NCBI GenBank assembly: GCA_016186915.1
Contig: JACPKU010000004.1
Location: forward strand, 3,168 to 67,167
From: Candidatus Doudnabacteria bacterium
GTDB lineage: Bacteria > Patescibacteriota > Doudnabacteria > UBA920 > O2-02-FULL-48-8
Length of the DNA stretch: 64,000 nt
Reading direction: 5' to 3'
Shown here: piece by piece, positions 1-64,000 of the stretch
Layout of the letters: the number at the start of each line of letters is the position of its first letter
Position numbering within the stretch: the first letter of the stretch is position 1
Program-made: the position numbers and the translations under genes
The notes under the pieces: generated by a model
What the model saw: the letters and a program-made list of their open reading frames with translations, nothing else
Told to the model about the DNA's origin: nothing
Database searches by the model: none

Positions 1-935
1 ATATAACCCTTTTTTTACTCTATATTTCAGGGGTTTTCCAGGCAATTCTAGGAATCTTGCAATTTTACTTGCAACATAGCCTAAATCTAAAATTACTAGG
101 GGAATATGTTGCACCACTTGGAACTGCCGGGCTAGCGACTATTGGGGTTGCAGGAACAAAGATCATCCGAGCTTATGGAACGTTTCCGCATCCCAATCTT
201 TTAGGGGCGTTTCTGTTATTTTCCCTCATATCAGGATATTTTCTTGTTTCCCGTGGAACAAGGTTTACCAAATGGTTGGTCGGACTTGGGATGATCGTGC
301 TGATTAGCGGCATCTTCTATACTTTCTCAAGATCTATCTGGATTGCAGCAGGAATCTCATCAATCGTATTTCTTGGCTATTATCTCCGGGATTTTTTAAA
401 AACAGGCCAATCCAGGCTCACTTTCCTAATTTTGCTAAGTGCTGTAGTTGTTTCATGCGGGACATTAGTCTTTACCTATAAGGACCTCATAGTCTCGCGT
501 GCAACAGAGAATATTCAGGAAAGTGCGCTGGCAAGTAGAAAATTGTTCAATAAAAATGGACTGACTATTATGTCTCAAGCGCCGCTGTTAGGAGTTGGGG
601 TAGGGAATTATGTGGTGGTTGCTCAAGATTTGTTTGATTTAGAGCCGTGGCAATATCAACCAGCCCATAATGTCTTTATTTTTTTGGCTGCCGAGCTGGG
701 AGTTCTTGGAGCAGCGTTATTTGCTATTATTCTTATAGAACTTCTAAAAAATAGTTGGCAGAAGAAAAATTTTCTAACCCTTACATTATTTTTTACTGGA
801 ATAATTTTTATCCTGCTTGCCAATTTTGATCATTATTTTGCTACAATACAACAAGGCCGGCTGACTTTTTTTCTCCTTCTAGGATTGCTTGCCGCTACTA
901 ATAATCTTAATCATGACCATGCTTCACCAGACTAA
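1..935 (+). CDS. O-antigen ligase / Wzy-like polytopic membrane protein, 5'-partial (frame is open to the window edge)
   Basis: Multi-TM hydrophobic profile. The Wzy_C-like stretch (LFDLEPWQYQPAHNVFIFLAAELGVLGAALF) is seen in sequence. No in-frame stop between position 3 and the TTG at 57. Confidence 0.45.
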   Translation, partial: ITLFLLYISGVFQAILGILQFYLQHSLNLKLLGEYVAPLGTAGLATIGVAGTKIIRAYGTFPHPNLLGAFLLFSLISGYFLVSRGTRFTKWLVGLGMIVLISGIFYTFSRSIWIAAGISSIVFLGYYLRDFLKTGQSRLTFLILLSAVVVSCGTLVFTYKDLIVSRATENIQESALASRKLFNKNGLTIMSQAPLLGVGVGNYVVVAQDLFDLEPWQYQPAHNVFIFLAAELGVLGAALFAIILIELLKNSWQKKNFLTLTLFFTGIIFILLANFDHYFATIQQGRLTFFLLLGLLAATNNLNHDHASPD

Positions 936-2283
936 ATCAGTTCTAAAATTTTTGGTGCCAAAATTTATTTTTCAAGCCTACTATTATTTGCTGGCTGTGG
1001 CTGGAAATTTCATTTACGGAAATCCTTCAGAAAAGCTAATTGTCATTGGCGTCACTGGCACCAACGGCAAAAGCACGACCGTAAATCTCATCGCGAAAAT
1101 TCTGCAGGACAACGGCTACAAATCCGCGCTGACTTCTACAGTAAACTTTAAAATAGGGGAGCGGGACAAACTTAATATTTACAAGATGACTATGCCGGGA
1201 AGATTTTTTCTGGCCAGGTTTTTGCATCACGCAGTCGAAGAAGATTGCAAGTTCGCTGTGATTGAAGCGTCGTCAGAAGGAATTTTGCAATATCGTAATC
1301 TCGGGATTCATTTTGACTGTATGGTGTTTACGAACTTAACTCCTGAACACATTGAAGCTCACGGAGGGTTTGAAAATTACAAACAGGCAAAGCTGAAATA
1401 CTTTGAACAGCTGCAAAACTCACCGCACAAAATCATCAATGGACAAAAAATTGCCAAGACCATCGTGGCAAACGCCGACGATCAACACAATCAAGGATTT
1501 TTAAATTTTCGAGTTGATAATAAAGTAACCTTTGGACAAAACGAACAAGCCCAAGTTCGGGGAACAAACTTTAAACACGATGAAAACGGCATTTCTTTTG
1601 AAGTCGAAGGACAAAAATTCAATCTAAAACTCAAAGGAGTATTTGATTTTTATAATGCCCTGGCCGCAATCGCAACCGCAAAAAATTATAACGTAGACTT
1701 AGTAAATTCTTATCAAGCATTAGAACGAATTGAAAATATTCCAGGCAGAGTAGAACTAATCAACGAAGGACAAAATTTTAAAATTGTAGTGGATTATGCG
1801 CCTGAACCAGAGTCGCTAAAACAGCTTTATGCCACTGTAAAAAGCTGGCCCGCCTTCGTTCTCCCAAGGCAGACTTCGGCGGGCACGTCGCACAATAAAA
1901 TAATCCATGTGCTGGGGTCCACCGGAGGAGGAAGAGATATCGCCCGCAGAAAAATTTTAGGCAAGCTGGCCGGTGAAAACGCAGATGTAGTTATTGTTAC
2001 TAACGAAGACCCTTATGACGATGACCCGCAACAAATAATTCACGACGTGGCCGACGGAGCAGTGGAAGCCGGAAAAATAATCAAAGAAAATTTATTCCGT
2101 GAACCTGATCGAAGACTGGCAATTGCCAAAGCTTTAAGCAAGGCGGAAAAAAATGATCTGGTGATCGTCACCGGCAAAGGCGCAGAACAAAAAATGGCCG
2201 TAAGCCACGGCCGTTACATTGACTGGGATGATAGGGAAGTGGTGAGAGAAGAGCTTAAAAAACTTATGGCTTCCCAACAATAA
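889..2283 (+). CDS. Mur ligase family protein (MurE-like UDP-MurNAc-tripeptide ligase)
   Basis: ATP-binding P-loop VIGVTGTNGKSTT, a Mur ligase central and C-terminal domain pattern, and VLGSTGGGRD. The true start is probably downstream of 889, because the ORF overlaps the previous gene. Confidence 0.7.
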   Translation: MPLLIILIMTMLHQTKSVLKFLVPKFIFQAYYYLLAVAGNFIYGNPSEKLIVIGVTGTNGKSTTVNLIAKILQDNGYKSALTSTVNFKIGERDKLNIYKMTMPGRFFLARFLHHAVEEDCKFAVIEASSEGILQYRNLGIHFDCMVFTNLTPEHIEAHGGFENYKQAKLKYFEQLQNSPHKIINGQKIAKTIVANADDQHNQGFLNFRVDNKVTFGQNEQAQVRGTNFKHDENGISFEVEGQKFNLKLKGVFDFYNALAAIATAKNYNVDLVNSYQALERIENIPGRVELINEGQNFKIVVDYAPEPESLKQLYATVKSWPAFVLPRQTSAGTSHNKIIHVLGSTGGGRDIARRKILGKLAGENADVVIVTNEDPYDDDPQQIIHDVADGAVEAGKIIKENLFREPDRRLAIAKALSKAEKNDLVIVTGKGAEQKMAVSHGRYIDWDDREVVREELKKLMASQQ

Positions 2284-3049
2284 TGATCTTTTTTTCAATC
2301 CCCAAGATAGGGTTTTTGTGTCCGGTGGGATAATCGCGGATGGCATTAAAAAAGGTTTCGTAGTTATAGCGATAATTTTCTCCTTTCCGCGTTCCCGGAT
2401 CATTGGTAATAAATTCTTGCTGCACTTCATCATAACCAACAACCACAATCATATGCCTCGGCGGGCCTGGCTGGGTGTAATTGGGATTCCCAATTATTGT
2501 TCCGTCAATTGGCGCAATCACTAACTTACCCAAAGCCAATTGTTTTTTTATCTCATCAATCGTGCTGTCGCGTGAAGTCAAGACATTGGGGTAATTGTAG
2601 TAGCGGTTGATTATCCGATCAACTGTATCCTCAACTGAAGTGTCGTGGTAGCTGCCGTACTGCTCATTTTCCCAAGCCGAAACTCTAATAATCTCATCTG
2701 TAACCCCTTGGGGTGTTAAGGTTTGATTGTTGGTCCAAGCCACAGCCATAATGACAGCTGCTTCTTCACAGCCGTCCTGAAAACGATCATCCTCCCATTG
2801 CGCGAACGGGGCTTGGGAAGTAAATGGCACGCTGATCAAAACCTGTTCAGGATAAGTTGGGGTTTGATTTTGATTCTGCGAGGTGTCTAGAAAACCTGAA
2901 AAATTATCTGTTTGGTTTTTGTAAGAAACCAAAAATAGGAGCAACGCTCCCAAGATTACAAATCCGATTGTAATAAAAATTTTTTTCATTGGTGGACTTA
3001 GGCGGAATCGGACCGCCGTCTGAGCAATGCGAATGCCCCGTTCTACCAC
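2264..3049 (-). CDS. Membrane-anchored secreted protein with a C39-like peptidase domain
   Basis: N-terminal TM helix, then QAPFAQWEDDRFQDGCEEAAVIMAVAW, which matches the peptidase_C39-like / DUF3335 pattern. This is family-level recall only. Confidence 0.4.
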   Translation of the reverse strand: MVERGIRIAQTAVRFRLSPPMKKIFITIGFVILGALLLFLVSYKNQTDNFSGFLDTSQNQNQTPTYPEQVLISVPFTSQAPFAQWEDDRFQDGCEEAAVIMAVAWTNNQTLTPQGVTDEIIRVSAWENEQYGSYHDTSVEDTVDRIINRYYNYPNVLTSRDSTIDEIKKQLALGKLVIAPIDGTIIGNPNYTQPGPPRHMIVVVGYDEVQQEFITNDPGTRKGENYRYNYETFFNAIRDYPTGHKNPILGIEKKIIIVGKP

Positions 3050-3066
3050 TGAACTATAAGCCCTGA

Positions 3067-3249
3067 CTAAAATTTAAACAGCCGCGCGAAGAAATTATCA
3101 ATCAGACCAGTGGCTTGATCGATAAAAAACAGGACAAACAACAATGCCAGGAACAAAACATTCCAGACAAACGAGGAAATCATTTCTCTTTTCAGCTGGC
3201 GGGTTTCTTCTTCTTCGTTATGAATTGAAACTTGATTGTGTTTGGACAT
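3067..3249 (-). CDS. Small hydrophobic membrane protein (hypothetical)
   Basis: 60-aa ORF with one TM helix. No other support. Confidence 0.25.
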   Translation of the reverse strand: MSKHNQVSIHNEEEETRQLKREMISSFVWNVLFLALLFVLFFIDQATGLIDNFFARLFKF

Positions 3250-3345
3250 GATTCATTATTAATTACAGACAAATTATAGCTTACTCGGGGGATTTCTCAA
3301 AGTTGGGAACTTGATATATAATGGTTACATTATTAGTCTTTTCCA

Positions 3346-3810
3346 ATGAATCCTACTTATTTACTTTATGGCTCTGCAATTCTTTCTGTCGTCTTGCTGA
3401 CTGCTATTATCTGGCTTACCTACAAACTTTACCAGTTGGATCAGGTCAGAAAACAATTTTTCTCCTCCCCTCTAAAAAAGGATTTGGAGCAAGTTTTGGT
3501 GGATCAAAACCGGCTGCTGACCAAAACCGTCAAGGACCTCTCTGGCCTTGCCGAAGAACTCACTGACCTTTCGATTCTTAATAAAAATAATTTTCAAAAA
3601 ATTGGAGTGGTGAGATTTAACCCGTTTGATGACGCGGGAGGAAATATGAGTTTTGCCTTGGCCATTCTCAATCATCACAATGACGGCGTGGTGGTTTCGT
3701 CGCTCCATGGACGCGAGGGAACCAGAATTTATGCCAAATCAATCAAAGCCGGGGCTTCGGAACACAAACTAACTGAGGAAGAAGCAGAGGCGATAAAAAG
3801 CGCTACTTAA
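3346..3810 (+). CDS. DUF4446 family protein
   Basis: N-terminal TM helix plus the conserved core VRFNPFDDAGGNMSFALAILN..GVVVSSLHGREGTRIYAK typical of DUF4446. Confidence 0.5.
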   Translation: MNPTYLLYGSAILSVVLLTAIIWLTYKLYQLDQVRKQFFSSPLKKDLEQVLVDQNRLLTKTVKDLSGLAEELTDLSILNKNNFQKIGVVRFNPFDDAGGNMSFALAILNHHNDGVVVSSLHGREGTRIYAKSIKAGASEHKLTEEEAEAIKSAT

Positions 3811-3873
3811 TTAATAATTTCTAGTGAGCAAAGCTACTACAAACTACTCACTACTAACTACCAACTAATTTAT

Positions 3874-4245
3874 ATGGCTAGACAACAAGAACAACCAGAA
3901 ACAATCGTGGCGAGCGGGATGCGGATCGAGGGAGAACTGAAAAGCAACGGCAACATCCGGATTGACGGCGTGGTTGCCGGTAAAATTCAAACGGCGCACG
4001 ACATTATGGTCGGAGGAACAGCCCAGATTGACGCGGACATTAATGCGGAAAACGCCGTGGTTGCCGGGGTGGTTGCCGGCAACATCACGGTGAAGGGTTC
4101 AATTTTGATTATGGAAACAGGCAAGGTTGCCGGCAACATTAGCTGTGCTAATCTAGGCATCAGAGAAGGCGCTATCTTTTCTGGAAATTGCAAGATGAGC
4201 GAACAAAAACAAGTCGATCTTCAAAGTGAAGAAGAACAAGAGTAA
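3874..4245 (+). CDS. Bactofilin (polymer-forming cytoskeletal protein, CcmA-like)
   Basis: Beta-helical repeat pattern: IRIDGVVAGKIQ..IMVGGTAQIDADINAENAVVAGVVAGNITVKGSILIMETGKVAGNI. Confidence 0.7.
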   Translation: MARQQEQPETIVASGMRIEGELKSNGNIRIDGVVAGKIQTAHDIMVGGTAQIDADINAENAVVAGVVAGNITVKGSILIMETGKVAGNISCANLGIREGAIFSGNCKMSEQKQVDLQSEEEQE

Positions 4246-5114
4246 TGTACTATTACATCGTTGATCCGAAAAATCTAAGTCAACGGCAATTTGAAAGAGT
4301 ACAGAACCAGCTGTACTCTTCTCTTTCTGAATTCAGAATCAGCGGCGAAGTTTCCAGAGTAACCGCGCTCCGGTCTGCGGCTCAGCTGGTTCTGTCAGCC
4401 GAGAGCCATAGAGCGAAAAATATTATTGCGGTAGGAAGTGACGATACACTGCACGACGTAGTTAACGCTGTGCCTGATGATGAAGAAATAACGATTGGGT
4501 TCATCCCTCTTCAACCTTCTAGTTTTGGCAATATGCTGGGCATAAACTCGATATCCAGTGCTGTAAAAACCATAGCCGCCCGCCGCACCATACTGCTTGA
4601 CCTTGGCAGTGTAATACAGACAAAAGTCAACCAGAAAACTTTGTTTTTGAAAAACCTGACTTTTGGCATGGAATTAAAAAGTGATTTAAACAAAGGCAAC
4701 TTATACAGCTTTAAACTTATCAGCCAACTATTTAACCTACCTAACATTGAAGTAAATTTTATAGGCGATAGAAAATTTCAAGGGACAAATACGCTGTTGG
4801 GCGGTGTTGTTTTCAACAGCCGAGATCAAGCATGCGGAAGCAGTTTTGTAAATCCGGCTGACGGCGTGCTTGATGTGCTGCTCCTGCCAAAACTAAGCAA
4901 GTATCAAATTTTCAAATATCGCAAACATCTTTTGAGTGAATGTTTGGAAAACATCCCTGGCGTTTCTATCTTACATTTAAAAAAATTGGAAATTTTAGGA
5001 CCAGAGGGATTGACGCTTCGAGTAGGCACACGCGTATTAGCCAAGGCTCCGGCCACTATCCAAATCGAACCTCGGAAACTTAAAATCATCGCCGGCCGAG
5101 AACGAATGTTTTAA
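4245..5114 (+). CDS. Diacylglycerol/lipid kinase catalytic-domain protein (YegS-like)
   Basis: DAGK_cat-like N-terminus (NIIAVGSDDTLHDVVNAV) and overall length. Confidence 0.5.
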   Translation: MYYYIVDPKNLSQRQFERVQNQLYSSLSEFRISGEVSRVTALRSAAQLVLSAESHRAKNIIAVGSDDTLHDVVNAVPDDEEITIGFIPLQPSSFGNMLGINSISSAVKTIAARRTILLDLGSVIQTKVNQKTLFLKNLTFGMELKSDLNKGNLYSFKLISQLFNLPNIEVNFIGDRKFQGTNTLLGGVVFNSRDQACGSSFVNPADGVLDVLLLPKLSKYQIFKYRKHLLSECLENIPGVSILHLKKLEILGPEGLTLRVGTRVLAKAPATIQIEPRKLKIIAGRERMF

Positions 5115-5115
5115 A

Positions 5116-5146
5116 GAAAAAATCCGACTATTTAGTCGGATTTTTT
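5116..5146. terminator. Bidirectional rho-independent terminator hairpin
   Basis: aaaaaatccgactatttagtcggatttttt: a perfect stem flanked by A-run and T-run, lying between convergent transcription units. Confidence 0.6.
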
Positions 5147-5168
5147 CTTTGTCGAACGTTAGACGTTC

Positions 5169-5242
5169 TGGAGCGGGTAACGGGAATTGAACCCGTCTCT
5201 CCTCCTTGGCAAGGAGGTGTAATACCGCTATACCATACCCGC
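5169..5242 (-). tRNA. tRNA-Gly (anticodon GCC)
   Basis: Cloverleaf on the minus strand. Anticodon stem-loop cctcc-ttGCCaa-ggagg, T-arm GGTTCAATTCC, encoded CCA. Confidence 0.85.
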
Positions 5243-5247
5243 ATTTT

Positions 5248-5324
5248 TGGTGCCGGAGATCAGAATCGAACTGATGACACGTCGCTCTTCAGGCGACTGC
5301 TCTACCACTGAGCTACTCCGGCGC
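5248..5324 (-). tRNA. tRNA-Phe (anticodon GAA)
   Basis: Minus-strand sequence gcgccggagtagctcagtggtagagcagtcgcctGAAgagcgac...ttcgattc...ccggcacca. Anticodon loop cuGAAga. Confidence 0.85.
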
Positions 5325-6005
5325 AATCCTTGGTTTTTGCAAGTATGCGTAACCTATTAACTTATCCTGCTCCAACGCGATCTTTATTTTAAAATACTTT
5401 CGACTCAAAAACAAGAGGTCTTTTCTGTGATACATCACATTAAAAATTTTTCTAGAATCTCCTTTCGTATATTCAAGATTTGATACTCCAACCCCCTTAT
5501 GAACAGAGCCTGTTAATCCGTAAAGTCTTTTCAATTCTGTCCTAAGCCATTTAATAAAATCGGGACTCGCAGAAGCAAATGATGTTTTAAATCCAAAACT
5601 TTTAGGCCATCTTTTATCCCAGAATGTATAAAATGTTCCATCTCCGTCAAATAAACCTCTTAAAAAGTCAGGAAAATATCTGTCAGGTATATCAATTTGT
5701 TTTATCGTCTTTGACTTTGCAACAGTTAAACCTATAGAATTTAAAAACTGATAAAATATTTTATCTCCAAACTGTACGAATAAATATTTCTTGTCAGTTT
5801 CTCCGCCTCTTACATGAGCGATGGTTTTATTACTTATTAAAAGGGCTCTCTTAAACTTATTAATCAATTCGATTTCTTTAGAACTAAATCCAATATGACG
5901 CTGATCTTTATGCAACCATCCGTCCGAAGTAATAAGACCGATTGCATAAGCAAAGTCCGAACTCCATTCAATTTTAACTTTTTGTTTAAATCGGCGGCTA
6001 ATCAT
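5313..6005 (-). CDS. LAGLIDADG family homing endonuclease (double-motif, free-standing)
   Basis: Two LAGLIDADG-type motifs about 100 aa apart: AYAIGLITSDGW and FLRGLFDGDGT. Located between tRNA-Phe and tRNA-Val. Confidence 0.7.
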   Translation of the reverse strand: MISRRFKQKVKIEWSSDFAYAIGLITSDGWLHKDQRHIGFSSKEIELINKFKRALLISNKTIAHVRGGETDKKYLFVQFGDKIFYQFLNSIGLTVAKSKTIKQIDIPDRYFPDFLRGLFDGDGTFYTFWDKRWPKSFGFKTSFASASPDFIKWLRTELKRLYGLTGSVHKGVGVSNLEYTKGDSRKIFNVMYHRKDLLFLSRKYFKIKIALEQDKLIGYAYLQKPRIAPE

Positions 6006-6061
6006 AAAAAGATTGCCGCCTTAATTAATATTATTTTAGCGTGTTTGATAGAACTTTTCAA

Positions 6062-6138
6062 TGGTGGACGCTGAAGGATTCGAACCTTCGGCCTTCGCAG
6101 TGTAAATGCGACGCTCTAACCAGCTGAGCTAAGCGTCC
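6062..6138 (-). tRNA. tRNA-Val (anticodon TAC)
   Basis: Minus-strand sequence ggacgcttagctcagctggttagagcgtcgcatttacactgcga...ggttcgaatcc...cacca. Anticodon loop tuUACac. Confidence 0.85.
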
Positions 6139-6140
6139 TC

Positions 6141-6227
6141 TGGTGGGCACGGAGGGAGTCGAACCCTCAATCCTTTACAGGCGCATCCACCTCAAGGATG
6201 TGCGTATTCCAGTTCCGCCACGTGCCC
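6141..6227 (-). tRNA. tRNA-Leu (anticodon GAG), long variable arm
   Basis: Minus-strand sequence gggcacgtggcggaactgg...catcc-ttGAGgt-ggatg, a long variable arm, T-arm ggttcgactcc, and CCA. Confidence 0.8.
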
Positions 6228-6264
6228 TTTAAAGCATAGATAATTTTACCACCTCGTTTTAGTA

Positions 6265-6293
6265 TTGACAAGACACCCATTTTGTGCTAAGAT
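6265..6293 (+). promoter_or_regulatory. Sigma70-type promoter TTGACA-N17-TAAGAT with extended -10 (TGcTAAGAT)
   Basis: ttgacaagacacccattttgtgctaagat. It shares ttttgtgctaa(g/c)at with the promoter at 8552. Confidence 0.5.
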
Positions 6294-6444
6294 ATGGTGT
6301 TTGTTCTTTAAAATTGTTTTGGTCGCGAAGCGGTGCTGGTTTTAGAATTGAGATAATCGATGCTAGTATCAGCGCTGTTTCCGATGAACGGAACAGTGTT
6401 CCGGCATTGCGGTAGCCAATCCGCAGTGCATTTTAGGAGGAAGG

Positions 6445-7023
6445 ATGGAGTTTAAGAAGTTCATGGTGTCCATCAACGTCAGCGATGACAAGATGGACGA
6501 GCTCGTGCGGGCCGGGTTCCCCACGCAGCGTCCGACGTTCGCGGACATGCGTGCCCGCCGGCTGGCCCATGTCGAAGCGGCAGAATCGATTGGCCGCGAC
6601 GCCTTACGGCTGGACCGCGTCGATGACCTCGGCGAGATCCCTGACAGCGGGCGCGTGGTCTTCACGCGCGAAGGCCAGGAGAAAGTGTCCTTTGCCCAAG
6701 TGGCGAAGGACGCCAAGAAGCTCGGCTTCGCGATGAGCGCGGCCTACGTCGAGAAGGCCCCGGGCAAGTCGGCGCGTCTGCGGATCTGGTGGGAACGCGG
6801 CGAGGAAGCCGTGCCGGTTGAACCGACAGGTGCAATGCGCTTCCACCTGGACGGAATGTTGAAGAGGGCGTATCAGCACCTGTATGCCTTCGACAACCGG
6901 GACACGGATGGGTCGTTCACGTTCAACGCGTCGCACACGATGGACGAGAATGCCCGCCGTGGCGTGCGCGACCTGCGCATCGGGGAAGGCCGCATGGCCT
7001 GCCTCCTGCGCGAGGACGCGTAG
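6445..7023 (+). CDS. Hypothetical protein encoded by a GC-rich, compositionally foreign ORF (192 aa)
   Basis: Strong SD (ggagga) 5 nt upstream of the ATG. Codons end overwhelmingly in G/C (gag ctc gtg cgg gcc ggg ttc ccc acg cag cgt ccg), unlike flanking genes. No recognisable family. Confidence 0.5.
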   Translation: MEFKKFMVSINVSDDKMDELVRAGFPTQRPTFADMRARRLAHVEAAESIGRDALRLDRVDDLGEIPDSGRVVFTREGQEKVSFAQVAKDAKKLGFAMSAAYVEKAPGKSARLRIWWERGEEAVPVEPTGAMRFHLDGMLKRAYQHLYAFDNRDTDGSFTFNASHTMDENARRGVRDLRIGEGRMACLLREDA

Positions 7024-7061
7024 CGACAACTTCGACTCCAATCAGGGGAGGGGGTGAGATA

Positions 7062-7092
7062 AAGAGCCTTAGCAGCAATTGCTAGGGCTCTT
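7062..7092. terminator. Bidirectional terminator hairpin (near-perfect 31-nt palindrome)
   Basis: aagagccttagcagcaattgctagggctctt, between the convergent 6445..7023 (+) and truD (-). Confidence 0.5.
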
Positions 7093-7113
7093 ATTAGTTT
7101 ACGGATTATTTAA

Positions 7114-8529
7114 CTAAAAAATTTTATCTTCTTTTGAAACGATTGCTCCTTTAAATCTATCAAATACTGATTTCAACGTTCCCATATTCAATACTTCCTT
7201 TAAATCGTAAGTTTGTTTTTTTACCCAGGAAGGAAGCGGTTTATATTCGATCAAAGTAAATATATGAGCCAAAAAAGTGGTTGCGTAGCTGCCCTTAGGT
7301 AAGTCAAAACTAATAGCGAGTCCTTCAGGAAGCACCTTGTATTTTTGGATTTTTACTTTCACTTTTGTGGGGAGTTTAGGATCACCAAATCTAATAAAAT
7401 CGAAACGCCTAAGTGATCGCTGAAAATCTAAAGGAATTTTGTCCTTCTCTAGAAAAGTCTTATAAAGTTGTTTTGCTCCAGGGTTACTGCTCAAAGCAAG
7501 TGGAATAAATTCCTGAAATCCTATATGTTTTATGGCCATGAGTGACAATACCTTATTCGCCAAATAACTTGTATAAGCATAAACCCAAAGTTTGATTTGA
7601 TCTGGCATAGTCCTAAAAGCACTGACGTAATCTGATCGAAACTCTCTTAACGAATCCAACATTTGTAATTCATATCGAAATGTATAAGGATAGGGACTAT
7701 AAATTTTCTTCATTTCATTCCATTTACCAAAAGCCCCAGCGGCAGCTTGTCGCACTGATACAAAGAATGGAAGATCAAATTCACCGGGATCACAAAGATA
7801 CGAACGCAGGGCCTTTTCGTACTTTCCTTGTAATAGACAAAGTCCCCACCAATGAGTTAAGGTACGATTACCAAATCTTTGAAACCAATAGTAGTTCCAG
7901 AATCCTACTTTACTAATCTGTTCTAGTTTTTCTTTTATCTGATCTTCCTGCAATTCCCGTTCTGTTCTTATAAAAATTATAAACCGATTACCCCACAGCC
8001 CTCCTGTTTTTATGTGTTCGCTTGTGTATCTAAAATTTCTTAAAAAGAAATTAATAGCTTTGTGTGCTAAGACCGCTTCTGGCTTAACCCCGCTCATGGT
8101 TATAGTCTGCGCTGTTATCGCTTCTGCGTCCTTAATCCCTGCGCTCCCGACTTGTCTTTCTTTAATTTTTAAATTCGAACTCAAATCTTTTATTACTTCT
8201 AAAGTAGAAATTCCAACCTTTACCAAATCCGCGGCAATAAACGGTGTAGCGGCTCCTTGAATATTATCCGACGACTGATACTCAACACTGGCATAGTTAT
8301 TATCAGAAATAATTTCTTCTACAATAAAATCTAACGGCGACAACTTAATAAAACCCTGAGGTAAATTATCATCAGGGATTACAATTCCTATCTTTTTTAG
8401 GACACCTAGATTGTCAATTCTGGACTTTTTCTTGAATAATTCTGGGTACTGTACTAGTTGCTCGCTAAGAGCCTCTTGTTCTTTCTTCCACAAAGAAAAA
8501 GTATCCTGTCCATTGAGTTCCATAGGCAA
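7114..8529 (-). CDS. truD: tRNA pseudouridine synthase TruD/Pus7 family
   Basis: N-terminal SPLDFIVEEI (TruD motif I) and the catalytic-Asp motif VGSAGIKDAEAITAQT. Its 471 aa is longer than bacterial TruD (~350 aa), closer to archaeal/eukaryotic Pus7. Confidence 0.65.
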   Translation of the reverse strand: MPMELNGQDTFSLWKKEQEALSEQLVQYPELFKKKSRIDNLGVLKKIGIVIPDDNLPQGFIKLSPLDFIVEEIISDNNYASVEYQSSDNIQGAATPFIAADLVKVGISTLEVIKDLSSNLKIKERQVGSAGIKDAEAITAQTITMSGVKPEAVLAHKAINFFLRNFRYTSEHIKTGGLWGNRFIIFIRTERELQEDQIKEKLEQISKVGFWNYYWFQRFGNRTLTHWWGLCLLQGKYEKALRSYLCDPGEFDLPFFVSVRQAAAGAFGKWNEMKKIYSPYPYTFRYELQMLDSLREFRSDYVSAFRTMPDQIKLWVYAYTSYLANKVLSLMAIKHIGFQEFIPLALSSNPGAKQLYKTFLEKDKIPLDFQRSLRRFDFIRFGDPKLPTKVKVKIQKYKVLPEGLAISFDLPKGSYATTFLAHIFTLIEYKPLPSWVKKQTYDLKEVLNMGTLKSVFDRFKGAIVSKEDKIF

Positions 8530-8551
8530 AGTATACCCTACCTTTTAACCC

Positions 8552-8580
8552 TTGACAAAAGGGCGGTTTTGTGCTAACAT
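8552..8580 (+). promoter_or_regulatory. Sigma70-type promoter TTGACA-N17-TAACAT (extended -10 TGcTAACAT) driving a ~285-nt leader
   Basis: ttgacaaaagggcggttttgtgctaacat. No CDS follows until 8865. Confidence 0.5.
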
Positions 8581-8864
8581 GGCTAGTTGCGTACCCCGTC
8601 CTATCCTTGTGGTAGGCGGGGGTAGGCAACATAAGGTCGCTCGGTACATTTGCAAAAACTACCGGTCGTCAAACTCTGCTGAGTTTGCGACCTACGTGCT
8701 CGCGCCGTCGCGCTGCGCAGGTTAGTTTTGCAAAGCACCTCGCTTAAGAGAAAAAGGTAACGGAAGACCTTATGTTGCTTACAACGCAATAAGTTCTTTA
8801 CATATAATGTCTGTCCCGCCCGGTCGGATGACTGGGCGGGAGCAAGACCAATAAGAAAGGAAGG

Positions 8865-9479
8865 TTGATTGAAATGACCGCCCGTTTTGTGAGGTTGAAC
8901 AGTAAGGCTATTATTTCCGTAATCGCTTTACTTTCATTGTTAACCAACATGCAATTCGCATCAGAAGTTAACGCTGAAGTTCAAACCGAAAACAAAACTC
9001 GACAAGTCTTTGAAATCAAAAACTTTCCACGAATTACAATTCCCGCCATTGATGAATTGCCAGAAGATATGATAGTTGAACCAGGCGAAGTAAACCTCGA
9101 TACGCTTAAATTAAAAAATTCAGAAGTGCTAGCAGAATACTTGGCAAGCAAGCAATCTCCTTTGTCTGACAAGGCTAACTACTTGCTGAACCAGCGAGAC
9201 TGGAGATTGATTATTGCCATTTCCCAAGCCGAATCCCAGATGTGTAAAAGACAGTTGGGCTACAACTGTTGGGGCATCGGCGGCGGAGCTCATCGAAAAT
9301 ATCCAAACCTTGAGTTCGCAATTACTGACGCGCAAACCGTGATCGGTAAATACGTTGATAGTGGCGCAGATACTGCTAAAGAAATCCTGCCAAACTATGT
9401 CGGCTGGGATAACCAAAACTGGGTCTATGCTGTAAATGCCGTGCTGTACCAATTAGACCAGTTGCCAATTGAAGCATAA
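8865..9479 (+). CDS. Secreted protein with a lysozyme-like (SLT/GH23-like) ES motif
   Basis: Signal peptide/TM, and IIAISQAESQMC...NCWGIGGG, which resembles the lytic transglycosylase AIAxxES..G.G pattern. Paralogous to 9877..10581. Confidence 0.4.
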   Translation: MIEMTARFVRLNSKAIISVIALLSLLTNMQFASEVNAEVQTENKTRQVFEIKNFPRITIPAIDELPEDMIVEPGEVNLDTLKLKNSEVLAEYLASKQSPLSDKANYLLNQRDWRLIIAISQAESQMCKRQLGYNCWGIGGGAHRKYPNLEFAITDAQTVIGKYVDSGADTAKEILPNYVGWDNQNWVYAVNAVLYQLDQLPIEA

Positions 9480-9484
9480 AACTA

Positions 9485-9514
9485 AACCCCCTCGCTTGAG
9501 TGCGAGGGGGTTTT
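9485..9514 (+). terminator. Rho-independent terminator
   Basis: aaccccctcgcttgagtgcgagggggtttt (a C5/G5-clamped stem plus a T-run). Confidence 0.65.
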
Positions 9515-9527
9515 AAAATTTCCTTTC

Positions 9528-9614
9528 TGGTGCCCGAGGAGGGAGTCGAACCCTCAATCCCGTAAGGGCAATCGATTTTAAGTCGATCCTGTATCCCAGT
9601 TCCAGCACTCGGGC
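9528..9614 (-). tRNA. tRNA-Leu (anticodon TAA), long variable arm
   Basis: Minus-strand sequence gcccgagtgctggaactgg...atcga-ctTAAaa-tcgat, a long variable arm, ggttcgactcc and CCA. Confidence 0.8.
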
Positions 9615-9718
9615 TTTGCTTGCACTTCGTAGCTCAAAGAGCGAAGAAGTGGAGGCCACGGCGGGATTTGCACGCCGATAGTACAGCCTACGGCTGACTA
9701 CGGGGCAGACCTGTTGAT

Positions 9719-9792
9719 TGGAGGCGTGAACGGGAGTTGCACCCGTCTAAAGGGTTTTGCAGACCCTTGCCTAACTGATCGGCCATCACGCC
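9719..9792 (-). tRNA. tRNA-Cys (anticodon GCA)
   Basis: Minus-strand sequence ggcgtgatggccgatcagttaggc..agggt-ctGCAaa-accct..gggtgcaactccc..cgcctcca. Confidence 0.7.
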
Positions 9793-9876
9793 AACTTTAA
9801 CTATTATACTTACTTTCGAAGAATTTATAAAGCTAACATTCTATCCACATGCTCACATTGACCCCTTAAATAATTT

Positions 9877-10581
9877 TTGTTACTGTTGCTTATAGTAAAC
9901 ATGGACATTCTACATATTCAGAAACTAAACAAAATTTTCCTTAAAGCGACCCACGATAAGCTGCCAATCAGCTACAAACTCGGCGTGCTTGTTCTGTTAA
10001 TAAGTTTATTAGGCCTCAGCGCGCCTCATCAAACAATCGCCCTCGATTCCGAAGCAGAACTGCAAGCCATTGTCTTCGTCCAAGGCGACCAATATGAATA
10101 CCTCAATCTGCTGAAGGAGCTGGCCGAGAAAAATTATCGGATCGATAAACTGAAAAATGAACTGAACAAACAAAGAACTCTGGCCGGCGCCGTGCGAGTG
10201 TATCTGGAAGCTTACCGCTCGCCATTAGCTGGTCACGTCGAAACCCTGATTAAGGCCCGTAACTGGAAAAAGATTGTGGCCTTGGCCAACGCGGAAAGTT
10301 CCCTGTGCCGGAACTACCCGGAAACCACTGCCAACTGTTGGGGAGTAGGCGGTTCAGATTTATGGGTCATGGGCAGCAATTTGGATGAAGGCATTCTGGC
10401 CATGGATGAGTTTTTAATTACTTCTCCGAAAAAATCCGAAATAAAATATACTGATATGAGCTTTGAGCAAATGAACGGCCTATACAAACAGCCAGCCAGA
10501 GACCATTGGGTTGAAAACACTCTGATGATTTATAATGATCTGGAGGCTATCGAAAATAATTTGGCAGGGAACAGTATTTAA
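9877..10581 (+). CDS. Secreted protein, paralog of 8865..9479 (lysozyme-like ES motif)
   Basis: N-terminal TM helix, and LANAESSLC...NCWGVGG, aligning with the paralog's AESQMC...NCWGIGG. Confidence 0.4.
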   Translation: MLLLLIVNMDILHIQKLNKIFLKATHDKLPISYKLGVLVLLISLLGLSAPHQTIALDSEAELQAIVFVQGDQYEYLNLLKELAEKNYRIDKLKNELNKQRTLAGAVRVYLEAYRSPLAGHVETLIKARNWKKIVALANAESSLCRNYPETTANCWGVGGSDLWVMGSNLDEGILAMDEFLITSPKKSEIKYTDMSFEQMNGLYKQPARDHWVENTLMIYNDLEAIENNLAGNSI

Positions 10582-10601
10582 ACCAAAGTTACATTACAAA
10601 A

Positions 10602-10638
10602 CAAAGGTCACCTTTGCAATATGCAAAGGTGACCTTTG
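10602..10638. terminator. Bidirectional terminator (37-nt nested palindrome)
   Basis: caaaggtcacctttgcaatatgcaaaggtgacctttg, between convergent genes. Confidence 0.5.
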
Positions 10639-10647
10639 TAATTACTG

Positions 10648-11775
10648 CTATTCTTCCTTCAAAGCAGTTAAAGCGCGTAGTGACAATCCGAGCCTGTGTT
10701 CTTGCGGTTCAATCGAAATAATCTTAAATTCTCTTTCCTCTCCGACCTTGATAAGCTCCAAGGTATCTTTTACTTCCTCGTTGGACAGTTCCACTGAATG
10801 AACCAACCCATAAATATCCGGATCTAGCTCAACAAATGCTCCAAAGGGCATAACCTTAGTAACCTTGCCTTTGACAATCTGACCCACTTCGTATTTTTGG
10901 ATTGACTCCAGCCACGGATCCTTTTCCAACCTTTTAATGGACAAAGAAATTCTCCCTTTTTCAATGGAGATTATCTGGGCTTTAATTTTTTGGCCAACCT
11001 TGAAAAGATCTTTGGGATGGTCAATTCTACTCCAAGCCAGCTCGGAGATGTGGACCAAGCCCTCCAAGCCCTCACCAAACTTGATGAAGATCCCAAAATC
11101 AACAATGCCGGTAACTTCGCCTTCTACAATTTCATTAATCTTCAACTTGTCGATTTTTGAACGTAACTCGTCTTCGTTGACTGCCTTCTCCGAAACAATC
11201 AACTTTTCATCCTCCGGGTCAGCAGTAATGATCTGCACGTCAAAAATCTGATTGACGTAAGATTTTAGGATTTCTAAAATTTTGATCTTGTCTCCTTCTT
11301 CGACTCTTGGATAGTGCTCAGTCGAAAGCTGGGAAACCGGCAAAAATCCAGTGACGCTATTCACTTCCACCATTAAGCCACCTTTGTTGGCCTCTAAAAT
11401 TTTGGTCTTGATCGTTTCTTTACTTTTCATTCTGTCAACCAGGGTCTTCCAAACGCGCTCTTGCCCGGCTTGTCTGAAAGAAAGTTCAATGTTACCATCT
11501 TTGTTTTCTGCTTCCAGCACTGAGGCAAAGACCTGGTCTCCAGCCTTGAGGGAAGCCAGAGAGACAGCGTCGTCATACAACTCTCTTCCTCTAACCACGC
11601 CCAGGCCAATACCTGGAACGTCAATATAGACTTCGTTCTTCCCAACAGAAAAAACTCGACCTTCCAGAACATCACCAGTTTTAATCACCTTGATGTCCGT
11701 GCCCTCCTGCGCCAACAACTCCTGCATGGTTACTGCTTGATTGTGGGACAGAATGGCTGTAGTTTCGTTTGACAT
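10648..11775 (-). CDS. rpsA: 30S ribosomal protein S1
   Basis: Four tandem S1 domains (repeated G..v.G.V..i..fGaFV.l..g..GL.Hise). Confidence 0.85.
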   Translation of the reverse strand: MSNETTAILSHNQAVTMQELLAQEGTDIKVIKTGDVLEGRVFSVGKNEVYIDVPGIGLGVVRGRELYDDAVSLASLKAGDQVFASVLEAENKDGNIELSFRQAGQERVWKTLVDRMKSKETIKTKILEANKGGLMVEVNSVTGFLPVSQLSTEHYPRVEEGDKIKILEILKSYVNQIFDVQIITADPEDEKLIVSEKAVNEDELRSKIDKLKINEIVEGEVTGIVDFGIFIKFGEGLEGLVHISELAWSRIDHPKDLFKVGQKIKAQIISIEKGRISLSIKRLEKDPWLESIQKYEVGQIVKGKVTKVMPFGAFVELDPDIYGLVHSVELSNEEVKDTLELIKVGEEREFKIISIEPQEHRLGLSLRALTALKEE

Positions 11776-11902
11776 TTTCGTTAAAGTTGATCCAGCTGTT
11801 CAACGCTGTGACAGCTTGGGTATCGAACCTTATTATATGCTAAATTATGGAGAGAATCAAGCCCATTTTTGACTTGTTCAGCCTTCTCAAATCCCTCTAA
11901 AT

Positions 11903-12550
11903 TTGCTAAAATATCTATATATGACAATTTCTTGGTTTGGGTTGTCCAGTTTTAAAATTACTGGCAAGGACATCACTATTATTACCGATCCGTTTGGAAG
12001 CAAATCCGGATTGACCCCAGTAAGAGGGGCGGCTGACGTAATCGTCTCTACTAATCCTGAACATCCTTGGTGCAACAGCTTTTCTTCCGTTTCGTCAACT
12101 CCTTTTATAATCTCGGGTCCTGGAGAGTTTGATATCAAAGGGGCTTTTATTATCGGTGCTCCGGCAGAAAATAAAGAGTTGGGTGCTTCCACTATTTATG
12201 CCATAGAAATTGAAGACGTTAGACTGGCTTTTATTGGCCCCATCCAACAAACTCAACTAACTGAACCCCAGCAACAAATTATGGAAGGCGCGGATATAGT
12301 TTTGGTGCCCGTGGGCAACAAGCAGGTTTTAGATTATGAGTCAGCGGCCAGGATCGCCACCCAATTAGAACCGTTTATCGTCATCCCTCACAGTTTCAAA
12401 ATCCCCAAACTCGATGCTGATCTCGACAAGATTGATAAATTTTTAAAAGAGATGGGTAGCAAATCAGAAGAAATGGAAAAACTAACAATTAAGAAAAAGG
12501 ACCTGTCCGGCGAAGGATCAAGATTAGTGATTCTTACTCCGATGCGCTAA
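11903..12550 (+). CDS. MBL-fold metal-dependent hydrolase (UPF0173-like)
   Basis: MTISWFGLSSFKITG..ITDPF N-terminus typical of the family. Confidence 0.45.
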   Translation: MLKYLYMTISWFGLSSFKITGKDITIITDPFGSKSGLTPVRGAADVIVSTNPEHPWCNSFSSVSSTPFIISGPGEFDIKGAFIIGAPAENKELGASTIYAIEIEDVRLAFIGPIQQTQLTEPQQQIMEGADIVLVPVGNKQVLDYESAARIATQLEPFIVIPHSFKIPKLDADLDKIDKFLKEMGSKSEEMEKLTIKKKDLSGEGSRLVILTPMR

Positions 12551-12555
12551 ATTAA

Positions 12556-13140
12556 ATGAGCCTTAATAGTTTTATCCGCAACCTGCAAAACAAACCATAC
12601 GGAGCAAGAATCCGGATTCTTTGGACGACCACAATTATTATTGGTATCGTTCTCGTTGCTGTCTGGCTTGCCACGCTAAAAAACAATATTTCAAATTTGG
12701 GAGGAGAAAATATTCTGGGGGACAACCCTCTTCCCGACAACAATTTTCTGGCGGATCAAGGGAATCAAGCCCAAAACAATTATATAACCGCGGAGCGGAC
12801 AGGGTTAACACCAGCTGGCGCTTCAGAAATATTTTTTAAGGTCAATAACCCCACCCAAGACATCTTAAACTTCTCCCCTCTGGACCAAATAGAATTAAAA
12901 GTTGGTCAAACAATCTTAACCCCGCTTAAACTAACCAACCGGCAAGGACAAACGTTTGTCAAAAAAATCCTCTCCAACACCGAAAACTTTGGCACCCTAA
13001 CCTTTCAACAGATTGAAGCAGACAACGGTACCTTGATTTTTGATAACTTGTTTTTCGAACAAGCACCAACCAACATTTTTAAAGAAACTCTGGAATTGGA
13101 TTTTAAAAACCTAAGCAAGACGCAGGAACTAAGAGACTAG
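12556..13140 (+). CDS. Hypothetical membrane-anchored protein
   Basis: ORF with an N-terminal TM helix, directly upstream of gyrA. Confidence 0.3.
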
Positions 13141-13144
13141 CTTT

Positions 13145-15604
13145 ATGGCCAAAGAAGAACCAACCCCTATAAACAATATTGGTCAAGTCAACCAACGTCC
13201 GATTGAGCAGGAGATGGAGGAGTCGTACTTAGATTACGCCATGAGCGTGATTGTGGCCCGGGCACTGCCTGATGTGCGGGACGGATTGAAACCAGTGCAC
13301 AGACGCATTTTGTATGCCATGTCAGAACTGGGACTTCGAAACAATGCCAAGTTTAGAAAATCCGCGGCTGTGGTTGGGGAAGTGTTGGCCAAGTACCACC
13401 CGCATGGCGATGTCGCGGTATATGATTCTTTGGTGCGCCTAGCACAGACCTTCGCCATGCGCTACCCCCTAATTGACGGCCAAGGAAACTTCGGCTCTAT
13501 GGACGGCGACGCGCCAGCGGCCATGCGTTACACAGAAGCGCGCATGCAAACTCTCGCAGAAGAGATTCTCTCGGATTTGGAAAAAGAAACCGTGAACTGG
13601 ATGGACAACTATGACGCCACCAAAAAAGAGCCGATGGTTTTGCCAGCCAAAGCTCCCAATCTTCTGCTGAATGGAACTTTGGGAATCGCGGTTGGCATGG
13701 CCACTGACATTCCACCCCACAACTTGAAAGAAGTGGTGGACGCGACCACCAAGTTGATTGATGATCCAACTGCCACTACGGAAGATCTTTTGGAATTTAT
13801 CCAAGGACCCGATTTCCCGACTGGGGGAATAATTTACGACTGGAATGCCATCAAACAAATCTATGCCACGGGTCGCGGACCGGTGGTAACCCGAGCAAAA
13901 ACTGAAATTGTGGAAAACAAAGGGCTGCACCAAATTATTATCACGGAAATTCCTTATCGGGTAAACAAGGCTTCCTTGCTGGAACAGTTCGCCGAACTGG
14001 TGAAGAATAAAAAAGTGGAAGGGATTAGGGATTTGCGGGACGAATCAGATAAAGACGGGGTGAGGATTGTCATTGATTTGAAAAAAGAAGGACTGCCGAA
14101 CAAAATTCTAAACCAGCTGTATAAATACAGCAGTCTGCAGGACACTTTCCACGCCAACATGCTGGCCTTGGTGGACGGGATTGAGCCAAAGGTCCTGAAT
14201 TTAAAAAATCTGTTGGAGTATTTTATTGCCCACCGCGTGGAGGTAATCAAGCGGCGCACCGCGTATGATTTAAATAAAGCCAAAGAACGCGCCCATATTT
14301 TGGAAGGCTTGAAAAAAGCCCTGGATCATATTGACGCGGTGATTGACACCATCAAAAAATCCGCAACCACAGAAGAAGCGCACGTGGCGCTGATGAAAAA
14401 GTACAAACTCAGCGAAATGCAGGCCACTGCAATTTTACAAATGCAGCTGCGCGCCCTGGCCGGACTGGAGCGAAAGAAAGTAGACGACGAACTAAAAGAG
14501 AAAAAGAGACTGATTGCCGAATTGGAGGATCTTTTGCAGAGCGAGAAAAAGATAAAAACCGTGATCAAAACCGAACTTAACCGGCTGAAAGAACAATACG
14601 GCGACGAGCGCAGAACCAAACTGGTCAAACAGCCGATTGGTGAATTTAAAGTAGAAGACTTGATTCCTAACGAACAAGTAATTGTAATTATCACCAAATC
14701 TGGATACGTCAAGCGGGTTGCCGGCGACACTTATAAGTCCCAGGGACGCGGGGGCAAGGGCGTGATTGGCATGACCACGAAAGAAGAGGACGTGGTGGAG
14801 TGGCTCAAAACCACCAACACTCACGACGACATACTCTTCTTCACCAACAAAGGTCGGGTATTCCAAACCAAAGTTTACGAACTGCCCGAATCTTCTCGCA
14901 CCGCCCGCGGCCAAGCCTTGGTCAACTTCTTGGATCTGCCCAACGACGAGATGGTCAGCTCGGTGCTGGCCATTGCCAAAAAAGAACCAGCGGCTTATCT
15001 GGTACTATGCACCAAAAAAGGACTGATCAAAAAAACTCCGATTGAAGAATTCGCCAAGGTTAGACGGTCCGGCCTGATTGCCATTAAACTGAAAGTCGGC
15101 GACGAGCTAAGATGGGTCAAATCCTCATCTGGCAAGGATGATGTCATCCTGTCCACATCGGGCGGCCAGGCCATCCGCTTTGATGAAAAAGATGTCCGAG
15201 CCATGGGCCGGACCGCTGCGGGAGTGAAAGGCATGCGGCTCAAAAAAGATGACTGGATTATGAGTATGGATTTGGTAACCAAAAAGGGCGACCTAGACAA
15301 CGTCCAGCTTTTGATTGTTACAGAAAACGGTCTTGGAAAAAAGACAGACCTGAAATTCTATAAGCGCCAAAAACGCGGCGGCTCTGGCATTAAAACGATT
15401 AAACTAAGCGCCAAAACCGGCAACATTGTCTCTCTTCACGTAATAGACAAGTCAGAAGAAAGAGACCTGGTGGTGATTACCAAAGCCGGACAAACACTGC
15501 GCACGCCGGTGGGGAAAATTTCAACTTTGGGCCGCGCCACTCAGGGTGTTAAAATCATGACTTTGGAAGATAAGGACAAGGTGGCAACAACCACGATCAT
15601 ATAA
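13145..15604 (+). CDS. gyrA: DNA gyrase subunit A
   Basis: [28 protein letters not shown], the active-site Tyr region (AAMRYTE), and C-terminal beta-pinwheel repeats. Confidence 0.95.
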
Positions 15605-15642
15605 GCCCCAAATAACAAATTACAAGTTCCAATTAAAATCCA

Positions 15643-15915
15643 ATGTCTCAAATCCCAAACAATAAATACGACTTGGAGGAGAGGACGTTTAAATTTTCTA
15701 AATCTGTAGCAATATTTTGTAATAAACTGCCGAAAACTGCGTCCAACTTTGAGCAGTCAAGACAAGTTATCAGGTCTTCAGGATCCATAGGGGCAAACTA
15801 CATAGAGGCTAACGAATCTTTAGGCGACAAAGACTTTAAGATGAAATTGAAAACTTGTCGCAAAGAAGCTAAAGAATCAGCATACTGGCTTAGATTAATT
15901 ACAGAGCTTAACTAA
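15643..15915 (+). CDS. Four-helix-bundle protein (23S rRNA intervening-sequence protein family)
   Basis: VIRSSGSIGANYIEANES...CRKEAKESAYWL matches the TIGR02436 four-helix-bundle family. It is free-standing here. Confidence 0.6.
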   Translation: MSQIPNNKYDLEERTFKFSKSVAIFCNKLPKTASNFEQSRQVIRSSGSIGANYIEANESLGDKDFKMKLKTCRKEAKESAYWLRLITELN

Positions 15916-16063
15916 GAAATAAAAGAAGAAGCGGGTAAACTTTACAACGAAGCGATAGAGCTTAAAAAAATATTTTCTACTATCATTAATAACACCAAAT
16001 GATTGAAAATTGAAATTTGGTGTTTAATTGTTATTTGGTGCTTGTAATTTGGGATTTCTCCCT

Positions 16064-16729
16064 ATGCTCTACCTAGTCGCCACCCCGATTGGAAACTTGA
16101 AAGACATTACATTGCGCGCGCTGGAAACTTTATCAGCCTGCGATTTCATCATTGCCGAAAACCCAAAGAACAGTTTGAAACTTCTGCAGCATTATCAAAT
16201 CCCGAAAAAACAAATCATCCAGTTTGCCGAACACAATGAGCAAAGAGTACTTCCAACCCTAATCCCTAAACTTAAATCCCAAAACGCCTGCTTAATCACT
16301 GACGCTGGCACCCCGGGCATTTCCGACCCTGGGTTCCGCTTGGTTCGCGCCTGTATTCAAGAAGGTATTGAGGTGGTCAGCGTTCCGGGACCGTCCGCTG
16401 TACTTACTGCGCTCACGACTTCCGGGCTGCCCACGGACAGATTTTTGTTCGTGGGATTTTTACCTAGGACCGAAAACAAAATAGTTAAACTGATAAAACT
16501 CGGCCACGAGACTGCAAGCACCTTGATTGCGTTTGATTCTCCGCACAGAATAATAAAAACCGTTGGGTTTATTAAAAATATCCATCCGGATTGTAAAATA
16601 GTAGTGGCCAGAGAGCTTACCAAGCTCCATGAAGAACTGCTTCAAGGAACCCCAGAAAAAGTTTTAGAAAAACTTAATGCCATGCCAAGTGTTAGAGGCG
16701 AGATCACTCTTCTGGTTTCATTTAAATAA
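16064..16729 (+). CDS. rsmI: 16S rRNA (cytidine1402-2'-O)-methyltransferase RsmI
   Basis: MLYLVATPIGNLKDITLRALETL and the tetrapyrrole-methylase fold pattern. Start chosen at the ATG at 16064. Confidence 0.85.
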   Translation: MLYLVATPIGNLKDITLRALETLSACDFIIAENPKNSLKLLQHYQIPKKQIIQFAEHNEQRVLPTLIPKLKSQNACLITDAGTPGISDPGFRLVRACIQEGIEVVSVPGPSAVLTALTTSGLPTDRFLFVGFLPRTENKIVKLIKLGHETASTLIAFDSPHRIIKTVGFIKNIHPDCKIVVARELTKLHEELLQGTPEKVLEKLNAMPSVRGEITLLVSFK

Positions 16730-16732
16730 TTT

Positions 16733-17452
16733 ATGTCCGGACACTCTAAATGGTCGACAATTAAACGGCAAAAAGGCGTCGCTGACCAAAAGCGGGGACA
16801 GCTCTTCACCAAGCTGGCCCGGGCGATTTCGGTTGCGGTAAAAACCGGCGGCGGAACAGATCCAACCTTTAATTTTAAGCTTCGCATGGCAATTGATAAG
16901 GCGAAGGACAGCGCCATGCCCAATGACAACATTGAACGAGCGATTAAACGCGGCAGTGGCGAAGGCAAAGATAGTATTATTGAGGCTGTGACTTACGAAG
17001 GCTATGGACCTGCTGGCGCCGCACTTTTGGTTGAGACAATCACGGACAATAAAAATCGCACCACAGCCAACATCCGCTCCATTTTCAATAAACACGAAGG
17101 CAAATTGGGCGAACAGGGATCAGTGGGCTGGATGTTTGAAGCGAAAGGAGAAATTCTGGTGGAGAAGCAACCTGGGATCGAAGATCTCTCAATGGAACTG
17201 ATTGATCAGGGTGTGGAAGATGTAAAAATTACAGACGAAGGCTTAGAGATCTATACCTTACCTCTCGATTTGGAAAAGATAAAAAAGTTTATCACTGACA
17301 AGGGACTGAAGATCTTAAGCGCTGAGCCGATTATGCGCCCGGCGCAAAACATAGAAGCTGTGGAGGGGGATGCTAAAAAAATCCAAGGCCTAATTGAAGC
17401 ACTTGAGGATGACGATGACGTGATTAAGGTGCACACCAACGTAAATCTATGA
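16733..17452 (+). CDS. YebC/PmpR family DNA-binding transcriptional regulator
   Basis: MSGHSKWSTIKRQKG N-terminus is diagnostic. Confidence 0.9.
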   Translation: MSGHSKWSTIKRQKGVADQKRGQLFTKLARAISVAVKTGGGTDPTFNFKLRMAIDKAKDSAMPNDNIERAIKRGSGEGKDSIIEAVTYEGYGPAGAALLVETITDNKNRTTANIRSIFNKHEGKLGEQGSVGWMFEAKGEILVEKQPGIEDLSMELIDQGVEDVKITDEGLEIYTLPLDLEKIKKFITDKGLKILSAEPIMRPAQNIEAVEGDAKKIQGLIEALEDDDDVIKVHTNVNL

Positions 17453-17919
17453 GAATCCTTGGAATTGATCCTGGAACCGGACGAACTGGCTATGCGGTTC
17501 TGGAACATCAAAAAAATAAAACCCGGCTGTTGGAAGCTGGCTGCATTACCACCGGTTCTACCGAGGCAGATTCGGATAGGCTGTTGGAAATAAAACAAGA
17601 CCTGGCGCAAATCATTAAAAAATGGGAGCCGGACACCGCTTGCCTGGAATCATTGTTTTTCACCAGCAATGCCAAAACCGCTATCAAAGTCGGACAAGCC
17701 CGGGGAGTGGCGATGGTAGTTGCAGCTGAACATAAACTTAAAATCGTAGAAGTGACCCCGCTGCAAGTCAAAATCGCTACCACGGGATACGGCAAGGCAG
17801 ATAAAAAACAAGTCCAACGAATGATTCAAAAACTTTTAAACCTAAAAAAAATTCCCAAACCCGATGACGCGGCAGATGCGGCAGCCATTGCCTGGGCAGG
17901 GATAGGCCGCTCGTCTTAA
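17449..17919 (+). CDS. ruvC: Holliday junction resolvase RuvC
   Basis: MRILGIDPGTGRTGYAVLE; stop overlaps the previous gene. Confidence 0.9.
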   Translation: MRILGIDPGTGRTGYAVLEHQKNKTRLLEAGCITTGSTEADSDRLLEIKQDLAQIIKKWEPDTACLESLFFTSNAKTAIKVGQARGVAMVVAAEHKLKIVEVTPLQVKIATTGYGKADKKQVQRMIQKLLNLKKIPKPDDAADAAAIAWAGIGRSS

Positions 17920-17956
17920 TTGGACAACCATAGAACGATAGGTGGGTAGTTGTCCA
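17919..17956. repeat. Conserved intergenic hairpin element, copy 1 (TTGACAAC..GATAGGTG..GTTGTCAA family)
   Basis: ttggacaaccatagaacgataggtgggtagttgtccaa, between convergent ruvC and tyrS. Nearly identical elements lie at 41713 and 54144. Confidence 0.6.
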
Positions 17957-17968
17957 AAGTAGATAAGA

Positions 17969-19165
17969 TTATTTTCTAAGCCTGACAAATTTGCGTTTGC
18001 CCACTTGGAGTATCGCGCCGGACTGGATATCAATCATCGTGTCCCACTCATCAATTACTTCATCGTTGTATTTCACAGCTTTTTGTTGAACCAGCCTTCT
18101 GGCTTCAGTTTTGCTTGGAGCCAACTTGGTTTCTACTAAAAGATCAATGACGTTCTGTGTGCTCACTTTCATCTCCGGCATTGAGGTCGGTTTTTCTTTG
18201 TTGCTAAAAACTTTCTCCCATTCTTTTTGGGCTTTCACAGCCGCTTGCTTGCCGTGATACATCCCCACAATCTCTTTCGCTAGTTCAATTTTTACATCTC
18301 TTGGACTAATTCCTTTTTTTAGCTTTTGCTCCGCCTTGGCAACTTCCGACAATGGCAGGTTCGTTAGCAACACAAAATAGTCAACAATCAATTCATCGCG
18401 CAAGCTCATCACCTTGCCGAACATATCATTCGGCACATCCAAAATGTTGATCACGTTGCCCCGGCTTTTTGACATCATCTGCCCATCCAACCCAGCAATC
18501 AACGGCAAGATCAAAAGGTCCTGTTGCTCTTGTTTGTAAAACTTCTGCAGCACTCTCCCGGCCAACAAATTAAATCGCTGGTCCGTTCCACCTAGCTCCA
18601 CGTCCGCTCTTACCGCCACTGAATCATAGCCCTGCATTATGGGATAATAAGCCTCTCTAAAGCTCACTCGCTTGCCCGCTTTCAAACGCTTGGCTATCAA
18701 TTCGCGGCTAATAAAATCATGCAAACTAAACTGATCAGCCAGGGTGGCAACCTCAAGCAGTGATAATTTCTTCAACCACTTTGAATTATAGTGAACTTCA
18801 GCTTTTTTTAGGACTAAAATTTTCCCAACTTGTTTAAGATAGGTTTGCATATTGGCTTTTACTTCTTTCTCAGACAACATTGGACGTCCGCTTTCTTTAT
18901 CCGAGGTATCACCTACCAGTCCAGTAAAATCGCCGATAATAAAAATGATCTTGTGACCAAGGTCCTGCAGATTGCGCAACTTCCAAAGTGCTCGGGCATG
19001 CCCCAAATGTAGATTTTTGGCAGTGGGATCAATGCCTAACTTTACCCGTAGTTTCTTGCCACTTCGAAGCTGCGATTCTAAGTGCTTGTGATCAATCACT
19101 TCAGCCACTCCCCGGGTAAGCAATTCTGAGATTTTTTGATTGTCTGTCATAGTCATCGTCATCAT
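17969..19165 (-). CDS. tyrS: Tyrosine--tRNA ligase
   Basis: HIGH-type motif HLGH, KMSKS, and a C-terminal S4 domain. The true start is probably internal to the MMTMTMT run. Confidence 0.85.
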   Translation of the reverse strand: MMTMTMTDNQKISELLTRGVAEVIDHKHLESQLRSGKKLRVKLGIDPTAKNLHLGHARALWKLRNLQDLGHKIIFIIGDFTGLVGDTSDKESGRPMLSEKEVKANMQTYLKQVGKILVLKKAEVHYNSKWLKKLSLLEVATLADQFSLHDFISRELIAKRLKAGKRVSFREAYYPIMQGYDSVAVRADVELGGTDQRFNLLAGRVLQKFYKQEQQDLLILPLIAGLDGQMMSKSRGNVINILDVPNDMFGKVMSLRDELIVDYFVLLTNLPLSEVAKAEQKLKKGISPRDVKIELAKEIVGMYHGKQAAVKAQKEWEKVFSNKEKPTSMPEMKVSTQNVIDLLVETKLAPSKTEARRLVQQKAVKYNDEVIDEWDTMIDIQSGAILQVGKRKFVRLRK

Positions 19166-19214
19166 TAGTACCTTTCCTCATTATACCATTTTTTGCTATA
19201 ATTAACAGACCAAG

Positions 19215-21791
19215 ATGACTAATTTCTATTATTACTCCAGCTGGAACAAGCACAATCGCAAGGGTCCGGTTAAAAAATTCTTCTCGCTTGTCTTAAGCTT
19301 GCCCAAATGGATAATCAACAAGCTTGGATCAGACAGGAAACTTCGACGAAAGGTATTCAAGTTTTCTTTTTATGCGGCTTTCGCATTTTTCATTTTTTTA
19401 GGCATTACTTTTATCGTGGTTTCACTAAGCCTGCCTGACCCAAACAAGCTCAACGCCCGAATCATTCCGCAGTCCACCAAAATCTATGCCCGAGACGGCG
19501 AGACCCTGCTGTATGAAGTGCATGGCGAAGCCAGACGAACCTTGGTTGAGCTGGAGGCAATTCCAGACTACGTAAAAGAGGCAACGATTGCCATTGAAGA
19601 AAAAAACTTTTACCAAAACAGGGGGATAGACTTCCGGGGCATTCTGCGAGCCATATTTAAAAATATCACCTCCGGCGACTTAACTGGAGAAGGTGGCTCA
19701 ACTATTACCCAACAATTCGTCCGCAACGCTATTTTGACTCGGGAAAAAACCTTTACCAGAAAAATCAAAGAGGCGATTTTGGCAATCCAGATTGAACAAA
19801 GATTCACGAAAGACGAAATCCTCAAGCTTTACCTAAATGAAATCCCTTACGGCCAAAACGCTTATGGAATTGAAGCAGCCGCGCAAACCTACTTTAGCAA
19901 AAGAGCCCAGGACCTATCTTTGGCCGAAGCGGCTTATCTGGCGGCTCTGCCGCAAGCACCAACCTTCTACTCGCCCAACGGTCCCAACCGGGATCGGCTG
20001 GATGCCAGACAAAAATTTGTGCTCAGCCAGATGCAAGAACAAGGATATATTACTTCCACTCAGATGGAACAGGCGCTTTCGGATAAAGTCGAATTTAACA
20101 AGATAAAAAATATCATCCTCGCCCCTCACTTCGTGCTTTATGTCCAAGGACTGCTGGCGGAAAAATACGGAGAGAAAACTCTGGAAGAAGGCGGACTAGA
20201 AGTCGTCACCACGCTTGATTACAATCTGCAACAGCTCGCGGAAAAAGCCGTGGAAGCAGGCGTGGCGCGCAATCGGGCAAACAACAGAGCGGAAAACGCG
20301 GCGCTCACGGCCATTGATCCGAAAACCGGACAAATCCTGGCCATGGTGGGATCAAGAGATTTCTTTGATGAAGAATATGACGGGCAAGTCAACATCGCGC
20401 TGAGGGAACGCCAGCCTGGATCTTCCATCAAACCATATGTCTACGCCGCGGGGTTTAAGCAAGGGATGAATCCGGCCACGATGCTGATTGATGTCCAAAC
20501 GGTTTTTGGCACAGTCAACGGAGAGAACTATGCTCCACTAAACTACGATGGAAAAGACCATGGCATTCTTTCCGCGCGCACGGCTTTGGCTGGTTCGCTT
20601 AATGTGCCCGCAGTAAAAATGCTTGCTCTGACCGGAGTTCAAAACGCGATTAATACTATGAAGGACCTGGGGATCACCGCAGACTTAAACACTGACCGCT
20701 GCGGCCTGTCTTTGGTTTTGGGCGGGTGTGAAATCTCGCTGCTTGACCACACTTCTGCGATGGGGGTGCTTGCTTCTGGCGGAATCAGGCACGAGGACAC
20801 CCCAATTTTAAAAGTCACTGATGCCGACGGCAAAATTCTGGAGGAGTTCGACGAGCAAGACCGAGGCCGGGAAGTGATCGACCCACAGGTGGCTTATGAA
20901 ATCGTAAGTATTATGACGGACAACGAGGCGCGGGCATTTACTTTTGGCAGCAACTCGCCGCTGATCCTGCCCGGGCGCACTGTGGCTGCCAAAACCGGCA
21001 CCACCCAAGCCTGGCGAGAAGGATGGACCGTGGGCTTTACGCCTTCCTTGGTCGCTGGTGTGTGGGTCGGGAACAATGATTTTTCTTCCATGCGGCCGGG
21101 CGCTGACGGAGTGATAGTTGCGGCTCCGATTTGGAACCAATTCATGCGTGAGGCTCTGGCCAACACGCCTGCGGAAATATTCCCTGAACCCGCGGGCATT
21201 CAGCACGTTTTGGTAGACGCTGTCTCCGGCAAGCTCCCCACAGAATACACCCCCCAAACTAAAACCGAGGTGTTTGCCGACTTTGCCGTGCCCGATGAAT
21301 TTGATGACGTGCATGTGCCAATCAAAGTTAATACACTCAATGGGAAAAAGGCGAGTGATCTTACGCCTCCCCAACTTGTAGAAACACGGGTCTATATGGT
21401 AATTCATTCTGAAATGCCAGCAAACCCAAACTGGGAAAACCCAGTAAGGGTCTGGGCCGCAAACTCCGGCTACAACCTCCCTCCCACGGAAGAGGACGAC
21501 GGTTCCGGGAGTGGCATAAACAACCCCAAAATCTCATTCCTCACCCCGGCGTTTAATCAAGAAATTAATAGTTTGCCGCTCGAGATACAGGTCGCTGTTA
21601 CAGGAAGCGGCGTCAACAGCGTGGAACTAATCTTGGAAGGAAAGTCTAAAGGAACCAAAACTGCGGCTCCTTATAACTTCAGTATCGGATCAGCAGACAA
21701 CGGCTGGCAGACTCTGACCGCGGTGGCCAGACTCAGCAACGGTGAATCAATCGAAACCAACACCAGAATATACATCAACATCAATCCATGA
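19215..21791 (+). CDS. Class A penicillin-binding protein (GT51 transglycosylase + transpeptidase)
   Basis: GT51 motifs (EDxxFYxHxGID, GGSTITQQ), and the transpeptidase SxxK context (QPGSSIKP), KTGT. Confidence 0.85.
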   Translation: MTNFYYYSSWNKHNRKGPVKKFFSLVLSLPKWIINKLGSDRKLRRKVFKFSFYAAFAFFIFLGITFIVVSLSLPDPNKLNARIIPQSTKIYARDGETLLYEVHGEARRTLVELEAIPDYVKEATIAIEEKNFYQNRGIDFRGILRAIFKNITSGDLTGEGGSTITQQFVRNAILTREKTFTRKIKEAILAIQIEQRFTKDEILKLYLNEIPYGQNAYGIEAAAQTYFSKRAQDLSLAEAAYLAALPQAPTFYSPNGPNRDRLDARQKFVLSQMQEQGYITSTQMEQALSDKVEFNKIKNIILAPHFVLYVQGLLAEKYGEKTLEEGGLEVVTTLDYNLQQLAEKAVEAGVARNRANNRAENAALTAIDPKTGQILAMVGSRDFFDEEYDGQVNIALRERQPGSSIKPYVYAAGFKQGMNPATMLIDVQTVFGTVNGENYAPLNYDGKDHGILSARTALAGSLNVPAVKMLALTGVQNAINTMKDLGITADLNTDRCGLSLVLGGCEISLLDHTSAMGVLASGGIRHEDTPILKVTDADGKILEEFDEQDRGREVIDPQVAYEIVSIMTDNEARAFTFGSNSPLILPGRTVAAKTGTTQAWREGWTVGFTPSLVAGVWVGNNDFSSMRPGADGVIVAAPIWNQFMREALANTPAEIFPEPAGIQHVLVDAVSGKLPTEYTPQTKTEVFADFAVPDEFDDVHVPIKVNTLNGKKASDLTPPQLVETRVYMVIHSEMPANPNWENPVRVWAANSGYNLPPTEEDDGSGSGINNPKISFLTPAFNQEINSLPLEIQVAVTGSGVNSVELILEGKSKGTKTAAPYNFSIGSADNGWQTLTAVARLSNGESIETNTRIYININP

Positions 21792-22933
21792 TCTATTTTT
21801 TAGGAAGCATATTAGCGCTTTTGCCAATCTACCGCTGGCGGTTTGAGATTTTGGGATTGCCCACCACGTTTTTAGAATTGTTAATTGTGGTTTTTTTGGC
21901 CATGGTTTTCATCAGTAAATACCACGAGCTTGGATCGCTAAAAAAACATCAGCGGCTCAATTGGTTTGTTCTGGCCTTCGTTCTCGCAGGAATCATTTCT
22001 ACCCTCGTCTCACCCGAACCCGTAAAAGCATTGGGGCTGTTAAAAGCATTTATCATAGAACCGGTGCTTTTATTTTACGCCGCCGTACTGGTAATCAAGA
22101 ACACAAAAAATTTGCGCCTGCCTTTGTTGTGCCTGTTTTGGTCAGCAGTGGCTGTCTCCGTCTTCGGTCTGATCCAATCCGTTACTTTAATCGGCCTCCC
22201 TTTGAGATTTTGGGGCACGGGAGCAGAACCATTGCGAATCGTGTCGGTGTTCGAATACCCGAACGCGCTGGCGCTGTACTTAGGCCCGTTGTTTATTTTC
22301 TTTTTCGCCTTAGCGCTTAAAAAAAATCTCTTATCAACCTATCCGCATTTTGCAGGCTTGGCTGTTATGGGCCTGGCCCTGCTTTTAACCCAGTCCCGCG
22401 GCGCTTGGCTGGCCGTGTTCGCGGGCCTAATATTTTTGGCTTTCAAAAACTTCCATTGGAAAAAAGCCTTGTCAGGAACACTCTTGGTTCTGTTTGTTTT
22501 GTTGCTGCTCGCTCCGGTTCGAAACCGCATAGGCTTGGTGGCCCAAGACCCATCAAGCACGGCGCATTTGGACTTAATGCAAATCGGGATTCATAAAATT
22601 ATCAGCAACCCCATCTTTGGCAACGGGCTGTTCGGGTTTCGAAATACTTTAGAGCAAGCAGGGTACCGAGGAGAGCTCCTGAACTATCCGCACAACATTT
22701 TCCTAAATCTCTGGCTGGAGCTTGGGCTGCTTGGTTTCATCGCTTTCTTTGCCGTTCTATGGTTTGTATTGGACCGATACAAAAAGCAGCCGGGCGTTTT
22801 CAGCCTGGCTGTTGCCTCATTTATGTTAGTGGTGCTGATCCACGGCCTGGTGGATGCGCCTTACTTCAAAAACGATCTGGCGGTATTGTTTTGGTTTATG
22901 GTTTCTGTTTCGACGCTTAAGAATTCTCAATAA
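21788..22933 (+). CDS. O-antigen ligase / Wzy-like polytopic membrane protein
   Basis: About 10 TM helices and a Wzy_C-like loop. Paralogous to the ORF at 1..935. Confidence 0.5.
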   Translation: MIYFLGSILALLPIYRWRFEILGLPTTFLELLIVVFLAMVFISKYHELGSLKKHQRLNWFVLAFVLAGIISTLVSPEPVKALGLLKAFIIEPVLLFYAAVLVIKNTKNLRLPLLCLFWSAVAVSVFGLIQSVTLIGLPLRFWGTGAEPLRIVSVFEYPNALALYLGPLFIFFFALALKKNLLSTYPHFAGLAVMGLALLLTQSRGAWLAVFAGLIFLAFKNFHWKKALSGTLLVLFVLLLLAPVRNRIGLVAQDPSSTAHLDLMQIGIHKIISNPIFGNGLFGFRNTLEQAGYRGELLNYPHNIFLNLWLELGLLGFIAFFAVLWFVLDRYKKQPGVFSLAVASFMLVVLIHGLVDAPYFKNDLAVLFWFMVSVSTLKNSQ

Positions 22934-23420
22934 AACGAAAGTCGTCTTTGGGACGGTCTTTTTTATTTATAATTTTAATAATCACTCTGCGGTTCGGGTC
23001 CATGCCGGTGCTTTCTGAAGCAATGTCAGAATATAAAGACAAATAGTCGTGGACTGTCCGGCGCTCATATGAAGGCATGGGGGCAAGAATCACGCTTCTT
23101 GAGGTTGCTCGCACTTGGTGGGCGGCCTTACGCGCCAGCTCCTTCAAATAGATCGAGCGCTTATCGCGATAGTCATCTATGTCCAACGCAAAAGGGAAAT
23201 TTTCCTCTGGTAATTCTCTGCGGGCCAAGAGCCTGACAATATGCTGCAGCGCTTCTAAATTTGCCCCCTGCTTGCCGATTAGTAATTGCGCATCAGGGGT
23301 TTTTAAGTTGAGCACCACCCGGTCCTCTTCTTGGCGCTCAAAAACTTCTGCGCTAACGCTCATATGGAAAAGCAGTTCTTGAATTTTATGCTTTAAATTT
23401 TCAAGATTAGGAACTGGCAT
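22917..23420 (-). CDS. RNA-binding protein Jag/KhpB (KH + R3H)
   Basis: C-terminal R3H pattern (YERRTVHDYL), and position immediately downstream of yidC. Confidence 0.65.
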   Translation of the reverse strand: MPVPNLENLKHKIQELLFHMSVSAEVFERQEEDRVVLNLKTPDAQLLIGKQGANLEALQHIVRLLARRELPEENFPFALDIDDYRDKRSIYLKELARKAAHQVRATSRSVILAPMPSYERRTVHDYLSLYSDIASESTGMDPNRRVIIKIINKKDRPKDDFRFIENS

Positions 23421-24120
23421 TTTTTAAGACCTCTTTGGCTTCCCTGTGAATAATAAAATATTGCTGTCCCACCCCAAACAAGGTGGTGACCACCCAATAA
23501 AGAGGCAGGCCGGCGGGAAACTGCAGACCAATAATAAACGTTAAAAACGGAAAAAAGTAAAGCGTCTGGTAACTGAAAATCTTAGACATTTGGTCGCCCC
23601 CTTGATTTCTGGGAGCCATCATCCTGCCCTGCCAATACTGCAATCCGCCGGCCAGCACAGCCAAAATAATATTCCGTTTGCTTAGATCCAAAAATCCGAG
23701 AAACAAAGGGTTAAGACTTTCCGGTGCTTGAATAAAACCATAAATTCCCTGGAGCGTTTCGCCGTTTAAGCTTTGGATAAAAACAAAATAAAGGGCGATC
23801 AGAATCGGAAACTGAATCAACATTGGCAAGCAAGAACTTAGTGGATTAACCTTGTGAACCTTATAAAGCTCCATCAGCGCCTTTGCTTGTTGTTCTTTAT
23901 CATCTTTGTATTTTTCTTTGAGCTCGTTCATTTTGGGCTGCAGCTCTTGCATGGCCTTTTGGTGCTTCAAAGATTTATGGAAAGAAGGAAGCAAGGCAAG
24001 CCGCACCAAAACCGTTACCAAAATTATTACCACGCCCAGGTCAGGGATAAAGTTATAAAAAAACACCAGCAGGTTAAGCAGCGGGTAAACTAAAATTGTG
24101 TTGAAGATGTTGCCGATCAT
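23407..24120 (-). CDS. yidC: Membrane protein insertase YidC
   Basis: Five-TM YidC core (short Gram-positive-type YidC), and conserved synteny with yidD and rnpA. Confidence 0.85.
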   Translation of the reverse strand: MIGNIFNTILVYPLLNLLVFFYNFIPDLGVVIILVTVLVRLALLPSFHKSLKHQKAMQELQPKMNELKEKYKDDKEQQAKALMELYKVHKVNPLSSCLPMLIQFPILIALYFVFIQSLNGETLQGIYGFIQAPESLNPLFLGFLDLSKRNIILAVLAGGLQYWQGRMMAPRNQGGDQMSKIFSYQTLYFFPFLTFIIGLQFPAGLPLYWVVTTLFGVGQQYFIIHREAKEVLKNASS

Positions 24121-24428
24121 GAATTGGAATGTGGAATATTGAATCTACCTGCCTGCCGGCGAGGCAGGGAATATGGAGGGTCGATCTTAGGATCAGTCCA
24201 TGGATTGCAGCGAAGCACTCTTAAAACAATTCTCGGAATTCCTACCAGCGCTTGTTTTTCCAAAACCTCCTTGGCATACATTGAGCAGGTGGGATGAAAT
24301 TTGCAGTAACCGTAAGGGTAGCGGCTTTTCAGCGGCCCATGATCAGGGGAAAGGGTTCTTTGGTACAAAAGTATCAACCCGATCAAAGGCCGCGCCAATA
24401 ATTTATTTAGTTGACTGAAGAAGTCCAT
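24117..24428 (-). CDS. yidD: Membrane protein insertion efficiency factor YidD
   Basis: LIGLILLYQRTLSPDHGPLKSRYPYGYCKFHPTCSMYAKEVL is diagnostic. Confidence 0.8.
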   Translation of the reverse strand: MDFFSQLNKLLARPLIGLILLYQRTLSPDHGPLKSRYPYGYCKFHPTCSMYAKEVLEKQALVGIPRIVLRVLRCNPWTDPKIDPPYSLPRRQAGRFNIPHSNS

Positions 24429-24751
24429 ATTCCAGCTTTCTTGAATAGATCGACGGTTTGTTTTTCCAGTTCCCTGAATTTTTTTTTGCCGGCTATGGCG
24501 CCCGGAAACAACAACACATCGACCGGTTTAATAAAATCTAAATTATTAGTAAGAATACTTTTCAGCCGCCGTTTGATTTTGTTGCGCTGGGTTACTTTCG
24601 GAACGGTCTTTTTTGGGATAATAAAACCAAAACGGGGGGTGTTTTGGTTGGCAGATTTAATCCTGATTCTTAAAACCGGGCCCTGGAAGGACTTGCCGGA
24701 TCGAAATTGTCTAAAGTCCTTTTCTTGTTTGATGATCTTGAGTCTGCCCAT
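24407..24751 (-). CDS. rnpA: Ribonuclease P protein component
   Basis: Basic 114-aa protein with an RnpA-like pattern, and position between rpmH and yidD. Confidence 0.8.
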   Translation of the reverse strand: MGRLKIIKQEKDFRQFRSGKSFQGPVLRIRIKSANQNTPRFGFIIPKKTVPKVTQRNKIKRRLKSILTNNLDFIKPVDVLLFPGAIAGKKKFRELEKQTVDLFKKAGIWTSSVN

Positions 24752-24755
24752 TTGG

Positions 24756-24890
24756 CTACACTGTTAATTTTTTTCTGCCCTTGGCTCTTCTGCGTTGCAA
24801 CACGCTTCTGCCGTTGTTGGTTCTCATTCTTTTTCTAAAGCCGTGCACTCTTTTCCTTCGTCTTTTCTTTGGTCGATAGGTTGGTTGCAT
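24756..24890 (-). CDS. rpmH: 50S ribosomal protein L34 (44 aa; absent from the ORF track because it is shorter than 60 aa)
   Basis: Manual translation of the minus strand gives [44 protein letters not shown], the canonical L34 sequence, directly upstream of rnpA. Confidence 0.85.
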
Positions 24891-25124
24891 AAATTTTTCT
24901 CACTTAAAGCAGAAAATTAACTCATTTGTTTACTCAGATATTATACTTGAATTGCCTTGATTTGTCACCCCTCAAGTACATTTGTTTAGTTTAGACAACT
25001 AATACACGCTTATTCCACATATTATTAACACCTCCAAATAATTATGGCTTAAATAAGCCATAATTTATTATTTTACATGTTGATAACTTATCTGTTAGAA
25101 TAAACGAAGACTTATTTTACAAAC
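24891..25124. other. Candidate oriC (rpmH-dnaA intergenic region). A second AT-rich candidate with a TTATACACA DnaA box lies at 26469..26688, between dnaA and dnaN.
   Basis: The conserved rpmH | dnaA-dnaN-recF arrangement. TTATACACA at 26638..26646 matches the TTATNCACA DnaA-box consensus, and an AT-rich unwinding-like stretch lies at 26661..26692. DnaA boxes in 24891..25124 are weak. Confidence 0.35.
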
Positions 25125-26468
25125 TTGAAACCCATGACAAACCAACAGCTGTGGCAAGCCATTCTAGGCAACCTCGAATTAACTTTGAGCAAGGCAAACT
25201 TCACCACCTGGTTCAAAAACACCTCTATCATTGAAAAAAACGACCTTGGAATTATGGTCGGCGTGCCCAATGCTTTTACTAAAGAGTGGCTGCAAAACAA
25301 ATATCACCTAGAAATTCTCAAAACTTTAAAAACTATTGCTCCTGAGATAAAAGAAGTAAAATACCAGATCATCAACCCAACCCTTAACCAACCGCCGCCC
25401 GCCAGGAAGGAAACAACAAGAACCCAAACCCAGAAAACGGAAAATCAAAGCATCAACCCCAAATATACTTTTAACACCTTTGTTGTCGGCGCCAACAATC
25501 AGCTGGCCCACGCCGCCGGCATCGCCGTCAGCAAAAAACCCGGACAAGTGTATAATCCCCTGTTTATTTACGGCGGCGTGGGTTTGGGCAAAACCCACCT
25601 CATGCAGGCCGTGGGCAACGAAATCTGCAAAAAAAAGCCGGACGCCAAAATTTTATACGTTACCTCCGAGCGCTTCACGAACGAGTTTGTCTCTTCCTTG
25701 ACGCAAGGCAAGTCCGAAAATTTTAAATCCCGTTATCGCACCGTGGACGTCCTTTTGGTGGATGACATCCAGTTTTTGGCAGGCAAAGAAGGCACCCAAG
25801 AAGAATTTTTCCATACTTTCAACGCCCTCCACCAAAACAACAAGCAGGTGGTCATGACCTCGGACCGCCTGCCAAAAGAAATTCCTGCCATTGAGGAGCG
25901 GCTGGTGTCCAGGTTTGAGTGGGGGATGATTGCCGATATCCAGGCCCCTGACCTAGAAACCCGGTTGGCGATACTTAAAACCAAGGCCCGAGAAAAGAAT
26001 TACGATTTAGAACCGGAGATCTTAAACTTTATTGCCGAGACCATCCAAACCAACATCCGGGAACTGGAAGGAGCGCTAAACCGGTTAATGGTTTACTGCC
26101 AGCTCAACAACACTAGACCAACAATTGAACAAGTAAAAAGTGTGCTGATCAATGTGATTACGCCGCCAAAAAAACGCGGGGTTTCCCCCAAAAAAATTAT
26201 TGAGGTGGTGGCGGATTTTTATAATGTTACCCCGGAAGACCTGCTAAAACAGTCTCGAAAGAAAGAATACGTCAATCCAAGACAGATTGCCATGTATATT
26301 ATTAGAAAAGAGCTGGAAACCTCCCTTCCTTCTATTGGAGAGTTTTTTGGCGGCCGGGACCATACAACCGTGATCCACGCCGTGGACAAAATTGAAAGAG
26401 CAATCAAGGAAAAAAGCGGGTTGAAGCAAGAAATTGATTTGGTAAAAGACAGGATATATATTAATTAA
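25125..26468 (+). CDS. dnaA: Chromosomal replication initiator DnaA
   Basis: Walker A GGVGLGKTHL, the sensor/box VII region, and a C-terminal DNA-binding domain. Confidence 0.95.
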   Translation: MKPMTNQQLWQAILGNLELTLSKANFTTWFKNTSIIEKNDLGIMVGVPNAFTKEWLQNKYHLEILKTLKTIAPEIKEVKYQIINPTLNQPPPARKETTRTQTQKTENQSINPKYTFNTFVVGANNQLAHAAGIAVSKKPGQVYNPLFIYGGVGLGKTHLMQAVGNEICKKKPDAKILYVTSERFTNEFVSSLTQGKSENFKSRYRTVDVLLVDDIQFLAGKEGTQEEFFHTFNALHQNNKQVVMTSDRLPKEIPAIEERLVSRFEWGMIADIQAPDLETRLAILKTKAREKNYDLEPEILNFIAETIQTNIRELEGALNRLMVYCQLNNTRPTIEQVKSVLINVITPPKKRGVSPKKIIEVVADFYNVTPEDLLKQSRKKEYVNPRQIAMYIIRKELETSLPSIGEFFGGRDHTTVIHAVDKIERAIKEKSGLKQEIDLVKDRIYIN

Positions 26469-26688
26469 CTGTTCACAACCTGTTGTTTGACAGGGGGATA
26501 AATTGTAAAGAAAAATCTTAAATATTTTTTTCCCTCTTAATTTCAAAAACTTAACAAACCCTTCCCAACAGCTTACTAACAGCTTAACAAAAAAAATAAT
26601 TATTCCTTAAACCCAAACAAACAACCAAAACAAACCCTTATACACAAACCCACCGGTTCTAATATAATTATTATTTATTTATAAACTT

Positions 26689-27786
26689 ATGAAAGTAGTT
26701 TGTACAAAAGAGAATCTTAAAAAGGGGCTGTATATGGTTGGTCGGGTGGTGGGGGTCGGGAATCCTTTACAGGTTCTAAACAATATTTTAATCAAAACCG
26801 ACTCCGGAAGAGTGAAGCTTTCTTCAACCAACCTAGAAATTGGAGTAAATACTTGGGTGGGAGGAAAAATCAGCGAAGAAGGAGCACTAACAGTGCCAGC
26901 AAGAATCATTAATGAATACATAAATAATCTGCCAACCGAAAAGGTATCCTTGTCCACCAAAGAAACAACTTTAAATCTCGAGTCAGACAATTACCACACC
27001 AACATCAATGGCCTGCCAGCCGACGACTTTCCGCTCATTCCGCAGATTAAAGAGGAAGCTTTTGCCAAGGTTGACGCAGATGAGTTAAGAGACGCCCTTT
27101 CTGAAACAATCTGGGCGGCGGCAACCAACGAGTCCCAACCCGAAATTTCAGGCATCTTTTTCTCCTTTGAAGAAAACAAACTCACCATTGCCAGCACTGA
27201 CCGATACCGGCTGGCAGAGCGCAAATGTCTTTTAAAAACCAGGGTTCGGGAGAAAAAAGAGGTGATCATCCCATCTAGAACAATTAGCGAACTGTACAAA
27301 ATACTGGGCAGCGGCCTTAAGGATGTGGAAATTTATTTTTCCGAAAGCCAGGTGCTGTTTAAGTTTAATGACACAGAACTAATCTCCCGACTAATTGACG
27401 GCCAATATCCGGATTATGCACAGATCGTGCCTAAAGAATTTAAAACCGAAGTGGTGGTTGGGCGTGAAGATTTAATGCACGCTTTAAGGGCCGCTGCTCT
27501 GTTCGCGTCTGAATCAAACAACATCCAACTGGAAGCCGTGGAGAAAAAAGGGCTGGTGATTAAAGCTTCTTCCGCCCAAGCCGGAGAGAACACCACTGAC
27601 ATCCAAGCAGGAGTACAGGGTCTTAACAACTCCGCCGTATTTAACCACCGCTATCTGCTTGATTGTTTGAATGTTCTGCCTGAAGCGAGAGTGGTGTTGA
27701 AACTAATCAATGACAATTCTCCTGCCATGATTGTGCCGGAGGGGCGAGATAACTATCTTTACATAGCCATGCCAACAAAGATATAA
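26689..27786 (+). CDS. dnaN: DNA polymerase III beta sliding clamp
   Basis: Three-domain clamp pattern and position after dnaA. Confidence 0.9.
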   Translation: MKVVCTKENLKKGLYMVGRVVGVGNPLQVLNNILIKTDSGRVKLSSTNLEIGVNTWVGGKISEEGALTVPARIINEYINNLPTEKVSLSTKETTLNLESDNYHTNINGLPADDFPLIPQIKEEAFAKVDADELRDALSETIWAAATNESQPEISGIFFSFEENKLTIASTDRYRLAERKCLLKTRVREKKEVIIPSRTISELYKILGSGLKDVEIYFSESQVLFKFNDTELISRLIDGQYPDYAQIVPKEFKTEVVVGREDLMHALRAAALFASESNNIQLEAVEKKGLVIKASSAQAGENTTDIQAGVQGLNNSAVFNHRYLLDCLNVLPEARVVLKLINDNSPAMIVPEGRDNYLYIAMPTKI

Positions 27787-27788
27787 GC

Positions 27789-28853
27789 ATGCAACTGGAA
27801 AGTCTGGAGCTGGAAAATTTTCGCAACTACAAAGAATTAAATGTGAGCCTTGATTCTAGACTGGTGCTGGTTTTGGGAGAGAATGCTTCGGGCAAAACCA
27901 ATTTTATAGAAAGCGTTTATTTTTTGTCCCGTTTAAAATCGTTCCGGGTAAGTGATGATCTTCTTGTGAAGCTCCAAGAAGATTATTTTAAAATTGTAGG
28001 CAGAGGAGGCACTCACGAATTTGAAACAGTGGTGCAAACTTCGCCAAGCTTTAAGCGCGTATTTAAAATTGACCAGCAAAAAGTAAAGCGGGCCAGCTGG
28101 CAAACATTCCAAGCGGTGTTGTTTGTGCCGACTGACCTCAACATGTTTGTGCTGGGTCCCGCCACCAGGCGCAAGTACTTAAACGACACCCTGGTACAGC
28201 TGGACAAAAGTTATGCCGCTGATTTGGCAAGTTTGGATCATGTGCTTAAACAGCGCTCAAGCTTGCTGGATAGAATTTATAAAAACCAGGCAGACACAGA
28301 AGAGTTGGGGTTTTGGGACCAGGAACTAGCAGGGCTTGCAATTCGAATCAGCAGACAGCGACGAGGCTTTTTGGATTTTTTAAACAAGAAGTTTGACAAG
28401 CAGTATCAAGACCTGACGGGGTTTAAAAGCAAATTTGAAATAGTATATAAAGGGTTGGGCGAGCACGCGGAGCAGGAGCAGTTTCTAGAAAAGCTCAAGC
28501 AGATTAGAGAGGCGGAGACAAGAAGCGGCACGAATTTATTGGGTCCGCATCGCGACGACTTTATTATCAACAAGGACGAAGAATTAAATGTTTATAATTC
28601 TTCCAGAGGCGAACTGCGCGAACAAGTCCTCACCATCAAGCTTTTGCAAGCCCAGTATTTAACTGATGAAAAAGACAAACCAGTGATGCTTTTGGATGAC
28701 GTGTTTTCTGAATTGGACGAACAGCGCCGCGCCATGCTTTTGGAAAATTTATTAGACTATCAAGTGTTCATCACTTCCACCGAAGAGCGCCATTTGCCGA
28801 AACTCCAAAAACAAACCCAGATTTTGAAAGTGAAGGACAATCAGATATTATAA
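27789..28853 (+). CDS. recF: DNA replication/repair protein RecF
   Basis: LELENFRNY...GENASGKTN Walker A and an SMC-like signature. Confidence 0.9.
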   Translation: MQLESLELENFRNYKELNVSLDSRLVLVLGENASGKTNFIESVYFLSRLKSFRVSDDLLVKLQEDYFKIVGRGGTHEFETVVQTSPSFKRVFKIDQQKVKRASWQTFQAVLFVPTDLNMFVLGPATRRKYLNDTLVQLDKSYAADLASLDHVLKQRSSLLDRIYKNQADTEELGFWDQELAGLAIRISRQRRGFLDFLNKKFDKQYQDLTGFKSKFEIVYKGLGEHAEQEQFLEKLKQIREAETRSGTNLLGPHRDDFIINKDEELNVYNSSRGELREQVLTIKLLQAQYLTDEKDKPVMLLDDVFSELDEQRRAMLLENLLDYQVFITSTEERHLPKLQKQTQILKVKDNQIL

Positions 28854-28913
28854 ATTGTAGACTAGAGATTCTATCACAGCACAAAGTTCGCAGATCATTA
28901 ATATAATCGAGTT

Positions 28914-28940
28914 AAAACACCGCCCTTCCGGCGGTGTTTA
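28914..28940. terminator. Bidirectional terminator hairpin
   Basis: aaaacaccgcccttccggcggtgtttat, between convergent recF and ruvB. It overlaps the ruvB stop codon. Confidence 0.55.
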
Positions 28941-29972
28941 TAACAATCTCTGATTTTTGCCTGGAGGAAATTTTTTTAAGTGTTCCATGGCTGCAGGGGT
29001 AGCGGTCCGGCCTTTGGGCGTGCGCATTATCAGCCCCAGCCTTAGCAGATAAGGCTCATAAATATCTTCAATAGTGCCGATGTCTTCAGAAGCAGCTGCG
29101 GCTAAAGAAGACACCCCCACCGGCCCGCCGCCGAATTTGTCGATCAACACTTCCAAGATTCTGCGATCGTTCGCATCCAAGCCCAACTCGTCTACTTCCA
29201 TCATACTCAGGGCTTGTTTTGCGATTTCTTTACTGATTTTCCCCTGTGCTTTTACTTGGGCAAAGTCCCTGACCCGTTTGAGCAAGCGGTTGGCTACTCT
29301 GGGCGTGCGGCGCGAGCGGGACGCGATTGCTTTGTGTCCCGCCTCATCAATTTTAATTTTCAAAATTTTGGCGGCGCGTTCCAAGATTTTTTCTATCTCC
29401 GGCTCTTCGTAATAGTCCAGGCGATACGTCATCCCAAACCGGTCTCTTAAGGGCGCCGAGAGCATGCCCACCCTGGTGGTAGCGCCAATTAAAGTAAATT
29501 TTGGCAGATCCAATCTGACGGCTTTGGCCCCTGCACCCTTGCCCAAGACAATGTCCAAGGCGTAGTCTTCCATGGCCGGATACAAAATTTCTTCCACGGT
29601 TTTGTTGAGCCTGTGGATCTCATCAATAAACAAAACATCATTGGCTTCAAGGTTGGTTAACAGCGCCGCCAGATCGCCGGCTTTTTCAATCGCAGGACCA
29701 GAAGTGACTTTAATGTTGCTCCCGATTTCTCTGGCCACAATGTGGGCGAGGGTGGTTTTGCCCAAGCCCGGCGGGCCATAAAGCATAATGTGTTCGAGTG
29801 TGTCCTTGCGGCCGAGAGCGGCATCAATCAAAATTTTGAGATTTTCTTTGATTTTTTCCTGTCCCACGTATTCAGCCAAACTTTGGGGGCGCAGGGTCGC
29901 TTCGAAAAAACTCTCTTCTTGGATTTGTTTGGGATTGGCGAGGTTGGTTTCCGGGGTGTCTTGGTTGATCAT
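28938..29972 (-). CDS. ruvB: Holliday junction branch migration ATPase RuvB
   Basis: [15 protein letters not shown] Walker A and the RuvB C-terminal winged helix. Confidence 0.95.
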
Positions 29973-30009
29973 AAAAATAGTAATCAGGAAACAGGAAATA
30001 GCAACCAGA

Positions 30010-31497
30010 TCATTTTATCTGGCGGAGGAAATTGAGGGTGAAGTACACGCCCCAACCAGTGGCACCCGCTGGCAGATGGGGTTTGGGTCTGGTGTTCCAA
30101 GCCGTGCCGGCAATATCCAGATGAATCCAAGGTGTTTCTCCCACAAAGCTTGCTAGAAAAAGGGCCGCGGTAGAGGAGCCAGCATGGGAATTTTCCGCAA
30201 CATTTTTAATGTCTGCGGTTTGGCTTTTGAGCTGGTCTTTGTAGCTCGGGGCCAGAGGCAGCGGCCAGTATAATTCGCTGCTCTGTTTGGAGGCTTGTTT
30301 GATCGTGCTGTCAAAGGTCGAAGCGCGGTTGGTAAAATAGCCGGTGTAGTCAGAGCCCAGAGCAACAACCACCGCACCAGTGAGGGTGGCATAGTCCACG
30401 ATCAGTTGCGGATCGTAATGTTTTTTGGCATAACTTATGGCATCTGCCAAGATTAGGCGGCCTTCTGCGTCAGTGTTGATCACTTCCACGGTTTTGCCAG
30501 AGTGGGAGCGGAGAATATCACCAGGCTTGACTGCTTTGCCAGAGAGCAGGTTTTCCGAAGCCGGGACGAGTCCGACTAAATGTATGGGCAGTTTCATGCT
30601 TGCCACGGCTTCGAAAATTCCCAGTACCGTGGCTCCGCCGCACATATCATATTTCATTTCTTCCAATTTTTCCGAAGGCTTAATGGAAATGCCACCGCTG
30701 TCAAAAGTTAAGCCTTTGCCGACCAAGACAATGGGTTGGGATTGCTTGAGGGTCTTTTTGCCAGGGGGCAAGTATTCCATGACTATAAATCTGGGCGGTT
30801 CATCGGAGCCAGCGGAAACACCCATAAGCAAACCCATCCCCTCTTTTTTAATTTGAGCCGGGTTAAGTACCCGGATTTTAAAGCGGTATTTTTTGGCAAG
30901 TTTTGTGGCGTGAGCCGCCAGATGTGTGGGAGTGGCCACATTGCCCGGATGATTGGCCAGGTCTCGGGCGTTGTTTGCGGCCAGACCAATGTTTGTGCCC
31001 TGCTCCAGAGCTTTCAGAAGCGTTACGGCAGTGGTTTTGGCCAGCACATAAACATTTTCCAAAGTTTTCTTCTTTTCTTTGGAATCTTCTTGCTTATAAT
31101 AGGTAAATTTATAGGTGCCGAAAGTCAGGGCAAATCCCGTCAACTCAAGGTAGGAAGCAAGATCAGGTTTTTTTATGACAGGCAGAACCAACCCAATGTT
31201 CTCCACGCCCAAGTTTTGGCAAGCACTGACTGCTGTTTGTATGGCCTGGCGCCAGGCGGCTTGGCTAAACAAGGATTTTTTGCCAAGCCCGACCAGCAGC
31301 AGCCGCTGACATTCATCCGTGTTGGGATAGACTAAATAGGTTGTGCCAAACTTGTTTTTATAATCCTGTTTGACGAGGTTAAGCAGTCCTGCGTCTTTGA
31401 CCAAAGGTTTCAGGCTGGCAACGAAGTCCTGATCCGCGAACACAGGCAGGATAATCAAGTCAAGGTTGTTGGGTAATTTTTTAGTTAGAGTAATCAT
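30010..31497 (-). CDS. pepA: Leucyl aminopeptidase (M17)
   Basis: [13 protein letters not shown] signature. Confidence 0.85.
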
Positions 31498-32654
31498 TGG
31501 GCTTGTTCGGGGTTGTTAATGGTTTCGTCTGCGCTATTTTTTTCCGCGTCAGGATTGGGGATGTTTGATTCTACCACTGATTCTTGTTTGTAGAGGTCTG
31601 GACTGCGGTAGTTGCTGTAAAAAGTATCCTCTAAAATCTCCCCGTTGATGCTGACTTTTCTGCCCCAGGCTGACTTCATAGCGCCGTTTGCTTGGCGGTC
31701 GTAGGAATAAGGAGTACTTAATTCTACCACTCGATCGTCTTTTGTGCCATAGAAGTCATAATAGAGTTTACTGCCTTCCACCCGGGTTTGGATGAGCAGG
31801 TGGCTCGGCAGATTGTTAATAAATCGAAAGTCAACGACACCCGGATAAATTGTGGCATCTGTGCCCTGCGGAGCATAGTATTGAACAGCAAACGAATGAT
31901 TTCTGCGTTCGGTAATAGGCAAGCCGGCATTCATGACTGCCCGAAACACTGTAGTTGACACTTGGCATAACCCCCCGCCGAATTCTTTTTTCAGCCCGTC
32001 TTGTTTGATCACCAGTTCAGGCAAAAAGCCATTAGTCGCGTCCACGTCTCCCAGAAATTTATTAAAACCAAACTCTTCTCCGGGAGCCAAAACCAAACCG
32101 TTATATTTTTCCGCGCCAACCCTGATATTGTGTACACGGTTGGCTGGGGAGCCGGCAAAATTGGACTCGCCCACCGCCACCAGTTCGTTGATGCCCAATT
32201 CGTTGGTGTCAGCAAGGGCGACCGGTGGTTTAGAAATAATTATTGAAAGCGGGACCGGATCAGTCCCAGACAAAATGGCTTGATAGAGCGCAAAGGTGTC
32301 CAGAATTTGGCCATTTTGTCCAGGTTCGAATTTTTTTGCTCGCAGATTTTCAATCACCAGTTCCGCAGACTTGCTGGGCTGATTAAGCGCTTCGGAAACT
32401 TCTAAAATTTTCCCCAAGCTGGCATTGTCCAGAGTCGGAGCAGTGTTTAAAGAAGCTTGGTTCAATAAAATTTCCTTTGCCTTAAGGCGCAAATCGAAGT
32501 TGTTGCGCACGGAAAAAATCTTAGCTTGTTCAGCGTATTTAACTTCTACTTCCCAAGTTTGGTCATCAAACACAAGCCCGGTTGCCGCGACTGTTGCAGG
32601 CAACAGGAACAGGGAGGCAAAGATAAAAATTTTAAGTATTGTAGCTTGTGACAT
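31494..32654 (-). CDS. VanW family protein
   Basis: GGGLCQVSTTVFRAVMNAGLPITERRNHSF matches the VanW core. Confidence 0.7.
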   Translation of the reverse strand: MSQATILKIFIFASLFLLPATVAATGLVFDDQTWEVEVKYAEQAKIFSVRNNFDLRLKAKEILLNQASLNTAPTLDNASLGKILEVSEALNQPSKSAELVIENLRAKKFEPGQNGQILDTFALYQAILSGTDPVPLSIIISKPPVALADTNELGINELVAVGESNFAGSPANRVHNIRVGAEKYNGLVLAPGEEFGFNKFLGDVDATNGFLPELVIKQDGLKKEFGGGLCQVSTTVFRAVMNAGLPITERRNHSFAVQYYAPQGTDATIYPGVVDFRFINNLPSHLLIQTRVEGSKLYYDFYGTKDDRVVELSTPYSYDRQANGAMKSAWGRKVSINGEILEDTFYSNYRSPDLYKQESVVESNIPNPDAEKNSADETINNPEQAQ

Positions 32655-33090
32655 TTCTTCGGTTATTGCTAATAATTTTAAACTTGAGAATTAGATCGCA
32701 GGCTTTTAAAATTTTGGGAAACTTGTCCGCCCATTCGATCAAGATGATCCGGTTCTTTCCGGCCAAAAGTTCTTTGACCCCCAACTCCTCCAATTCAGAC
32801 AAGTGATTGAGTCTGTAAAAATCTAAATGGAACAGTTGGCGGTTTTGGAAACCATACACCGAGAGAATTGTAAAGCTCGGGCTTTTCAGTTTTTTGATTT
32901 TCAGCGCCTTGGCAAAACTTTTGGCAAACGTGGTCTTGCCGCTGCCTAAGTTGCCGACCAAGCCAATCACGATATCGCGTTTTTGATAGTTCAATCCTAG
33001 TTTGAAGGCCAAGGCCTGAAGCTCGCTCAAGCTTAAATTTTGATACAGCATTTTGTGGTTTTCTTTAGTTATTTTAGCATTTTTTGCCAT
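32632..33090 (-). CDS. tsaE: tRNA threonylcarbamoyladenosine biosynthesis protein TsaE
   Basis: P-loop GNLGSGKTTFAKSFAKAL, and its small size. Confidence 0.8.
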   Translation of the reverse strand: MAKNAKITKENHKMLYQNLSLSELQALAFKLGLNYQKRDIVIGLVGNLGSGKTTFAKSFAKALKIKKLKSPSFTILSVYGFQNRQLFHLDFYRLNHLSELEELGVKELLAGKNRIILIEWADKFPKILKACDLILKFKIISNNRRNVTSYNT

Positions 33091-33128
33091 TTAAGTCGAG
33101 GGTATCAGTGCGGTTTTGGCAGCGGCGG

Positions 33129-33157
33129 TTGACAGGCGAGAATAAAGGTTGTATATT
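33129..33157 (+). promoter_or_regulatory. Sigma70-type promoter TTGACA-N17-TATATT
   Basis: ttgacaggcgagaataaaggttgtatatt, 25 nt upstream of the ATG at 33183. Confidence 0.5.
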
Positions 33158-33182
33158 AATAAGATTTAGTTTTAGAAGTTTT

Positions 33183-34316
33183 ATGATAGACGAGATGGTT
33201 CAGCCAATAATTGATAAATTGAATGGTTCCACCAAGGTTTTGATCGTCCTGCCCCAGCAACCCGGCGGAGATGATCTGGGTGCTGCCTTGGCGCTTTCAG
33301 GGTATCTAAAAAAACTTGGCAAAGAAATAACCATAATCAGCCCTACCACCACCAGCCCCAGGTTTAATTTTTTGCCCGGGTATCAGGACATTGTCCGATC
33401 AATAAAGCTTAATAGAAGTTTTGTGATTGATGTGAACACCAAACAGACCACGGTCGAGGAGCTAAGCTATTCGCAGGAGCCGGACAAGGTTTCCATCTAT
33501 CTTAAACCCAAGCAGGGAGAGTTCAGTAAAGAGGACGTCTCTTTTCGCAGTCTGGGCTATGCGTTTGATGTGGTCATTACCCTTGGGGTCGCTTCCCCGG
33601 AGCACCTAGGAGAATTTTATAATCGAACCACAGAATTATTTTTTGGCACACCGGTGATTAATATCGACCACCAGGCCTACAATGAGAACTTCGCGCAGTT
33701 TAATTTGGTGGATCTGAGCGCGTCTTCTTGCTCAGAAATAGTTTTTGACCTAATGAAAAAACTGGCTCCCGTTCAAATTGACCAGGACACAGCCACCAAT
33801 CTTTTGACCGGCATTATTATTGAAACCAACAGCTTCCAGCATACCCGCACCACGCCGCAGGCTTTTTCCAAGGCTTCGGAATTGATTGGCTTGGGAGCCA
33901 GACAGCAGGAGATCATTAACGCCCTTTTCAAAAATAAAAGCTTGGGCCTGCTCAAACTTTGGGGCCGGGTACTGGCCAGGCTCAAACAAGATCCGGCCAT
34001 CAGGCTGGTTCATTCGGTGTCGGCGCTTACCGACTTGGAAAAGTCAGAAGCCAGCGAAGAAGACATTCAGCAAATCATCAAAGAGATGATGAACCAGCTA
34101 AGCTTTGCCAGATTGTTTGTGTTTATCAGAGAGATTGATGATTTACATTCGGAAATTCATTCAGCCACCACAGCACCTGTCAGTCTGTCTGCAATGTTTG
34201 CCGCGTTTAAGCCGGAAGTGTTGGGGCAAACCACCCGGTTTATCATGCCTTTGGGGCTAAACGAGGCCGAGGGAGAGATTTTAAATATTTTGCGAGCCGA
34301 AATGGGCAAATCCTAG
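33183..34316 (+). CDS. DHH family phosphoesterase (NrnA-like)
   Basis: The DHH motif context (VLIVLPQQPGGDDLGAALAL...DHQAYNENF) and a DHHA1-like C-terminus. Confidence 0.65.
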   Translation: MIDEMVQPIIDKLNGSTKVLIVLPQQPGGDDLGAALALSGYLKKLGKEITIISPTTTSPRFNFLPGYQDIVRSIKLNRSFVIDVNTKQTTVEELSYSQEPDKVSIYLKPKQGEFSKEDVSFRSLGYAFDVVITLGVASPEHLGEFYNRTTELFFGTPVINIDHQAYNENFAQFNLVDLSASSCSEIVFDLMKKLAPVQIDQDTATNLLTGIIIETNSFQHTRTTPQAFSKASELIGLGARQQEIINALFKNKSLGLLKLWGRVLARLKQDPAIRLVHSVSALTDLEKSEASEEDIQQIIKEMMNQLSFARLFVFIREIDDLHSEIHSATTAPVSLSAMFAAFKPEVLGQTTRFIMPLGLNEAEGEILNILRAEMGKS

Positions 34317-34382
34317 GTCATTGGTGATTTAGGATTTTTTTAGTATACTTAAAACAAAAGAACTACTAATTGAGACAAAAAT

Positions 34383-35977
34383 ATGCTTACTCCAAACGAT
34401 CGGAGTATCAGGATTAAGCAGGTTTATTCCGAGCTTGATAGAAAATTCGAAGAAGAACGGACCCAAAACCAGGCGCAGAATTTGGGGGTATCTTATATTA
34501 GCCTCTACGGGTTTCCGATTGATCACAATGTCTTGGGCATGATTTCCAAAGAAACCGCAGAGGCTACTGGTGTAATCGCGTTTTATAAGGAAGGGCGAAA
34601 CATTAAACTCGGCGCGCTTAACCCGTCGTCGGAGGTTAATAAGGTAGTTGAAGGTTTAAAGGCCAATAGCTTTTATGTCCAGCTTTATCTGATTTCGCAG
34701 AGCAGTTTTGAACACGCCTTAACTTTTTATAACCGGATTGTGAAAGCAGACAGGAAGTCGCAGGACATAAAGATTGAAGACAAGGTTTCGGAAGTAAAAA
34801 TCAATTCTTTAAAAGAGCTGGCAAATAAATTGTATAACGTGTCAGCCACGGAACTGATCCAGCTGGTTTTGGGATCGGCCCTGCCGGTAGACGCGTCTGA
34901 CATTCATCTAGAGCCGGGCGTTTCCAGCATCAAGGTGCGCTTCCGAATTGATGGCGTGTTGCAGGATGTCGCCACCTTGCCGAAAGATGAGTATCATCAA
35001 TTGGTTTCCCGAATTAAAATTTTGTCAAAACTCAAGTTAAATATAGTGACCAGTCCGCAAGACGGCAGTTTTAGTTTGACTTATAACCAGCAACCGGTGG
35101 ACATTCGCGTGTCTGTTTTGCCTTCGGCTTTCGGTGAGTCTTTCGTGCTTCGGATCTTGCGGCAGGACAAACAGGAGCTGAAGTTTGACGACTTGGGCAT
35201 TAGCGGGCTGGCGCAGAAAAATTTATTGGAACAGATGCGCAAACCCAATGGCATGATTTTAACCACCTGTCCCACTGGCAGCGGCAAGACCAGATTATTA
35301 CCTTGGAAGACCCCGTGGAGTATAGGATTCCAGGAGTCACCCAAACCCCGGTTGATAAAAAGGGAGGGTTAAGCTTTGCTCAGGGCTTGCGCGCTATCGT
35401 CAGGCAAGACCCAGACATTGTGATGGTGGGCGAGATGAGGGATCTAGAAACCGCAGAAACCGCAGCGCAAGCAGCGCTGACTGGACACATTGTGCTGTCC
35501 ACCCTGCATACCAATGACGCGGCTAGCGCCATCCCCAGGCTTTTGGATTTGGGGGTGAAGCCGTTTGTTTTGGCTCCCGCTATCAATGCAGTGATTGGTC
35601 AGCGGTTGGTGCGCCGCATTTGTTCGGCGTGCAAGACAGAATACACGCCGGAAAAAAATTTACTGGCCCGGGCCGAGCTGATTTTAAGCGGAATTTCCAA
35701 AACCGCCAAAGTAAAACTGCCGGCCAAACTGATTTTTTACCACAGTACTGGCTGTGAGGCCTGCAAAGGACTGGGCTACAAAGGCCGGGTGGGCGTATAC
35801 GAGGTATTTGTGGTGAATGAAGCAGTGGAAAAATTGATTCATCAGCAAGCCATTACCACGGAAATAAAAAGGCAAGCGGTAACTGATGGCATGGTGACCA
35901 TGGCGCAAGATGGACTGCTGAAAGCCCTGGCCGGAATCACCGATGTTGAAGAAGTGTTCCGGGTGACCGAGGAATAG
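34383..35977 (+). pseudogene. Type II/IV secretion/pilus ATPase (GspE/PilB family), disrupted by a ~40-nt deletion plus frameshift near 35293
   Basis: ORF 34383..35372 carries the T2SSE N-domain and Walker A (CPTGSGKT), then goes out of frame. ORF 35303..35977 continues with [28 protein letters not shown] and the Cys-tetrad. The segment between GSGKT and [10 protein letters not shown] (normally ~15 aa) is missing. Confidence 0.65.
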
Positions 35978-36069
35978 CAAAAGAATACAGAATACAGAAT
36001 ATAGAATTTGGAATTTAGAAAAAAATTAAAAAATCGCGGAACCGGCGTTTTAATATCTAATTTTTCCTG

Positions 36070-36107
36070 ATGTTTATAATTATAACGATCGTTATAATTA
36101 TAAACAT
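36070..36107. repeat. Perfect 38-bp palindrome (candidate operator / cruciform)
   Basis: atgtttataattataacgatcgttataattataaacat equals its own reverse complement. Located upstream of the GNAT gene. Confidence 0.7.
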
Positions 36108-36163
36108 GTTGCCGTAGGGGCACCTGTCTACCGTCAGGCAGGGTTTTTTGGTATGATTAATTT

Positions 36164-36715
36164 ATGAATGAACACAAATTTAATCCTGAAAAACAACCAG
36201 CCGCGAAAGCCGGTCAAATATTTGATGCTTCCCCTGAAGATGCCAGAGCAATTGCTGTCATCAGAAAACGAGGATGGGAAACCACATATGTAGATGAGGA
36301 GAAAGGAATAACGCGAGCAGATATTGATAGTCGGGGGATGGACGATGAAGACCGAATACAAAGGCACCAAGAGAGATTAAAAGAACCAAGCGAAAACGCG
36401 CATACCTGGGTCGTGAAAGTTGAGAGCCAGGTCGTGGGATTTTGCGAAGCGGTAAGCGGAGATTATAATGAAATTAAAGCAGTTTACATCCTACCAGAAT
36501 TTCAATCACAGGGCCATGGTCAGCAGCTTATGCAACAAGCCATAGAATGGATAGGACGAGATAAGGATATTTATCTGGACGTGGTGGACTTCAATACCCG
36601 AGCCATAGAGCTGTATAAGAGATTAGGTTTTGAGCTGACAGATAAAAGAGAGTTCGTGCAGTTTAAATCGGGCAAATTTATGCAAGTATTGGTAATGATA
36701 AAAAGACATGACTAA
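36164..36715 (+). CDS. GNAT family N-acetyltransferase
   Basis: Acetyl-CoA binding motif region QSQGHGQQLMQQAIEW. Confidence 0.7.
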   Translation: MNEHKFNPEKQPAAKAGQIFDASPEDARAIAVIRKRGWETTYVDEEKGITRADIDSRGMDDEDRIQRHQERLKEPSENAHTWVVKVESQVVGFCEAVSGDYNEIKAVYILPEFQSQGHGQQLMQQAIEWIGRDKDIYLDVVDFNTRAIELYKRLGFELTDKREFVQFKSGKFMQVLVMIKRHD

Positions 36716-37616
36716 GGAATTTCAGAAAAAATTGATTCTGATTGATGGACACGCGTTACTACACCGCGCTTATCACGCCCTTCCGGAAATGAACGGGCCG
36801 GACGGATTCCCCACGGGTGCGATCTTTGGGTTTTTATCAATGCTGTTTAAAGCGCTTGCAGACATTAAGCCTACCCATGCGTTAGTGACTTTTGATGTGC
36901 CCGGGCCGACTTTTCGTGATAAATTGGCCGCGGATTATAAAGCTACTAGAAAACCCACGCCAGATGACCTGACTGCGCAGCTCCCTAAATTGAAGGAAAT
37001 TTTAGAAGCCTTGGAAATTCCCGTCTATGAAAAAGCTGGGTATGAGGCAGATGATTTACTAGGAATCATTTCTCACAAAACCCCTAAGGATGTTTTAAAT
37101 ATTATTGTCACTGGCGATTTGGATATGTTGCAGTTGATTAACAGCAACACCCAAGTTTATCGGTTTAAAATTGGCTTTTCTGACATTCAAGTTTTTGATG
37201 AAAATAAAATGCTGGAGATTTATGGGCTGAAACCTTCGCAGTGGGTGGACTACAAAGCCATTCGAGGCGATACCTCGGACAATATTCCCGGGGTCAAAGG
37301 CATTGGGGAAAAGGGTGCTATGGATTTAATCAAAACCTTTGGCAGTTTGGATGGCGTGTATGCCGCGGCAGAATCAGGCAGCAGTAAGATTAAGCCGGCC
37401 ACTTTGAAAAAATTATTAGCTGACAAAAACAGCGCTTATTTGTCCCAAAAACTGGCGAACATTGATCGAAAAGGTGATTTGTCCGCCGAAGGCGGATCCG
37501 CCTTCGGCGGAGATTTTTACTTTGAACAATGCAAGCTTGGCAACTATAATAAAGACAACGTGATCAAACTCCTGCACGGTCTTGGCATCAAGGCCTTAAC
37601 TAACCGTCTACCCTAA
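36708..37616 (+). CDS. polA: DNA polymerase I, 5'-3' exonuclease (FEN) domain ORF
   Basis: LILIDGHALLHRAYHAL..., the metal-binding acidic clusters, and a helix-hairpin-helix. It ends at a TAA at 37614. Confidence 0.8.
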   Translation: MTKEFQKKLILIDGHALLHRAYHALPEMNGPDGFPTGAIFGFLSMLFKALADIKPTHALVTFDVPGPTFRDKLAADYKATRKPTPDDLTAQLPKLKEILEALEIPVYEKAGYEADDLLGIISHKTPKDVLNIIVTGDLDMLQLINSNTQVYRFKIGFSDIQVFDENKMLEIYGLKPSQWVDYKAIRGDTSDNIPGVKGIGEKGAMDLIKTFGSLDGVYAAAESGSSKIKPATLKKLLADKNSAYLSQKLANIDRKGDLSAEGGSAFGGDFYFEQCKLGNYNKDNVIKLLHGLGIKALTNRLP

Positions 37617-37669
37617 GGTATATTTCACCATCGCGAGCCCCGACGTTACAGTCGGAGCGCGGCAATCCC

Positions 37670-39178
37670 TTGGTGAGATTGCTTCGGCGCAAGCTGCTCG
37701 CAAAGACAAGAACTATGATTATCAAGAACAAAGAACAAGCAATAATCGCAGGCTATCTTCTCAACCCGGGCCAAAGGCATTACCAAGTCGGCGGTCCGGC
37801 ATCTTGGAAGCACTTATTTAGTAAGCTTAGAGTCAAAAAGCTGCTGAAAATATTCGAAGAGATTGAATTGCCACTGATGCCAGTCTTGGCCAAAATGGAA
37901 AAAAGAGGTATTAAACTTGATCTCAAACAGCTGCGACAGTTGAGCAAAAAATTAACCAGCCGGATAGACAAGCTGACCAAACAAATTTATCGCCAAGCCG
38001 GCAAAAAGTTTAATGTTGCTTCTCCGATTCAACTGCGGGATGTGTTGTTTGAGCACTTGAAGATTCCAACAGAAAACTTGCGCAAAACCGGCAAAACCAA
38101 AGCTTTGTCCACGGCGGCCACAGAACTGGAAAAGTTGCGGGAATTGCACCCGATTATTGATTTGATTTTGGAATATCGAGAACTGACCAAGCTGAAATCC
38201 ACTTATGTCGATGCCTTGCCGGAACTGGTGGGGGCGGACGGCAGATTGCATACCAAATACAGTCAGACGGTGGCGGCCACGGGGAGGCTTTCTTCCTCTG
38301 ATCCCAATTTACAAAACATCCCAATTCGTACCGAGCTTGGCAACCAGGTGCGCAAAGCTTTTGTGGCAGAAAAGGGATTTGTCTTAGCTTCTCTGGATTA
38401 TTCCCAAATTGAACTGCGCATTGCCGCCACCTTATCAGGCGATAAAGAAATGATCAAGATTTTCTCCGCCGGAGGCGGATCCGCCTTTGGCGGAAAAGAC
38501 GGCGATTTTCACGCCTCCACCGCTTCGAGAATTTTTGACACTCCTGAGTCAAAAGTAACACCCAGACAGCGCCGGGACGCCAAGACCATCAATTTCAGTG
38601 TGCTTTACGGCGTGTCGGCTTTTGGCTTATCCTCCCGCTCTGAAATGAGCCAAGCCGAGGCCCGGGATTATATCAACAAATATTATGAGGTGTTTAAAGA
38701 TTTAAAAAAATATATAGACACCACAATCAAACAAGCGCATGAAGATGAATTTGTGACTAATCCTTTGGGACGGATCAGAAATTTTGCCGAGATTAATTCG
38801 CCTGTTTATCCAATCCGAGCTGCGGCAGAGCGCGCGGCGTTTAATATGCCGCTCCAATCTTTGGCCGCTGACATCATGAAAATGGCCATGATTCGTATAG
38901 ATGAATTTTTGCAAAATTCATCTATCTCTGATTTAATCTCCCCCTCGGGGGGAGATGCCGCCAAAGGCGACAGAGAGGGGAAAACTGCTGTAAACGACGA
39001 GTGTCGCTTACTCCTGTCAGTGCATGATGAATTGGTGTTTGAAATTAAAAAAGGCAAAGAAAAACAATACTTGCCGAAAATCAAAAAAATTATGGAAACG
39101 GTTTATCAATTATCAGTGCCAGTAACGGTGGATGTAAAAGTGGGAAAGAACTGGATGGAGATGAAAGAATTGGAATAG
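37670..39178 (+). CDS. polA: DNA polymerase I polymerase domain ORF, in a different frame from the upstream exo ORF
   Basis: Pol A motifs DYSQIELRI (motif A), RRDAKTINFSVLYG (motif B) and HDELVFE (motif C). It starts in the vestigial 3'-5' exo region (IIAGYLLNPG). The frame is open back to 37604 and overlaps the upstream ORF end. Confidence 0.8.
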   Translation: MVRLLRRKLLAKTRTMIIKNKEQAIIAGYLLNPGQRHYQVGGPASWKHLFSKLRVKKLLKIFEEIELPLMPVLAKMEKRGIKLDLKQLRQLSKKLTSRIDKLTKQIYRQAGKKFNVASPIQLRDVLFEHLKIPTENLRKTGKTKALSTAATELEKLRELHPIIDLILEYRELTKLKSTYVDALPELVGADGRLHTKYSQTVAATGRLSSSDPNLQNIPIRTELGNQVRKAFVAEKGFVLASLDYSQIELRIAATLSGDKEMIKIFSAGGGSAFGGKDGDFHASTASRIFDTPESKVTPRQRRDAKTINFSVLYGVSAFGLSSRSEMSQAEARDYINKYYEVFKDLKKYIDTTIKQAHEDEFVTNPLGRIRNFAEINSPVYPIRAAAERAAFNMPLQSLAADIMKMAMIRIDEFLQNSSISDLISPSGGDAAKGDREGKTAVNDECRLLLSVHDELVFEIKKGKEKQYLPKIKKIMETVYQLSVPVTVDVKVGKNWMEMKELE

Positions 39179-39194
39179 TGAATGTGGAATATAG

Positions 39195-39225
39195 AAAAAC
39201 CGCCTAAGGTTAGGCGGCTTTTTTG
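39195..39225. terminator. Bidirectional terminator
   Basis: aaaaaccgcctaaggttaggcggcttttttg. It overlaps the rpsT stop. Confidence 0.6.
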
Positions 39226-39482
39226 TTAGAGGCAATTAATTTGCTCAATCTCGATTTATGACGGTTGGCGTTGTTTTTCTTTATTATGCCTTTCTTGGCG
39301 GCCTTGTCATAGGCTGAGAAGACGTTCTCCAAGGCTTTTCTAGCTTCTTCCAACTTTCCAGCAGTTGTTAATTTTTTAAATTGCTTAACAGCTGCTTTGA
39401 CTTTGTTCTGGGTAAGAAGATTGAATTTTCGTCTTTTTAGATTTTGTCTGGCGGCCTTGATGGCGGATTTGGTGGTGGGCAT
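39210..39482 (-). CDS. rpsT: 30S ribosomal protein S20
   Basis: MPTTKSAIKAARQNLKRRKFN is the canonical S20 N-terminus. Confidence 0.85.
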   Translation of the reverse strand: MPTTKSAIKAARQNLKRRKFNLLTQNKVKAAVKQFKKLTTAGKLEEARKALENVFSAYDKAAKKGIIKKNNANRHKSRLSKLIASNKKAA

Positions 39483-39629
39483 ATATTTAGTGAGTAGTTA
39501 GTAGTTTGTAGTGAGTAGAAAACAAGTAAAATAAGATCCAGCTAAGTCTAACAAAAGATAGGTGACAAATCAAGAGGCGGAGGGGGGCTGAAAGTTGATG
39601 GTTCAGCCCCCTAACTTGGCAGTCATGGT

Positions 39630-39929
39630 TTAGCAGCGTTTCTCAAAGTTGAGAACGATGGCCGGCTGGCCAGTGTGGTTTTGTGGCGCGCAGCGTGCGG
39701 CGAATCGCTGGCGCTGTGTTTGGTAAGGAATGTTCCTTTGTATCCTCTTGAGGCTAAGCGCAACAAGCGCCAGGCGAACCCTTTCGTACTCCTCCGCATC
39801 CAGAACTTCAAACACAGCTGACATTTCTGGATTGGGCAGTTGAGGCTTGAACCACTGGCTTGAGATGTGGTAGCAGGTTTGGCCAAAGATGTTCACCTTA
39901 CGGATGACTGCATAAAGCGTGTCAAACAT
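39630..39929 (-). CDS. Hypothetical protein, GC-rich ORF with a strong SD
   Basis: aggagg 5 nt upstream of the ATG. G/C-ending codon bias unlike its neighbours. No recognisable domain. Confidence 0.35.
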   Translation of the reverse strand: MFDTLYAVIRKVNIFGQTCYHISSQWFKPQLPNPEMSAVFEVLDAEEYERVRLALVALSLKRIQRNIPYQTQRQRFAARCAPQNHTGQPAIVLNFEKRC

Positions 39930-40098
39930 GCGTCCTCCTCTTAATCACAAAATACCAGTCGTTGAGTTTTGCGTCAACTTATTTTAGTCTATGTCTTTTC
40001 ATTCTCTGCTTCTCGCGGGTGGCAGATTTAGTATTGGGCATAAGTTAGGTGATAGATGAATAGTTTAACAAAAAACGGATACATAATTAAGCGGACAG

Positions 40099-40866
40099 TT
40101 ATTCCCGAATTGTTGAGTCAACATATTTAAATAAAGCTTTTAATGTATTGGCAATATTTTTGTCTTCAATAATCACAGCTATGGGATTATTTTCAGAAAA
40201 AGAAAAAATGGCTGTTTTATCATCGTAAATATCAATCTCGGTATCAAAAGCATATTCTATTGGGATAAATTTGGTAATTCTGGCAACAGCCTTATCTCTT
40301 TTTTTACTTTCGCGCGACCAATCGGTGTCAGGAGCAATGTCGTAACATTTTATTCCAAGTTTAGCTCTTTTAGTAATATAATAGTAAACCCAATCAGCTC
40401 CCATTTTTTTAAACACAGCATCAGTACCAGTAAAATCATAAAGATTTTTTTCTTTATTATTCAGGAGAGTATCTTCATAGGCTTGCTTAATCCCCTCTAT
40501 TCCCTGAAAGAATTGAATTTTCGGAAAACTTATTTGCTTGTTTCGTACTGCTTCAATTTCCGGCAGTATTTTTTCTATTTCTGCTTTACTTTTTGATAAA
40601 TCAAGTTTCTTGTTTTCTATATAATTTACCAATAAACGTGGAGAAATAGATTGGAATTCCAAAATTTTTCCTTGTTCCGTTGAAGAAGCAAGCCCTTTTT
40701 CTATTAAAGATTTTAAAACTCCGTAAGCAGTGGTTCGGTTAAGTTTGGCCAATCTGGCAACTTCTTTGACCTTTAAAGAGGCATGTTCAAGTAGAATTGA
40801 CAACACAACTATTTCGTTATTGTTAAGATCTATATTTTTAATGAGTTGTTCTATTTGTTGTCTCAT
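40099..40866 (-). CDS. TrmB family transcriptional regulator
   Basis: N-terminal wHTH VLSILLEHASLKVKEVARLAKLNRTTAYGVLKSLIEKGL typical of TrmB. Confidence 0.65.
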   Translation of the reverse strand: MRQQIEQLIKNIDLNNNEIVVLSILLEHASLKVKEVARLAKLNRTTAYGVLKSLIEKGLASSTEQGKILEFQSISPRLLVNYIENKKLDLSKSKAEIEKILPEIEAVRNKQISFPKIQFFQGIEGIKQAYEDTLLNNKEKNLYDFTGTDAVFKKMGADWVYYYITKRAKLGIKCYDIAPDTDWSRESKKRDKAVARITKFIPIEYAFDTEIDIYDDKTAIFSFSENNPIAVIIEDKNIANTLKALFKYVDSTIRE

Positions 40867-40875
40867 AATAAAGTC

Positions 40876-40903
40876 ATTATAGAATTTTGTCTAATTTTGT
40901 CAA
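40876..40903 (-). promoter_or_regulatory. Promoter for the TrmB-like gene: TTGACA-N16-TATAAT on the minus strand
   Basis: Minus-strand sequence ttgacaaaattagacaaaattctataat. It lies within an outward-facing inverted TTGTCAAC/TTGACAA pair. Confidence 0.55.
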
Positions 40904-40919
40904 CAATTTTGGAAAATAA

Positions 40920-40947
40920 TTGACAAATCAGCCTAAGTAATTAAGAT
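40920..40947 (+). promoter_or_regulatory. Divergent promoter TTGACA-N16-TAAGAT for the radical-SAM-like gene
   Basis: ttgacaaatcagcctaagtaattaagat. It uses the same TAAGAT -10 as the promoter at 6265. Confidence 0.5.
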
Positions 40948-40981
40948 ATAATTGTCCGTTAGAAAGGACAAAGGAGGGTTT

Positions 40982-41614
40982 ATGAAAAAAGTGGTGGCGG
41001 TGCAGTTGCCAGCGCCATATTGCGGCATTGGCTGTTCATTCTGTCGAACGGCAAATGAGCATGGTGGCGATGTCAGCGCCGTTCGACGGGCTCTTTCCGA
41101 GCAGCTTGCGGACTGTGAAGAAGTCTATCTGACCAGCGTAGGCGAGACCGGGAATTGTGCCGAGTTCCAGGACATTGTGCAGATGTTGCAGGAACGAGGC
41201 ATTCCGGTATCGGTACTCTGCGCAACGGCGCAGTCAGTAGTGGCTGGTCTCAAGCGAGTTGAGATCAGTTACGAGGAAGATGAACCAACGGCGTTCACAG
41301 CCCCGCTGGCGATAGCGAAGGCTAGGAAGCTTGGGGTCCCGGTGGTCCTGTCCGTGGTGGACAAGGGCAACAAGGCTATCAATCCCCAGGCACTCACCGA
41401 GCGGTTCAATGTGTCAGGGGTGCTGATCCGAGCGTTGCAGGCTGAGGGGCACTCACGCTCCTGCCATGGTCACAGCTCGTTCTGGGTCAGTGATTCAGCA
41501 GAGCTTGGCGCGTTCCCGGTCGGAGCATATCGGGAGCTTGCCAGCATTGGGGTCTCGGCTGTCTGCATCGACCACCTCGGACGGCAAGTTCAGTACTTAG
41601 GAGCAGCCGCCTGA
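40982..41614 (+). CDS. Small radical SAM-like protein (CxxxCxxC), GC-rich
   Basis: YCGIGCSFC (C-x3-C-x2-C) near the N-terminus. SD aggaggg before the ATG at 40982. G/C-rich codon usage. Confidence 0.45.
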   Translation: MKKVVAVQLPAPYCGIGCSFCRTANEHGGDVSAVRRALSEQLADCEEVYLTSVGETGNCAEFQDIVQMLQERGIPVSVLCATAQSVVAGLKRVEISYEEDEPTAFTAPLAIAKARKLGVPVVLSVVDKGNKAINPQALTERFNVSGVLIRALQAEGHSRSCHGHSSFWVSDSAELGAFPVGAYRELASIGVSAVCIDHLGRQVQYLGAAA

Positions 41615-41712
41615 CTTCAATGGGCACGCCCTGTTTGTTTACAGGACACGGCCCCGTTTTTTTATTTCAACTTGTACTTCTCCGTCCTTTGCTACTACCG
41701 GATGATCACGAT

Positions 41713-41748
41713 TTGACAACCACCATGCGATAGGTGGGTGGTTGTCAA
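41713..41748. repeat. Conserved intergenic hairpin element, copy 2
   Basis: ttgacaaccaccatgcgataggtgggtggttgtcaa. Confidence 0.6.
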
Positions 41749-41788
41749 GTTAGATGACTTTGAATTTTTAGAGATTTTAATACATCAC

Positions 41789-43808
41789 ATCACTTATGTC
41801 TTTTCATCCGTTGTTTGTCGCGGATGCTGGCGATTTGATCGCGAAGGCCGGCGGCTTGTTCAAAGTCCAGATTTCTGGCCGCCAAGTCCATTTGATCCCG
41901 CAATTCTTCGATCAGGTACGCGACTTCCTGCCGGGTCATTTTGTTTAAGTCGATCCGTGATCCGTGATCCGTGATCCGTGACTCCTCTTTCTTACCCGCA
42001 AGACGTGATTCTTTCACTGCTTTTTCTATGCCCTTGGGAGTAATGCCATACTTTTTATTATAGTCTTCCTGAATCTTGCGTCGCCGTTCAACTTCGGCAA
42101 TAGCCCGTTGCATAGAACCCGTGATTTTGTCTGCATACATAATCACATGGCCTTCGATGTGGCGGGCTGCCCGGCCCATGGTTTGAATGAGTGAAGTGTC
42201 GGAGCGCAGGAACCCTTCTTTGTCAGCATCCAGGATCGCCACCAGCGACACTTCTGGCAGATCCAGACCTTCGCGCAGAAGATTGATGCCCACCACCACG
42301 TCATAAATGCCTAATCTTAGATCGCGCAGAATCTCTAAGCGTTCCAAGGTGTCCACGTCAGAGTGCAGGTAATGCACCTTGATGTTGTATTCAGTCAAAT
42401 ACTGCGCCAGTTCCTCTGCCGTGTTTTTGGTTAAGGTGGTGACCAGCACGCGTTGTTTTCCGCCGGCAGGCAGGTTCACTCTTTTCTGGATTTCTTCCAT
42501 CAAATCATCCACTTGGTTTTTCGTTGGTCTGACTTCTATCTTGGGATCCAAAAGCCCGGTCGGGCGGATAAGTTGCTGCGCCACTTGTTTGGAAATTTTT
42601 AACTCCCGGTCTTTTACCGGGGTGGCCGACACAAATATGGTTTGGCTAATTCGTTTTTCAAACTCTTCAAATTTTAAAGGCCGATTGTCAGCGGCAGAAG
42701 GCAGGCGAAACCCATAATCAATCAAAGTTTGTTTGCGGGACTTGTCTCCCAAATACATGCTCCCAATTTGCGGCAGGGTCATGTGCGATTCGTCTATAAA
42801 TAACAGAAACTCATCTGGAAAATAATCCAAAAGCGTGGAAGGCGGCTCACCGGGAGAGCGAAAATCCATGTGCCGCGAGTAGTTTTCAATGCCGTTGACA
42901 TAACCGGTTTCCAGCATCATCTCAATGTCAAAGTTCGTGCGCTGTTCAATGCGCTGGGCTTCGATCGCCCTGTCTTTACTTTTGAAAAATTTGACTTGTT
43001 TTTTTAGCTCGTCGCGGATGTTGTCTACGGCCTTAAACAATTTTTCTTTGGTGGTGACAAAGTGTTTGGCCGGGAAGACGGTCAGATGTTGAATCGAACC
43101 TAGATCGCTGCCGGTGAGAGGATCGTGAATGGATATTTTTTCGATTTCATCCCCGAAGAAGTTGACTCGATAGATTTTGTCCTCGGAAGCCGGGATCAGT
43201 TCAACAGTGTCGCCGCGGACGCGGAAATTGCCCCGCTCAAGATTGACATCGTTGCGGATGAATTGCAGGTCAGTGAGTTTGCGCAAGAGCTTGTCTCGTT
43301 TGCTGCTTGCCCCAACTTTTAGAGGGACAGACAGGTCCAGATAATCACCCGGACTGCCCAAGCCGTAAATGCAGGAGACCGAAGCCACGATTAAGACATC
43401 CGAGCGAGACAGCAGGCTTTGCGTGGCCGCGTTTCTTAACTTGTCAATTTCTTCATTAATTTCCGTTTCCTTTTCGATGTAGGTATCGGAGCGCGGAATA
43501 TAGGCCTCGGGCTGGTAGTAATCATAGTAGGAGACGAAGTAGTGCACGGCGTTGTCCGGGAAGAAATCCTGAAATTCGCTGGCTAATTGGGCAGCTAAGG
43601 TTTTGTTATGCGAAATGACCAGAGTCGGCTTATTAATTTTTTCCACCACATTGGCCATAGTAAAAGTCTTCCCACTACCCGTCACGCCCAAAAGCGTCTG
43701 GTAGCGGAATTTTTTATGCAACCCTGAAACCAATTTTTCTATGGCCTGCGACTGGTCGCCAGCCGGTTTGAAATTTGAACGCAGCTTGAAATGCATAGCA
43801 ACCTTCAT
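41789..43808 (-). CDS. uvrB: Excinuclease ABC subunit B
   Basis: [12 protein letters not shown] Walker A, helicase motifs, and a C-terminal UVR domain ([13 protein letters not shown]). Confidence 0.95.
41952..41979. repeat. Tandem heptamer (GATCCGT)x4 in frame inside uvrB
   Basis: gatccgtgatccgtgatccgtgatccgt. On the minus strand it encodes TDHGSRI. Confidence 0.8.
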
Positions 43809-43854
43809 TGTAGCAAACCGAGCAAACTTTAGTCGAGAGTGATATAATGCCTTT

Positions 43855-44421
43855 ATGATTGGCTCGATAAACGGACAAGTAAAATATAAAGGACTGGGAT
43901 TTGTGGTCGTGGAAACCGGCGGGGTGGGCTATAAGGTTTTTGTTATTCCCACACTTTTGGCATCTTTAAAAAAGAACCAAGAAACGGAACTGGTAATCCA
44001 CACACACGTCCGTGAAGATCAGATCAGTCTTTATGGATTTTTGGCAACAGAAGAATTAGAATTTTTCGAAATGCTAATCGCGGTTTCAGGCATTGGCCCC
44101 AAATCAGCCTTGGGAATCATGTCGCTAGCTACGGTCGGAATGATCAAGTCGGCCATTGTGTCGGAAGACCCATCGGTGTTCACCAAAGTTTCCGGCATTG
44201 GCCGCAAAACCGCGGAACGCGTGATCGTGGAACTGAAAGAAAAGTTAAAAAACGAGGCAGATGCGGCTCCTGTGGCTAAAGAGCACTCAGATGTATTGGA
44301 TGCACTAGTAGCGCTTGGTTATTCACAACAAGAAGCCAGAGAGGCCTTAAAAGCAGTGCCTGCCGAGGTGACCAAGTTGCAAGAGAAAGTTAAGCTGGCT
44401 TTGAAGAATCTTTCTAAGTAA
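43855..44421 (+). CDS. ruvA: Holliday junction DNA helicase RuvA
   Basis: MIGSINGQV... OB fold and tandem HhH motifs ([15 protein letters not shown]). Confidence 0.9.
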
Positions 44422-44433
44422 ATACTGATTACT

Positions 44434-45363
44434 ATGCTTAGTAACCTTACAGAACAAGCTTGGGATCAAAAAGTTGTCGACCTGGGAGGGTCGATTTTGC
44501 AGTCTTGGGTTTGGGGGGAGTTCCAAGCCGCTTTAGGATTTAAGATTCACAGATTTTCCGGCCCGGATTTTGTAAATTTGGCAATCGAGACGCCTTTGAT
44601 CATAGGCAAAAAATATTTATACAGTCCCCGAGGGCCCTTGGGTGATGTCGAGGCAGGGTTGGTGGATCCCCAAAAACTTTCTGAAACCGATTCTGATATC
44701 GTGTTTGCCAGGGTTGAGCCAAATGTGCCTCTGAGCTTGCCCCGCGCTGTGAAGGACGTGCAGCCAGCAGTGAATTGGATGCTGGATGTTGAGAAAAGAG
44801 AAGAAGATTTGCTTATTAACATGAAACCCAAACATCGGTATAACATTAATTTGGCCCAGCGCCGCGGGGTGGTGGTTCGGGAAGGCAACAAAGAAGACTT
44901 ACTGATTTTTTGGAAGTTGCTTTTGGAGACTGCGGGGCGGAATAAATTTAAGTTGCACCCCCAAAATTACTATTGGCAACTGTGGGAAAAGTTAGGTCCA
45001 GAACACGCCAAACTTTTAATTGCCGAATATCAAGGGAAGCCTTTATCTGGCGTGCTGCTCACAATTTTTTCTGACACAGTAACTTATCTTCACGGCGGAT
45101 CAAGCGCTGCCAACAAAGATGTAATGGCTCCTTATCTTCTGCATTGGGAAGGAATTAAGCTAGCCAAAAGATTGGGAATGAAAAACTATGATTTCGGCGG
45201 TGTCTCATCTGATCCAAGACACCACTGGGCCGGGATAACCAGGTTCAAAAAAGGCTTTGGCGGGTTTGAAGTAGCATACCCGGGCGCATTTGATTTGGTT
45301 TTTGCGCCAATGTGGTATCAGGCCTACAAACAAGCAAGGCTGCTTAGAAAAATAATTAGATAA
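44434..45363 (+). CDS. FemAB family peptidoglycan bridge-formation (aminoacyltransferase) protein
   Basis: FemAB-family fold pattern and length (GGSSAANKD...). Confidence 0.6.
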   Translation: MLSNLTEQAWDQKVVDLGGSILQSWVWGEFQAALGFKIHRFSGPDFVNLAIETPLIIGKKYLYSPRGPLGDVEAGLVDPQKLSETDSDIVFARVEPNVPLSLPRAVKDVQPAVNWMLDVEKREEDLLINMKPKHRYNINLAQRRGVVVREGNKEDLLIFWKLLLETAGRNKFKLHPQNYYWQLWEKLGPEHAKLLIAEYQGKPLSGVLLTIFSDTVTYLHGGSSAANKDVMAPYLLHWEGIKLAKRLGMKNYDFGGVSSDPRHHWAGITRFKKGFGGFEVAYPGAFDLVFAPMWYQAYKQARLLRKIIR

Positions 45364-45364
45364 C

Positions 45365-45763
45365 ATGACTCTATTTATTGATACAACTGATGATCAAAGT
45401 ATTCGTTTGAGCCTGGTCGATGGAAAAAAAGTTTATAATAAAATTTGGTCAGTGGAACGGCGAAGCTCGGAAACCTTGTTTCCCAAACTGTCGGTACTGC
45501 TCAAGTCTAAAAGAGTTAAATTTACTGATTTGGAAAAAATTGTAGGAGTTTTAGGCCCCGGTCCTTTCAGCCGCACGCGCACCGGGATAGTGGCGGCCAA
45601 TGCTTTGGCTTATGCTTTGGATATTCCGCTGGTGGGAATAAAAAAAAACCAAGTTCCAAAAAATTTATTGAGTCTTAAGAAGTTTAAGGGTAGTAAACAA
45701 AACCTTAAACCTTTCTATGCAAGACCTGCTAACATAACCAAGCCCAAAAGGCGTAGTACTTGA
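45365..45763 (+). CDS. tsaB: TsaB (YeaZ)-like protein, short form
   Basis: MTLFIDTTDDQSIRLSL... matches the TsaB N-terminal half and the partner of TsaD/TsaE. At 132 aa it is shorter than typical. Confidence 0.5.
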   Translation: MTLFIDTTDDQSIRLSLVDGKKVYNKIWSVERRSSETLFPKLSVLLKSKRVKFTDLEKIVGVLGPGPFSRTRTGIVAANALAYALDIPLVGIKKNQVPKNLLSLKKFKGSKQNLKPFYARPANITKPKRRST

Positions 45764-46023
45764 CAACTTTTGGGGGACGAGTAATATATAAATGTGGCAT
45801 CTATTTTAATAAGAGCATAGCCTAAACCTGGCTCTTTTTTGCATATGCATTAAAGAGAGTTATTTTTGTGCCCGGTAGTGAAAATTTGACACCCAACCCC
45901 AGTTTATAAAAACTGGCGCTGGGCAAAAAATCGCTTAAACAAGCCAAAATCTCAAATTTTGACCACCTTGCACCTAAAATAGCTCTTTCTCCTTTTTAAT
46001 TAATCAATTTTTTACTACTAGGT

Positions 46024-49000
46024 ATGACCTCAAAAGGAAAAATGGCTAATTTAAGCCTTAATTTTAAAAGCCCCTCCAAATTCAAGACTGGGAGAAAGTT
46101 CTTTACCCAGTTCCATGATGTCATGGAAATGCCTAATTTGATTGAGGTTCAGCTCAATTCCTATCAGTGGTTTTTGGAAAAGGGACTCAAGGAATTGTTC
46201 GATGAAATCAATTCAATCAAAGATTTTACAGGTAAAAATTTGGAACTGTTCTTTGGGAAGTACTTTCTCGACAAACCCAAATACGACGAGAAAACCGCAA
46301 AAGAACGAAACACCACCTATGAAGCGCCTCTGTACGTTTCGGTAAAACTGGCCAACAAAGCCACTAACAAAACCAAAACACAGGATGTCTACATAGGTGA
46401 TTTTCCTTTAATGACTCCCCGCGGCACTTTTGTCATCAACGGGGTTGAGCGAGTGGTGGTCTCTCAGCTGGTTAAATCCCCCGGCGTATTTTTCAGCGGC
46501 GAAGCCGCCCGGGGCAGGAATTGGTATGGTGCAAAAATAATTCCGAATAGGGGCGCCTGGCTGGAACTGGAAACTGATCTCAACGGCGTGCTTAGTGTGA
46601 AAATTGATCGCAAGCGTCGTATCCCGGTAACTGCCCTGATGCGGGTTTTTGGCTATACAACTGACGAGGAGATATTGGCGGCCGTGGCAGACATAGACAC
46701 CAATCCCGACATGCGCTACCTGCAAGCCACGTTGGAAAAAGATCCTTCCAAAAATCGAGACGAAGGATTTAAAGAAGTTTATAAAAGAATCCGTCCGGGA
46801 GATTTGGCAACTGTAGACAACGCCCGCTCTTTGATCGAGGCGATGTTTTTCCAAGCCGACAGATATGATTTGTCAGAAGTCGGAAGATTCAAACTCAATC
46901 AACGACTTAATATTCTTGACCGCCAAGACCATATTCTCACCAAACAAGATTTAACGGATATCATCCGAGAAGTTATTCGATTGAACAATTCACAAGAAGG
47001 CTGGGACGACATCGATCATTTGTCCAATCGAAGAGTGCGCGCAGTCGGGGAACTGATCCAAAGTAAATTTAGAATCGGACTGGCCCGGATGAGCAGAATC
47101 GCCAAAGATCGAATGAGCTTAGCCGATCTTGAGACTGTAACGCCAGCTCAACTCATCCACGTCCGCCCGATTGTCGCCGTCATTCAGGAATTTTTCTCTT
47201 CTTCACAACTCTCTCAGTTTATGGACCAGACCAATCCATTGGCGGAGCTGGAACACAAACGAAGGCTTAGTGCTATGGGTCCGGGCGGGCTTTCCCGTGA
47301 GCGCGCGGGATTTGAAGTGCGAGACGTCCACCGTTCTCACTATGGTAGGCTTTGTCCAATCACCACACCGGAAGGCCCGAACATCGGCTTGGTTGCGCAC
47401 TTGGCCAGCTATGCCAAAATTAATGAATTCGGTTTTATTGAAACCCCGTACCGCAAGCTTTTGAAGCAGGTCCCCAATGACGGCAAGAGCGCAGTGGGAC
47501 ATTTGAGCCTGAATGATATTTCTGACGGAAACGAGCAATTGATTGTGGCGGCTGATAAGGAGATTACCAAAGAAATTGCCAAGAGGTTGATGGAAAACAA
47601 GAGCTTGGCTCAAGTTTTGATTAAGCCTGTGGTGACAGACGAAGTTGAGTATTTGGATGCCTATGAAGAAGAACAAATGGTGATTGCCCAAGCCACCGCT
47701 GAGTTTGATGAGCGCGGGCATTTTACCGAACCCCGGGCTTCGGTGCGCGTGCACGGCGTGCCTTCCATCGCATCCACTTCTGACATTGACTATATTGAAG
47801 TCTCTCCCAAACAGATTATTTCGATCACCACTTCTTTAATTCCTTTTTTGGAGCACGATGACGCCAACCGCGCGTTGATGGGTTCGAACATGCAGCGCCA
47901 AGCAGTGTCTTGCATTAAACCAGAGGCCCCGGTAGTCGGCACTGGCGTGGAGGCGAAAGCCGCCTACGATTCCGGACAGGTTGTGATCGCGGACACTGAC
48001 GGCACAGTCAGCTCAGTTACCGGCGACAAAATAGTGATTGCGGAAAAGGCCGGTAAAAAAAGAGAATATTACCTGCAGAAGTTTATTCGCTCCAACACTT
48101 CCACGTCCATCAATCAACACCCGATCGTGGAAAAGGGGCAAGTTGTGCAAGCCGGCGATCCGATTGCCGACGGAGCAGCCACGGAAAATGGAGAACTGGC
48201 CTTGGGCCAGAATTTGTTGGTCGCGTTTGTCTCTTGGGAGGGCGGCAATTATGAAGATGCGATTTTAATTTCCTCTCGGGTGGTGGAAGAAGATCGCTAT
48301 TCCTCGATTCATATTGAAGATTTTAAAGTTGATGTCCGAGACACCAAGCTGGGACCGGAAATCATTACTCGGGACATTCCTAATGTCGGCGAAGAAAAAT
48401 TAAAGGATTTGGACGAAAACGGAGTGGTGAGGATTGGGGCGCAGGTGAAAGCTGGCGACATTCTGGTCGGCAAAATTACGCCGAAAGGCGAAACTGACCT
48501 GACTGCAGAAGAAAAATTGCTGCGAGTAATTTTTGGCGAGAAGTCGAGAGATGTAAAAGACACTTCCTTATCCCTGCCTCACGGCGAATACGGCAAGGTG
48601 GTCCACATCAGAGAGTTCTCCCGCGAACAGGGAGACAAACTGCCTTCTGGCGTGATCAAATCGATTCAAGTATCTGTGGCAGTTTTGCGGAAAATTCAGG
48701 TCGGAGACAAAATGGCCGGCCGCCATGGAAACAAGGGGGTAATTTCTCGCGTCATTCCGATTGAGGATGTGCCGTTTACTCAAGACGGGACTCCGGTGGA
48801 TATTATTTTAAATCCTATGGGTGTGGCTAGTCGTATGAACATCGGACAGATTTTGGAAACTCACTTGGGATTCGCGGCAAAAAAGTTTAATTACAATATC
48901 GCCTCTCCGGCACTGGATGGCGTGCCTGAAGAAACCATTAAGTCGGAATTGAAGCGCGCTGGTTTTCCAGAAGACGGCAAAGTGGCTTTGTTTGACGGGA

Positions 49001-49518
49001 AAACCGGAGAACAATTTGCGGAAAAAGTTACCGTTGGCGTGATTTACATGCTTAAACTCCACCATTTGGTGGATGATAAGATGCACGCCCGCTCCACCGG
49101 TCCCTACTCTTTGATCACCCAGCAGCCCTTGGGCGGCAAGGCACAGTTCGGCGGCCAGCGATTTGGCGAAATGGAAGTCTGGGCCTTGGAAGGCTACGGC
49201 GCGGCCCATACTTTGCAGGAGATGTTGACCATCAAATCCGATGACGTGGTGGGCCGGGCTAAAACTTATGAATCAATCGTGAAAGGCGAACCGATTAAAA
49301 AGCCCAATGTCCCAGAGTCTTTCCGGGTTTTGGTCAAAGAGCTCCAATCCCTGTGTCTTAATGTAGAATTGGTCGGCGAGAAAAAACAAGAAGATATGGA
49401 GGCCAGTCCCGAGGGAGAAATTAAGGAGTTGGCCACTACTGATGAGAAGCTGGAAGTAGAGAAGGAAGTTGTAGGTGTGGATGATAAGCCGAAAAAGAAG
49501 CTAAAAAGTAACAAGTAA
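46024..49518 (+). CDS. rpoB: DNA-directed RNA polymerase subunit beta
   Basis: Conserved rpoB blocks throughout ([20 protein letters not shown], etc.). Confidence 0.97.
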
Positions 49519-49537
49519 CAGCTAATTTATTAACTTT

Positions 49538-52500
49538 ATGCTGACTCAAGCAGAAGAATTTAAGGCCGTTCGTCTCAAACTTGCTTCCCCGCAGGATATT
49601 TTGGCCTGGTCATATGGCGAGGTGACAAAACCAGAAACCATTAATTACCGAACCCAGCGGCCGGAAAAGGACGGCTTGTTTGATGAGAAGATTTTCGGTC
49701 CTATCAAGGACTGGGAGTGTTACTGCGGCAAGTACAAGCGGATCCGATACAAAGGAATAGTCTGCGATAAATGCGGCGTGGAAGTGACCAAGGCTTCAGT
49801 CAGACGGGAGCGCATGGGCCACATCAAACTGGCTGCCCCGGTAGCACACATTTGGTTTTTGCGCGGGGTGCCGTCTAGACTTGGTTTGGTGTTGGATTTG
49901 TCTGTGCAGGAACTGGAAAAAGTCGTTTATTTTGCCGCTTACATTATTACTCAAGTGGACGAAGAGGCCCGAGCCAATACGCTCGAACAAATTGAGCGAG
50001 AATTTAAAAGCAAGAAAAAAGAAATTGAAGGACGCTATACCGGATTGCTTAATCATGCCAAGTCTTCCCAAAAGCAGGCAGACAAGGAAGACGCAGAAAT
50101 GCTCCGCGTGAGAGATATGTGGGATAAGGAGCTGGAGCATTTAGAATCTATCCGCGATTTAGCCAGAAGCGAGTTAAAGTCAATCAAGAAATACCAGATT
50201 GTTTCTGAGTTGGAATACCGAGATCTTTCTTTGAAATACGGCCCGGTGTTTCAGGCCAGCATCGGCGCTGCCGCTATTCAGCAATTGGTGCAAGAGATTA
50301 ATTTAGAAGAACTGCTCAATAGTTTATTAGAGCAGGGCGCTGCTTCAGAAGGCAGTGTCAACGAGCGCAAGCTGACTCGCAGAGTCAAGCTCATGAAATC
50401 CATGATTAAGGCCGGGATCAGGCCGGACTGGATGATCATTGATAATTTGCCTGTCATCCCGCCAGATCTTCGTCCCATGGTGCAATTGGACGGCGGCCGG
50501 TTCGCCGCCTCTGATTTGAATGATCTTTATCGGCGCGTGATCAACCGCAATAATCGGTTGAAAAAACTTCTGGACATCGGCGCGCCTGAAGTGATCACCC
50601 GCAACGAAAAGCGCATGCTGCAGGAAGCAGTGGATGCTTTGATAGATAACTCCATCAGACACGGCAAAGAGGTTACTGCCTCCACCGGACAGAAAAGAAA
50701 GTTAAGATCCTTAGCCGACATGCTGAAAGGCAAGCAAGGGCGATTCCGACAGAATTTGCTTGGCAAGCGCGTGGACTACTCGGGACGCAGTGTGATTGTG
50801 GGGGGGTCTAGTTTGAAACTCCATCAGTGTGGTTTGCCGAAGAAAATGGCCTTGGAGTTATTCAAGCCATTTGTGATTTCCAAACTTATCATCAGAGAGT
50901 TTGCCCACAACGTGCGCTCTGCCAACCGTCTGATCGAGCAAGGCAAGACAGAGGTTTATGATATTTTGGAAGAAGTGACCAAGGATCATTATGTGCTGTT
51001 GAACCGGGCGCCTACTCTTCACCGTCTTGGCTTCCAGGCGTTTTTGCCGGTGTTGATTGAAGGCAAGGCCATACAGATTCACCCGCTGGTTTGCAGTGCC
51101 TTTAACGCTGACTTTGACGGCGACCAAATGGCGGTGCACGTGTCCCTCACAGCCGCGGCGCAAGAGGAAGCGAAAAATATTATGTTGTCTTCTCGCAACC
51201 TGCTAAAGCCTGCTTCTGGCGAGCCAATCATGGGTCCGAACCAGGATATGGTGCTTGGCTGCTACTGGTTGACTAGGATTCGTCCGGGAGAGAAGGGCGA
51301 AGGAAAAATTTTTTCCAGCCCGGAAGAGGCAATTTTGGCTTACCAATCAGGCATAGTGAGTTTGAAAGCGAAAGTCAAGATTAGATTGGGCAAGGGTTGG
51401 GGCAATGCCGGGATTACTGAGACCTGCGTTGGCCGGGTAATGTTTAACCAAGTTTTGCCCAACGAAATGTTGTTTGTTAATGACCTGATGGACAAAAAGA
51501 AACTGCAGCAGGTGGTGCAGGACTGTTACCGCGACCATGGTATTGATCGTACTGCTGTTTTGCTGGACGACATAAAGAGAATCGGATTCCACTATGTAAC
51601 CAAATCCGGCGTGTCTTGGGGAATGGATGATCTGACAGTGCCGAAGATTAAAGAACAGCTGCTTAAGGACGCCGACGAAGCAGTGCTTAAGACCTTTGAG
51701 CAATTCCAGCAAGGATTGCTAACCAGCCAAGAGCGCAGTAATCGGGTGATTGAGATCTGGGCCGAGGTTAGAGATAAAATTACCGAAGGAATCACCACCA
51801 CCCTGGATGAACATGGACCAGTTTATCAGATGGTTAACTCCGGCGCCCGCGGATCGATTTCTCAGATTGCTCAAATGGCGGGAATGAAAGGCCTGGTGAC
51901 CAACCCTGCCGGAGAAGTGATTGAACTGCCCGCCCGCGATTCGTTTAAAGAAGGGCTGAATATTTTGGAATACTTTATTTCCACCCACGGCTCGCGCAAG
52001 GGTATGACTGACACGGCGCTTCGAACCGCGGATGCGGGATATCTTACCCGCCGGCTGGTGGATGTGGCGCAAGACATTGTGATTAATGATAGTGATTGCG
52101 GAGTTGCGGAAGGCCGGGTAATTACCCGGGTGTCTTCTGAGGTTTTGGGCAGGCCGTTGAGCAGGCGAGTGTTCGGTCGAGTTTTGGCCAAAGACGTCAA
52201 AGATGCCGGTGGTAAAGTGGTGGCAAAAGCAGGAAGTTTGGTGGACGATGATTTGGCGGAAAAGATTGAACGCTCCACAGCCAGTGAGGTTACGGTGCGC
52301 ACAGTGCTTCGCTGTACTTTGAGCCGCGGCATCTGCGCTAAGTGTTATGGATATGACTTGGGATTCAACAAGCCAGTGGAATTAGGTTCTGCCGTGGGAA
52401 TAGTTGCCGCCCAAGCTATTGGGGAGCCAGGAACGCAGTTGACCATGAGAACTTTCCACACTGGAGGCGTGGCGGGTTTGGATATTACTCAAGGTTTGCC

Positions 52501-53404
52501 TCGAGTGGAAGAGCTGTTGGAAGCCAGAGAACCAAAAGGGCAAGCAGCGGTTGCCGAGATTGATGGGTTTGTTGTTTCTATCAAGTCAACCAATAAAGAA
52601 TCAACTGTCAGGATAGAAACCAAAGATATTGCCAAGGACGAATACCAACTTGATCTGCCTGCGGTCGGACCAAAATTAGAGCTGAAAGACGGTGAGAACG
52701 TTAAGCAAGGCGACCCTTTGTATACCACCAAGAGTGGAGAATTGGTAAAGGCAAAAGCCGCGGGAGTTGTGAAGATTGGTGATAATAAGTTGTCTGTGAT
52801 CAGAGAATCGGAGAATTTTAAAGAATATATAATTCCCGCAGGATTGGGCTTAACAATCAAAGAAGGCGACTTAGTAACTAAGGGTCAGCCGATCAGCGAA
52901 GGAAACCTAAATCTTCACCAGATCTTTGCCTTGAAAGGGATCGAGGCCTGTCAGGATTATATTATTTCAGACGTGCAGGAAATTTACGCGTCGCAAGGAC
53001 AGAATGTCAACGAAAAACACATTGAAATTATTGTGCGTCAAATGTTTTCCAAGGTCAGAGTAGTGGATCCAGGCAGCACTGAATTAGTGGCCGGGGATTT
53101 GATTGATAAAGCCAGATTGATTCAAGCCAACAAAAAAGTCGGCTCAAAAAGCAAACAGGCCCAGGTTGAGCAGTTGCTAATGGGGATCACTAAGACGTCT
53201 TTGAATACAGAGTCGTTCCTAGCTGCCGCTTCTTTTCAGGAAACCACCCGGGTTTTGATTGAAGCCGCGGTCACGGCCAAGACTGACTATTTGCGGGGAT
53301 TGAAAGAAAATGTGATTATTGGAAAACTCATTCCGGCAGGAACTGGCTTTCGGTCAGAAGCGCTTTTAGAAAAAGAAGCGGACGAGCTAAAAGATAACAT
53401 GTAG
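49538..53404 (+). CDS. rpoC: DNA-directed RNA polymerase subunit beta'
   Basis: Zn-finger CxxC..CxxC, NADFDGDQMAVH, and the trigger-loop region. Confidence 0.97.
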   Translation: MLTQAEEFKAVRLKLASPQDILAWSYGEVTKPETINYRTQRPEKDGLFDEKIFGPIKDWECYCGKYKRIRYKGIVCDKCGVEVTKASVRRERMGHIKLAAPVAHIWFLRGVPSRLGLVLDLSVQELEKVVYFAAYIITQVDEEARANTLEQIEREFKSKKKEIEGRYTGLLNHAKSSQKQADKEDAEMLRVRDMWDKELEHLESIRDLARSELKSIKKYQIVSELEYRDLSLKYGPVFQASIGAAAIQQLVQEINLEELLNSLLEQGAASEGSVNERKLTRRVKLMKSMIKAGIRPDWMIIDNLPVIPPDLRPMVQLDGGRFAASDLNDLYRRVINRNNRLKKLLDIGAPEVITRNEKRMLQEAVDALIDNSIRHGKEVTASTGQKRKLRSLADMLKGKQGRFRQNLLGKRVDYSGRSVIVGGSSLKLHQCGLPKKMALELFKPFVISKLIIREFAHNVRSANRLIEQGKTEVYDILEEVTKDHYVLLNRAPTLHRLGFQAFLPVLIEGKAIQIHPLVCSAFNADFDGDQMAVHVSLTAAAQEEAKNIMLSSRNLLKPASGEPIMGPNQDMVLGCYWLTRIRPGEKGEGKIFSSPEEAILAYQSGIVSLKAKVKIRLGKGWGNAGITETCVGRVMFNQVLPNEMLFVNDLMDKKKLQQVVQDCYRDHGIDRTAVLLDDIKRIGFHYVTKSGVSWGMDDLTVPKIKEQLLKDADEAVLKTFEQFQQGLLTSQERSNRVIEIWAEVRDKITEGITTTLDEHGPVYQMVNSGARGSISQIAQMAGMKGLVTNPAGEVIELPARDSFKEGLNILEYFISTHGSRKGMTDTALRTADAGYLTRRLVDVAQDIVINDSDCGVAEGRVITRVSSEVLGRPLSRRVFGRVLAKDVKDAGGKVVAKAGSLVDDDLAEKIERSTASEVTVRTVLRCTLSRGICAKCYGYDLGFNKPVELGSAVGIVAAQAIGEPGTQLTMRTFHTGGVAGLDITQGLPRVEELLEAREPKGQAAVAEIDGFVVSIKSTNKESTVRIETKDIAKDEYQLDLPAVGPKLELKDGENVKQGDPLYTTKSGELVKAKAAGVVKIGDNKLSVIRESENFKEYIIPAGLGLTIKEGDLVTKGQPISEGNLNLHQIFALKGIEACQDYIISDVQEIYASQGQNVNEKHIEIIVRQMFSKVRVVDPGSTELVAGDLIDKARLIQANKKVGSKSKQAQVEQLLMGITKTSLNTESFLAAASFQETTRVLIEAAVTAKTDYLRGLKENVIIGKLIPAGTGFRSEALLEKEADELKDNM

Positions 53405-53619
53405 ATAAGTTGTGGCTCCCCGTCAATAGGTGTGGTTTGACTCTGATGCGGCGGATTGAGACTTTTTTAAAAAGCAGCTGCATGCATCATTACCTTCTCT
53501 CTTGTTCGTCTTGCTATCAGTTATCTACCACAACGTGTTTTGAGCGGCCGCGCATTTTACGTTAGGTGTTGAATGCTCAAAATTGAATTATTGGTTCTAT
53601 TAGATTCAGAATTTAAGAT

Positions 53620-54141
53620 ATGACCAATTATCTTAGAATTACTATATTAATAGTGATTGCGGGCTTGCTTCTATATTTCGTGCCCAAGACCACCAAGCCT
53701 ATTATAGAGGAAGTTGTGGATTTTGAAACCTGCGCGGACGCCGGCTATCCCATCGCAGAAAGTTTTCCGAGGCAATGCGTGACCCCGGCCGGCCGGACAT
53801 TTGTGGAAGAAACAGGGGTAGAACCAGAGGTGATCGTGGACACGCCGCAAATTGGCGAGCTGGTGACCAGTCCTTTCACGGTTGCAGGCCGAGCCAAAGG
53901 CTATTGGTTTTTTGAAGCGAATCTGCCTGTGACCTTGAAAGATCAAACTGGCAATATTTTAGTCAGGCAAGGGTTTATGACCCAGGACGATTGGATGACC
54001 GAAGACTATGTGGAATTTTCGGATGTGCTAATTTTTCCCACTCCTACCACGGAGTTTGGCGCGCTGATCATTGAAAAAGACAATCCATCGGGCTTGCCCG
54101 AATTCGACGCTTCCTTCGCCGTGCCCGTAAGGTTTAAATAA
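53620..54141 (+). CDS. Hypothetical membrane-anchored protein
   Basis: ORF with an N-terminal TM helix. No confident family. Confidence 0.35.
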   Translation: MTNYLRITILIVIAGLLLYFVPKTTKPIIEEVVDFETCADAGYPIAESFPRQCVTPAGRTFVEETGVEPEVIVDTPQIGELVTSPFTVAGRAKGYWFFEANLPVTLKDQTGNILVRQGFMTQDDWMTEDYVEFSDVLIFPTPTTEFGALIIEKDNPSGLPEFDASFAVPVRFK

Positions 54142-54143
54142 TT

Positions 54144-54179
54144 TTGACAACTACCATGCGATAGGTGGGTAGTTGTCAA
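54144..54179. repeat. Conserved intergenic hairpin element, copy 3
   Basis: ttgacaactaccatgcgataggtgggtagttgtcaa. Confidence 0.6.
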
Positions 54180-54322
54180 GGGGGAAAATCGGGGTGTTTT
54201 AAAAGAGGCTTACGGCTCTTTTTCTTTTTAGTGGAGCAGATTTGATCAGGCGCCTGCTCCGATTCGCCGTCTTCGGCGAGGCGGAAAAACCTGCTTTCGC
54301 TTTAGTTAGCCATAAATAAGGA

Positions 54323-56968
<2,646 letters not shown>

Positions 56969-56996
56969 CGGGATCTTTCGATTTCGCTTCGCTTCA

Positions 56997-57038
56997 CTCA
57001 GGGATCAAGCTATGTTGTTGCCTGAGCTTGTCGAAGGC
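56997..57038. repeat. ~42-bp hairpin repeat, copy I (intergenic)
   Basis: ctcagggatcaagctatgttgttgcctgagcttgtcgaaggc. Confidence 0.7.
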
Positions 57039-57189
57039 TAAAAAATATAAAAAGCACCATAGGTGCTTAGAGTCCAGTCTTTGACCGGACGGTACCATCT
57101 TAAGCTTTCACTTAATCAATTGCTTTAACGGGCAATCTCCGGTGAGTTCTACTAACTGCGAAGCAGTTACCCCGAGCTTAGTCGATCAA

Positions 57190-58299
57190 TCAGGCAAGAG
57201 CAAGGTTCGGGTCAGCGACGAATGTCTTAGTGGGTAGTTTGCTCCGACGCTTCGGTCGGAGTCTCGACCTGACAATTTCAGCGTCGGGATAGTGGGTAGT
57301 GAGTAGTTTGTAATGAGCAGCAAGACCAATCATTGCGGCATTGTCTGTGCAGTATTTAAGCGGGGGGATACTGACTGAGAGCTGATAGCTCTTAGCTAAT
57401 AGCTTATAGCGAGCACGCAGGAGGTCGTTGGCTGCAACACCACCGCCGAGCATAATAGTTTTGGGTTGGTATTTTTTAATCGCTTGTTCTGTTTTGGCAA
57501 TCAGGACATCCACGATGGCTTGCTGGACGGAGGCGGCTAAGTTAGCTTTTAGCTTCCCTCTCTGTCCATTCCCGCGAAAGCGGGAATCTAATTTTTGGAC
57601 CTCATATAAAACAGCGGTTTTGAGTCCGGAAAAACTGAAATTTAAATCATCAGAATTAATCATCGGACGAGGAAACTTAAAAGCATGAGGATTGCCGTTT
57701 TTTGCAAGCTTGCTTAAATGCGGCCCACCAGGATATGGTAGTCCCAACAGTCTTGCGGTTTTATCAAATGCCTCGCCTGCAGCATCATCTACGGTTTCGC
57801 CAATGATTTTGTATTGCCCGTGTCCTCGCATCAGTACTAACATAGTATGCCCGCCGGAGACAATCAAGATAATCGCGGGAAATTTGACCCTTCGACTACG
57901 CTCAGGGATCAAACTTTTATGTTGCCTGAGCTTGTCGAAGGCAACGTTGGCATAGATGTGCGCCTCGAGATGATTAATCGGTAAAACCGGTTTGTTCAAG
58001 GTTAAGCCTAAAGTTTTGGCAGTGTCTACGCCCACCATAAGAGACGTCATCAGCCCTGGCCCTTTTGTTACTGCGATATAGTCAATTTCCGCAAGTTTGG
58101 TTTTGGCTTTCTTGAGGGCCAGGTTAATGGTTGGGATGATAGAAAGGACGTGTTCTCTGGCTGCCACTTCCGGCACTACCCCGCCGTATTTCAGGTGGGT
58201 CTTGGCCTGCGAGGCCAAGATATTGGATTTGATTTGGCCGTTAACGATTATGGCTGCGCCAGTTTCATCACAACTGGTTTCAAGGGCGAGTATTGTCAT
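57190..58299 (-). CDS. tsaD: tRNA N6-adenosine threonylcarbamoyltransferase TsaD (Kae1/Gcp)
   Basis: MTILALETSCDETGAAI, the His-His metal motif region, and SGGVAAN. It carries an internal repeat-derived insertion and a C-terminal extension. Confidence 0.9.
   Translation of the reverse strand: MTILALETSCDETGAAIIVNGQIKSNILASQAKTHLKYGGVVPEVAAREHVLSIIPTINLALKKAKTKLAEIDYIAVTKGPGLMTSLMVGVDTAKTLGLTLNKPVLPINHLEAHIYANVAFDKLRQHKSLIPERSRRVKFPAIILIVSGGHTMLVLMRGHGQYKIIGETVDDAAGEAFDKTARLLGLPYPGGPHLSKLAKNGNPHAFKFPRPMINSDDLNFSFSGLKTAVLYEVQKLDSRFRGNGQRGKLKANLAASVQQAIVDVLIAKTEQAIKKYQPKTIMLGGGVAANDLLRARYKLLAKSYQLSVSIPPLKYCTDNAAMIGLAAHYKLLTTHYPDAEIVRSRLRPKRRSKLPTKTFVADPNLALA
57901..57942. repeat. ~42-bp hairpin repeat, copy II (in frame inside tsaD)
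   Basis: ctcagggatcaaacttttatgttgcctgagcttgtcgaaggc. The minus strand encodes FDKLRQHKSLIPER. Confidence 0.7.
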
Positions 58300-58370
58300 A
58301 ATCTAAAGTATAACTTTTTTTAGTCAACAAAAAAAGCCTCGAACATCGAGGCCTTTTAAGTGATCAGCTT

Positions 58371-60758
58371 TTAAAAACGAAAGACTGACGAAAAGAGCTC
58401 GTAAATAGATGGCATAGAAAGTTCAGTGTGCGCCCCTTGCACCTCTGACTGAAAAGTGCTGTCTGGCGGTGGCGGGGTAAAGTCTTGTGGGGGCGTGTAG
58501 TCTGGGGGAGGAGCGTAGTTTTCAGGAGATTCAAGTTGTCGTTGTTCATCAGGAGGGGGATAAGTTGGCGGCAGAGTATCATTTTGTTGCTTGGTAGATT
58601 CAAACCGACAATCTGATCCTGTCCAATAACCGCCGCTTTCAGCGCAACGGGCGGCAGGATCATAATTTTCTTGCGGGGGCGGGGCGGTTCGGGTTTGTTC
58701 TTCTGGGTTGTCTCTATTGGGCAATTCGCAATAGGAATCATGCCAGACGCCGCCTTTTTGTGAACAATAAACAGATGGGTCTGATTCCGGTTGATTTGGT
58801 TGTTCAAATGGCGGCGGTTCAAACTGTTCGAACGGGACTTGGCCGGGGAAGGGAAACCCGGGCTGCCCGGGAAAAGTTTGCGGTCGTTGTCCGGGTTCAG
58901 CGTGCCCAAAGTTAGCCTCAAACTCCTGTTTCATTTCCTCGAATTTTTGCCGGAAAAAAGTTTCTTTTTCACGCGCCAACTCTTCGTGCTTTCGAAATTC
59001 GGCTTCGAAATCAAACTTCAGTTTAGTTTCGAATTTTTCTTTGACAAAGCCCGGCACTTCTTGCTCAAATCTGGCTTTGATTTGAGCCACGGCTTCCGGT
59101 TGGCCCTGAAACTCTAAAAATTTCCGGAAGTTTGCCGCTTGGCGCTGTTCGATTTCATCAAACCTGGCGCCGAAGTCAAAATCCGGCGGCGGGAGGAACC
59201 CGGCTTCCACTTCTCCCCTGATCTTATCAAACACTTCCAGATCTGCGGGGTTGAAGGAGCCGAGGCGGTCAGTAAAGTGTGGGTCGTTTTTCATCCTATT
59301 CAGCATTTCTGCTTTGCCTTTGGTTTCCATCTCCTCAATAAAACCTTGCTGCTCGGGAGTCAGGCGACCCTTGAGCGAATCCAGGGTTTTGAATAAATTG
59401 GCGTCCGGCATAATCGCGCCGGTTTCCACTTTGTTCATCAGCGTCTGAAATTCTGCGGTGATCTGACGGGCGTTGGCATCGTCGCCGAAGCGGTTTAAGA
59501 ATTTTTGCACCTGCTGTTCGTGTTGTTGCGAGATTTGCGCTCTGATTTCCTCATGCGGCACCAACTCCTTAAATTCCCCAAGAATTTTCAGGTCTTCCAA
59601 ATCCGGGGACTCAAACTCGAACATCATTTTACTCACTGCCTTGCGGATCCCTTCTTCTCCCACTTGTTGGATTCGGCTACTCATGGTTTCCGCCAGTTTG
59701 GCCTTCATTTCTTGCATGCGGGCGATCATGACCGGCGGAATAGTGGGACGATTTTTCAATTGCTCCACCAGTTTAATCCGCGCCAGATCAGAACCAGGCA
59801 GTTGCTTGATATATTGCTCAAAACTTTGGAGCTTGATCTCGTCGTCCACTGGCAACGCTTCAAAATTTCGTTCCACGGAAGCGAGTGAGGCGTCTATGGC
59901 TTCATCGAAAGCTTGTTGTACCTCTGAAGGAGCCGTGGTCAACTGCTTTTTCGTTTGAGAAAGAAGTTCGGCGTTTTTAAAACCAGAGAACGGCGTTTTG
60001 GCTGATTGCTCGGAAATGGTTCGGAGAGTTTGAGCCACTTCTGCTCGGCCGTCCGAAGCGGCGACTAAGGTTTCTCCCGTAGCGCCTAAAACTTGATGTT
60101 TAACTTCTAATAATTTCGGGACCGCTTCCGGGTTGACGGTGAGCAGATTTTCTTGGAGACTGTCTAAAACTTTGGGAGTAACAAATATGTGATCCTCGGT
60201 AAGTTTTACGGACAACGCTCGAGCCAATTCTGGTTGAGAATTTTTCAGCTCCGGCATCCGGTTTTTGATCCCTTCCAAATCATCGCGGAATTCAGCTAAA
60301 ATCTCTACGACTTTTTCGCCGTGGGTAGCGGCATCTTCGGAATGAAGTTTGACTGCTTCGAATAACTCCTGATTGGCATGATCTTCCAACACCCTTGTGT
60401 AGGAGGCATCAGAAGCAAAAGTGTTGTAAGCTACTTCTTTTAGTCCTCGGCCAAATTGTTTGAAGCCATAGCCAATCTTGTTGATTAGCCCGTTGGGCAC
60501 GGTCGGATCAAAATCCGGCGGCAAATCCAACTCTTGTTTTAAATCTATGTCCAATTCCTGTGCCACTTCGACCGAGGCCGTTAATGCTTGTTCCACTTCC
60601 GTTTTCACTTCTTCTGATACCGTCGCTGCTTCCGAGGATTCTTCTTCTTGCGCATAGGCCAAGGGCACAGAAGCAGTTTGTAAAATTAAAGACAATGATA
60701 AAAACAGCCTTACGGCCTTGAAGGCAAAATTGCGCCCAAGCGAAAGAAACTTACTCAT
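58371..60758 (-). CDS. Large secreted protein: signal peptide, long coiled-coil/acidic central region, Pro-rich C-terminal region with two Cys-pair motifs
   Basis: Signal peptide ending VPLAYAQ. Abundant E/K/Q heptad-like text. C-terminal PPPxxY repeats. YCSQKGGVWHDSYC and RCAESGGYWTGSDC. Confidence 0.5.
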   Translation of the reverse strand: MSKFLSLGRNFAFKAVRLFLSLSLILQTASVPLAYAQEEESSEAATVSEEVKTEVEQALTASVEVAQELDIDLKQELDLPPDFDPTVPNGLINKIGYGFKQFGRGLKEVAYNTFASDASYTRVLEDHANQELFEAVKLHSEDAATHGEKVVEILAEFRDDLEGIKNRMPELKNSQPELARALSVKLTEDHIFVTPKVLDSLQENLLTVNPEAVPKLLEVKHQVLGATGETLVAASDGRAEVAQTLRTISEQSAKTPFSGFKNAELLSQTKKQLTTAPSEVQQAFDEAIDASLASVERNFEALPVDDEIKLQSFEQYIKQLPGSDLARIKLVEQLKNRPTIPPVMIARMQEMKAKLAETMSSRIQQVGEEGIRKAVSKMMFEFESPDLEDLKILGEFKELVPHEEIRAQISQQHEQQVQKFLNRFGDDANARQITAEFQTLMNKVETGAIMPDANLFKTLDSLKGRLTPEQQGFIEEMETKGKAEMLNRMKNDPHFTDRLGSFNPADLEVFDKIRGEVEAGFLPPPDFDFGARFDEIEQRQAANFRKFLEFQGQPEAVAQIKARFEQEVPGFVKEKFETKLKFDFEAEFRKHEELAREKETFFRQKFEEMKQEFEANFGHAEPGQRPQTFPGQPGFPFPGQVPFEQFEPPPFEQPNQPESDPSVYCSQKGGVWHDSYCELPNRDNPEEQTRTAPPPQENYDPAARCAESGGYWTGSDCRFESTKQQNDTLPPTYPPPDEQRQLESPENYAPPPDYTPPQDFTPPPPDSTFQSEVQGAHTELSMPSIYELFSSVFRF

Positions 60759-61003
60759 AATTTATTTTAATTTTTATTTTTGTTTCAGCTGCTATACGCA
60801 GCAAGGTTAAACTTACATATATTATATCATACTTTATGAAATTACGCAAATTAGCGACGGCCTGTCTTGGGTGAGGGTGGACAGGCGATACTCCTTCAAA
60901 AAATGGAGTATTGCTAATTGGTTCACTATTAACCTATAGTGCTATGACGTACCAATTCGCTGAACTTCTCAATCAAGCGGCATGGGCTGTAGTTTTATGT
61001 CTC

Positions 61004-61032
61004 TTGAACATGCAAGAGATTTTACGTATAAT
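61004..61032 (+). promoter_or_regulatory. Sigma70-type promoter TTGAAC-N17-TATAAT for tRNA-Glu
   Basis: ttgaacatgcaagagattttacgtataat, 12 nt upstream of the tRNA 5' end. Confidence 0.55.
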
Positions 61033-61044
61033 ATCAAAGTTAAC

Positions 61045-61119
61045 GGCCTCATCGTCTAACGGTTAGGACGCCAGGTTTTCATCCTGGTAATCGGGGTTCG
61101 ATTCCCCGTGAGGCTGCCA
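61045..61119 (+). tRNA. tRNA-Glu (anticodon TTC)
   Basis: ggcctcatcgtctaacggttaggacgccagg-ttTTCat-cctgg..ggggttcgattcccc..gaggctgcca. Confidence 0.85.
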
Positions 61120-61210
61120 CAATACCATTCGGTATGTGGCTGGCGCCAGCTTTGGATTTTCAGAGTCGTCAGTCCACATACAATTAGAATAGTGCAATGA
61201 TCCGCACCGA

Positions 61211-61489
61211 ATGGTGCTGGATCTGCCTAAAAATATGTTTTACTATGTTTACGTTTTGAGAAATGAATCAGGCCGACTGTATATTGGTTATACTGAAAAC
61301 GTTGAGCAAAGAATTACCGATCATAATACCGGCAAAGTATTTTCCACCAAACCATATATTCCTTACAAACTAATTTTCTATGAAGCTTATATTTCAATGA
61401 AAGACGCTAAGCGTCGCGAACAATATTTAAAAACAGCGAAAGGTAGAACAACTATTAAAACAATGTTGATTAATACACTGGCTAACTAG
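61211..61489 (+). CDS. GIY-YIG nuclease family protein (small, stand-alone)
   Basis: YYVYVLRNESGRLYIGYTENVEQRITDHN is a GIY-YIG motif. Confidence 0.75.
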   Translation: MVLDLPKNMFYYVYVLRNESGRLYIGYTENVEQRITDHNTGKVFSTKPYIPYKLIFYEAYISMKDAKRREQYLKTAKGRTTIKTMLINTLAN

Positions 61490-61639
61490 TAACAAAGAAG
61501 AACTTCGAAAGAAGGTCTTTTTTGTTTTACCAACAGGATTTTGAAAACCGAAACGTGTTAAATAAGGCGTTTTAAACAAAAGAAAACGCCAGAACCTGAA
61601 TTGGTCCTGGCGGAGCAGTAGGTCTGCTCAGTCCGTTAT

Positions 61640-62716
61640 CTAGACTTCCCGGTCGTCGTCTAGGTTGTCCTCATCCTTCTCGTCATCAAAGTCCTCGTCG
61701 TCATCGAGGTCGCTGTCGTCTTCGTCTTCTTCCTCCGGCAAATCCTGTGGGCCGGGCAAGTTATTCTGATCGAGCGAGGCATCATAATAGAAGCATGCCT
61801 CGAACGCCTCCGTGTGTGTGAACGTCAGCTCCCAACCTTGGCAGAACACGAAACCGAAGCCGATCTCATGGTGTTGTCTCTGTGAAGGTTCCCGGAACAG
61901 GAAGAGTTGCGCCTTGTACTTAGAACCCTTCTTCTTGTCCTCGTCCTTGTAGACGCGCTTGCGCGGCATGGATCTGGCCGATTCCGGATTCTGCCTCCAG
62001 ATCGACCAAACCAGCGCCTCTACATCATCAGCGGAAATGAAGCGCTGAATGTCGTTCAACGAGGCGTTGGTATCCCAGAGTTCGTGAACGATCTCGCAGA
62101 GCTCGTCACGGTACGACGGCACCTCCGTTGATCCAATACGTGCTGCAAGCACGAGTTTTCGCAGTCGGCTCCAGTAATCGGTGGAGGCAACCGGAGCACA
62201 ACCGGCGTACACAGCCTGATCCAACGCGAGCGTCCTGTTCTTCCACTCGTGAATAAACCACGGAAAGCCCGCTGCCTTGTGAGCGGCGGCCATCCTGCGG
62301 ATCTCCTTGAGTGTTGGAAATGTCTTTCCATGAGCCTCGATCAGTCGCTCGACTTCCTCGTGCGTAATGGCCCTGCGCTGTCTGCGTGTCCAGCCTGGGC
62401 CACCTCTTGAGCTTCTTCTGGCGATTTCTTCCTGCTCGACCCTGGCCAGATCGTTGTCGTCGATGCCAAACGTGGCGCGTTCATCATTGCGGATCCAGAT
62501 CTTCGCCTTCACGTGGGCGAACCCGCAGTAGACGATTCTTCCGGAGAGCTCGAGCGTATTCGAACCACCTGGGGCATTGTTGACCGCCGTCACACGAAAT
62601 TCGTAGGTGGCACCAGTGGTGTCGGTGGTGGTAATCGTTACAAAATCATCCACGACCGCCTTTCGGATCACGTGCACAGGAGTGAGAATGCGGCAAGTAG
62701 TATAGCGCTCTTTCAT
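61640..62716 (-). CDS. Hypothetical GC-rich protein with a poly-acidic C-terminal tail (start reassigned to the SD-preceded ATG at 62716)
   Basis: aaggagg 6 nt upstream of ATG 62716. G/C-ending codons. C-terminus EEEDEDDSDLDDDEDFDDEKDEDNLDDD. The AT-rich 5' portion in the ORF track (62717..62884) is probably non-coding. Confidence 0.45.
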   Translation of the reverse strand: MKERYTTCRILTPVHVIRKAVVDDFVTITTTDTTGATYEFRVTAVNNAPGGSNTLELSGRIVYCGFAHVKAKIWIRNDERATFGIDDNDLARVEQEEIARRSSRGGPGWTRRQRRAITHEEVERLIEAHGKTFPTLKEIRRMAAAHKAAGFPWFIHEWKNRTLALDQAVYAGCAPVASTDYWSRLRKLVLAARIGSTEVPSYRDELCEIVHELWDTNASLNDIQRFISADDVEALVWSIWRQNPESARSMPRKRVYKDEDKKKGSKYKAQLFLFREPSQRQHHEIGFGFVFCQGWELTFTHTEAFEACFYYDASLDQNNLPGPQDLPEEEDEDDSDLDDDEDFDDEKDEDNLDDDREV

Positions 62717-62914
62717 GAGAAGCCTCCTTAGGCTTGTCTTGCTTTGCTCCACTCGCGAAAATGCGAATGGCAGATGCTTGTTCAGCAGCTGAAAAATAGC
62801 AACGTAATTGCCACTTTTCAATCGCTGATTATAACAATCAATCCTAATACAAAAAGGGCCCTTTGTCAAGGCTTTTTTGATCATGCTAAACTGGTAGTCG
62901 TACTAAGGATTTGT

Positions 62915-62976
62915 AAATATCCCTAACCATAGCCAAAAAGGTTTTCCACCTGTCTCGACTTGGCCTGCCAATTAGA
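62915..62976 (+). repeat. Direct repeat DR-1 (~62 bp)
   Basis: aaatatccctaaccatagccaaaaaggttttccacctgtctcgacttggcctgccaattaga. Confidence 0.75.
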
Positions 62977-63024
62977 ATTTTGCAATCGGAATCGAAGGAC
63001 GCGAGATAGTGAGCGAAGCGAAAA

Positions 63025-63858
63025 GTGCAATTTAACAGCTTTCTTGGTATTATATTTATAGATCAAACTAAGATGAAACAAAAAGGTTCTAATTTAAAGC
63101 TGGTTCTAATTTTAACAATTCTTGGGTTGCTTGTCCTAATTTTAGGAAGTCAATTACCGTCCTACACTCGTTTAGCATTGGTTTTTTTAATACTACCTAC
63201 ACTTTTTGTTTTTCTCAAAAATGGGAATCATATAGACAAGAAAAAATTATTGGTCACATGCTTTTTAGCGATTATTGCTACCATAATTTGGGATAACATT
63301 GCTATAGAATTTAAAGTATGGGATTTTCCAATGGAAAGTGTTATAGGTTGGTTATTTGGAGCACCAATTGAGGAATATTTCTTCGCTTTTTGGATCGTTG
63401 CTATGAGTGTAGGTATCTACACTTCTCTACATAAAAAAAGAACGGTGATCAATGTCCCTCATTTTAAAATCGTTCCTTTAATAATGTTGGTAGCGGTATT
63501 ACAAATATTAGTACTATACTCTTTGATTTTTCATAATCCTGAGTCATACATAAAATGGCTATTGGTGTTTGCAATTATACCCTCCTTCTTTTATATTTTT
63601 AGAAAAGGTGAAAAAATAAGCTATCCTAAGCTTATTTTGACTGCATCCATTATGGGTTTGATTACGATCCCTTACGACTACATATTCATGTCTCATAGCT
63701 GGTATCATTATGACACTGCTATTATTGGACGCATCGTCGGAGTTCCTATTGATGATATTTTATTCAGCTTCTTTACTTCCATTACCATAATTGGATTCTA
63801 TACTTCAGTGCCACACAATCATCCCTTCACAGGTAAATGGTTGGACAAGGATATATAA
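63025..63858 (+). CDS. Polytopic membrane protein (hypothetical), bracketed by direct repeats
   Basis: About 8 TM helices. Lower GC than the neighbouring genes. Confidence 0.45.
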   Translation: MQFNSFLGIIFIDQTKMKQKGSNLKLVLILTILGLLVLILGSQLPSYTRLALVFLILPTLFVFLKNGNHIDKKKLLVTCFLAIIATIIWDNIAIEFKVWDFPMESVIGWLFGAPIEEYFFAFWIVAMSVGIYTSLHKKRTVINVPHFKIVPLIMLVAVLQILVLYSLIFHNPESYIKWLLVFAIIPSFFYIFRKGEKISYPKLILTASIMGLITIPYDYIFMSHSWYHYDTAIIGRIVGVPIDDILFSFFTSITIIGFYTSVPHNHPFTGKWLDKDI

Positions 63859-63919
63859 ATATCCCTAACCATAGCCAAAGTAGTTTTCCACCTGTCTCGA
63901 CTTGGCCTGCCAAATTAGA
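63857..63919 (+). repeat. Direct repeat DR-2 (~62 bp; ~90% identical to DR-1)
   Basis: aaatatccctaaccatagccaaagtagttttccacctgtctcgacttggcctgccaaattaga. Confidence 0.75.
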
Positions 63920-64000
63920 CAAGTTTATATATGAATTTTGAGCCGAATTTAGAAAAAACACACGAAGTATTATTCTCAGAGCCTCAAGGTCTGGTTTCGA

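Follow-up and report, generated by a model that had tools for sequence, protein, structure and literature searches.

A palindromic hairpin dimer in frame within tsaD and its sister copy in the tsaD-valS spacer

The 64-kb window, by which the whole stretch of DNA analysed here is meant, comes from a CPR bacterium close to Candidatus Doudnabacteria and contains two copies of a palindromic hairpin dimer, one in frame within tsaD and one in the spacer that separates tsaD from valS. We consider it probable that this element is a selfish palindrome similar to REPs and BIMEs, that it is tolerated and translated in a loop of TsaD, and that the local copies are related by short-range copying. The element is a dimer of inverted ~27-nt units with short, variable stems and a nearly invariant loop. 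One dimer would have become fixed in frame in a hypervariable TsaD loop, a part of the protein predicted with very low confidence, where it would be translated, add a net ~14 residues and be tolerated. A sister dimer occupies the valS leader 904 bp downstream. Short-range transposition or template-switch repair would have produced one copy out of the other, or the two out of a master close by; the copies have the subfamily-specific bases AGGGATCAA and GTTGCC in common. The features are collected in Table 1.

Table 1. Hairpin units, inserts and genes discussed in the text, with positions in the window or, for copies in other genomes, the contig.
Feature	Position	Strand	Remarks
valS, downstream gene	54323..56968	-	From the ORF list; spacer dimer lies in its 5' leader; has in-frame hairpin inserts of its own
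Sister dimer, tsaD-valS spacer	~56985..57041	.	Ends 17-29 nt upstream of the valS ATG
Terminator-like hairpin with T-run	57052..57068	-	From the terminator scan; separates the spacer dimer from tsaD
Truncated third unit, CCCC-GAGCTTAGTCGA	57170..57185	+	4 nt past the tsaD stop codon
tsaD, 369 aa, intact	57190..58299	-	Pfam TsaD E 9e-95; PDB homologues E 1e-77
Third in-frame tsaD insert, PDAEIVRSRLRPKRRS, residues 338-353	57241-57288	-	Missing in 31/31 orthologues; fold z -3.5
Second in-frame tsaD insert, LDSRFRGNGQRG	57556-57591	-	Residues not seen in orthologues or PDB structures; fold z -4.1
Palindromic dimer inside tsaD	57884..57945	.	Minus-strand translation (V)AFDKLRQHKSLIPERSRR(VK), residues 119-139
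tsaD left unit, inverted diverged partner	57884..57912	-	TTGATCCCT - loop GAGCGTAGTCGA - AGGGTCAA
tsaD right unit, complete hairpin unit	57921..57945	+	GTTGCCT - loop GAGCTTGTCGA - AGGCAAC
UvrD/PD-(D/E)XK helicase (UvrD-like)	L168		Unit in frame, read PSTSSGN; Pfam-confirmed
LeuRS	L236		Unit in frame, read SLRQAQA; Pfam-confirmed
GrpE	L225, related L276, L280, L281		Unit in frame; insert recurs in the four contigs; Pfam-confirmed
DprA (probably)	L137		21-mer in the N-terminal part, not covered by the Pfam match

A repeat search of the window recovered a 47-nt direct repeat, 87% identical, at 56992-57038 and 57896-57942. The first-pass annotation had located the two copies at 56997-57038 and 57901-57942, where direct reading of the window finds them, and had described an internal CTCAGG(G)...(G)CCTGAG stem, which is real on inspection of the repeat. 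The identical tail that it reported is indeed identical, but is 23 nt long (TGTTGCCTGAGCTTGTCGAAGGC) rather than 21 nt. Positions 57018-57038 and 57922-57942 match the 21-mer TTGCCTGAGCTTGTCGAAGGC exactly, and a search of the whole window allowing up to 3 mismatches gave no third site. Two occurrences in 64 kb compare with an expectation of 0.02, and 0/100 shuffled sequences contained two. Seven independent public assemblies contain an identical tsaD gene; the tsaD copy is present in 7/7 of these and the spacer copy in 5/5 of those that extend that far, so the repeat pair is not an assembly artefact. Samples in which this organism is present are SRR12113383-85, SRR12113420, -424, -430 and SRR4343428. 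The direct repeat is confirmed as genuine and is not a chance match.

Each copy in the window is a dimer of two inverted hairpin units of ~27 nt and spans 55-62 nt overall. Units of this type have a stem of 4-7 bp and a loop of 11-12 nt. The right unit of the tsaD dimer has a 7-bp stem and an 11-nt loop, and 8 nt separate it from the left unit, a variant with a 12-nt loop that was also recovered by a fuzzy search. Covariance model R1, built for the unit, detected only 3 units in the 64-kb window, scoring 35.9, 34.8 and 16.8 bits and all lying within 1.1 kb. These are the tsaD right unit (57920-57946, E 9e-7), the right unit of the spacer dimer (57016-57042) and, on the minus strand, the tsaD left unit (57884-57911, E 0.07), respectively. 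Folded as single-stranded DNA, positions 57884-57945 reach -15.7 kcal/mol (z -4.7), which 0/200 shuffled sequences equalled. The spacer dimer folds more weakly, with z scores of -2.0 and -1.2; its right unit is intact save for the outer stem, its left unit is degenerate (CGCTTCGCTTCACTCAGGG), and stop codons interrupt all three of its minus-strand frames. Simple neutral decay does not account for the coding copy being the better palindrome of the two (z -4.7 vs -2.0). GCCTTCGAC is preceded by CGTT in the tsaD copy and by TTTA in the spacer copy. Direct reading of the window revealed no flanking direct repeat, the mark of a target-site duplication, at either copy. Public assemblies of the same organism with 73 extra nt at this point (L121 and L126 in alignment A2) have the truncated third unit in its full form (...GGGG), which R1 scores at 16 bits (L121, 3763-3790).

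The two copies could instead be independent insertions from distant masters, with no local duplication, a reading that we regard as unlikely yet worth weighing. Independent origins would agree with the 8-nt spacer between the paired units, in which 4/8 positions differ between the tsaD and spacer copies, with left units that differ substantially, and with the dispersal of the family in other genomes. However, the tsaD copy and the spacer copy are identical over 23 and 12 bases, subfamily-specific flanks included, and they hold the only strong units in 64 kb. The spacer copy lies 904 nt downstream of the tsaD copy, and by our calculation two random positions in 64 kb would be this close or closer with P ~0.03. 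Because only two strong units exist in 64 kb, 904 nt apart and with subfamily-specific bases in common, we infer that copying was short-range; the mobility of the unit and its way of copying are conclusions of the same kind.

The window tsaD keeps every residue that is invariant across alignment A1. Within its frame, on the minus strand, 42 nt encode AFDKLRQHKSLIPE (residues 120-133). The first-pass annotation was correct that the copy is coding and in frame, but the peptide that it gave had dropped an A and added an R. Its placement of the insert between the HxEAH block and the SGGHT motif was confirmed: HLEAH occupies residues 110-114 and SGGHT residues 148-152, and the loop between the metal-binding HxxxH helix and the SGGHT strand gains a net ~14 residues. 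A TsaD alignment, which had been proposed at that stage as a check, was built from 32 sequences, 31 of them orthologues, the closest being 64-74% identical to the window TsaD. The peptide containing FDKLR is present in this protein only and in none of the orthologues. The stretch from HIYAN to FP(A/S)L is hypervariable throughout the alignment and comprises 3-12 residues in its simplest state. The closest orthologues have a short loop at the site or inserts unrelated to this one. At the DNA level the loop-1 inserts of P0087, P0024, P0042 and P0007 are perfect hairpins unrelated to the one described here, and the insert-free P0002 has none. The insert is also missing from the syntenic orthologue on contig L247, which has the rpoC-Gmad2-valS-tsaD order in common with the window, and the solved TsaDs of Salmonella and Thermotoga have a 13-residue gap exactly at the insert site.

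These comparisons show the tsaD stretch to be an insertion, whose age and exact boundaries are uncertain because the nearest insert-free orthologue is only ~69-74% identical. An AlphaFold model of TsaD has a mean pLDDT of 84 and a pTM of 0.82, with pLDDT below 50 in only three segments, residues 125-129 and 131-135, which belong to this insert, and residues 338-353, which are the third insert. In the tsaD orientation the frame actually used is the only one that is stop-free, which fits selection keeping only read-through insertions. We infer that the insert is translated as a surface loop and is neutral for TsaD.

The unit is far from confined to this organism. The second check proposed in the first-pass annotation was a genome-wide search; a scan of GTDB genomes gave the exact 21-mer in at least 119 stretches from many phyla and, like the alignment, favours the reading of that annotation. 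The matches listed include Chloroflexota, Patescibacteria, Proteobacteria, Bacteroidota, Pirellulales and KSB1, with Uhrbacteria, Kazan and Parcubacteria among the Patescibacteria. The 17-mer core CCTGAGCTTGTCGAAGG is present in at least 120 IMG/VR viral contigs. One Chloroflexota MAG has copies on at least 17 of its contigs, and four copies lie on a single 8-kb contig (L270). Genomes rich in copies include Chloroflexota Go_Eff_bin_125 and the CPR population of L270. Units alternate in inverted orientation to form arrays in L266, L268, L270 and L282, and one unit of L132 apparently lies within the loop of another. The typical CPR arrangement matches that of the window and consists of CCCTTCGACTNCGCTCAGGG, 7-12 nt and TTGCCTGAGCTTGTCGAAGGC (L168, L169, L225). 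A metagenome scan for this composite gave 40 contigs and a CPR population with BIME-like arrays; the subfamily of the source organism itself, which has an ATCAA spacer, was not among the 40.

Conservation in the unit resides in its loop. The nearly invariant loop is TGAGCYTGTCGAA, and the conserved part of the unit, T-GAGCYTGTCGA-A, is closed by a stem whose sequence is free. Immediately beyond the 17-mer, the next base is paired in 95% of units vs 70% of shuffled ones, through C-G, T-A and G-C swaps. The loci contain 203 distinct units matching GAGCNNGTCGA, where ~14 are expected by chance, and their four stem pairs are formed in 73-79% vs 42-69% after shuffling, with frequent compensatory changes. 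These 203 units were chosen independently of the search pattern and give the unbiased pairing figure. In alignment A3 (72 sequences), which was pre-selected for pairing, 83% of cells pair vs 55% when shuffled, and 0/500 shuffles reach the observed value. Within Rfam no family covers the unit at gathering or at permissive thresholds, and representative family members gave only sub-threshold matches (miRNA precursors and AaHKsRNA41, 21-36 bits against a gathering score of 97), of the type seen with any long hairpin. In the searchable literature, whose coverage excludes subscription journals, nothing relevant was found either for the DNA strings and their encoded peptides or for palindromic, MITE or in-frame elements in CPR.

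The covarying stem together with the invariant loop suggests that a folded single strand may be what is recognised, as HUH/Y1 transposases recognise REPs. No recurrent transposase was present among the ORFs of 239 loci, each covering a few kb around a copy. All-against-all clustering of the 7,501 locus ORFs gave only phage structural genes and common families, and among the genes next to the repeat arrays a Pfam scan identified a methyltransferase, PIN/DUF5615 and glycosyltransferases but no transposase.

Low-GC CPR contigs carry the 21-mer inside long ORFs with Pfam-confirmed domains (Table 1). Across these in-frame cases all three reading frames are used. Like the tsaD copy, the units in the helicase, LeuRS and GrpE are in frame and stop-free, and they occupy tolerated positions of housekeeping genes.

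We consider it improbable that the pair of copies has a cis-regulatory function as an RNA or DNA structure, acting for example on tsaD-valS mRNA stability, attenuation or translation, with the tsaD copy kept for that function. A near-invariant loop and a stem that covaries across phyla are the signature of a recognised structure, the spacer copy lies between a terminator-like hairpin and the valS ATG, and the coding copy has retained an unusually good palindrome. Against this, nothing comparable exists at the orthologous positions of L247, where the gene order is the same, and orthologues hold different, unrelated hairpins in the same TsaD loop. The spacer copy has a degenerate left unit, Rfam offers no match, and the family is found in many unrelated contexts, both coding and intergenic. 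It is very improbable that the loop is an ancestral or adaptive feature of TsaD in this lineage, with the spacer copy a decayed fragment of a duplicated tsaD. The minus strand of the spacer copy does read AFDKLRQQHSLIPE*, near-identical to the TsaD peptide, but the similarity ends with the 47-nt repeat and no tsaD homology continues on either side. Moreover, the sequence belongs to a hairpin family that crosses phyla and is mostly non-coding, and the peptide is found in no other aligned TsaD and is modelled with very low confidence. Least probable of all is an insert left untranslated through removal from the mRNA or through the ribosomal bypassing by which hairpins in mitochondrial byp elements and T4 gene 60 are skipped. 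This stable hairpin does match in size those that such systems bypass. Yet the insert keeps the reading frame and lacks stop codons, as do the units in the helicase, LeuRS and GrpE, a pattern that read-through translation would be expected to give and bypassing would not require.

A translated selfish palindrome, the reading that we prefer, can be set beside several known systems. Hairpin DNA lies within protein-coding genes in the yeast mitochondrial byp elements, which are bypassed and not translated. It does so too in the coding palindromes of Nematomorpha mitochondria, described in PMC6649704 as long, perfect inverted repeats. Both differ from the present case in genome and in mechanism. 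Rickettsia palindromic elements (RPEs; Ogata et al. 2000, 2002), as summarised in PMC10969869, are inserted in frame in unrelated housekeeping genes, are translated and judged compatible with the fold, and are also intergenic, with several families in one reduced, host-dependent genome; that summary gives them as ~100-150 bp and from Rickettsia only. The present element resembles RPEs in being an in-frame, stop-free, tolerated insertion in housekeeping genes (tsaD, helicase, LeuRS, GrpE), whereas its length of 55-62 nt, its cross-phylum unit and its CPR host set it apart from RPEs.

REPs are imperfect palindromes of 20-40 nt that form head-to-head or tail-to-tail dimers and clusters (PMC3733652). 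REPs, BIMEs and REPINs, along with intragenic REPs of the GTAG and CGTC types, were treated by Di Nocera et al. (2013; PMC3733652). Most lie between genes; those inside genes, often uvr genes and polA, form dimers that encode 20-30 residues. The GTAG and CGTC types occur intragenically in several phyla, and CGTC REPs have no known transposase (PMC3733652). The window unit is likewise an imperfect palindrome of 20-40 nt arranged in inverted dimers. It differs in that the window copies have no GTAG or CGTC tag, although some family members read GTAG-GCCTTCGAC, i.e. GTAGGCCTTCGAC. It also differs in that the loop is conserved and the stem varies in this family, and in that no RAYT association was seen within a few kb of the copies. 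Bacterial MITEs (Correia, ERIC, Nezha and others) are, in the account given by PMC10969869, short non-autonomous inverted-repeat elements that may give in-frame fusions. The window element is similarly a short inverted-repeat dimer, and its inverted units could serve as terminal inverted repeats; unlike for MITEs, no target-site duplication or parent insertion sequence was found, and its length lies at the lower end of the MITE range.

A broader reading is tentative. The hairpin with loop TGAGCYTGTCGAA and its covarying stem might be an undescribed, pan-bacterial structured element, spanning at least six phyla as well as viral contigs, whose loop is recognised by a single-stranded DNA transposase or recombinase or by a host protein. 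Its spread into the streamlined coding DNA of CPR would then make TsaD, ValS, LeuRS, GrpE and PolA recurrent landing sites. In that case loop insertions in CPR proteomes would have a general source that has so far escaped documentation. The finding itself extends to the candidate phyla radiation the concept of selfish DNA inside protein-coding genes that is best known from Rickettsia. Odd lineage-specific insertions and junk-like peptides of CPR and metagenomic proteins (FDKLR, PSTSSG, LRQAQ, PELVEG, LSLSKA) can in many cases be explained as translated repeats, and peptides of this sort are also met with among database 'hypothetical proteins'. It would be advisable to mask translated repeats in alignments, phylogenies and structure predictions, and hairpin inserts mark the loops of a protein that tolerate insertion. 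The loop stays invariant from phylum to phylum and has neither an Rfam entry nor a match in the searchable literature, which points to a recognising factor.

Other hairpins have entered the same genes. The first-pass annotation had suspected that tsaD was repeatedly invaded by small elements, and this holds: two additional hairpin-forming in-frame inserts are present (Table 1). The second has a core, ATTCCCGCGAAAGCGGGAAT, at 57568-57587 that is single copy in the window. The third had been taken for a C-terminal extension carrying an ACTAC leader motif, a description in need of two corrections. It is an internal insert of 16 residues near the C-terminus, over exactly which (residues 338-353) pLDDT is below 50. 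The ACTAC-like strings beside it encode KLLTTHY and KLPTKTF and look like ancestral codons, because P0003 carries identical peptides (KLQTTRYKLPTKSF). A 14-nt direct repeat flanking the third insert was considered as a target-site duplication and rejected, the same peptides flanking the site in the insert-free P0003.

The tsaD-valS spacer is 221 nt long, and the spacer dimer lies downstream of the terminator-like hairpin. A T-box leader for valS was sought in the spacer and discarded, there being no Rfam match even at E up to 10, and a promoter scan gave none in the spacer copy. A 13-nt loop match in the L247 spacer (5803-5815) was set aside as probably due to chance, for it lies in a small ORF and has no stem. 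The hairpin inserts of the window ValS are missing from the L247 ValS, and one insert of the L247 ValS is missing from that of the window. The in-frame hairpin inserts in the 64-kb window number three in TsaD, at least three in ValS and two in PolA, and one 34-nt palindrome is in frame in two ORFs read as a split DNA polymerase I.

Besides the dimer of palindromic hairpin units, tsaD carries two further hairpin inserts in frame. The second has an 8-bp stem beginning with AT, a 4-nt loop, a TGTC tag and a 3-nt tail, and it matches the CGTC-1 REPs (dRS3/RPE-6 class) when compared by description with the text of PMC3733652. Its exact 20-mer was found in at least 120 contigs in an IMG/VR scan. The third insert was present in 0/31 orthologues aligned with TsaD, and its residues coincide exactly with a stretch of pLDDT <50 in the AlphaFold model.

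Inserts in frame and other palindromes, with window coordinates.
Feature	Coordinates	Sequence	Peptide or context
tsaD second hairpin	57556-57591 (core 57568-57587)	TGTC-C-ATTCCCGCGAAAGCGGGAAT-CTA	LDSRFRGNGQRG
tsaD third insert (48 nt)	57241-57288	includes hairpin CTCCGAC-CGAAGC-GTCGGAG	PDAEIVRSRLRPKRRS
valS hairpin inserts	54686-54769, 56864-56884, 54479-54517		no counterpart in syntenic orthologue L247
34-nt palindrome, copy 1	37478-37511	TCCGCCGAAGGCGGATCCGCCTTCGGCGGA	DLSAEGGSAFGG; 5'-nuclease-like ORF 36708-37616
34-nt palindrome, copy 2	38461-38494	TCCGCCGAAGGCGGATCCGCCTTCGGCGGA	IFSAGGGSAFGG, right behind DYSQIELR motif; polymerase-like ORF 37670-39178
38-nt palindrome family	17920-17957, 41712-41749, 54143-54180	TTTGACAAC(C/T)ACC…GGTGGGT(G/A)GTTGTCAA(G)	

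The region just 3' of tsaD differs between strains. Directly behind the stop codon lies a 73-nt indel (window 57186-57190 vs 3694-3766 in L121, a public assembly of the source organism). Public assemblies of this organism have the extra 73 nt and with them an entire third hairpin unit, of which the window has a truncated form; no further copy of the L121 segment was found anywhere in the window. In a relative whose contig (L247) has the same rpoC-Gmad2-valS-tsaD order, the tsaD-valS spacer is 884 nt long. A 194-aa reverse transcriptase (RVT_1) fragment at 4995-5579 lies there, encoded on the other strand and sharing some sequence with the tsaD end.

The neighboring valS also has inserts in frame. 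Two of these are 10-bp hairpins that encode the peptide PPQSPLILRGD…TPPLKIRGGRGEL, and EAHPPWT is encoded by a degenerate copy of the palindrome GGCGGATCCGCC. A further 10-residue insert close to the C-terminus of ValS is likewise absent from the L247 protein, which has an insert of its own, SPLKGGE…SPPNIGGARGG, at another site.

ValS is also ∼100–140 residues longer than its L247 counterpart (881 vs 741 aa). The extra residues (about 55223-55657) include a zinc-ribbon-like CPACGG motif, and the stretch …YRLRDHKFNVGDRFVFKNSG… within them resembles an inserted domain. At 55803-55844, within valS, the heptamer GATCCGT is repeated four times in tandem, encoding TDHGSRIT; a second such array lies at 41952-41993.

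A 34-nt palindrome is found in frame in each of two neighboring ORFs, which we take, by their motifs, to be a split DNA polymerase I. Insertion in frame extends to other genomes. The GrpE genes of four related CPR contigs (L225, L276, L280 and L281) carry the same dimer, in frame and at an identical position, reading …RAC(R/Q)(E/I)MPSTSSGNN…SPERAERVEGWAE, with an inter-unit spacer that varies. Retention at one site in all four indicates that copies in frame can outlast speciation.

In Candidatus Uhrbacteria (L132, JACPHT010000008, 1265-1335) a unit with a long stem of its own, GTAAAGTTA-TTGCCT…AGGC-TG-TAACTTTAC, appears to be placed within the loop of a second unit (TCCTTCGACTTCG and CTCCGCTCAGGA on either side). 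This arrangement looks like a nested insertion, a hint that the loops of hairpins serve as targets.

The copy of the 38-nt palindrome at 54143 sits between valS and the Gmad2-like gene, a convergent pair. This palindrome could act as a bidirectional terminator, or it could represent a further family of REPs.

The first-pass annotation had placed an ACTAC leader motif at the 3' end of tsaD; the similar strings there appear to be ordinary codons, common to the orthologous TsaD protein P0003. ACTACNN arrays with a 7-nt period and 4–5 tandem repeats occur immediately 5' of start codons at 3836-3867 (+) and 39488-39521 (−), reading …AACTAATTTATATG and …ACTCACTAAATATATG. They are candidates for a leader or translation-initiation motif.

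Follow-up and report, generated by a model that had tools for sequence, protein, structure and literature searches.

Gene content and composition of the window

The DNA analyzed here, a window of 64,000 nucleotides from a Candidatus Doudnabacteria genome, is an ordinary segment of a CPR chromosome around the replication origin, with dnaA-dnaN-recF at 25-29 kb and with rpoB/rpoC, gyrA, ruvABC, uvrB, polA and eight tRNAs. Its GC content is 0.454 and the median GC3 is 0.49 (sd 0.10). After tRNA-Glu, the last three genes in the window are consecutive GC3 outliers, namely a GIY-YIG gene (0.31), ORF358 (0.68) and a lycopene-cyclase-domain gene (0.32), the last of which is bracketed by two direct repeats (DR-1 and DR-2). 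The features of this region are the following:

61045-61119, plus strand: tRNA-Glu (TTC), bordering the patch of compositional outliers
61211-61489, plus strand: small gene of the GIY-YIG nuclease family, within the outlier patch (GC3 0.31)
61640-62716, minus strand: ORF358, the left neighbour (GC 0.56, GC3 0.68; MBI2607365.1, HYW51_00900)
62905-62976, plus strand: DR-1, left repeat copy, 72 nt (repeat scan, gapped and local alignment)
62977-63072, plus strand: leader, the 96 nt between DR-1 and the ATG, left part of the putative insert
63073-63858, plus strand: lycopene-cyclase-domain gene, 261 aa (MBI2607366.1, exact database match)
63847-63919, plus strand: DR-2, right repeat copy, 73 nt (repeat scan, gapped and local alignment)
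63931-64000, plus strand: start of putative ORF R (MNFEPNLEKTHEVLFSEPQGLVS...), which runs off the window
63827-64000, minus strand: putative ORF Q, the antisense alternative (...SNLAGQVETGGKLLWLWLGIFIYPCPTIYL*), with its TGA at 63827-63829

ORF358, which is 414 aa long in the NCBI annotation, encodes a modular protein with an acidic tail and matched no family in Pfam, NCBIfam or PHROG. It was considered as a hidden recombinase and rejected as such, having matched no family; the quality of its AlphaFold model (pLDDT 49) was too low for folds to be compared. The promoter and 5' UTR of ORF358 reach the TTGACA at 62864-62869. The first 99 codons, together with ~150 nt of promoter and 5' UTR, share 78% DNA identity with an unrelated ENA contig (L019), and this homology stops at the TTGACA at ~62870, 35 nt before DR-1, and the ORF358 module is therefore a transferred one as well. 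DR-1 itself sits in the divergent intergenic region, past this promoter module.

A lycopene-cyclase-domain gene between the repeats

The original prediction described the bracketed gene as encoding a polytopic membrane protein of 277 aa and as being lower in GC. The low GC content was confirmed, with 32.8% for the gene against 45.4% for the window and a GC3 of 0.32 against the median of 0.49. The length was not borne out: in the public annotation the gene starts at ATG 63073 and encodes 261 aa, and 277 aa is the length of the mechanical ORF from GTG 63025. The database entry MBI2607366.1 derives from a Candidatus Doudnabacteria MAG.

The 261-aa protein matched TIGR03462 (CarR_dom_SF) in two stretches (6.6e-19; 68.2 bits, cut-off 39.4) and PF18916 (1.1e-6; 29.5 against a cut-off of 27). 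A PxE(E/D) motif occurs in both halves (PIEE 98-101, PIDD 225-228), and residues P98, E100, E101, D227 and D228 are invariant in ten aligned sequences, the protein and nine homologues. Because the motif is invariant in both halves, the protein is a fused, two-domain polytopic membrane protein of the CarR/CrtYc-CrtYd type. As in the heterodimeric or fused lycopene beta-cyclases (CrtYc/CrtYd, fungal CarR domain), two tandem CarR-type domains are present, each with the PxE(E/D) motif, and the polytopic membrane nature is shared. Unlike these enzymes, the window protein and the CPR homologues examined have no carotenoid genes nearby: none were found among the window ORFs, nor adjoining the homologues. 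A cyclase role here is putative. A literature search for lycopene-cyclase-domain proteins in CPR yielded nothing relevant.

Neither tblastn nor blastn matched the gene in INPHARED phages or PLSDB plasmids, and no relatives of the gene family, or of ORF358, were present in IMG/VR. These null searches speak against a phage or plasmid origin of the gene, and this candidate was set aside. The 96-nt leader is uneven in composition (44% GC in the first 63 nt, 21% in the last 33 nt) and contains no clear Shine-Dalgarno sequence and no Rfam match. At the other end of the gene, homologues mostly terminate in GKW; the window protein has an LDKDI extension, and its K-D-I-stop lies inside DR-2.

Extent and edges of the direct repeats

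Direct repeats of ~62 bp had been predicted. The repeats are real and lie at the same two loci, and their left start had been placed 10 nt too far to the right. The repeat scan gave an ungapped core of 67 nt (62905-62971 and 63847-63913) with 93% identity and a spacing of 942 nt, and a single 1-nt gap extends the match through ATTAGA to 62976 and 63919. Over these 72 and 73 nt the copies differ by five substitutions and one indel, with exact blocks of 23 nt (62915-62937) and 31 nt (62941-62971). Local alignment of the two flanks of the gene scored 55.5, compared with a maximum of 13 among 500 shuffles, and each half of the repeat was found exactly twice in the 64 kb at up to three mismatches (chance expectation 0.00). 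Of the 30 nt just beyond each end of the repeat, 7 on the left and 6 on the right are identical in register, and therefore the edges are sharp junctions. Gapped alignments of the outer flanks likewise showed no significant residual homology past the edges.

DR-2 takes in the 3' end of the gene, its four final codons (AAG GAT ATA TAA, 63847-63858) making up an overlap of 12 nt; the counterpart of this tail in DR-1 reads AAG GAT TTG TAA (62905-62916). The GC content of the repeat (0.40-0.42) is near the window mean, and its right half contains an imperfect palindrome, TGTCT..TTGG CCTG CCAA..AGACA.

Further copies of the repeat did not turn up elsewhere. Neither blastn-short nor the whole-window repeat scan revealed a third copy in the window, which extends 81 nt to the right of DR-2. 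Searches of GTDB representative genomes, JGI metagenomes and IMG/VR with exact 20-22-nt cores from each half gave no match.

In Logan, contigs of several sequencing runs carry exact matches to both junction halves. Look-ups with the exact protein, made to recover the right flank, yielded short Logan contigs only. These contigs, which are built at k=31, break precisely at the 31-nt core (L001 spans 62942-63912; L002-L006 end at 62970), and a k=31 graph would look the same whether the unit is integrated or exists as a circle beside an empty site. The 942-bp unit might accordingly be an artefact of assembly or population, namely a graph loop in which a separate circle, or a strain variant with the 31-nt core in common, was threaded into the MAG contig. 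We regard this as very improbable: the longest exact repeat is 31 nt, with differences between the copies on either side, the path would be resolved by 150-nt reads and by assemblers with k >31, and at least six runs contain these junction halves.

Genomic context of homologous genes

Homologues of the cyclase-domain protein with 40-70% identity had different neighbours in every CPR contig examined:

L008: between RidA and Tag
L012: directly after tRNA-Asp
L013: between SMC and VanY
L016: after RecJ-RNaseH
L018: after a sortase
L023: before PAP2-infC-rpmI-rplT
L027: with HicAB, inside a glycolysis cluster (HicAB|enolase)

Since the contexts differ in each contig, the gene is a singleton that moves. 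Scanning JGI with the family alignment for more contexts returned only three short loci.

In three CPR contigs, the homologous gene is flanked on both sides, on the coding strand, by copies of a ~23-nt motif with the consensus of about AAnRGTTYTAACRTCRTYC:

L008, positions 565 and 1415: AATAGATTTTAACGTCATTCACT / ATTAGATTCTAGCGTCATTCACA
L018, positions 5437 and 6302: TAAAGGTTCTAACATCGTCCCAC / AAAAGGTTTTAATATCGTCTCCC
L021/L023, positions 262 and 1296

The motif occurs once more in L019, upstream of an ORF358-like gene. Flank-to-flank alignment was significant in L008 (1/1000) and L018 (4/1000), and not in L021. When position weight matrices (PWM) were built with one locus left out, both flanking sites were the top two matches in L023 and L008, the L019 site was recovered at 28.6 bits, and the L018 sites were missed. 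The window repeat was tried as a member of this motif and rejected, as a PWM from seven sites gave it -7.5 bits; the best match in the window (12.8 bits) is located away from the repeats.

One could imagine that the CPR lycopene-cyclase-domain genes are recombinase-less single-gene cassettes, that the 72-nt and ~23-nt pairs are the recombination sites of an undescribed system, and that the window holds what may be the first unit of an array extending past position 64000. We consider this a long shot.

Promoter, leader and RNA readings of the repeat

The repeat may also be viewed as a duplicated cis-element under selection (promoter/operator, small RNA or terminator), through which the gene and the next one would be co-regulated. 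The whole spacer ahead of the next ORF is taken up by DR-2, an imperfect palindrome lies in the right half of the repeat, and the conserved ~23-nt motif flanks the homologue on both sides in the three related contigs. However, the window repeat fails the motif of these relatives, the promoter scan detected no sigma-70-like promoter or intrinsic terminator inside the repeat, and the distances to the downstream start codons are unequal, at 96 nt and 11 nt. Likewise, there was no Rfam match, and the two copies fold differently and in unexceptional ways, which leaves a cis-element improbable. As for a structured RNA, this candidate was rejected: the RNA and DNA folds of the repeat were unremarkable and not kept between the copies, only tRNAs exceeded the Rfam gathering threshold in the window, and nothing in 62700-64000 reached an E-value <1.

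The original prediction had named a simpler alternative, in which the repeat is the shared promoter or leader of two paralogous genes. The repeat is not such a leader. ORF R bears no resemblance to the bracketed gene at the N-terminus, and the repeat contains no promoter-like site. The spacing also argues against a shared leader, the ATG of ORF R lying 11 nt past DR-2 and that of the cyclase-domain gene 96 nt past DR-1.

A parallel islet at uvrB and the sequence to the right of DR-2

A similar layout is found elsewhere in the window. The last ~10 codons of uvrB (41795-41826) recur at 39990-40021 (...TREKQRMKRHRLK*), and the two copies flank a 1.8-kb insert with a TrmB-like regulator (GC 0.32) and a 220-aa ORF (GC 0.58). 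Within the RDKQR stretch of the two uvrB ends, the differences AAA/AAG, CAA/CAG and CGG/AGA are silent, and GAC/GAG alone changes the residue (D to E). Because these differences are mostly synonymous, both copies descend from functional uvrB ends. As a fully visible parallel, this islet supports the general idea of an insertion.

The 81 nt to the right of DR-2 have a GC content of 0.35 and can be read in two ways. On the plus strand, ORF R has a weakly gene-like codon score, and its N-terminus (23 aa, X-padded) had no words in common with any of 5.8 billion proteins. On the minus strand, the frame of ORF Q has 57 codons without a stop between the window edge and the far end of DR-2; if ORF Q were real, the repeat would be its last 24 codons. 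A search of 1.84 billion representatives with the tail of ORF Q (57 aa) returned no match, and neither ORF matched Pfam or NCBIfam. When codon usage was scored over the 23 codons beyond the repeat, R exceeded Q by 6.7 with the host model and by 0.8 with the low-GC model. True genes outscore their antisense frame by ~22 (host-gene model) and ~11 (low-GC model) on average, and only 0.4-3.7% of true-gene windows score as badly as Q does against R. Both margins between R and Q are thus atypical of real genes.

If ORF Q is nevertheless taken as a convergent gene, an element might have integrated in its 3' end and brought a replacement for the last 24 codons, DR-1 being the displaced original. In DR-1, the indel-corrected frame ends in a TAG (62903-62905) that coincides exactly with the repeat's left edge, the uvrB islet has the identical geometry, and the competing ORF R occurs in no protein database. 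Codon usage outside the repeat nonetheless disfavours Q, as do the null search for its tail, the five substitutions between the copies, each of which is non-synonymous in its frame, and the overlap of 32 nt that it would have with the bracketed gene. In view of this, integration into the end of such a gene seems rather improbable.

Integron cassette, transposon and cassette-array readings

The original prediction also proposed an integron-cassette-like unit. An attC site is an imperfect inverted repeat, R''(RYYYAAC)-L''...L'-R'(GTTRRRY), that forms a long hairpin in single-stranded DNA. No hairpin of this type was found in either copy on either strand, the DNA folds ranging from -5.4 to -8.5 kcal/mol (z -0.2 to -1.9). 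In none of these folds, which differ between the copies, do the ends of the element pair, and by inspection CCCTAAC (62921-62927) is complementary to the 3' ATTAGA(A/C) at 4/7 positions. The window has 56 non-overlapping ORFs with a length of 90 aa or more, none of which showed a Pfam domain of an integrase, recombinase or transposase, and the divergent neighbour ORF358, with no family assignment, revealed no integron integrase. Two copies of the repeat surround one ORF, with no more copies in the 63 kb to the left. The integron cassette was rejected, since the repeat forms no attC hairpin and neither an integrase nor a transposase domain was detected in 64 kb. A literature search on attC in Patescibacteria found nothing relevant.

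An insertion sequence or transposon was dismissed as well: terminal inverted repeats and a transposase are lacking, and the duplication is 72 nt long compared with the usual 2-14 bp. A check for Xer/dif sites, made by inspection only, recognised the 4+4 palindrome TTGG CCTG CCAA in a looser 30-nt dyad and no dif-like arms.

The locus could still be the relic of an array of tandem units or cassettes, in which the 72-nt sequence is a 3' module after each ORF and DR-1 is left over from an upstream unit. The body of that unit would have been replaced by the ORF358 module, and more units may follow to the right. DR-1 indeed resembles a gene tail plus downstream spacer (AAG GAT TTG TAA), the insert is trimmed tightly to the ORF, the ORF358 module, itself mobile, ends 35 nt from DR-1, and the 81 nt beyond DR-2 are again low in GC. 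This history requires two events, however, and no leftover similarity to the 3' region of the gene was detected to the left of DR-1 (p = 0.09-0.6). The window shows just two copies, with no attC-like structure and no integrase. We hence consider the relic of an array unlikely.

A small foreign insert as the preferred explanation

We favor, with a probability of roughly one half, a foreign insert of ~0.87 kb whose junctions are a duplicated 72-nt host sequence, comparable to attL/attR, and which was inserted in trans or through host recombination. Direct repeats are found at both junctions of compositionally foreign DNA. Of what the original prediction had suggested, the att-like junctions fit the foreign composition, the variable context of the homologues and the sharp edges; the integron cassette does not stand. 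The junction of a tandem duplication, which it had named as another option, may still apply.

According to this model, foreign DNA (62977-63846, comprising the 96-nt leader and the gene) would have entered a variable stretch close to tRNA-Glu. The 72-nt host sequence would have been either duplicated by the insertion or used as a crossover, in the latter case by Campbell-type recombination through short homology, leaving one copy on each side. The reading frame of the gene would then run into the right-hand copy and stop there (K-D-I-stop), with the insert trimmed to within two codons of the conserved C-terminus of the family. There is no integrase or excisionase on the element, the lycopene-cyclase-domain gene being all that the unit holds. 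Because the unit encodes no recombinase, insertion would have depended on an enzyme encoded elsewhere, or on host recombination with a circular or linear donor over short homology. We infer that a single insertion event made the duplication, and the enzyme that acted is inferred in the same way. The direct repeats would remain substrates for precise loss of the gene.

Several observations weigh against this reading or limit it. No empty site, third copy or donor was found, and more copies may lie to the right, as the window reaches 81 nt past DR-2. A neighbouring 795-aa protein had no relatives in GTDB genomes in the search for synteny and empty sites. The copies diverge by ~7%, so that the duplication is either old or was never one of identical sequences. 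Furthermore, the insert boundary lies 6 nt past the conserved end of the protein, which is a coincidence under a model of random junctions. Finally, a history in two steps, tandem duplication followed by deletion, yields the same picture as an insertion.

The genomes of CPR bacteria (Patescibacteria) are small and contain few recognisable mobile elements, and gene gain in this group is poorly documented. The window offers two clean cases, this gene and the uvrB islet, in which one or two foreign genes lie between duplicated host junctions with no recombinase aboard. If the pattern is general, it would point to gene gain in CPR that acts in trans or is driven by homology. The cargo is notable in its own right, as a membrane protein with a lycopene-cyclase domain recurs at variable positions in a lineage with no visible carotenoid pathway.

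Comparison with known systems

Tandem duplication and amplification junctions share with this locus a head-to-tail repeat, here with a period of 942 bp. In contrast to such junctions, only the 72-nt end is doubled and no second copy of the gene is present, and a later deletion would be needed.

Integron cassettes, attC sites and CALIN arrays are similar in that a tightly trimmed ORF is followed by a repeat of ~70 nt, with a similar element upstream. A divergent gene even occupies the place of intI at the left; in contrast to intI, ORF358 is no tyrosine recombinase. The repeat, unlike attC, lacks an R''-L''/L'-R' hairpin and is visible in two copies only.

The Xer-dependent modules (IMEX, Acinetobacter pdif) are likewise small, lack a recombinase and have short sites that are mobilised in trans. 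They differ from the present case in that no 11-6-11 dif-like site is recognisable by inspection in the 72-nt repeat and in that the sites of pdif modules are inverted, whereas the repeats here are direct.

The attL/attR sites of integrated genomic islets are also sharp-edged direct repeats of tens of bases around foreign DNA. The variable, tRNA-proximal location is shared with such islets, some of which integrate into the 3' ends of genes, and the second islet in the window has a duplicated uvrB 3' end. Compared with them, the unit is small (0.94 kb), carries a single cargo gene and has no integrase within 64 kb. Taken together, the locus is most likely a small and fairly ordinary insertion scar flanked by direct repeats, rather than an integron cassette.

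Conserved motif at related loci and the ORF358 module

A conserved motif of approximately 23 nt (about AAnRGTTYTAACRTCRTYC) flanks the lycopene-cyclase-domain gene on both sides in three different CPR contigs, and it was also found once upstream of a gene resembling ORF358, the left neighbour of DR-1, in an unrelated ENA contig (L019).

Positions of the ~23-nt motif at related loci
L008, 565 and 1415
L018, 5437 and 6302
L021 (= L023), 262 and 1296
L019, 6383

Across some 49 kb of related loci no other match reached 12 bits, and the motif is absent from the window.

DNA identity to L019 is 78% across the promoter, the 5' UTR and the first 99 codons of ORF358 (window 61640-62870 against L019 6538-6947). 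In L019 the ORF358-like N-terminal domain is joined to a different C-terminal part (protein P0015), while another protein, P0014, shares the C-terminal domain of ORF358. ORF358, with its long acidic tail, is an uncharacterised protein module that is shuffled and mobile. A Logan contig (L006, SRR12113385) matches the window identically from 62970 down to 61279 and then diverges within the GIY-YIG gene, suggesting strain-level variation in this gene.

An islet bracketed by uvrB ends

The 3' end of uvrB, comprising its final ~10 codons, occurs twice, at 81% identity over 32 nt, with a 1.8-kb insert between the copies.

Features of the uvrB islet
39990-40021 and 41795-41826, copies of the uvrB 3' end
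40022-41794, islet
40099-40866, TrmB-like regulator, GC 0.32
40952-41614, 220-aa ORF of no family, GC 0.58

The relic uvrB end translates as KSATREKQRMKRHRLK*, as compared with a stretch of 17 residues in uvrB itself, and of the four codons at which relic and uvrB differ in the RDKQR stretch, three are synonymous. The interior of the islet is without an integrase.

Outlier genes, split genes and the replication origin

A second patch of compositional outliers is located among tRNA genes at 5313-8529.

Members of the second outlier patch
5313-6005, LAGLIDADG-domain ORF abutting tRNA-Phe, GC3 0.29
6445-7023, 192-aa ORF of no family, GC3 0.84
truD, GC3 0.31

Two genes are split: the type II/IV secretion ATPase (T2SSE) lies in two overlapping ORFs (34383-35372 and 35303-35977), and polA (36708-39178) consists of one ORF for the exonuclease and another for the polymerase. 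In either case the cause may be a frameshift, a sequencing error or a true split of the gene. Since dnaA-dnaN-recF is located at 25125-28853 and the cumulative GC skew reaches its minimum at about 26-27 kb, the window likely includes the replication origin.

Other repeats, palindromes and hairpins

A 47-nt repeat with 87% identity, partly palindromic (CTCAGG...CCTGAG), occurs at 56992-57038 and 57896-57942; one copy is found within the tsaD coding sequence (..AFDKLRQHKSLIPERS..), while the other lies in the valS-tsaD spacer and reads AFDKLRQQHSLIPE*. The heptamer GATCCGT forms runs of about 4 units in the coding sequences of uvrB (41952-41993) and valS (55803-55844).

Both split-polA ORFs (36708-37616 and 37670-39178) carry in frame a nearly perfect, GC-rich 34-nt palindrome, TCCGCCGAAGGCGGATCCGCCTTCGGCGGA (37478-37511 and 38461-38494), each copy encoding ..GGSAFGG..; it has the look of a small palindromic element that has entered coding sequence. 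A third, weaker match was detected in valS (56858-56891).

Finally, a 38-nt hairpin element with a perfect 12-bp stem, TTGACAACCACC...GGTGGTTGTCAA, is present three times in the window.

Copies of the 38-nt hairpin element
17920-17957, between the convergent gene ends of ruvC and tyrS
41712-41749, within the inserted islet, immediately past the uvrB end
54143-54180, between the convergent ends of a Gmad2-domain ORF and valS

This element could be a bidirectional terminator or belong to a REP-like family.
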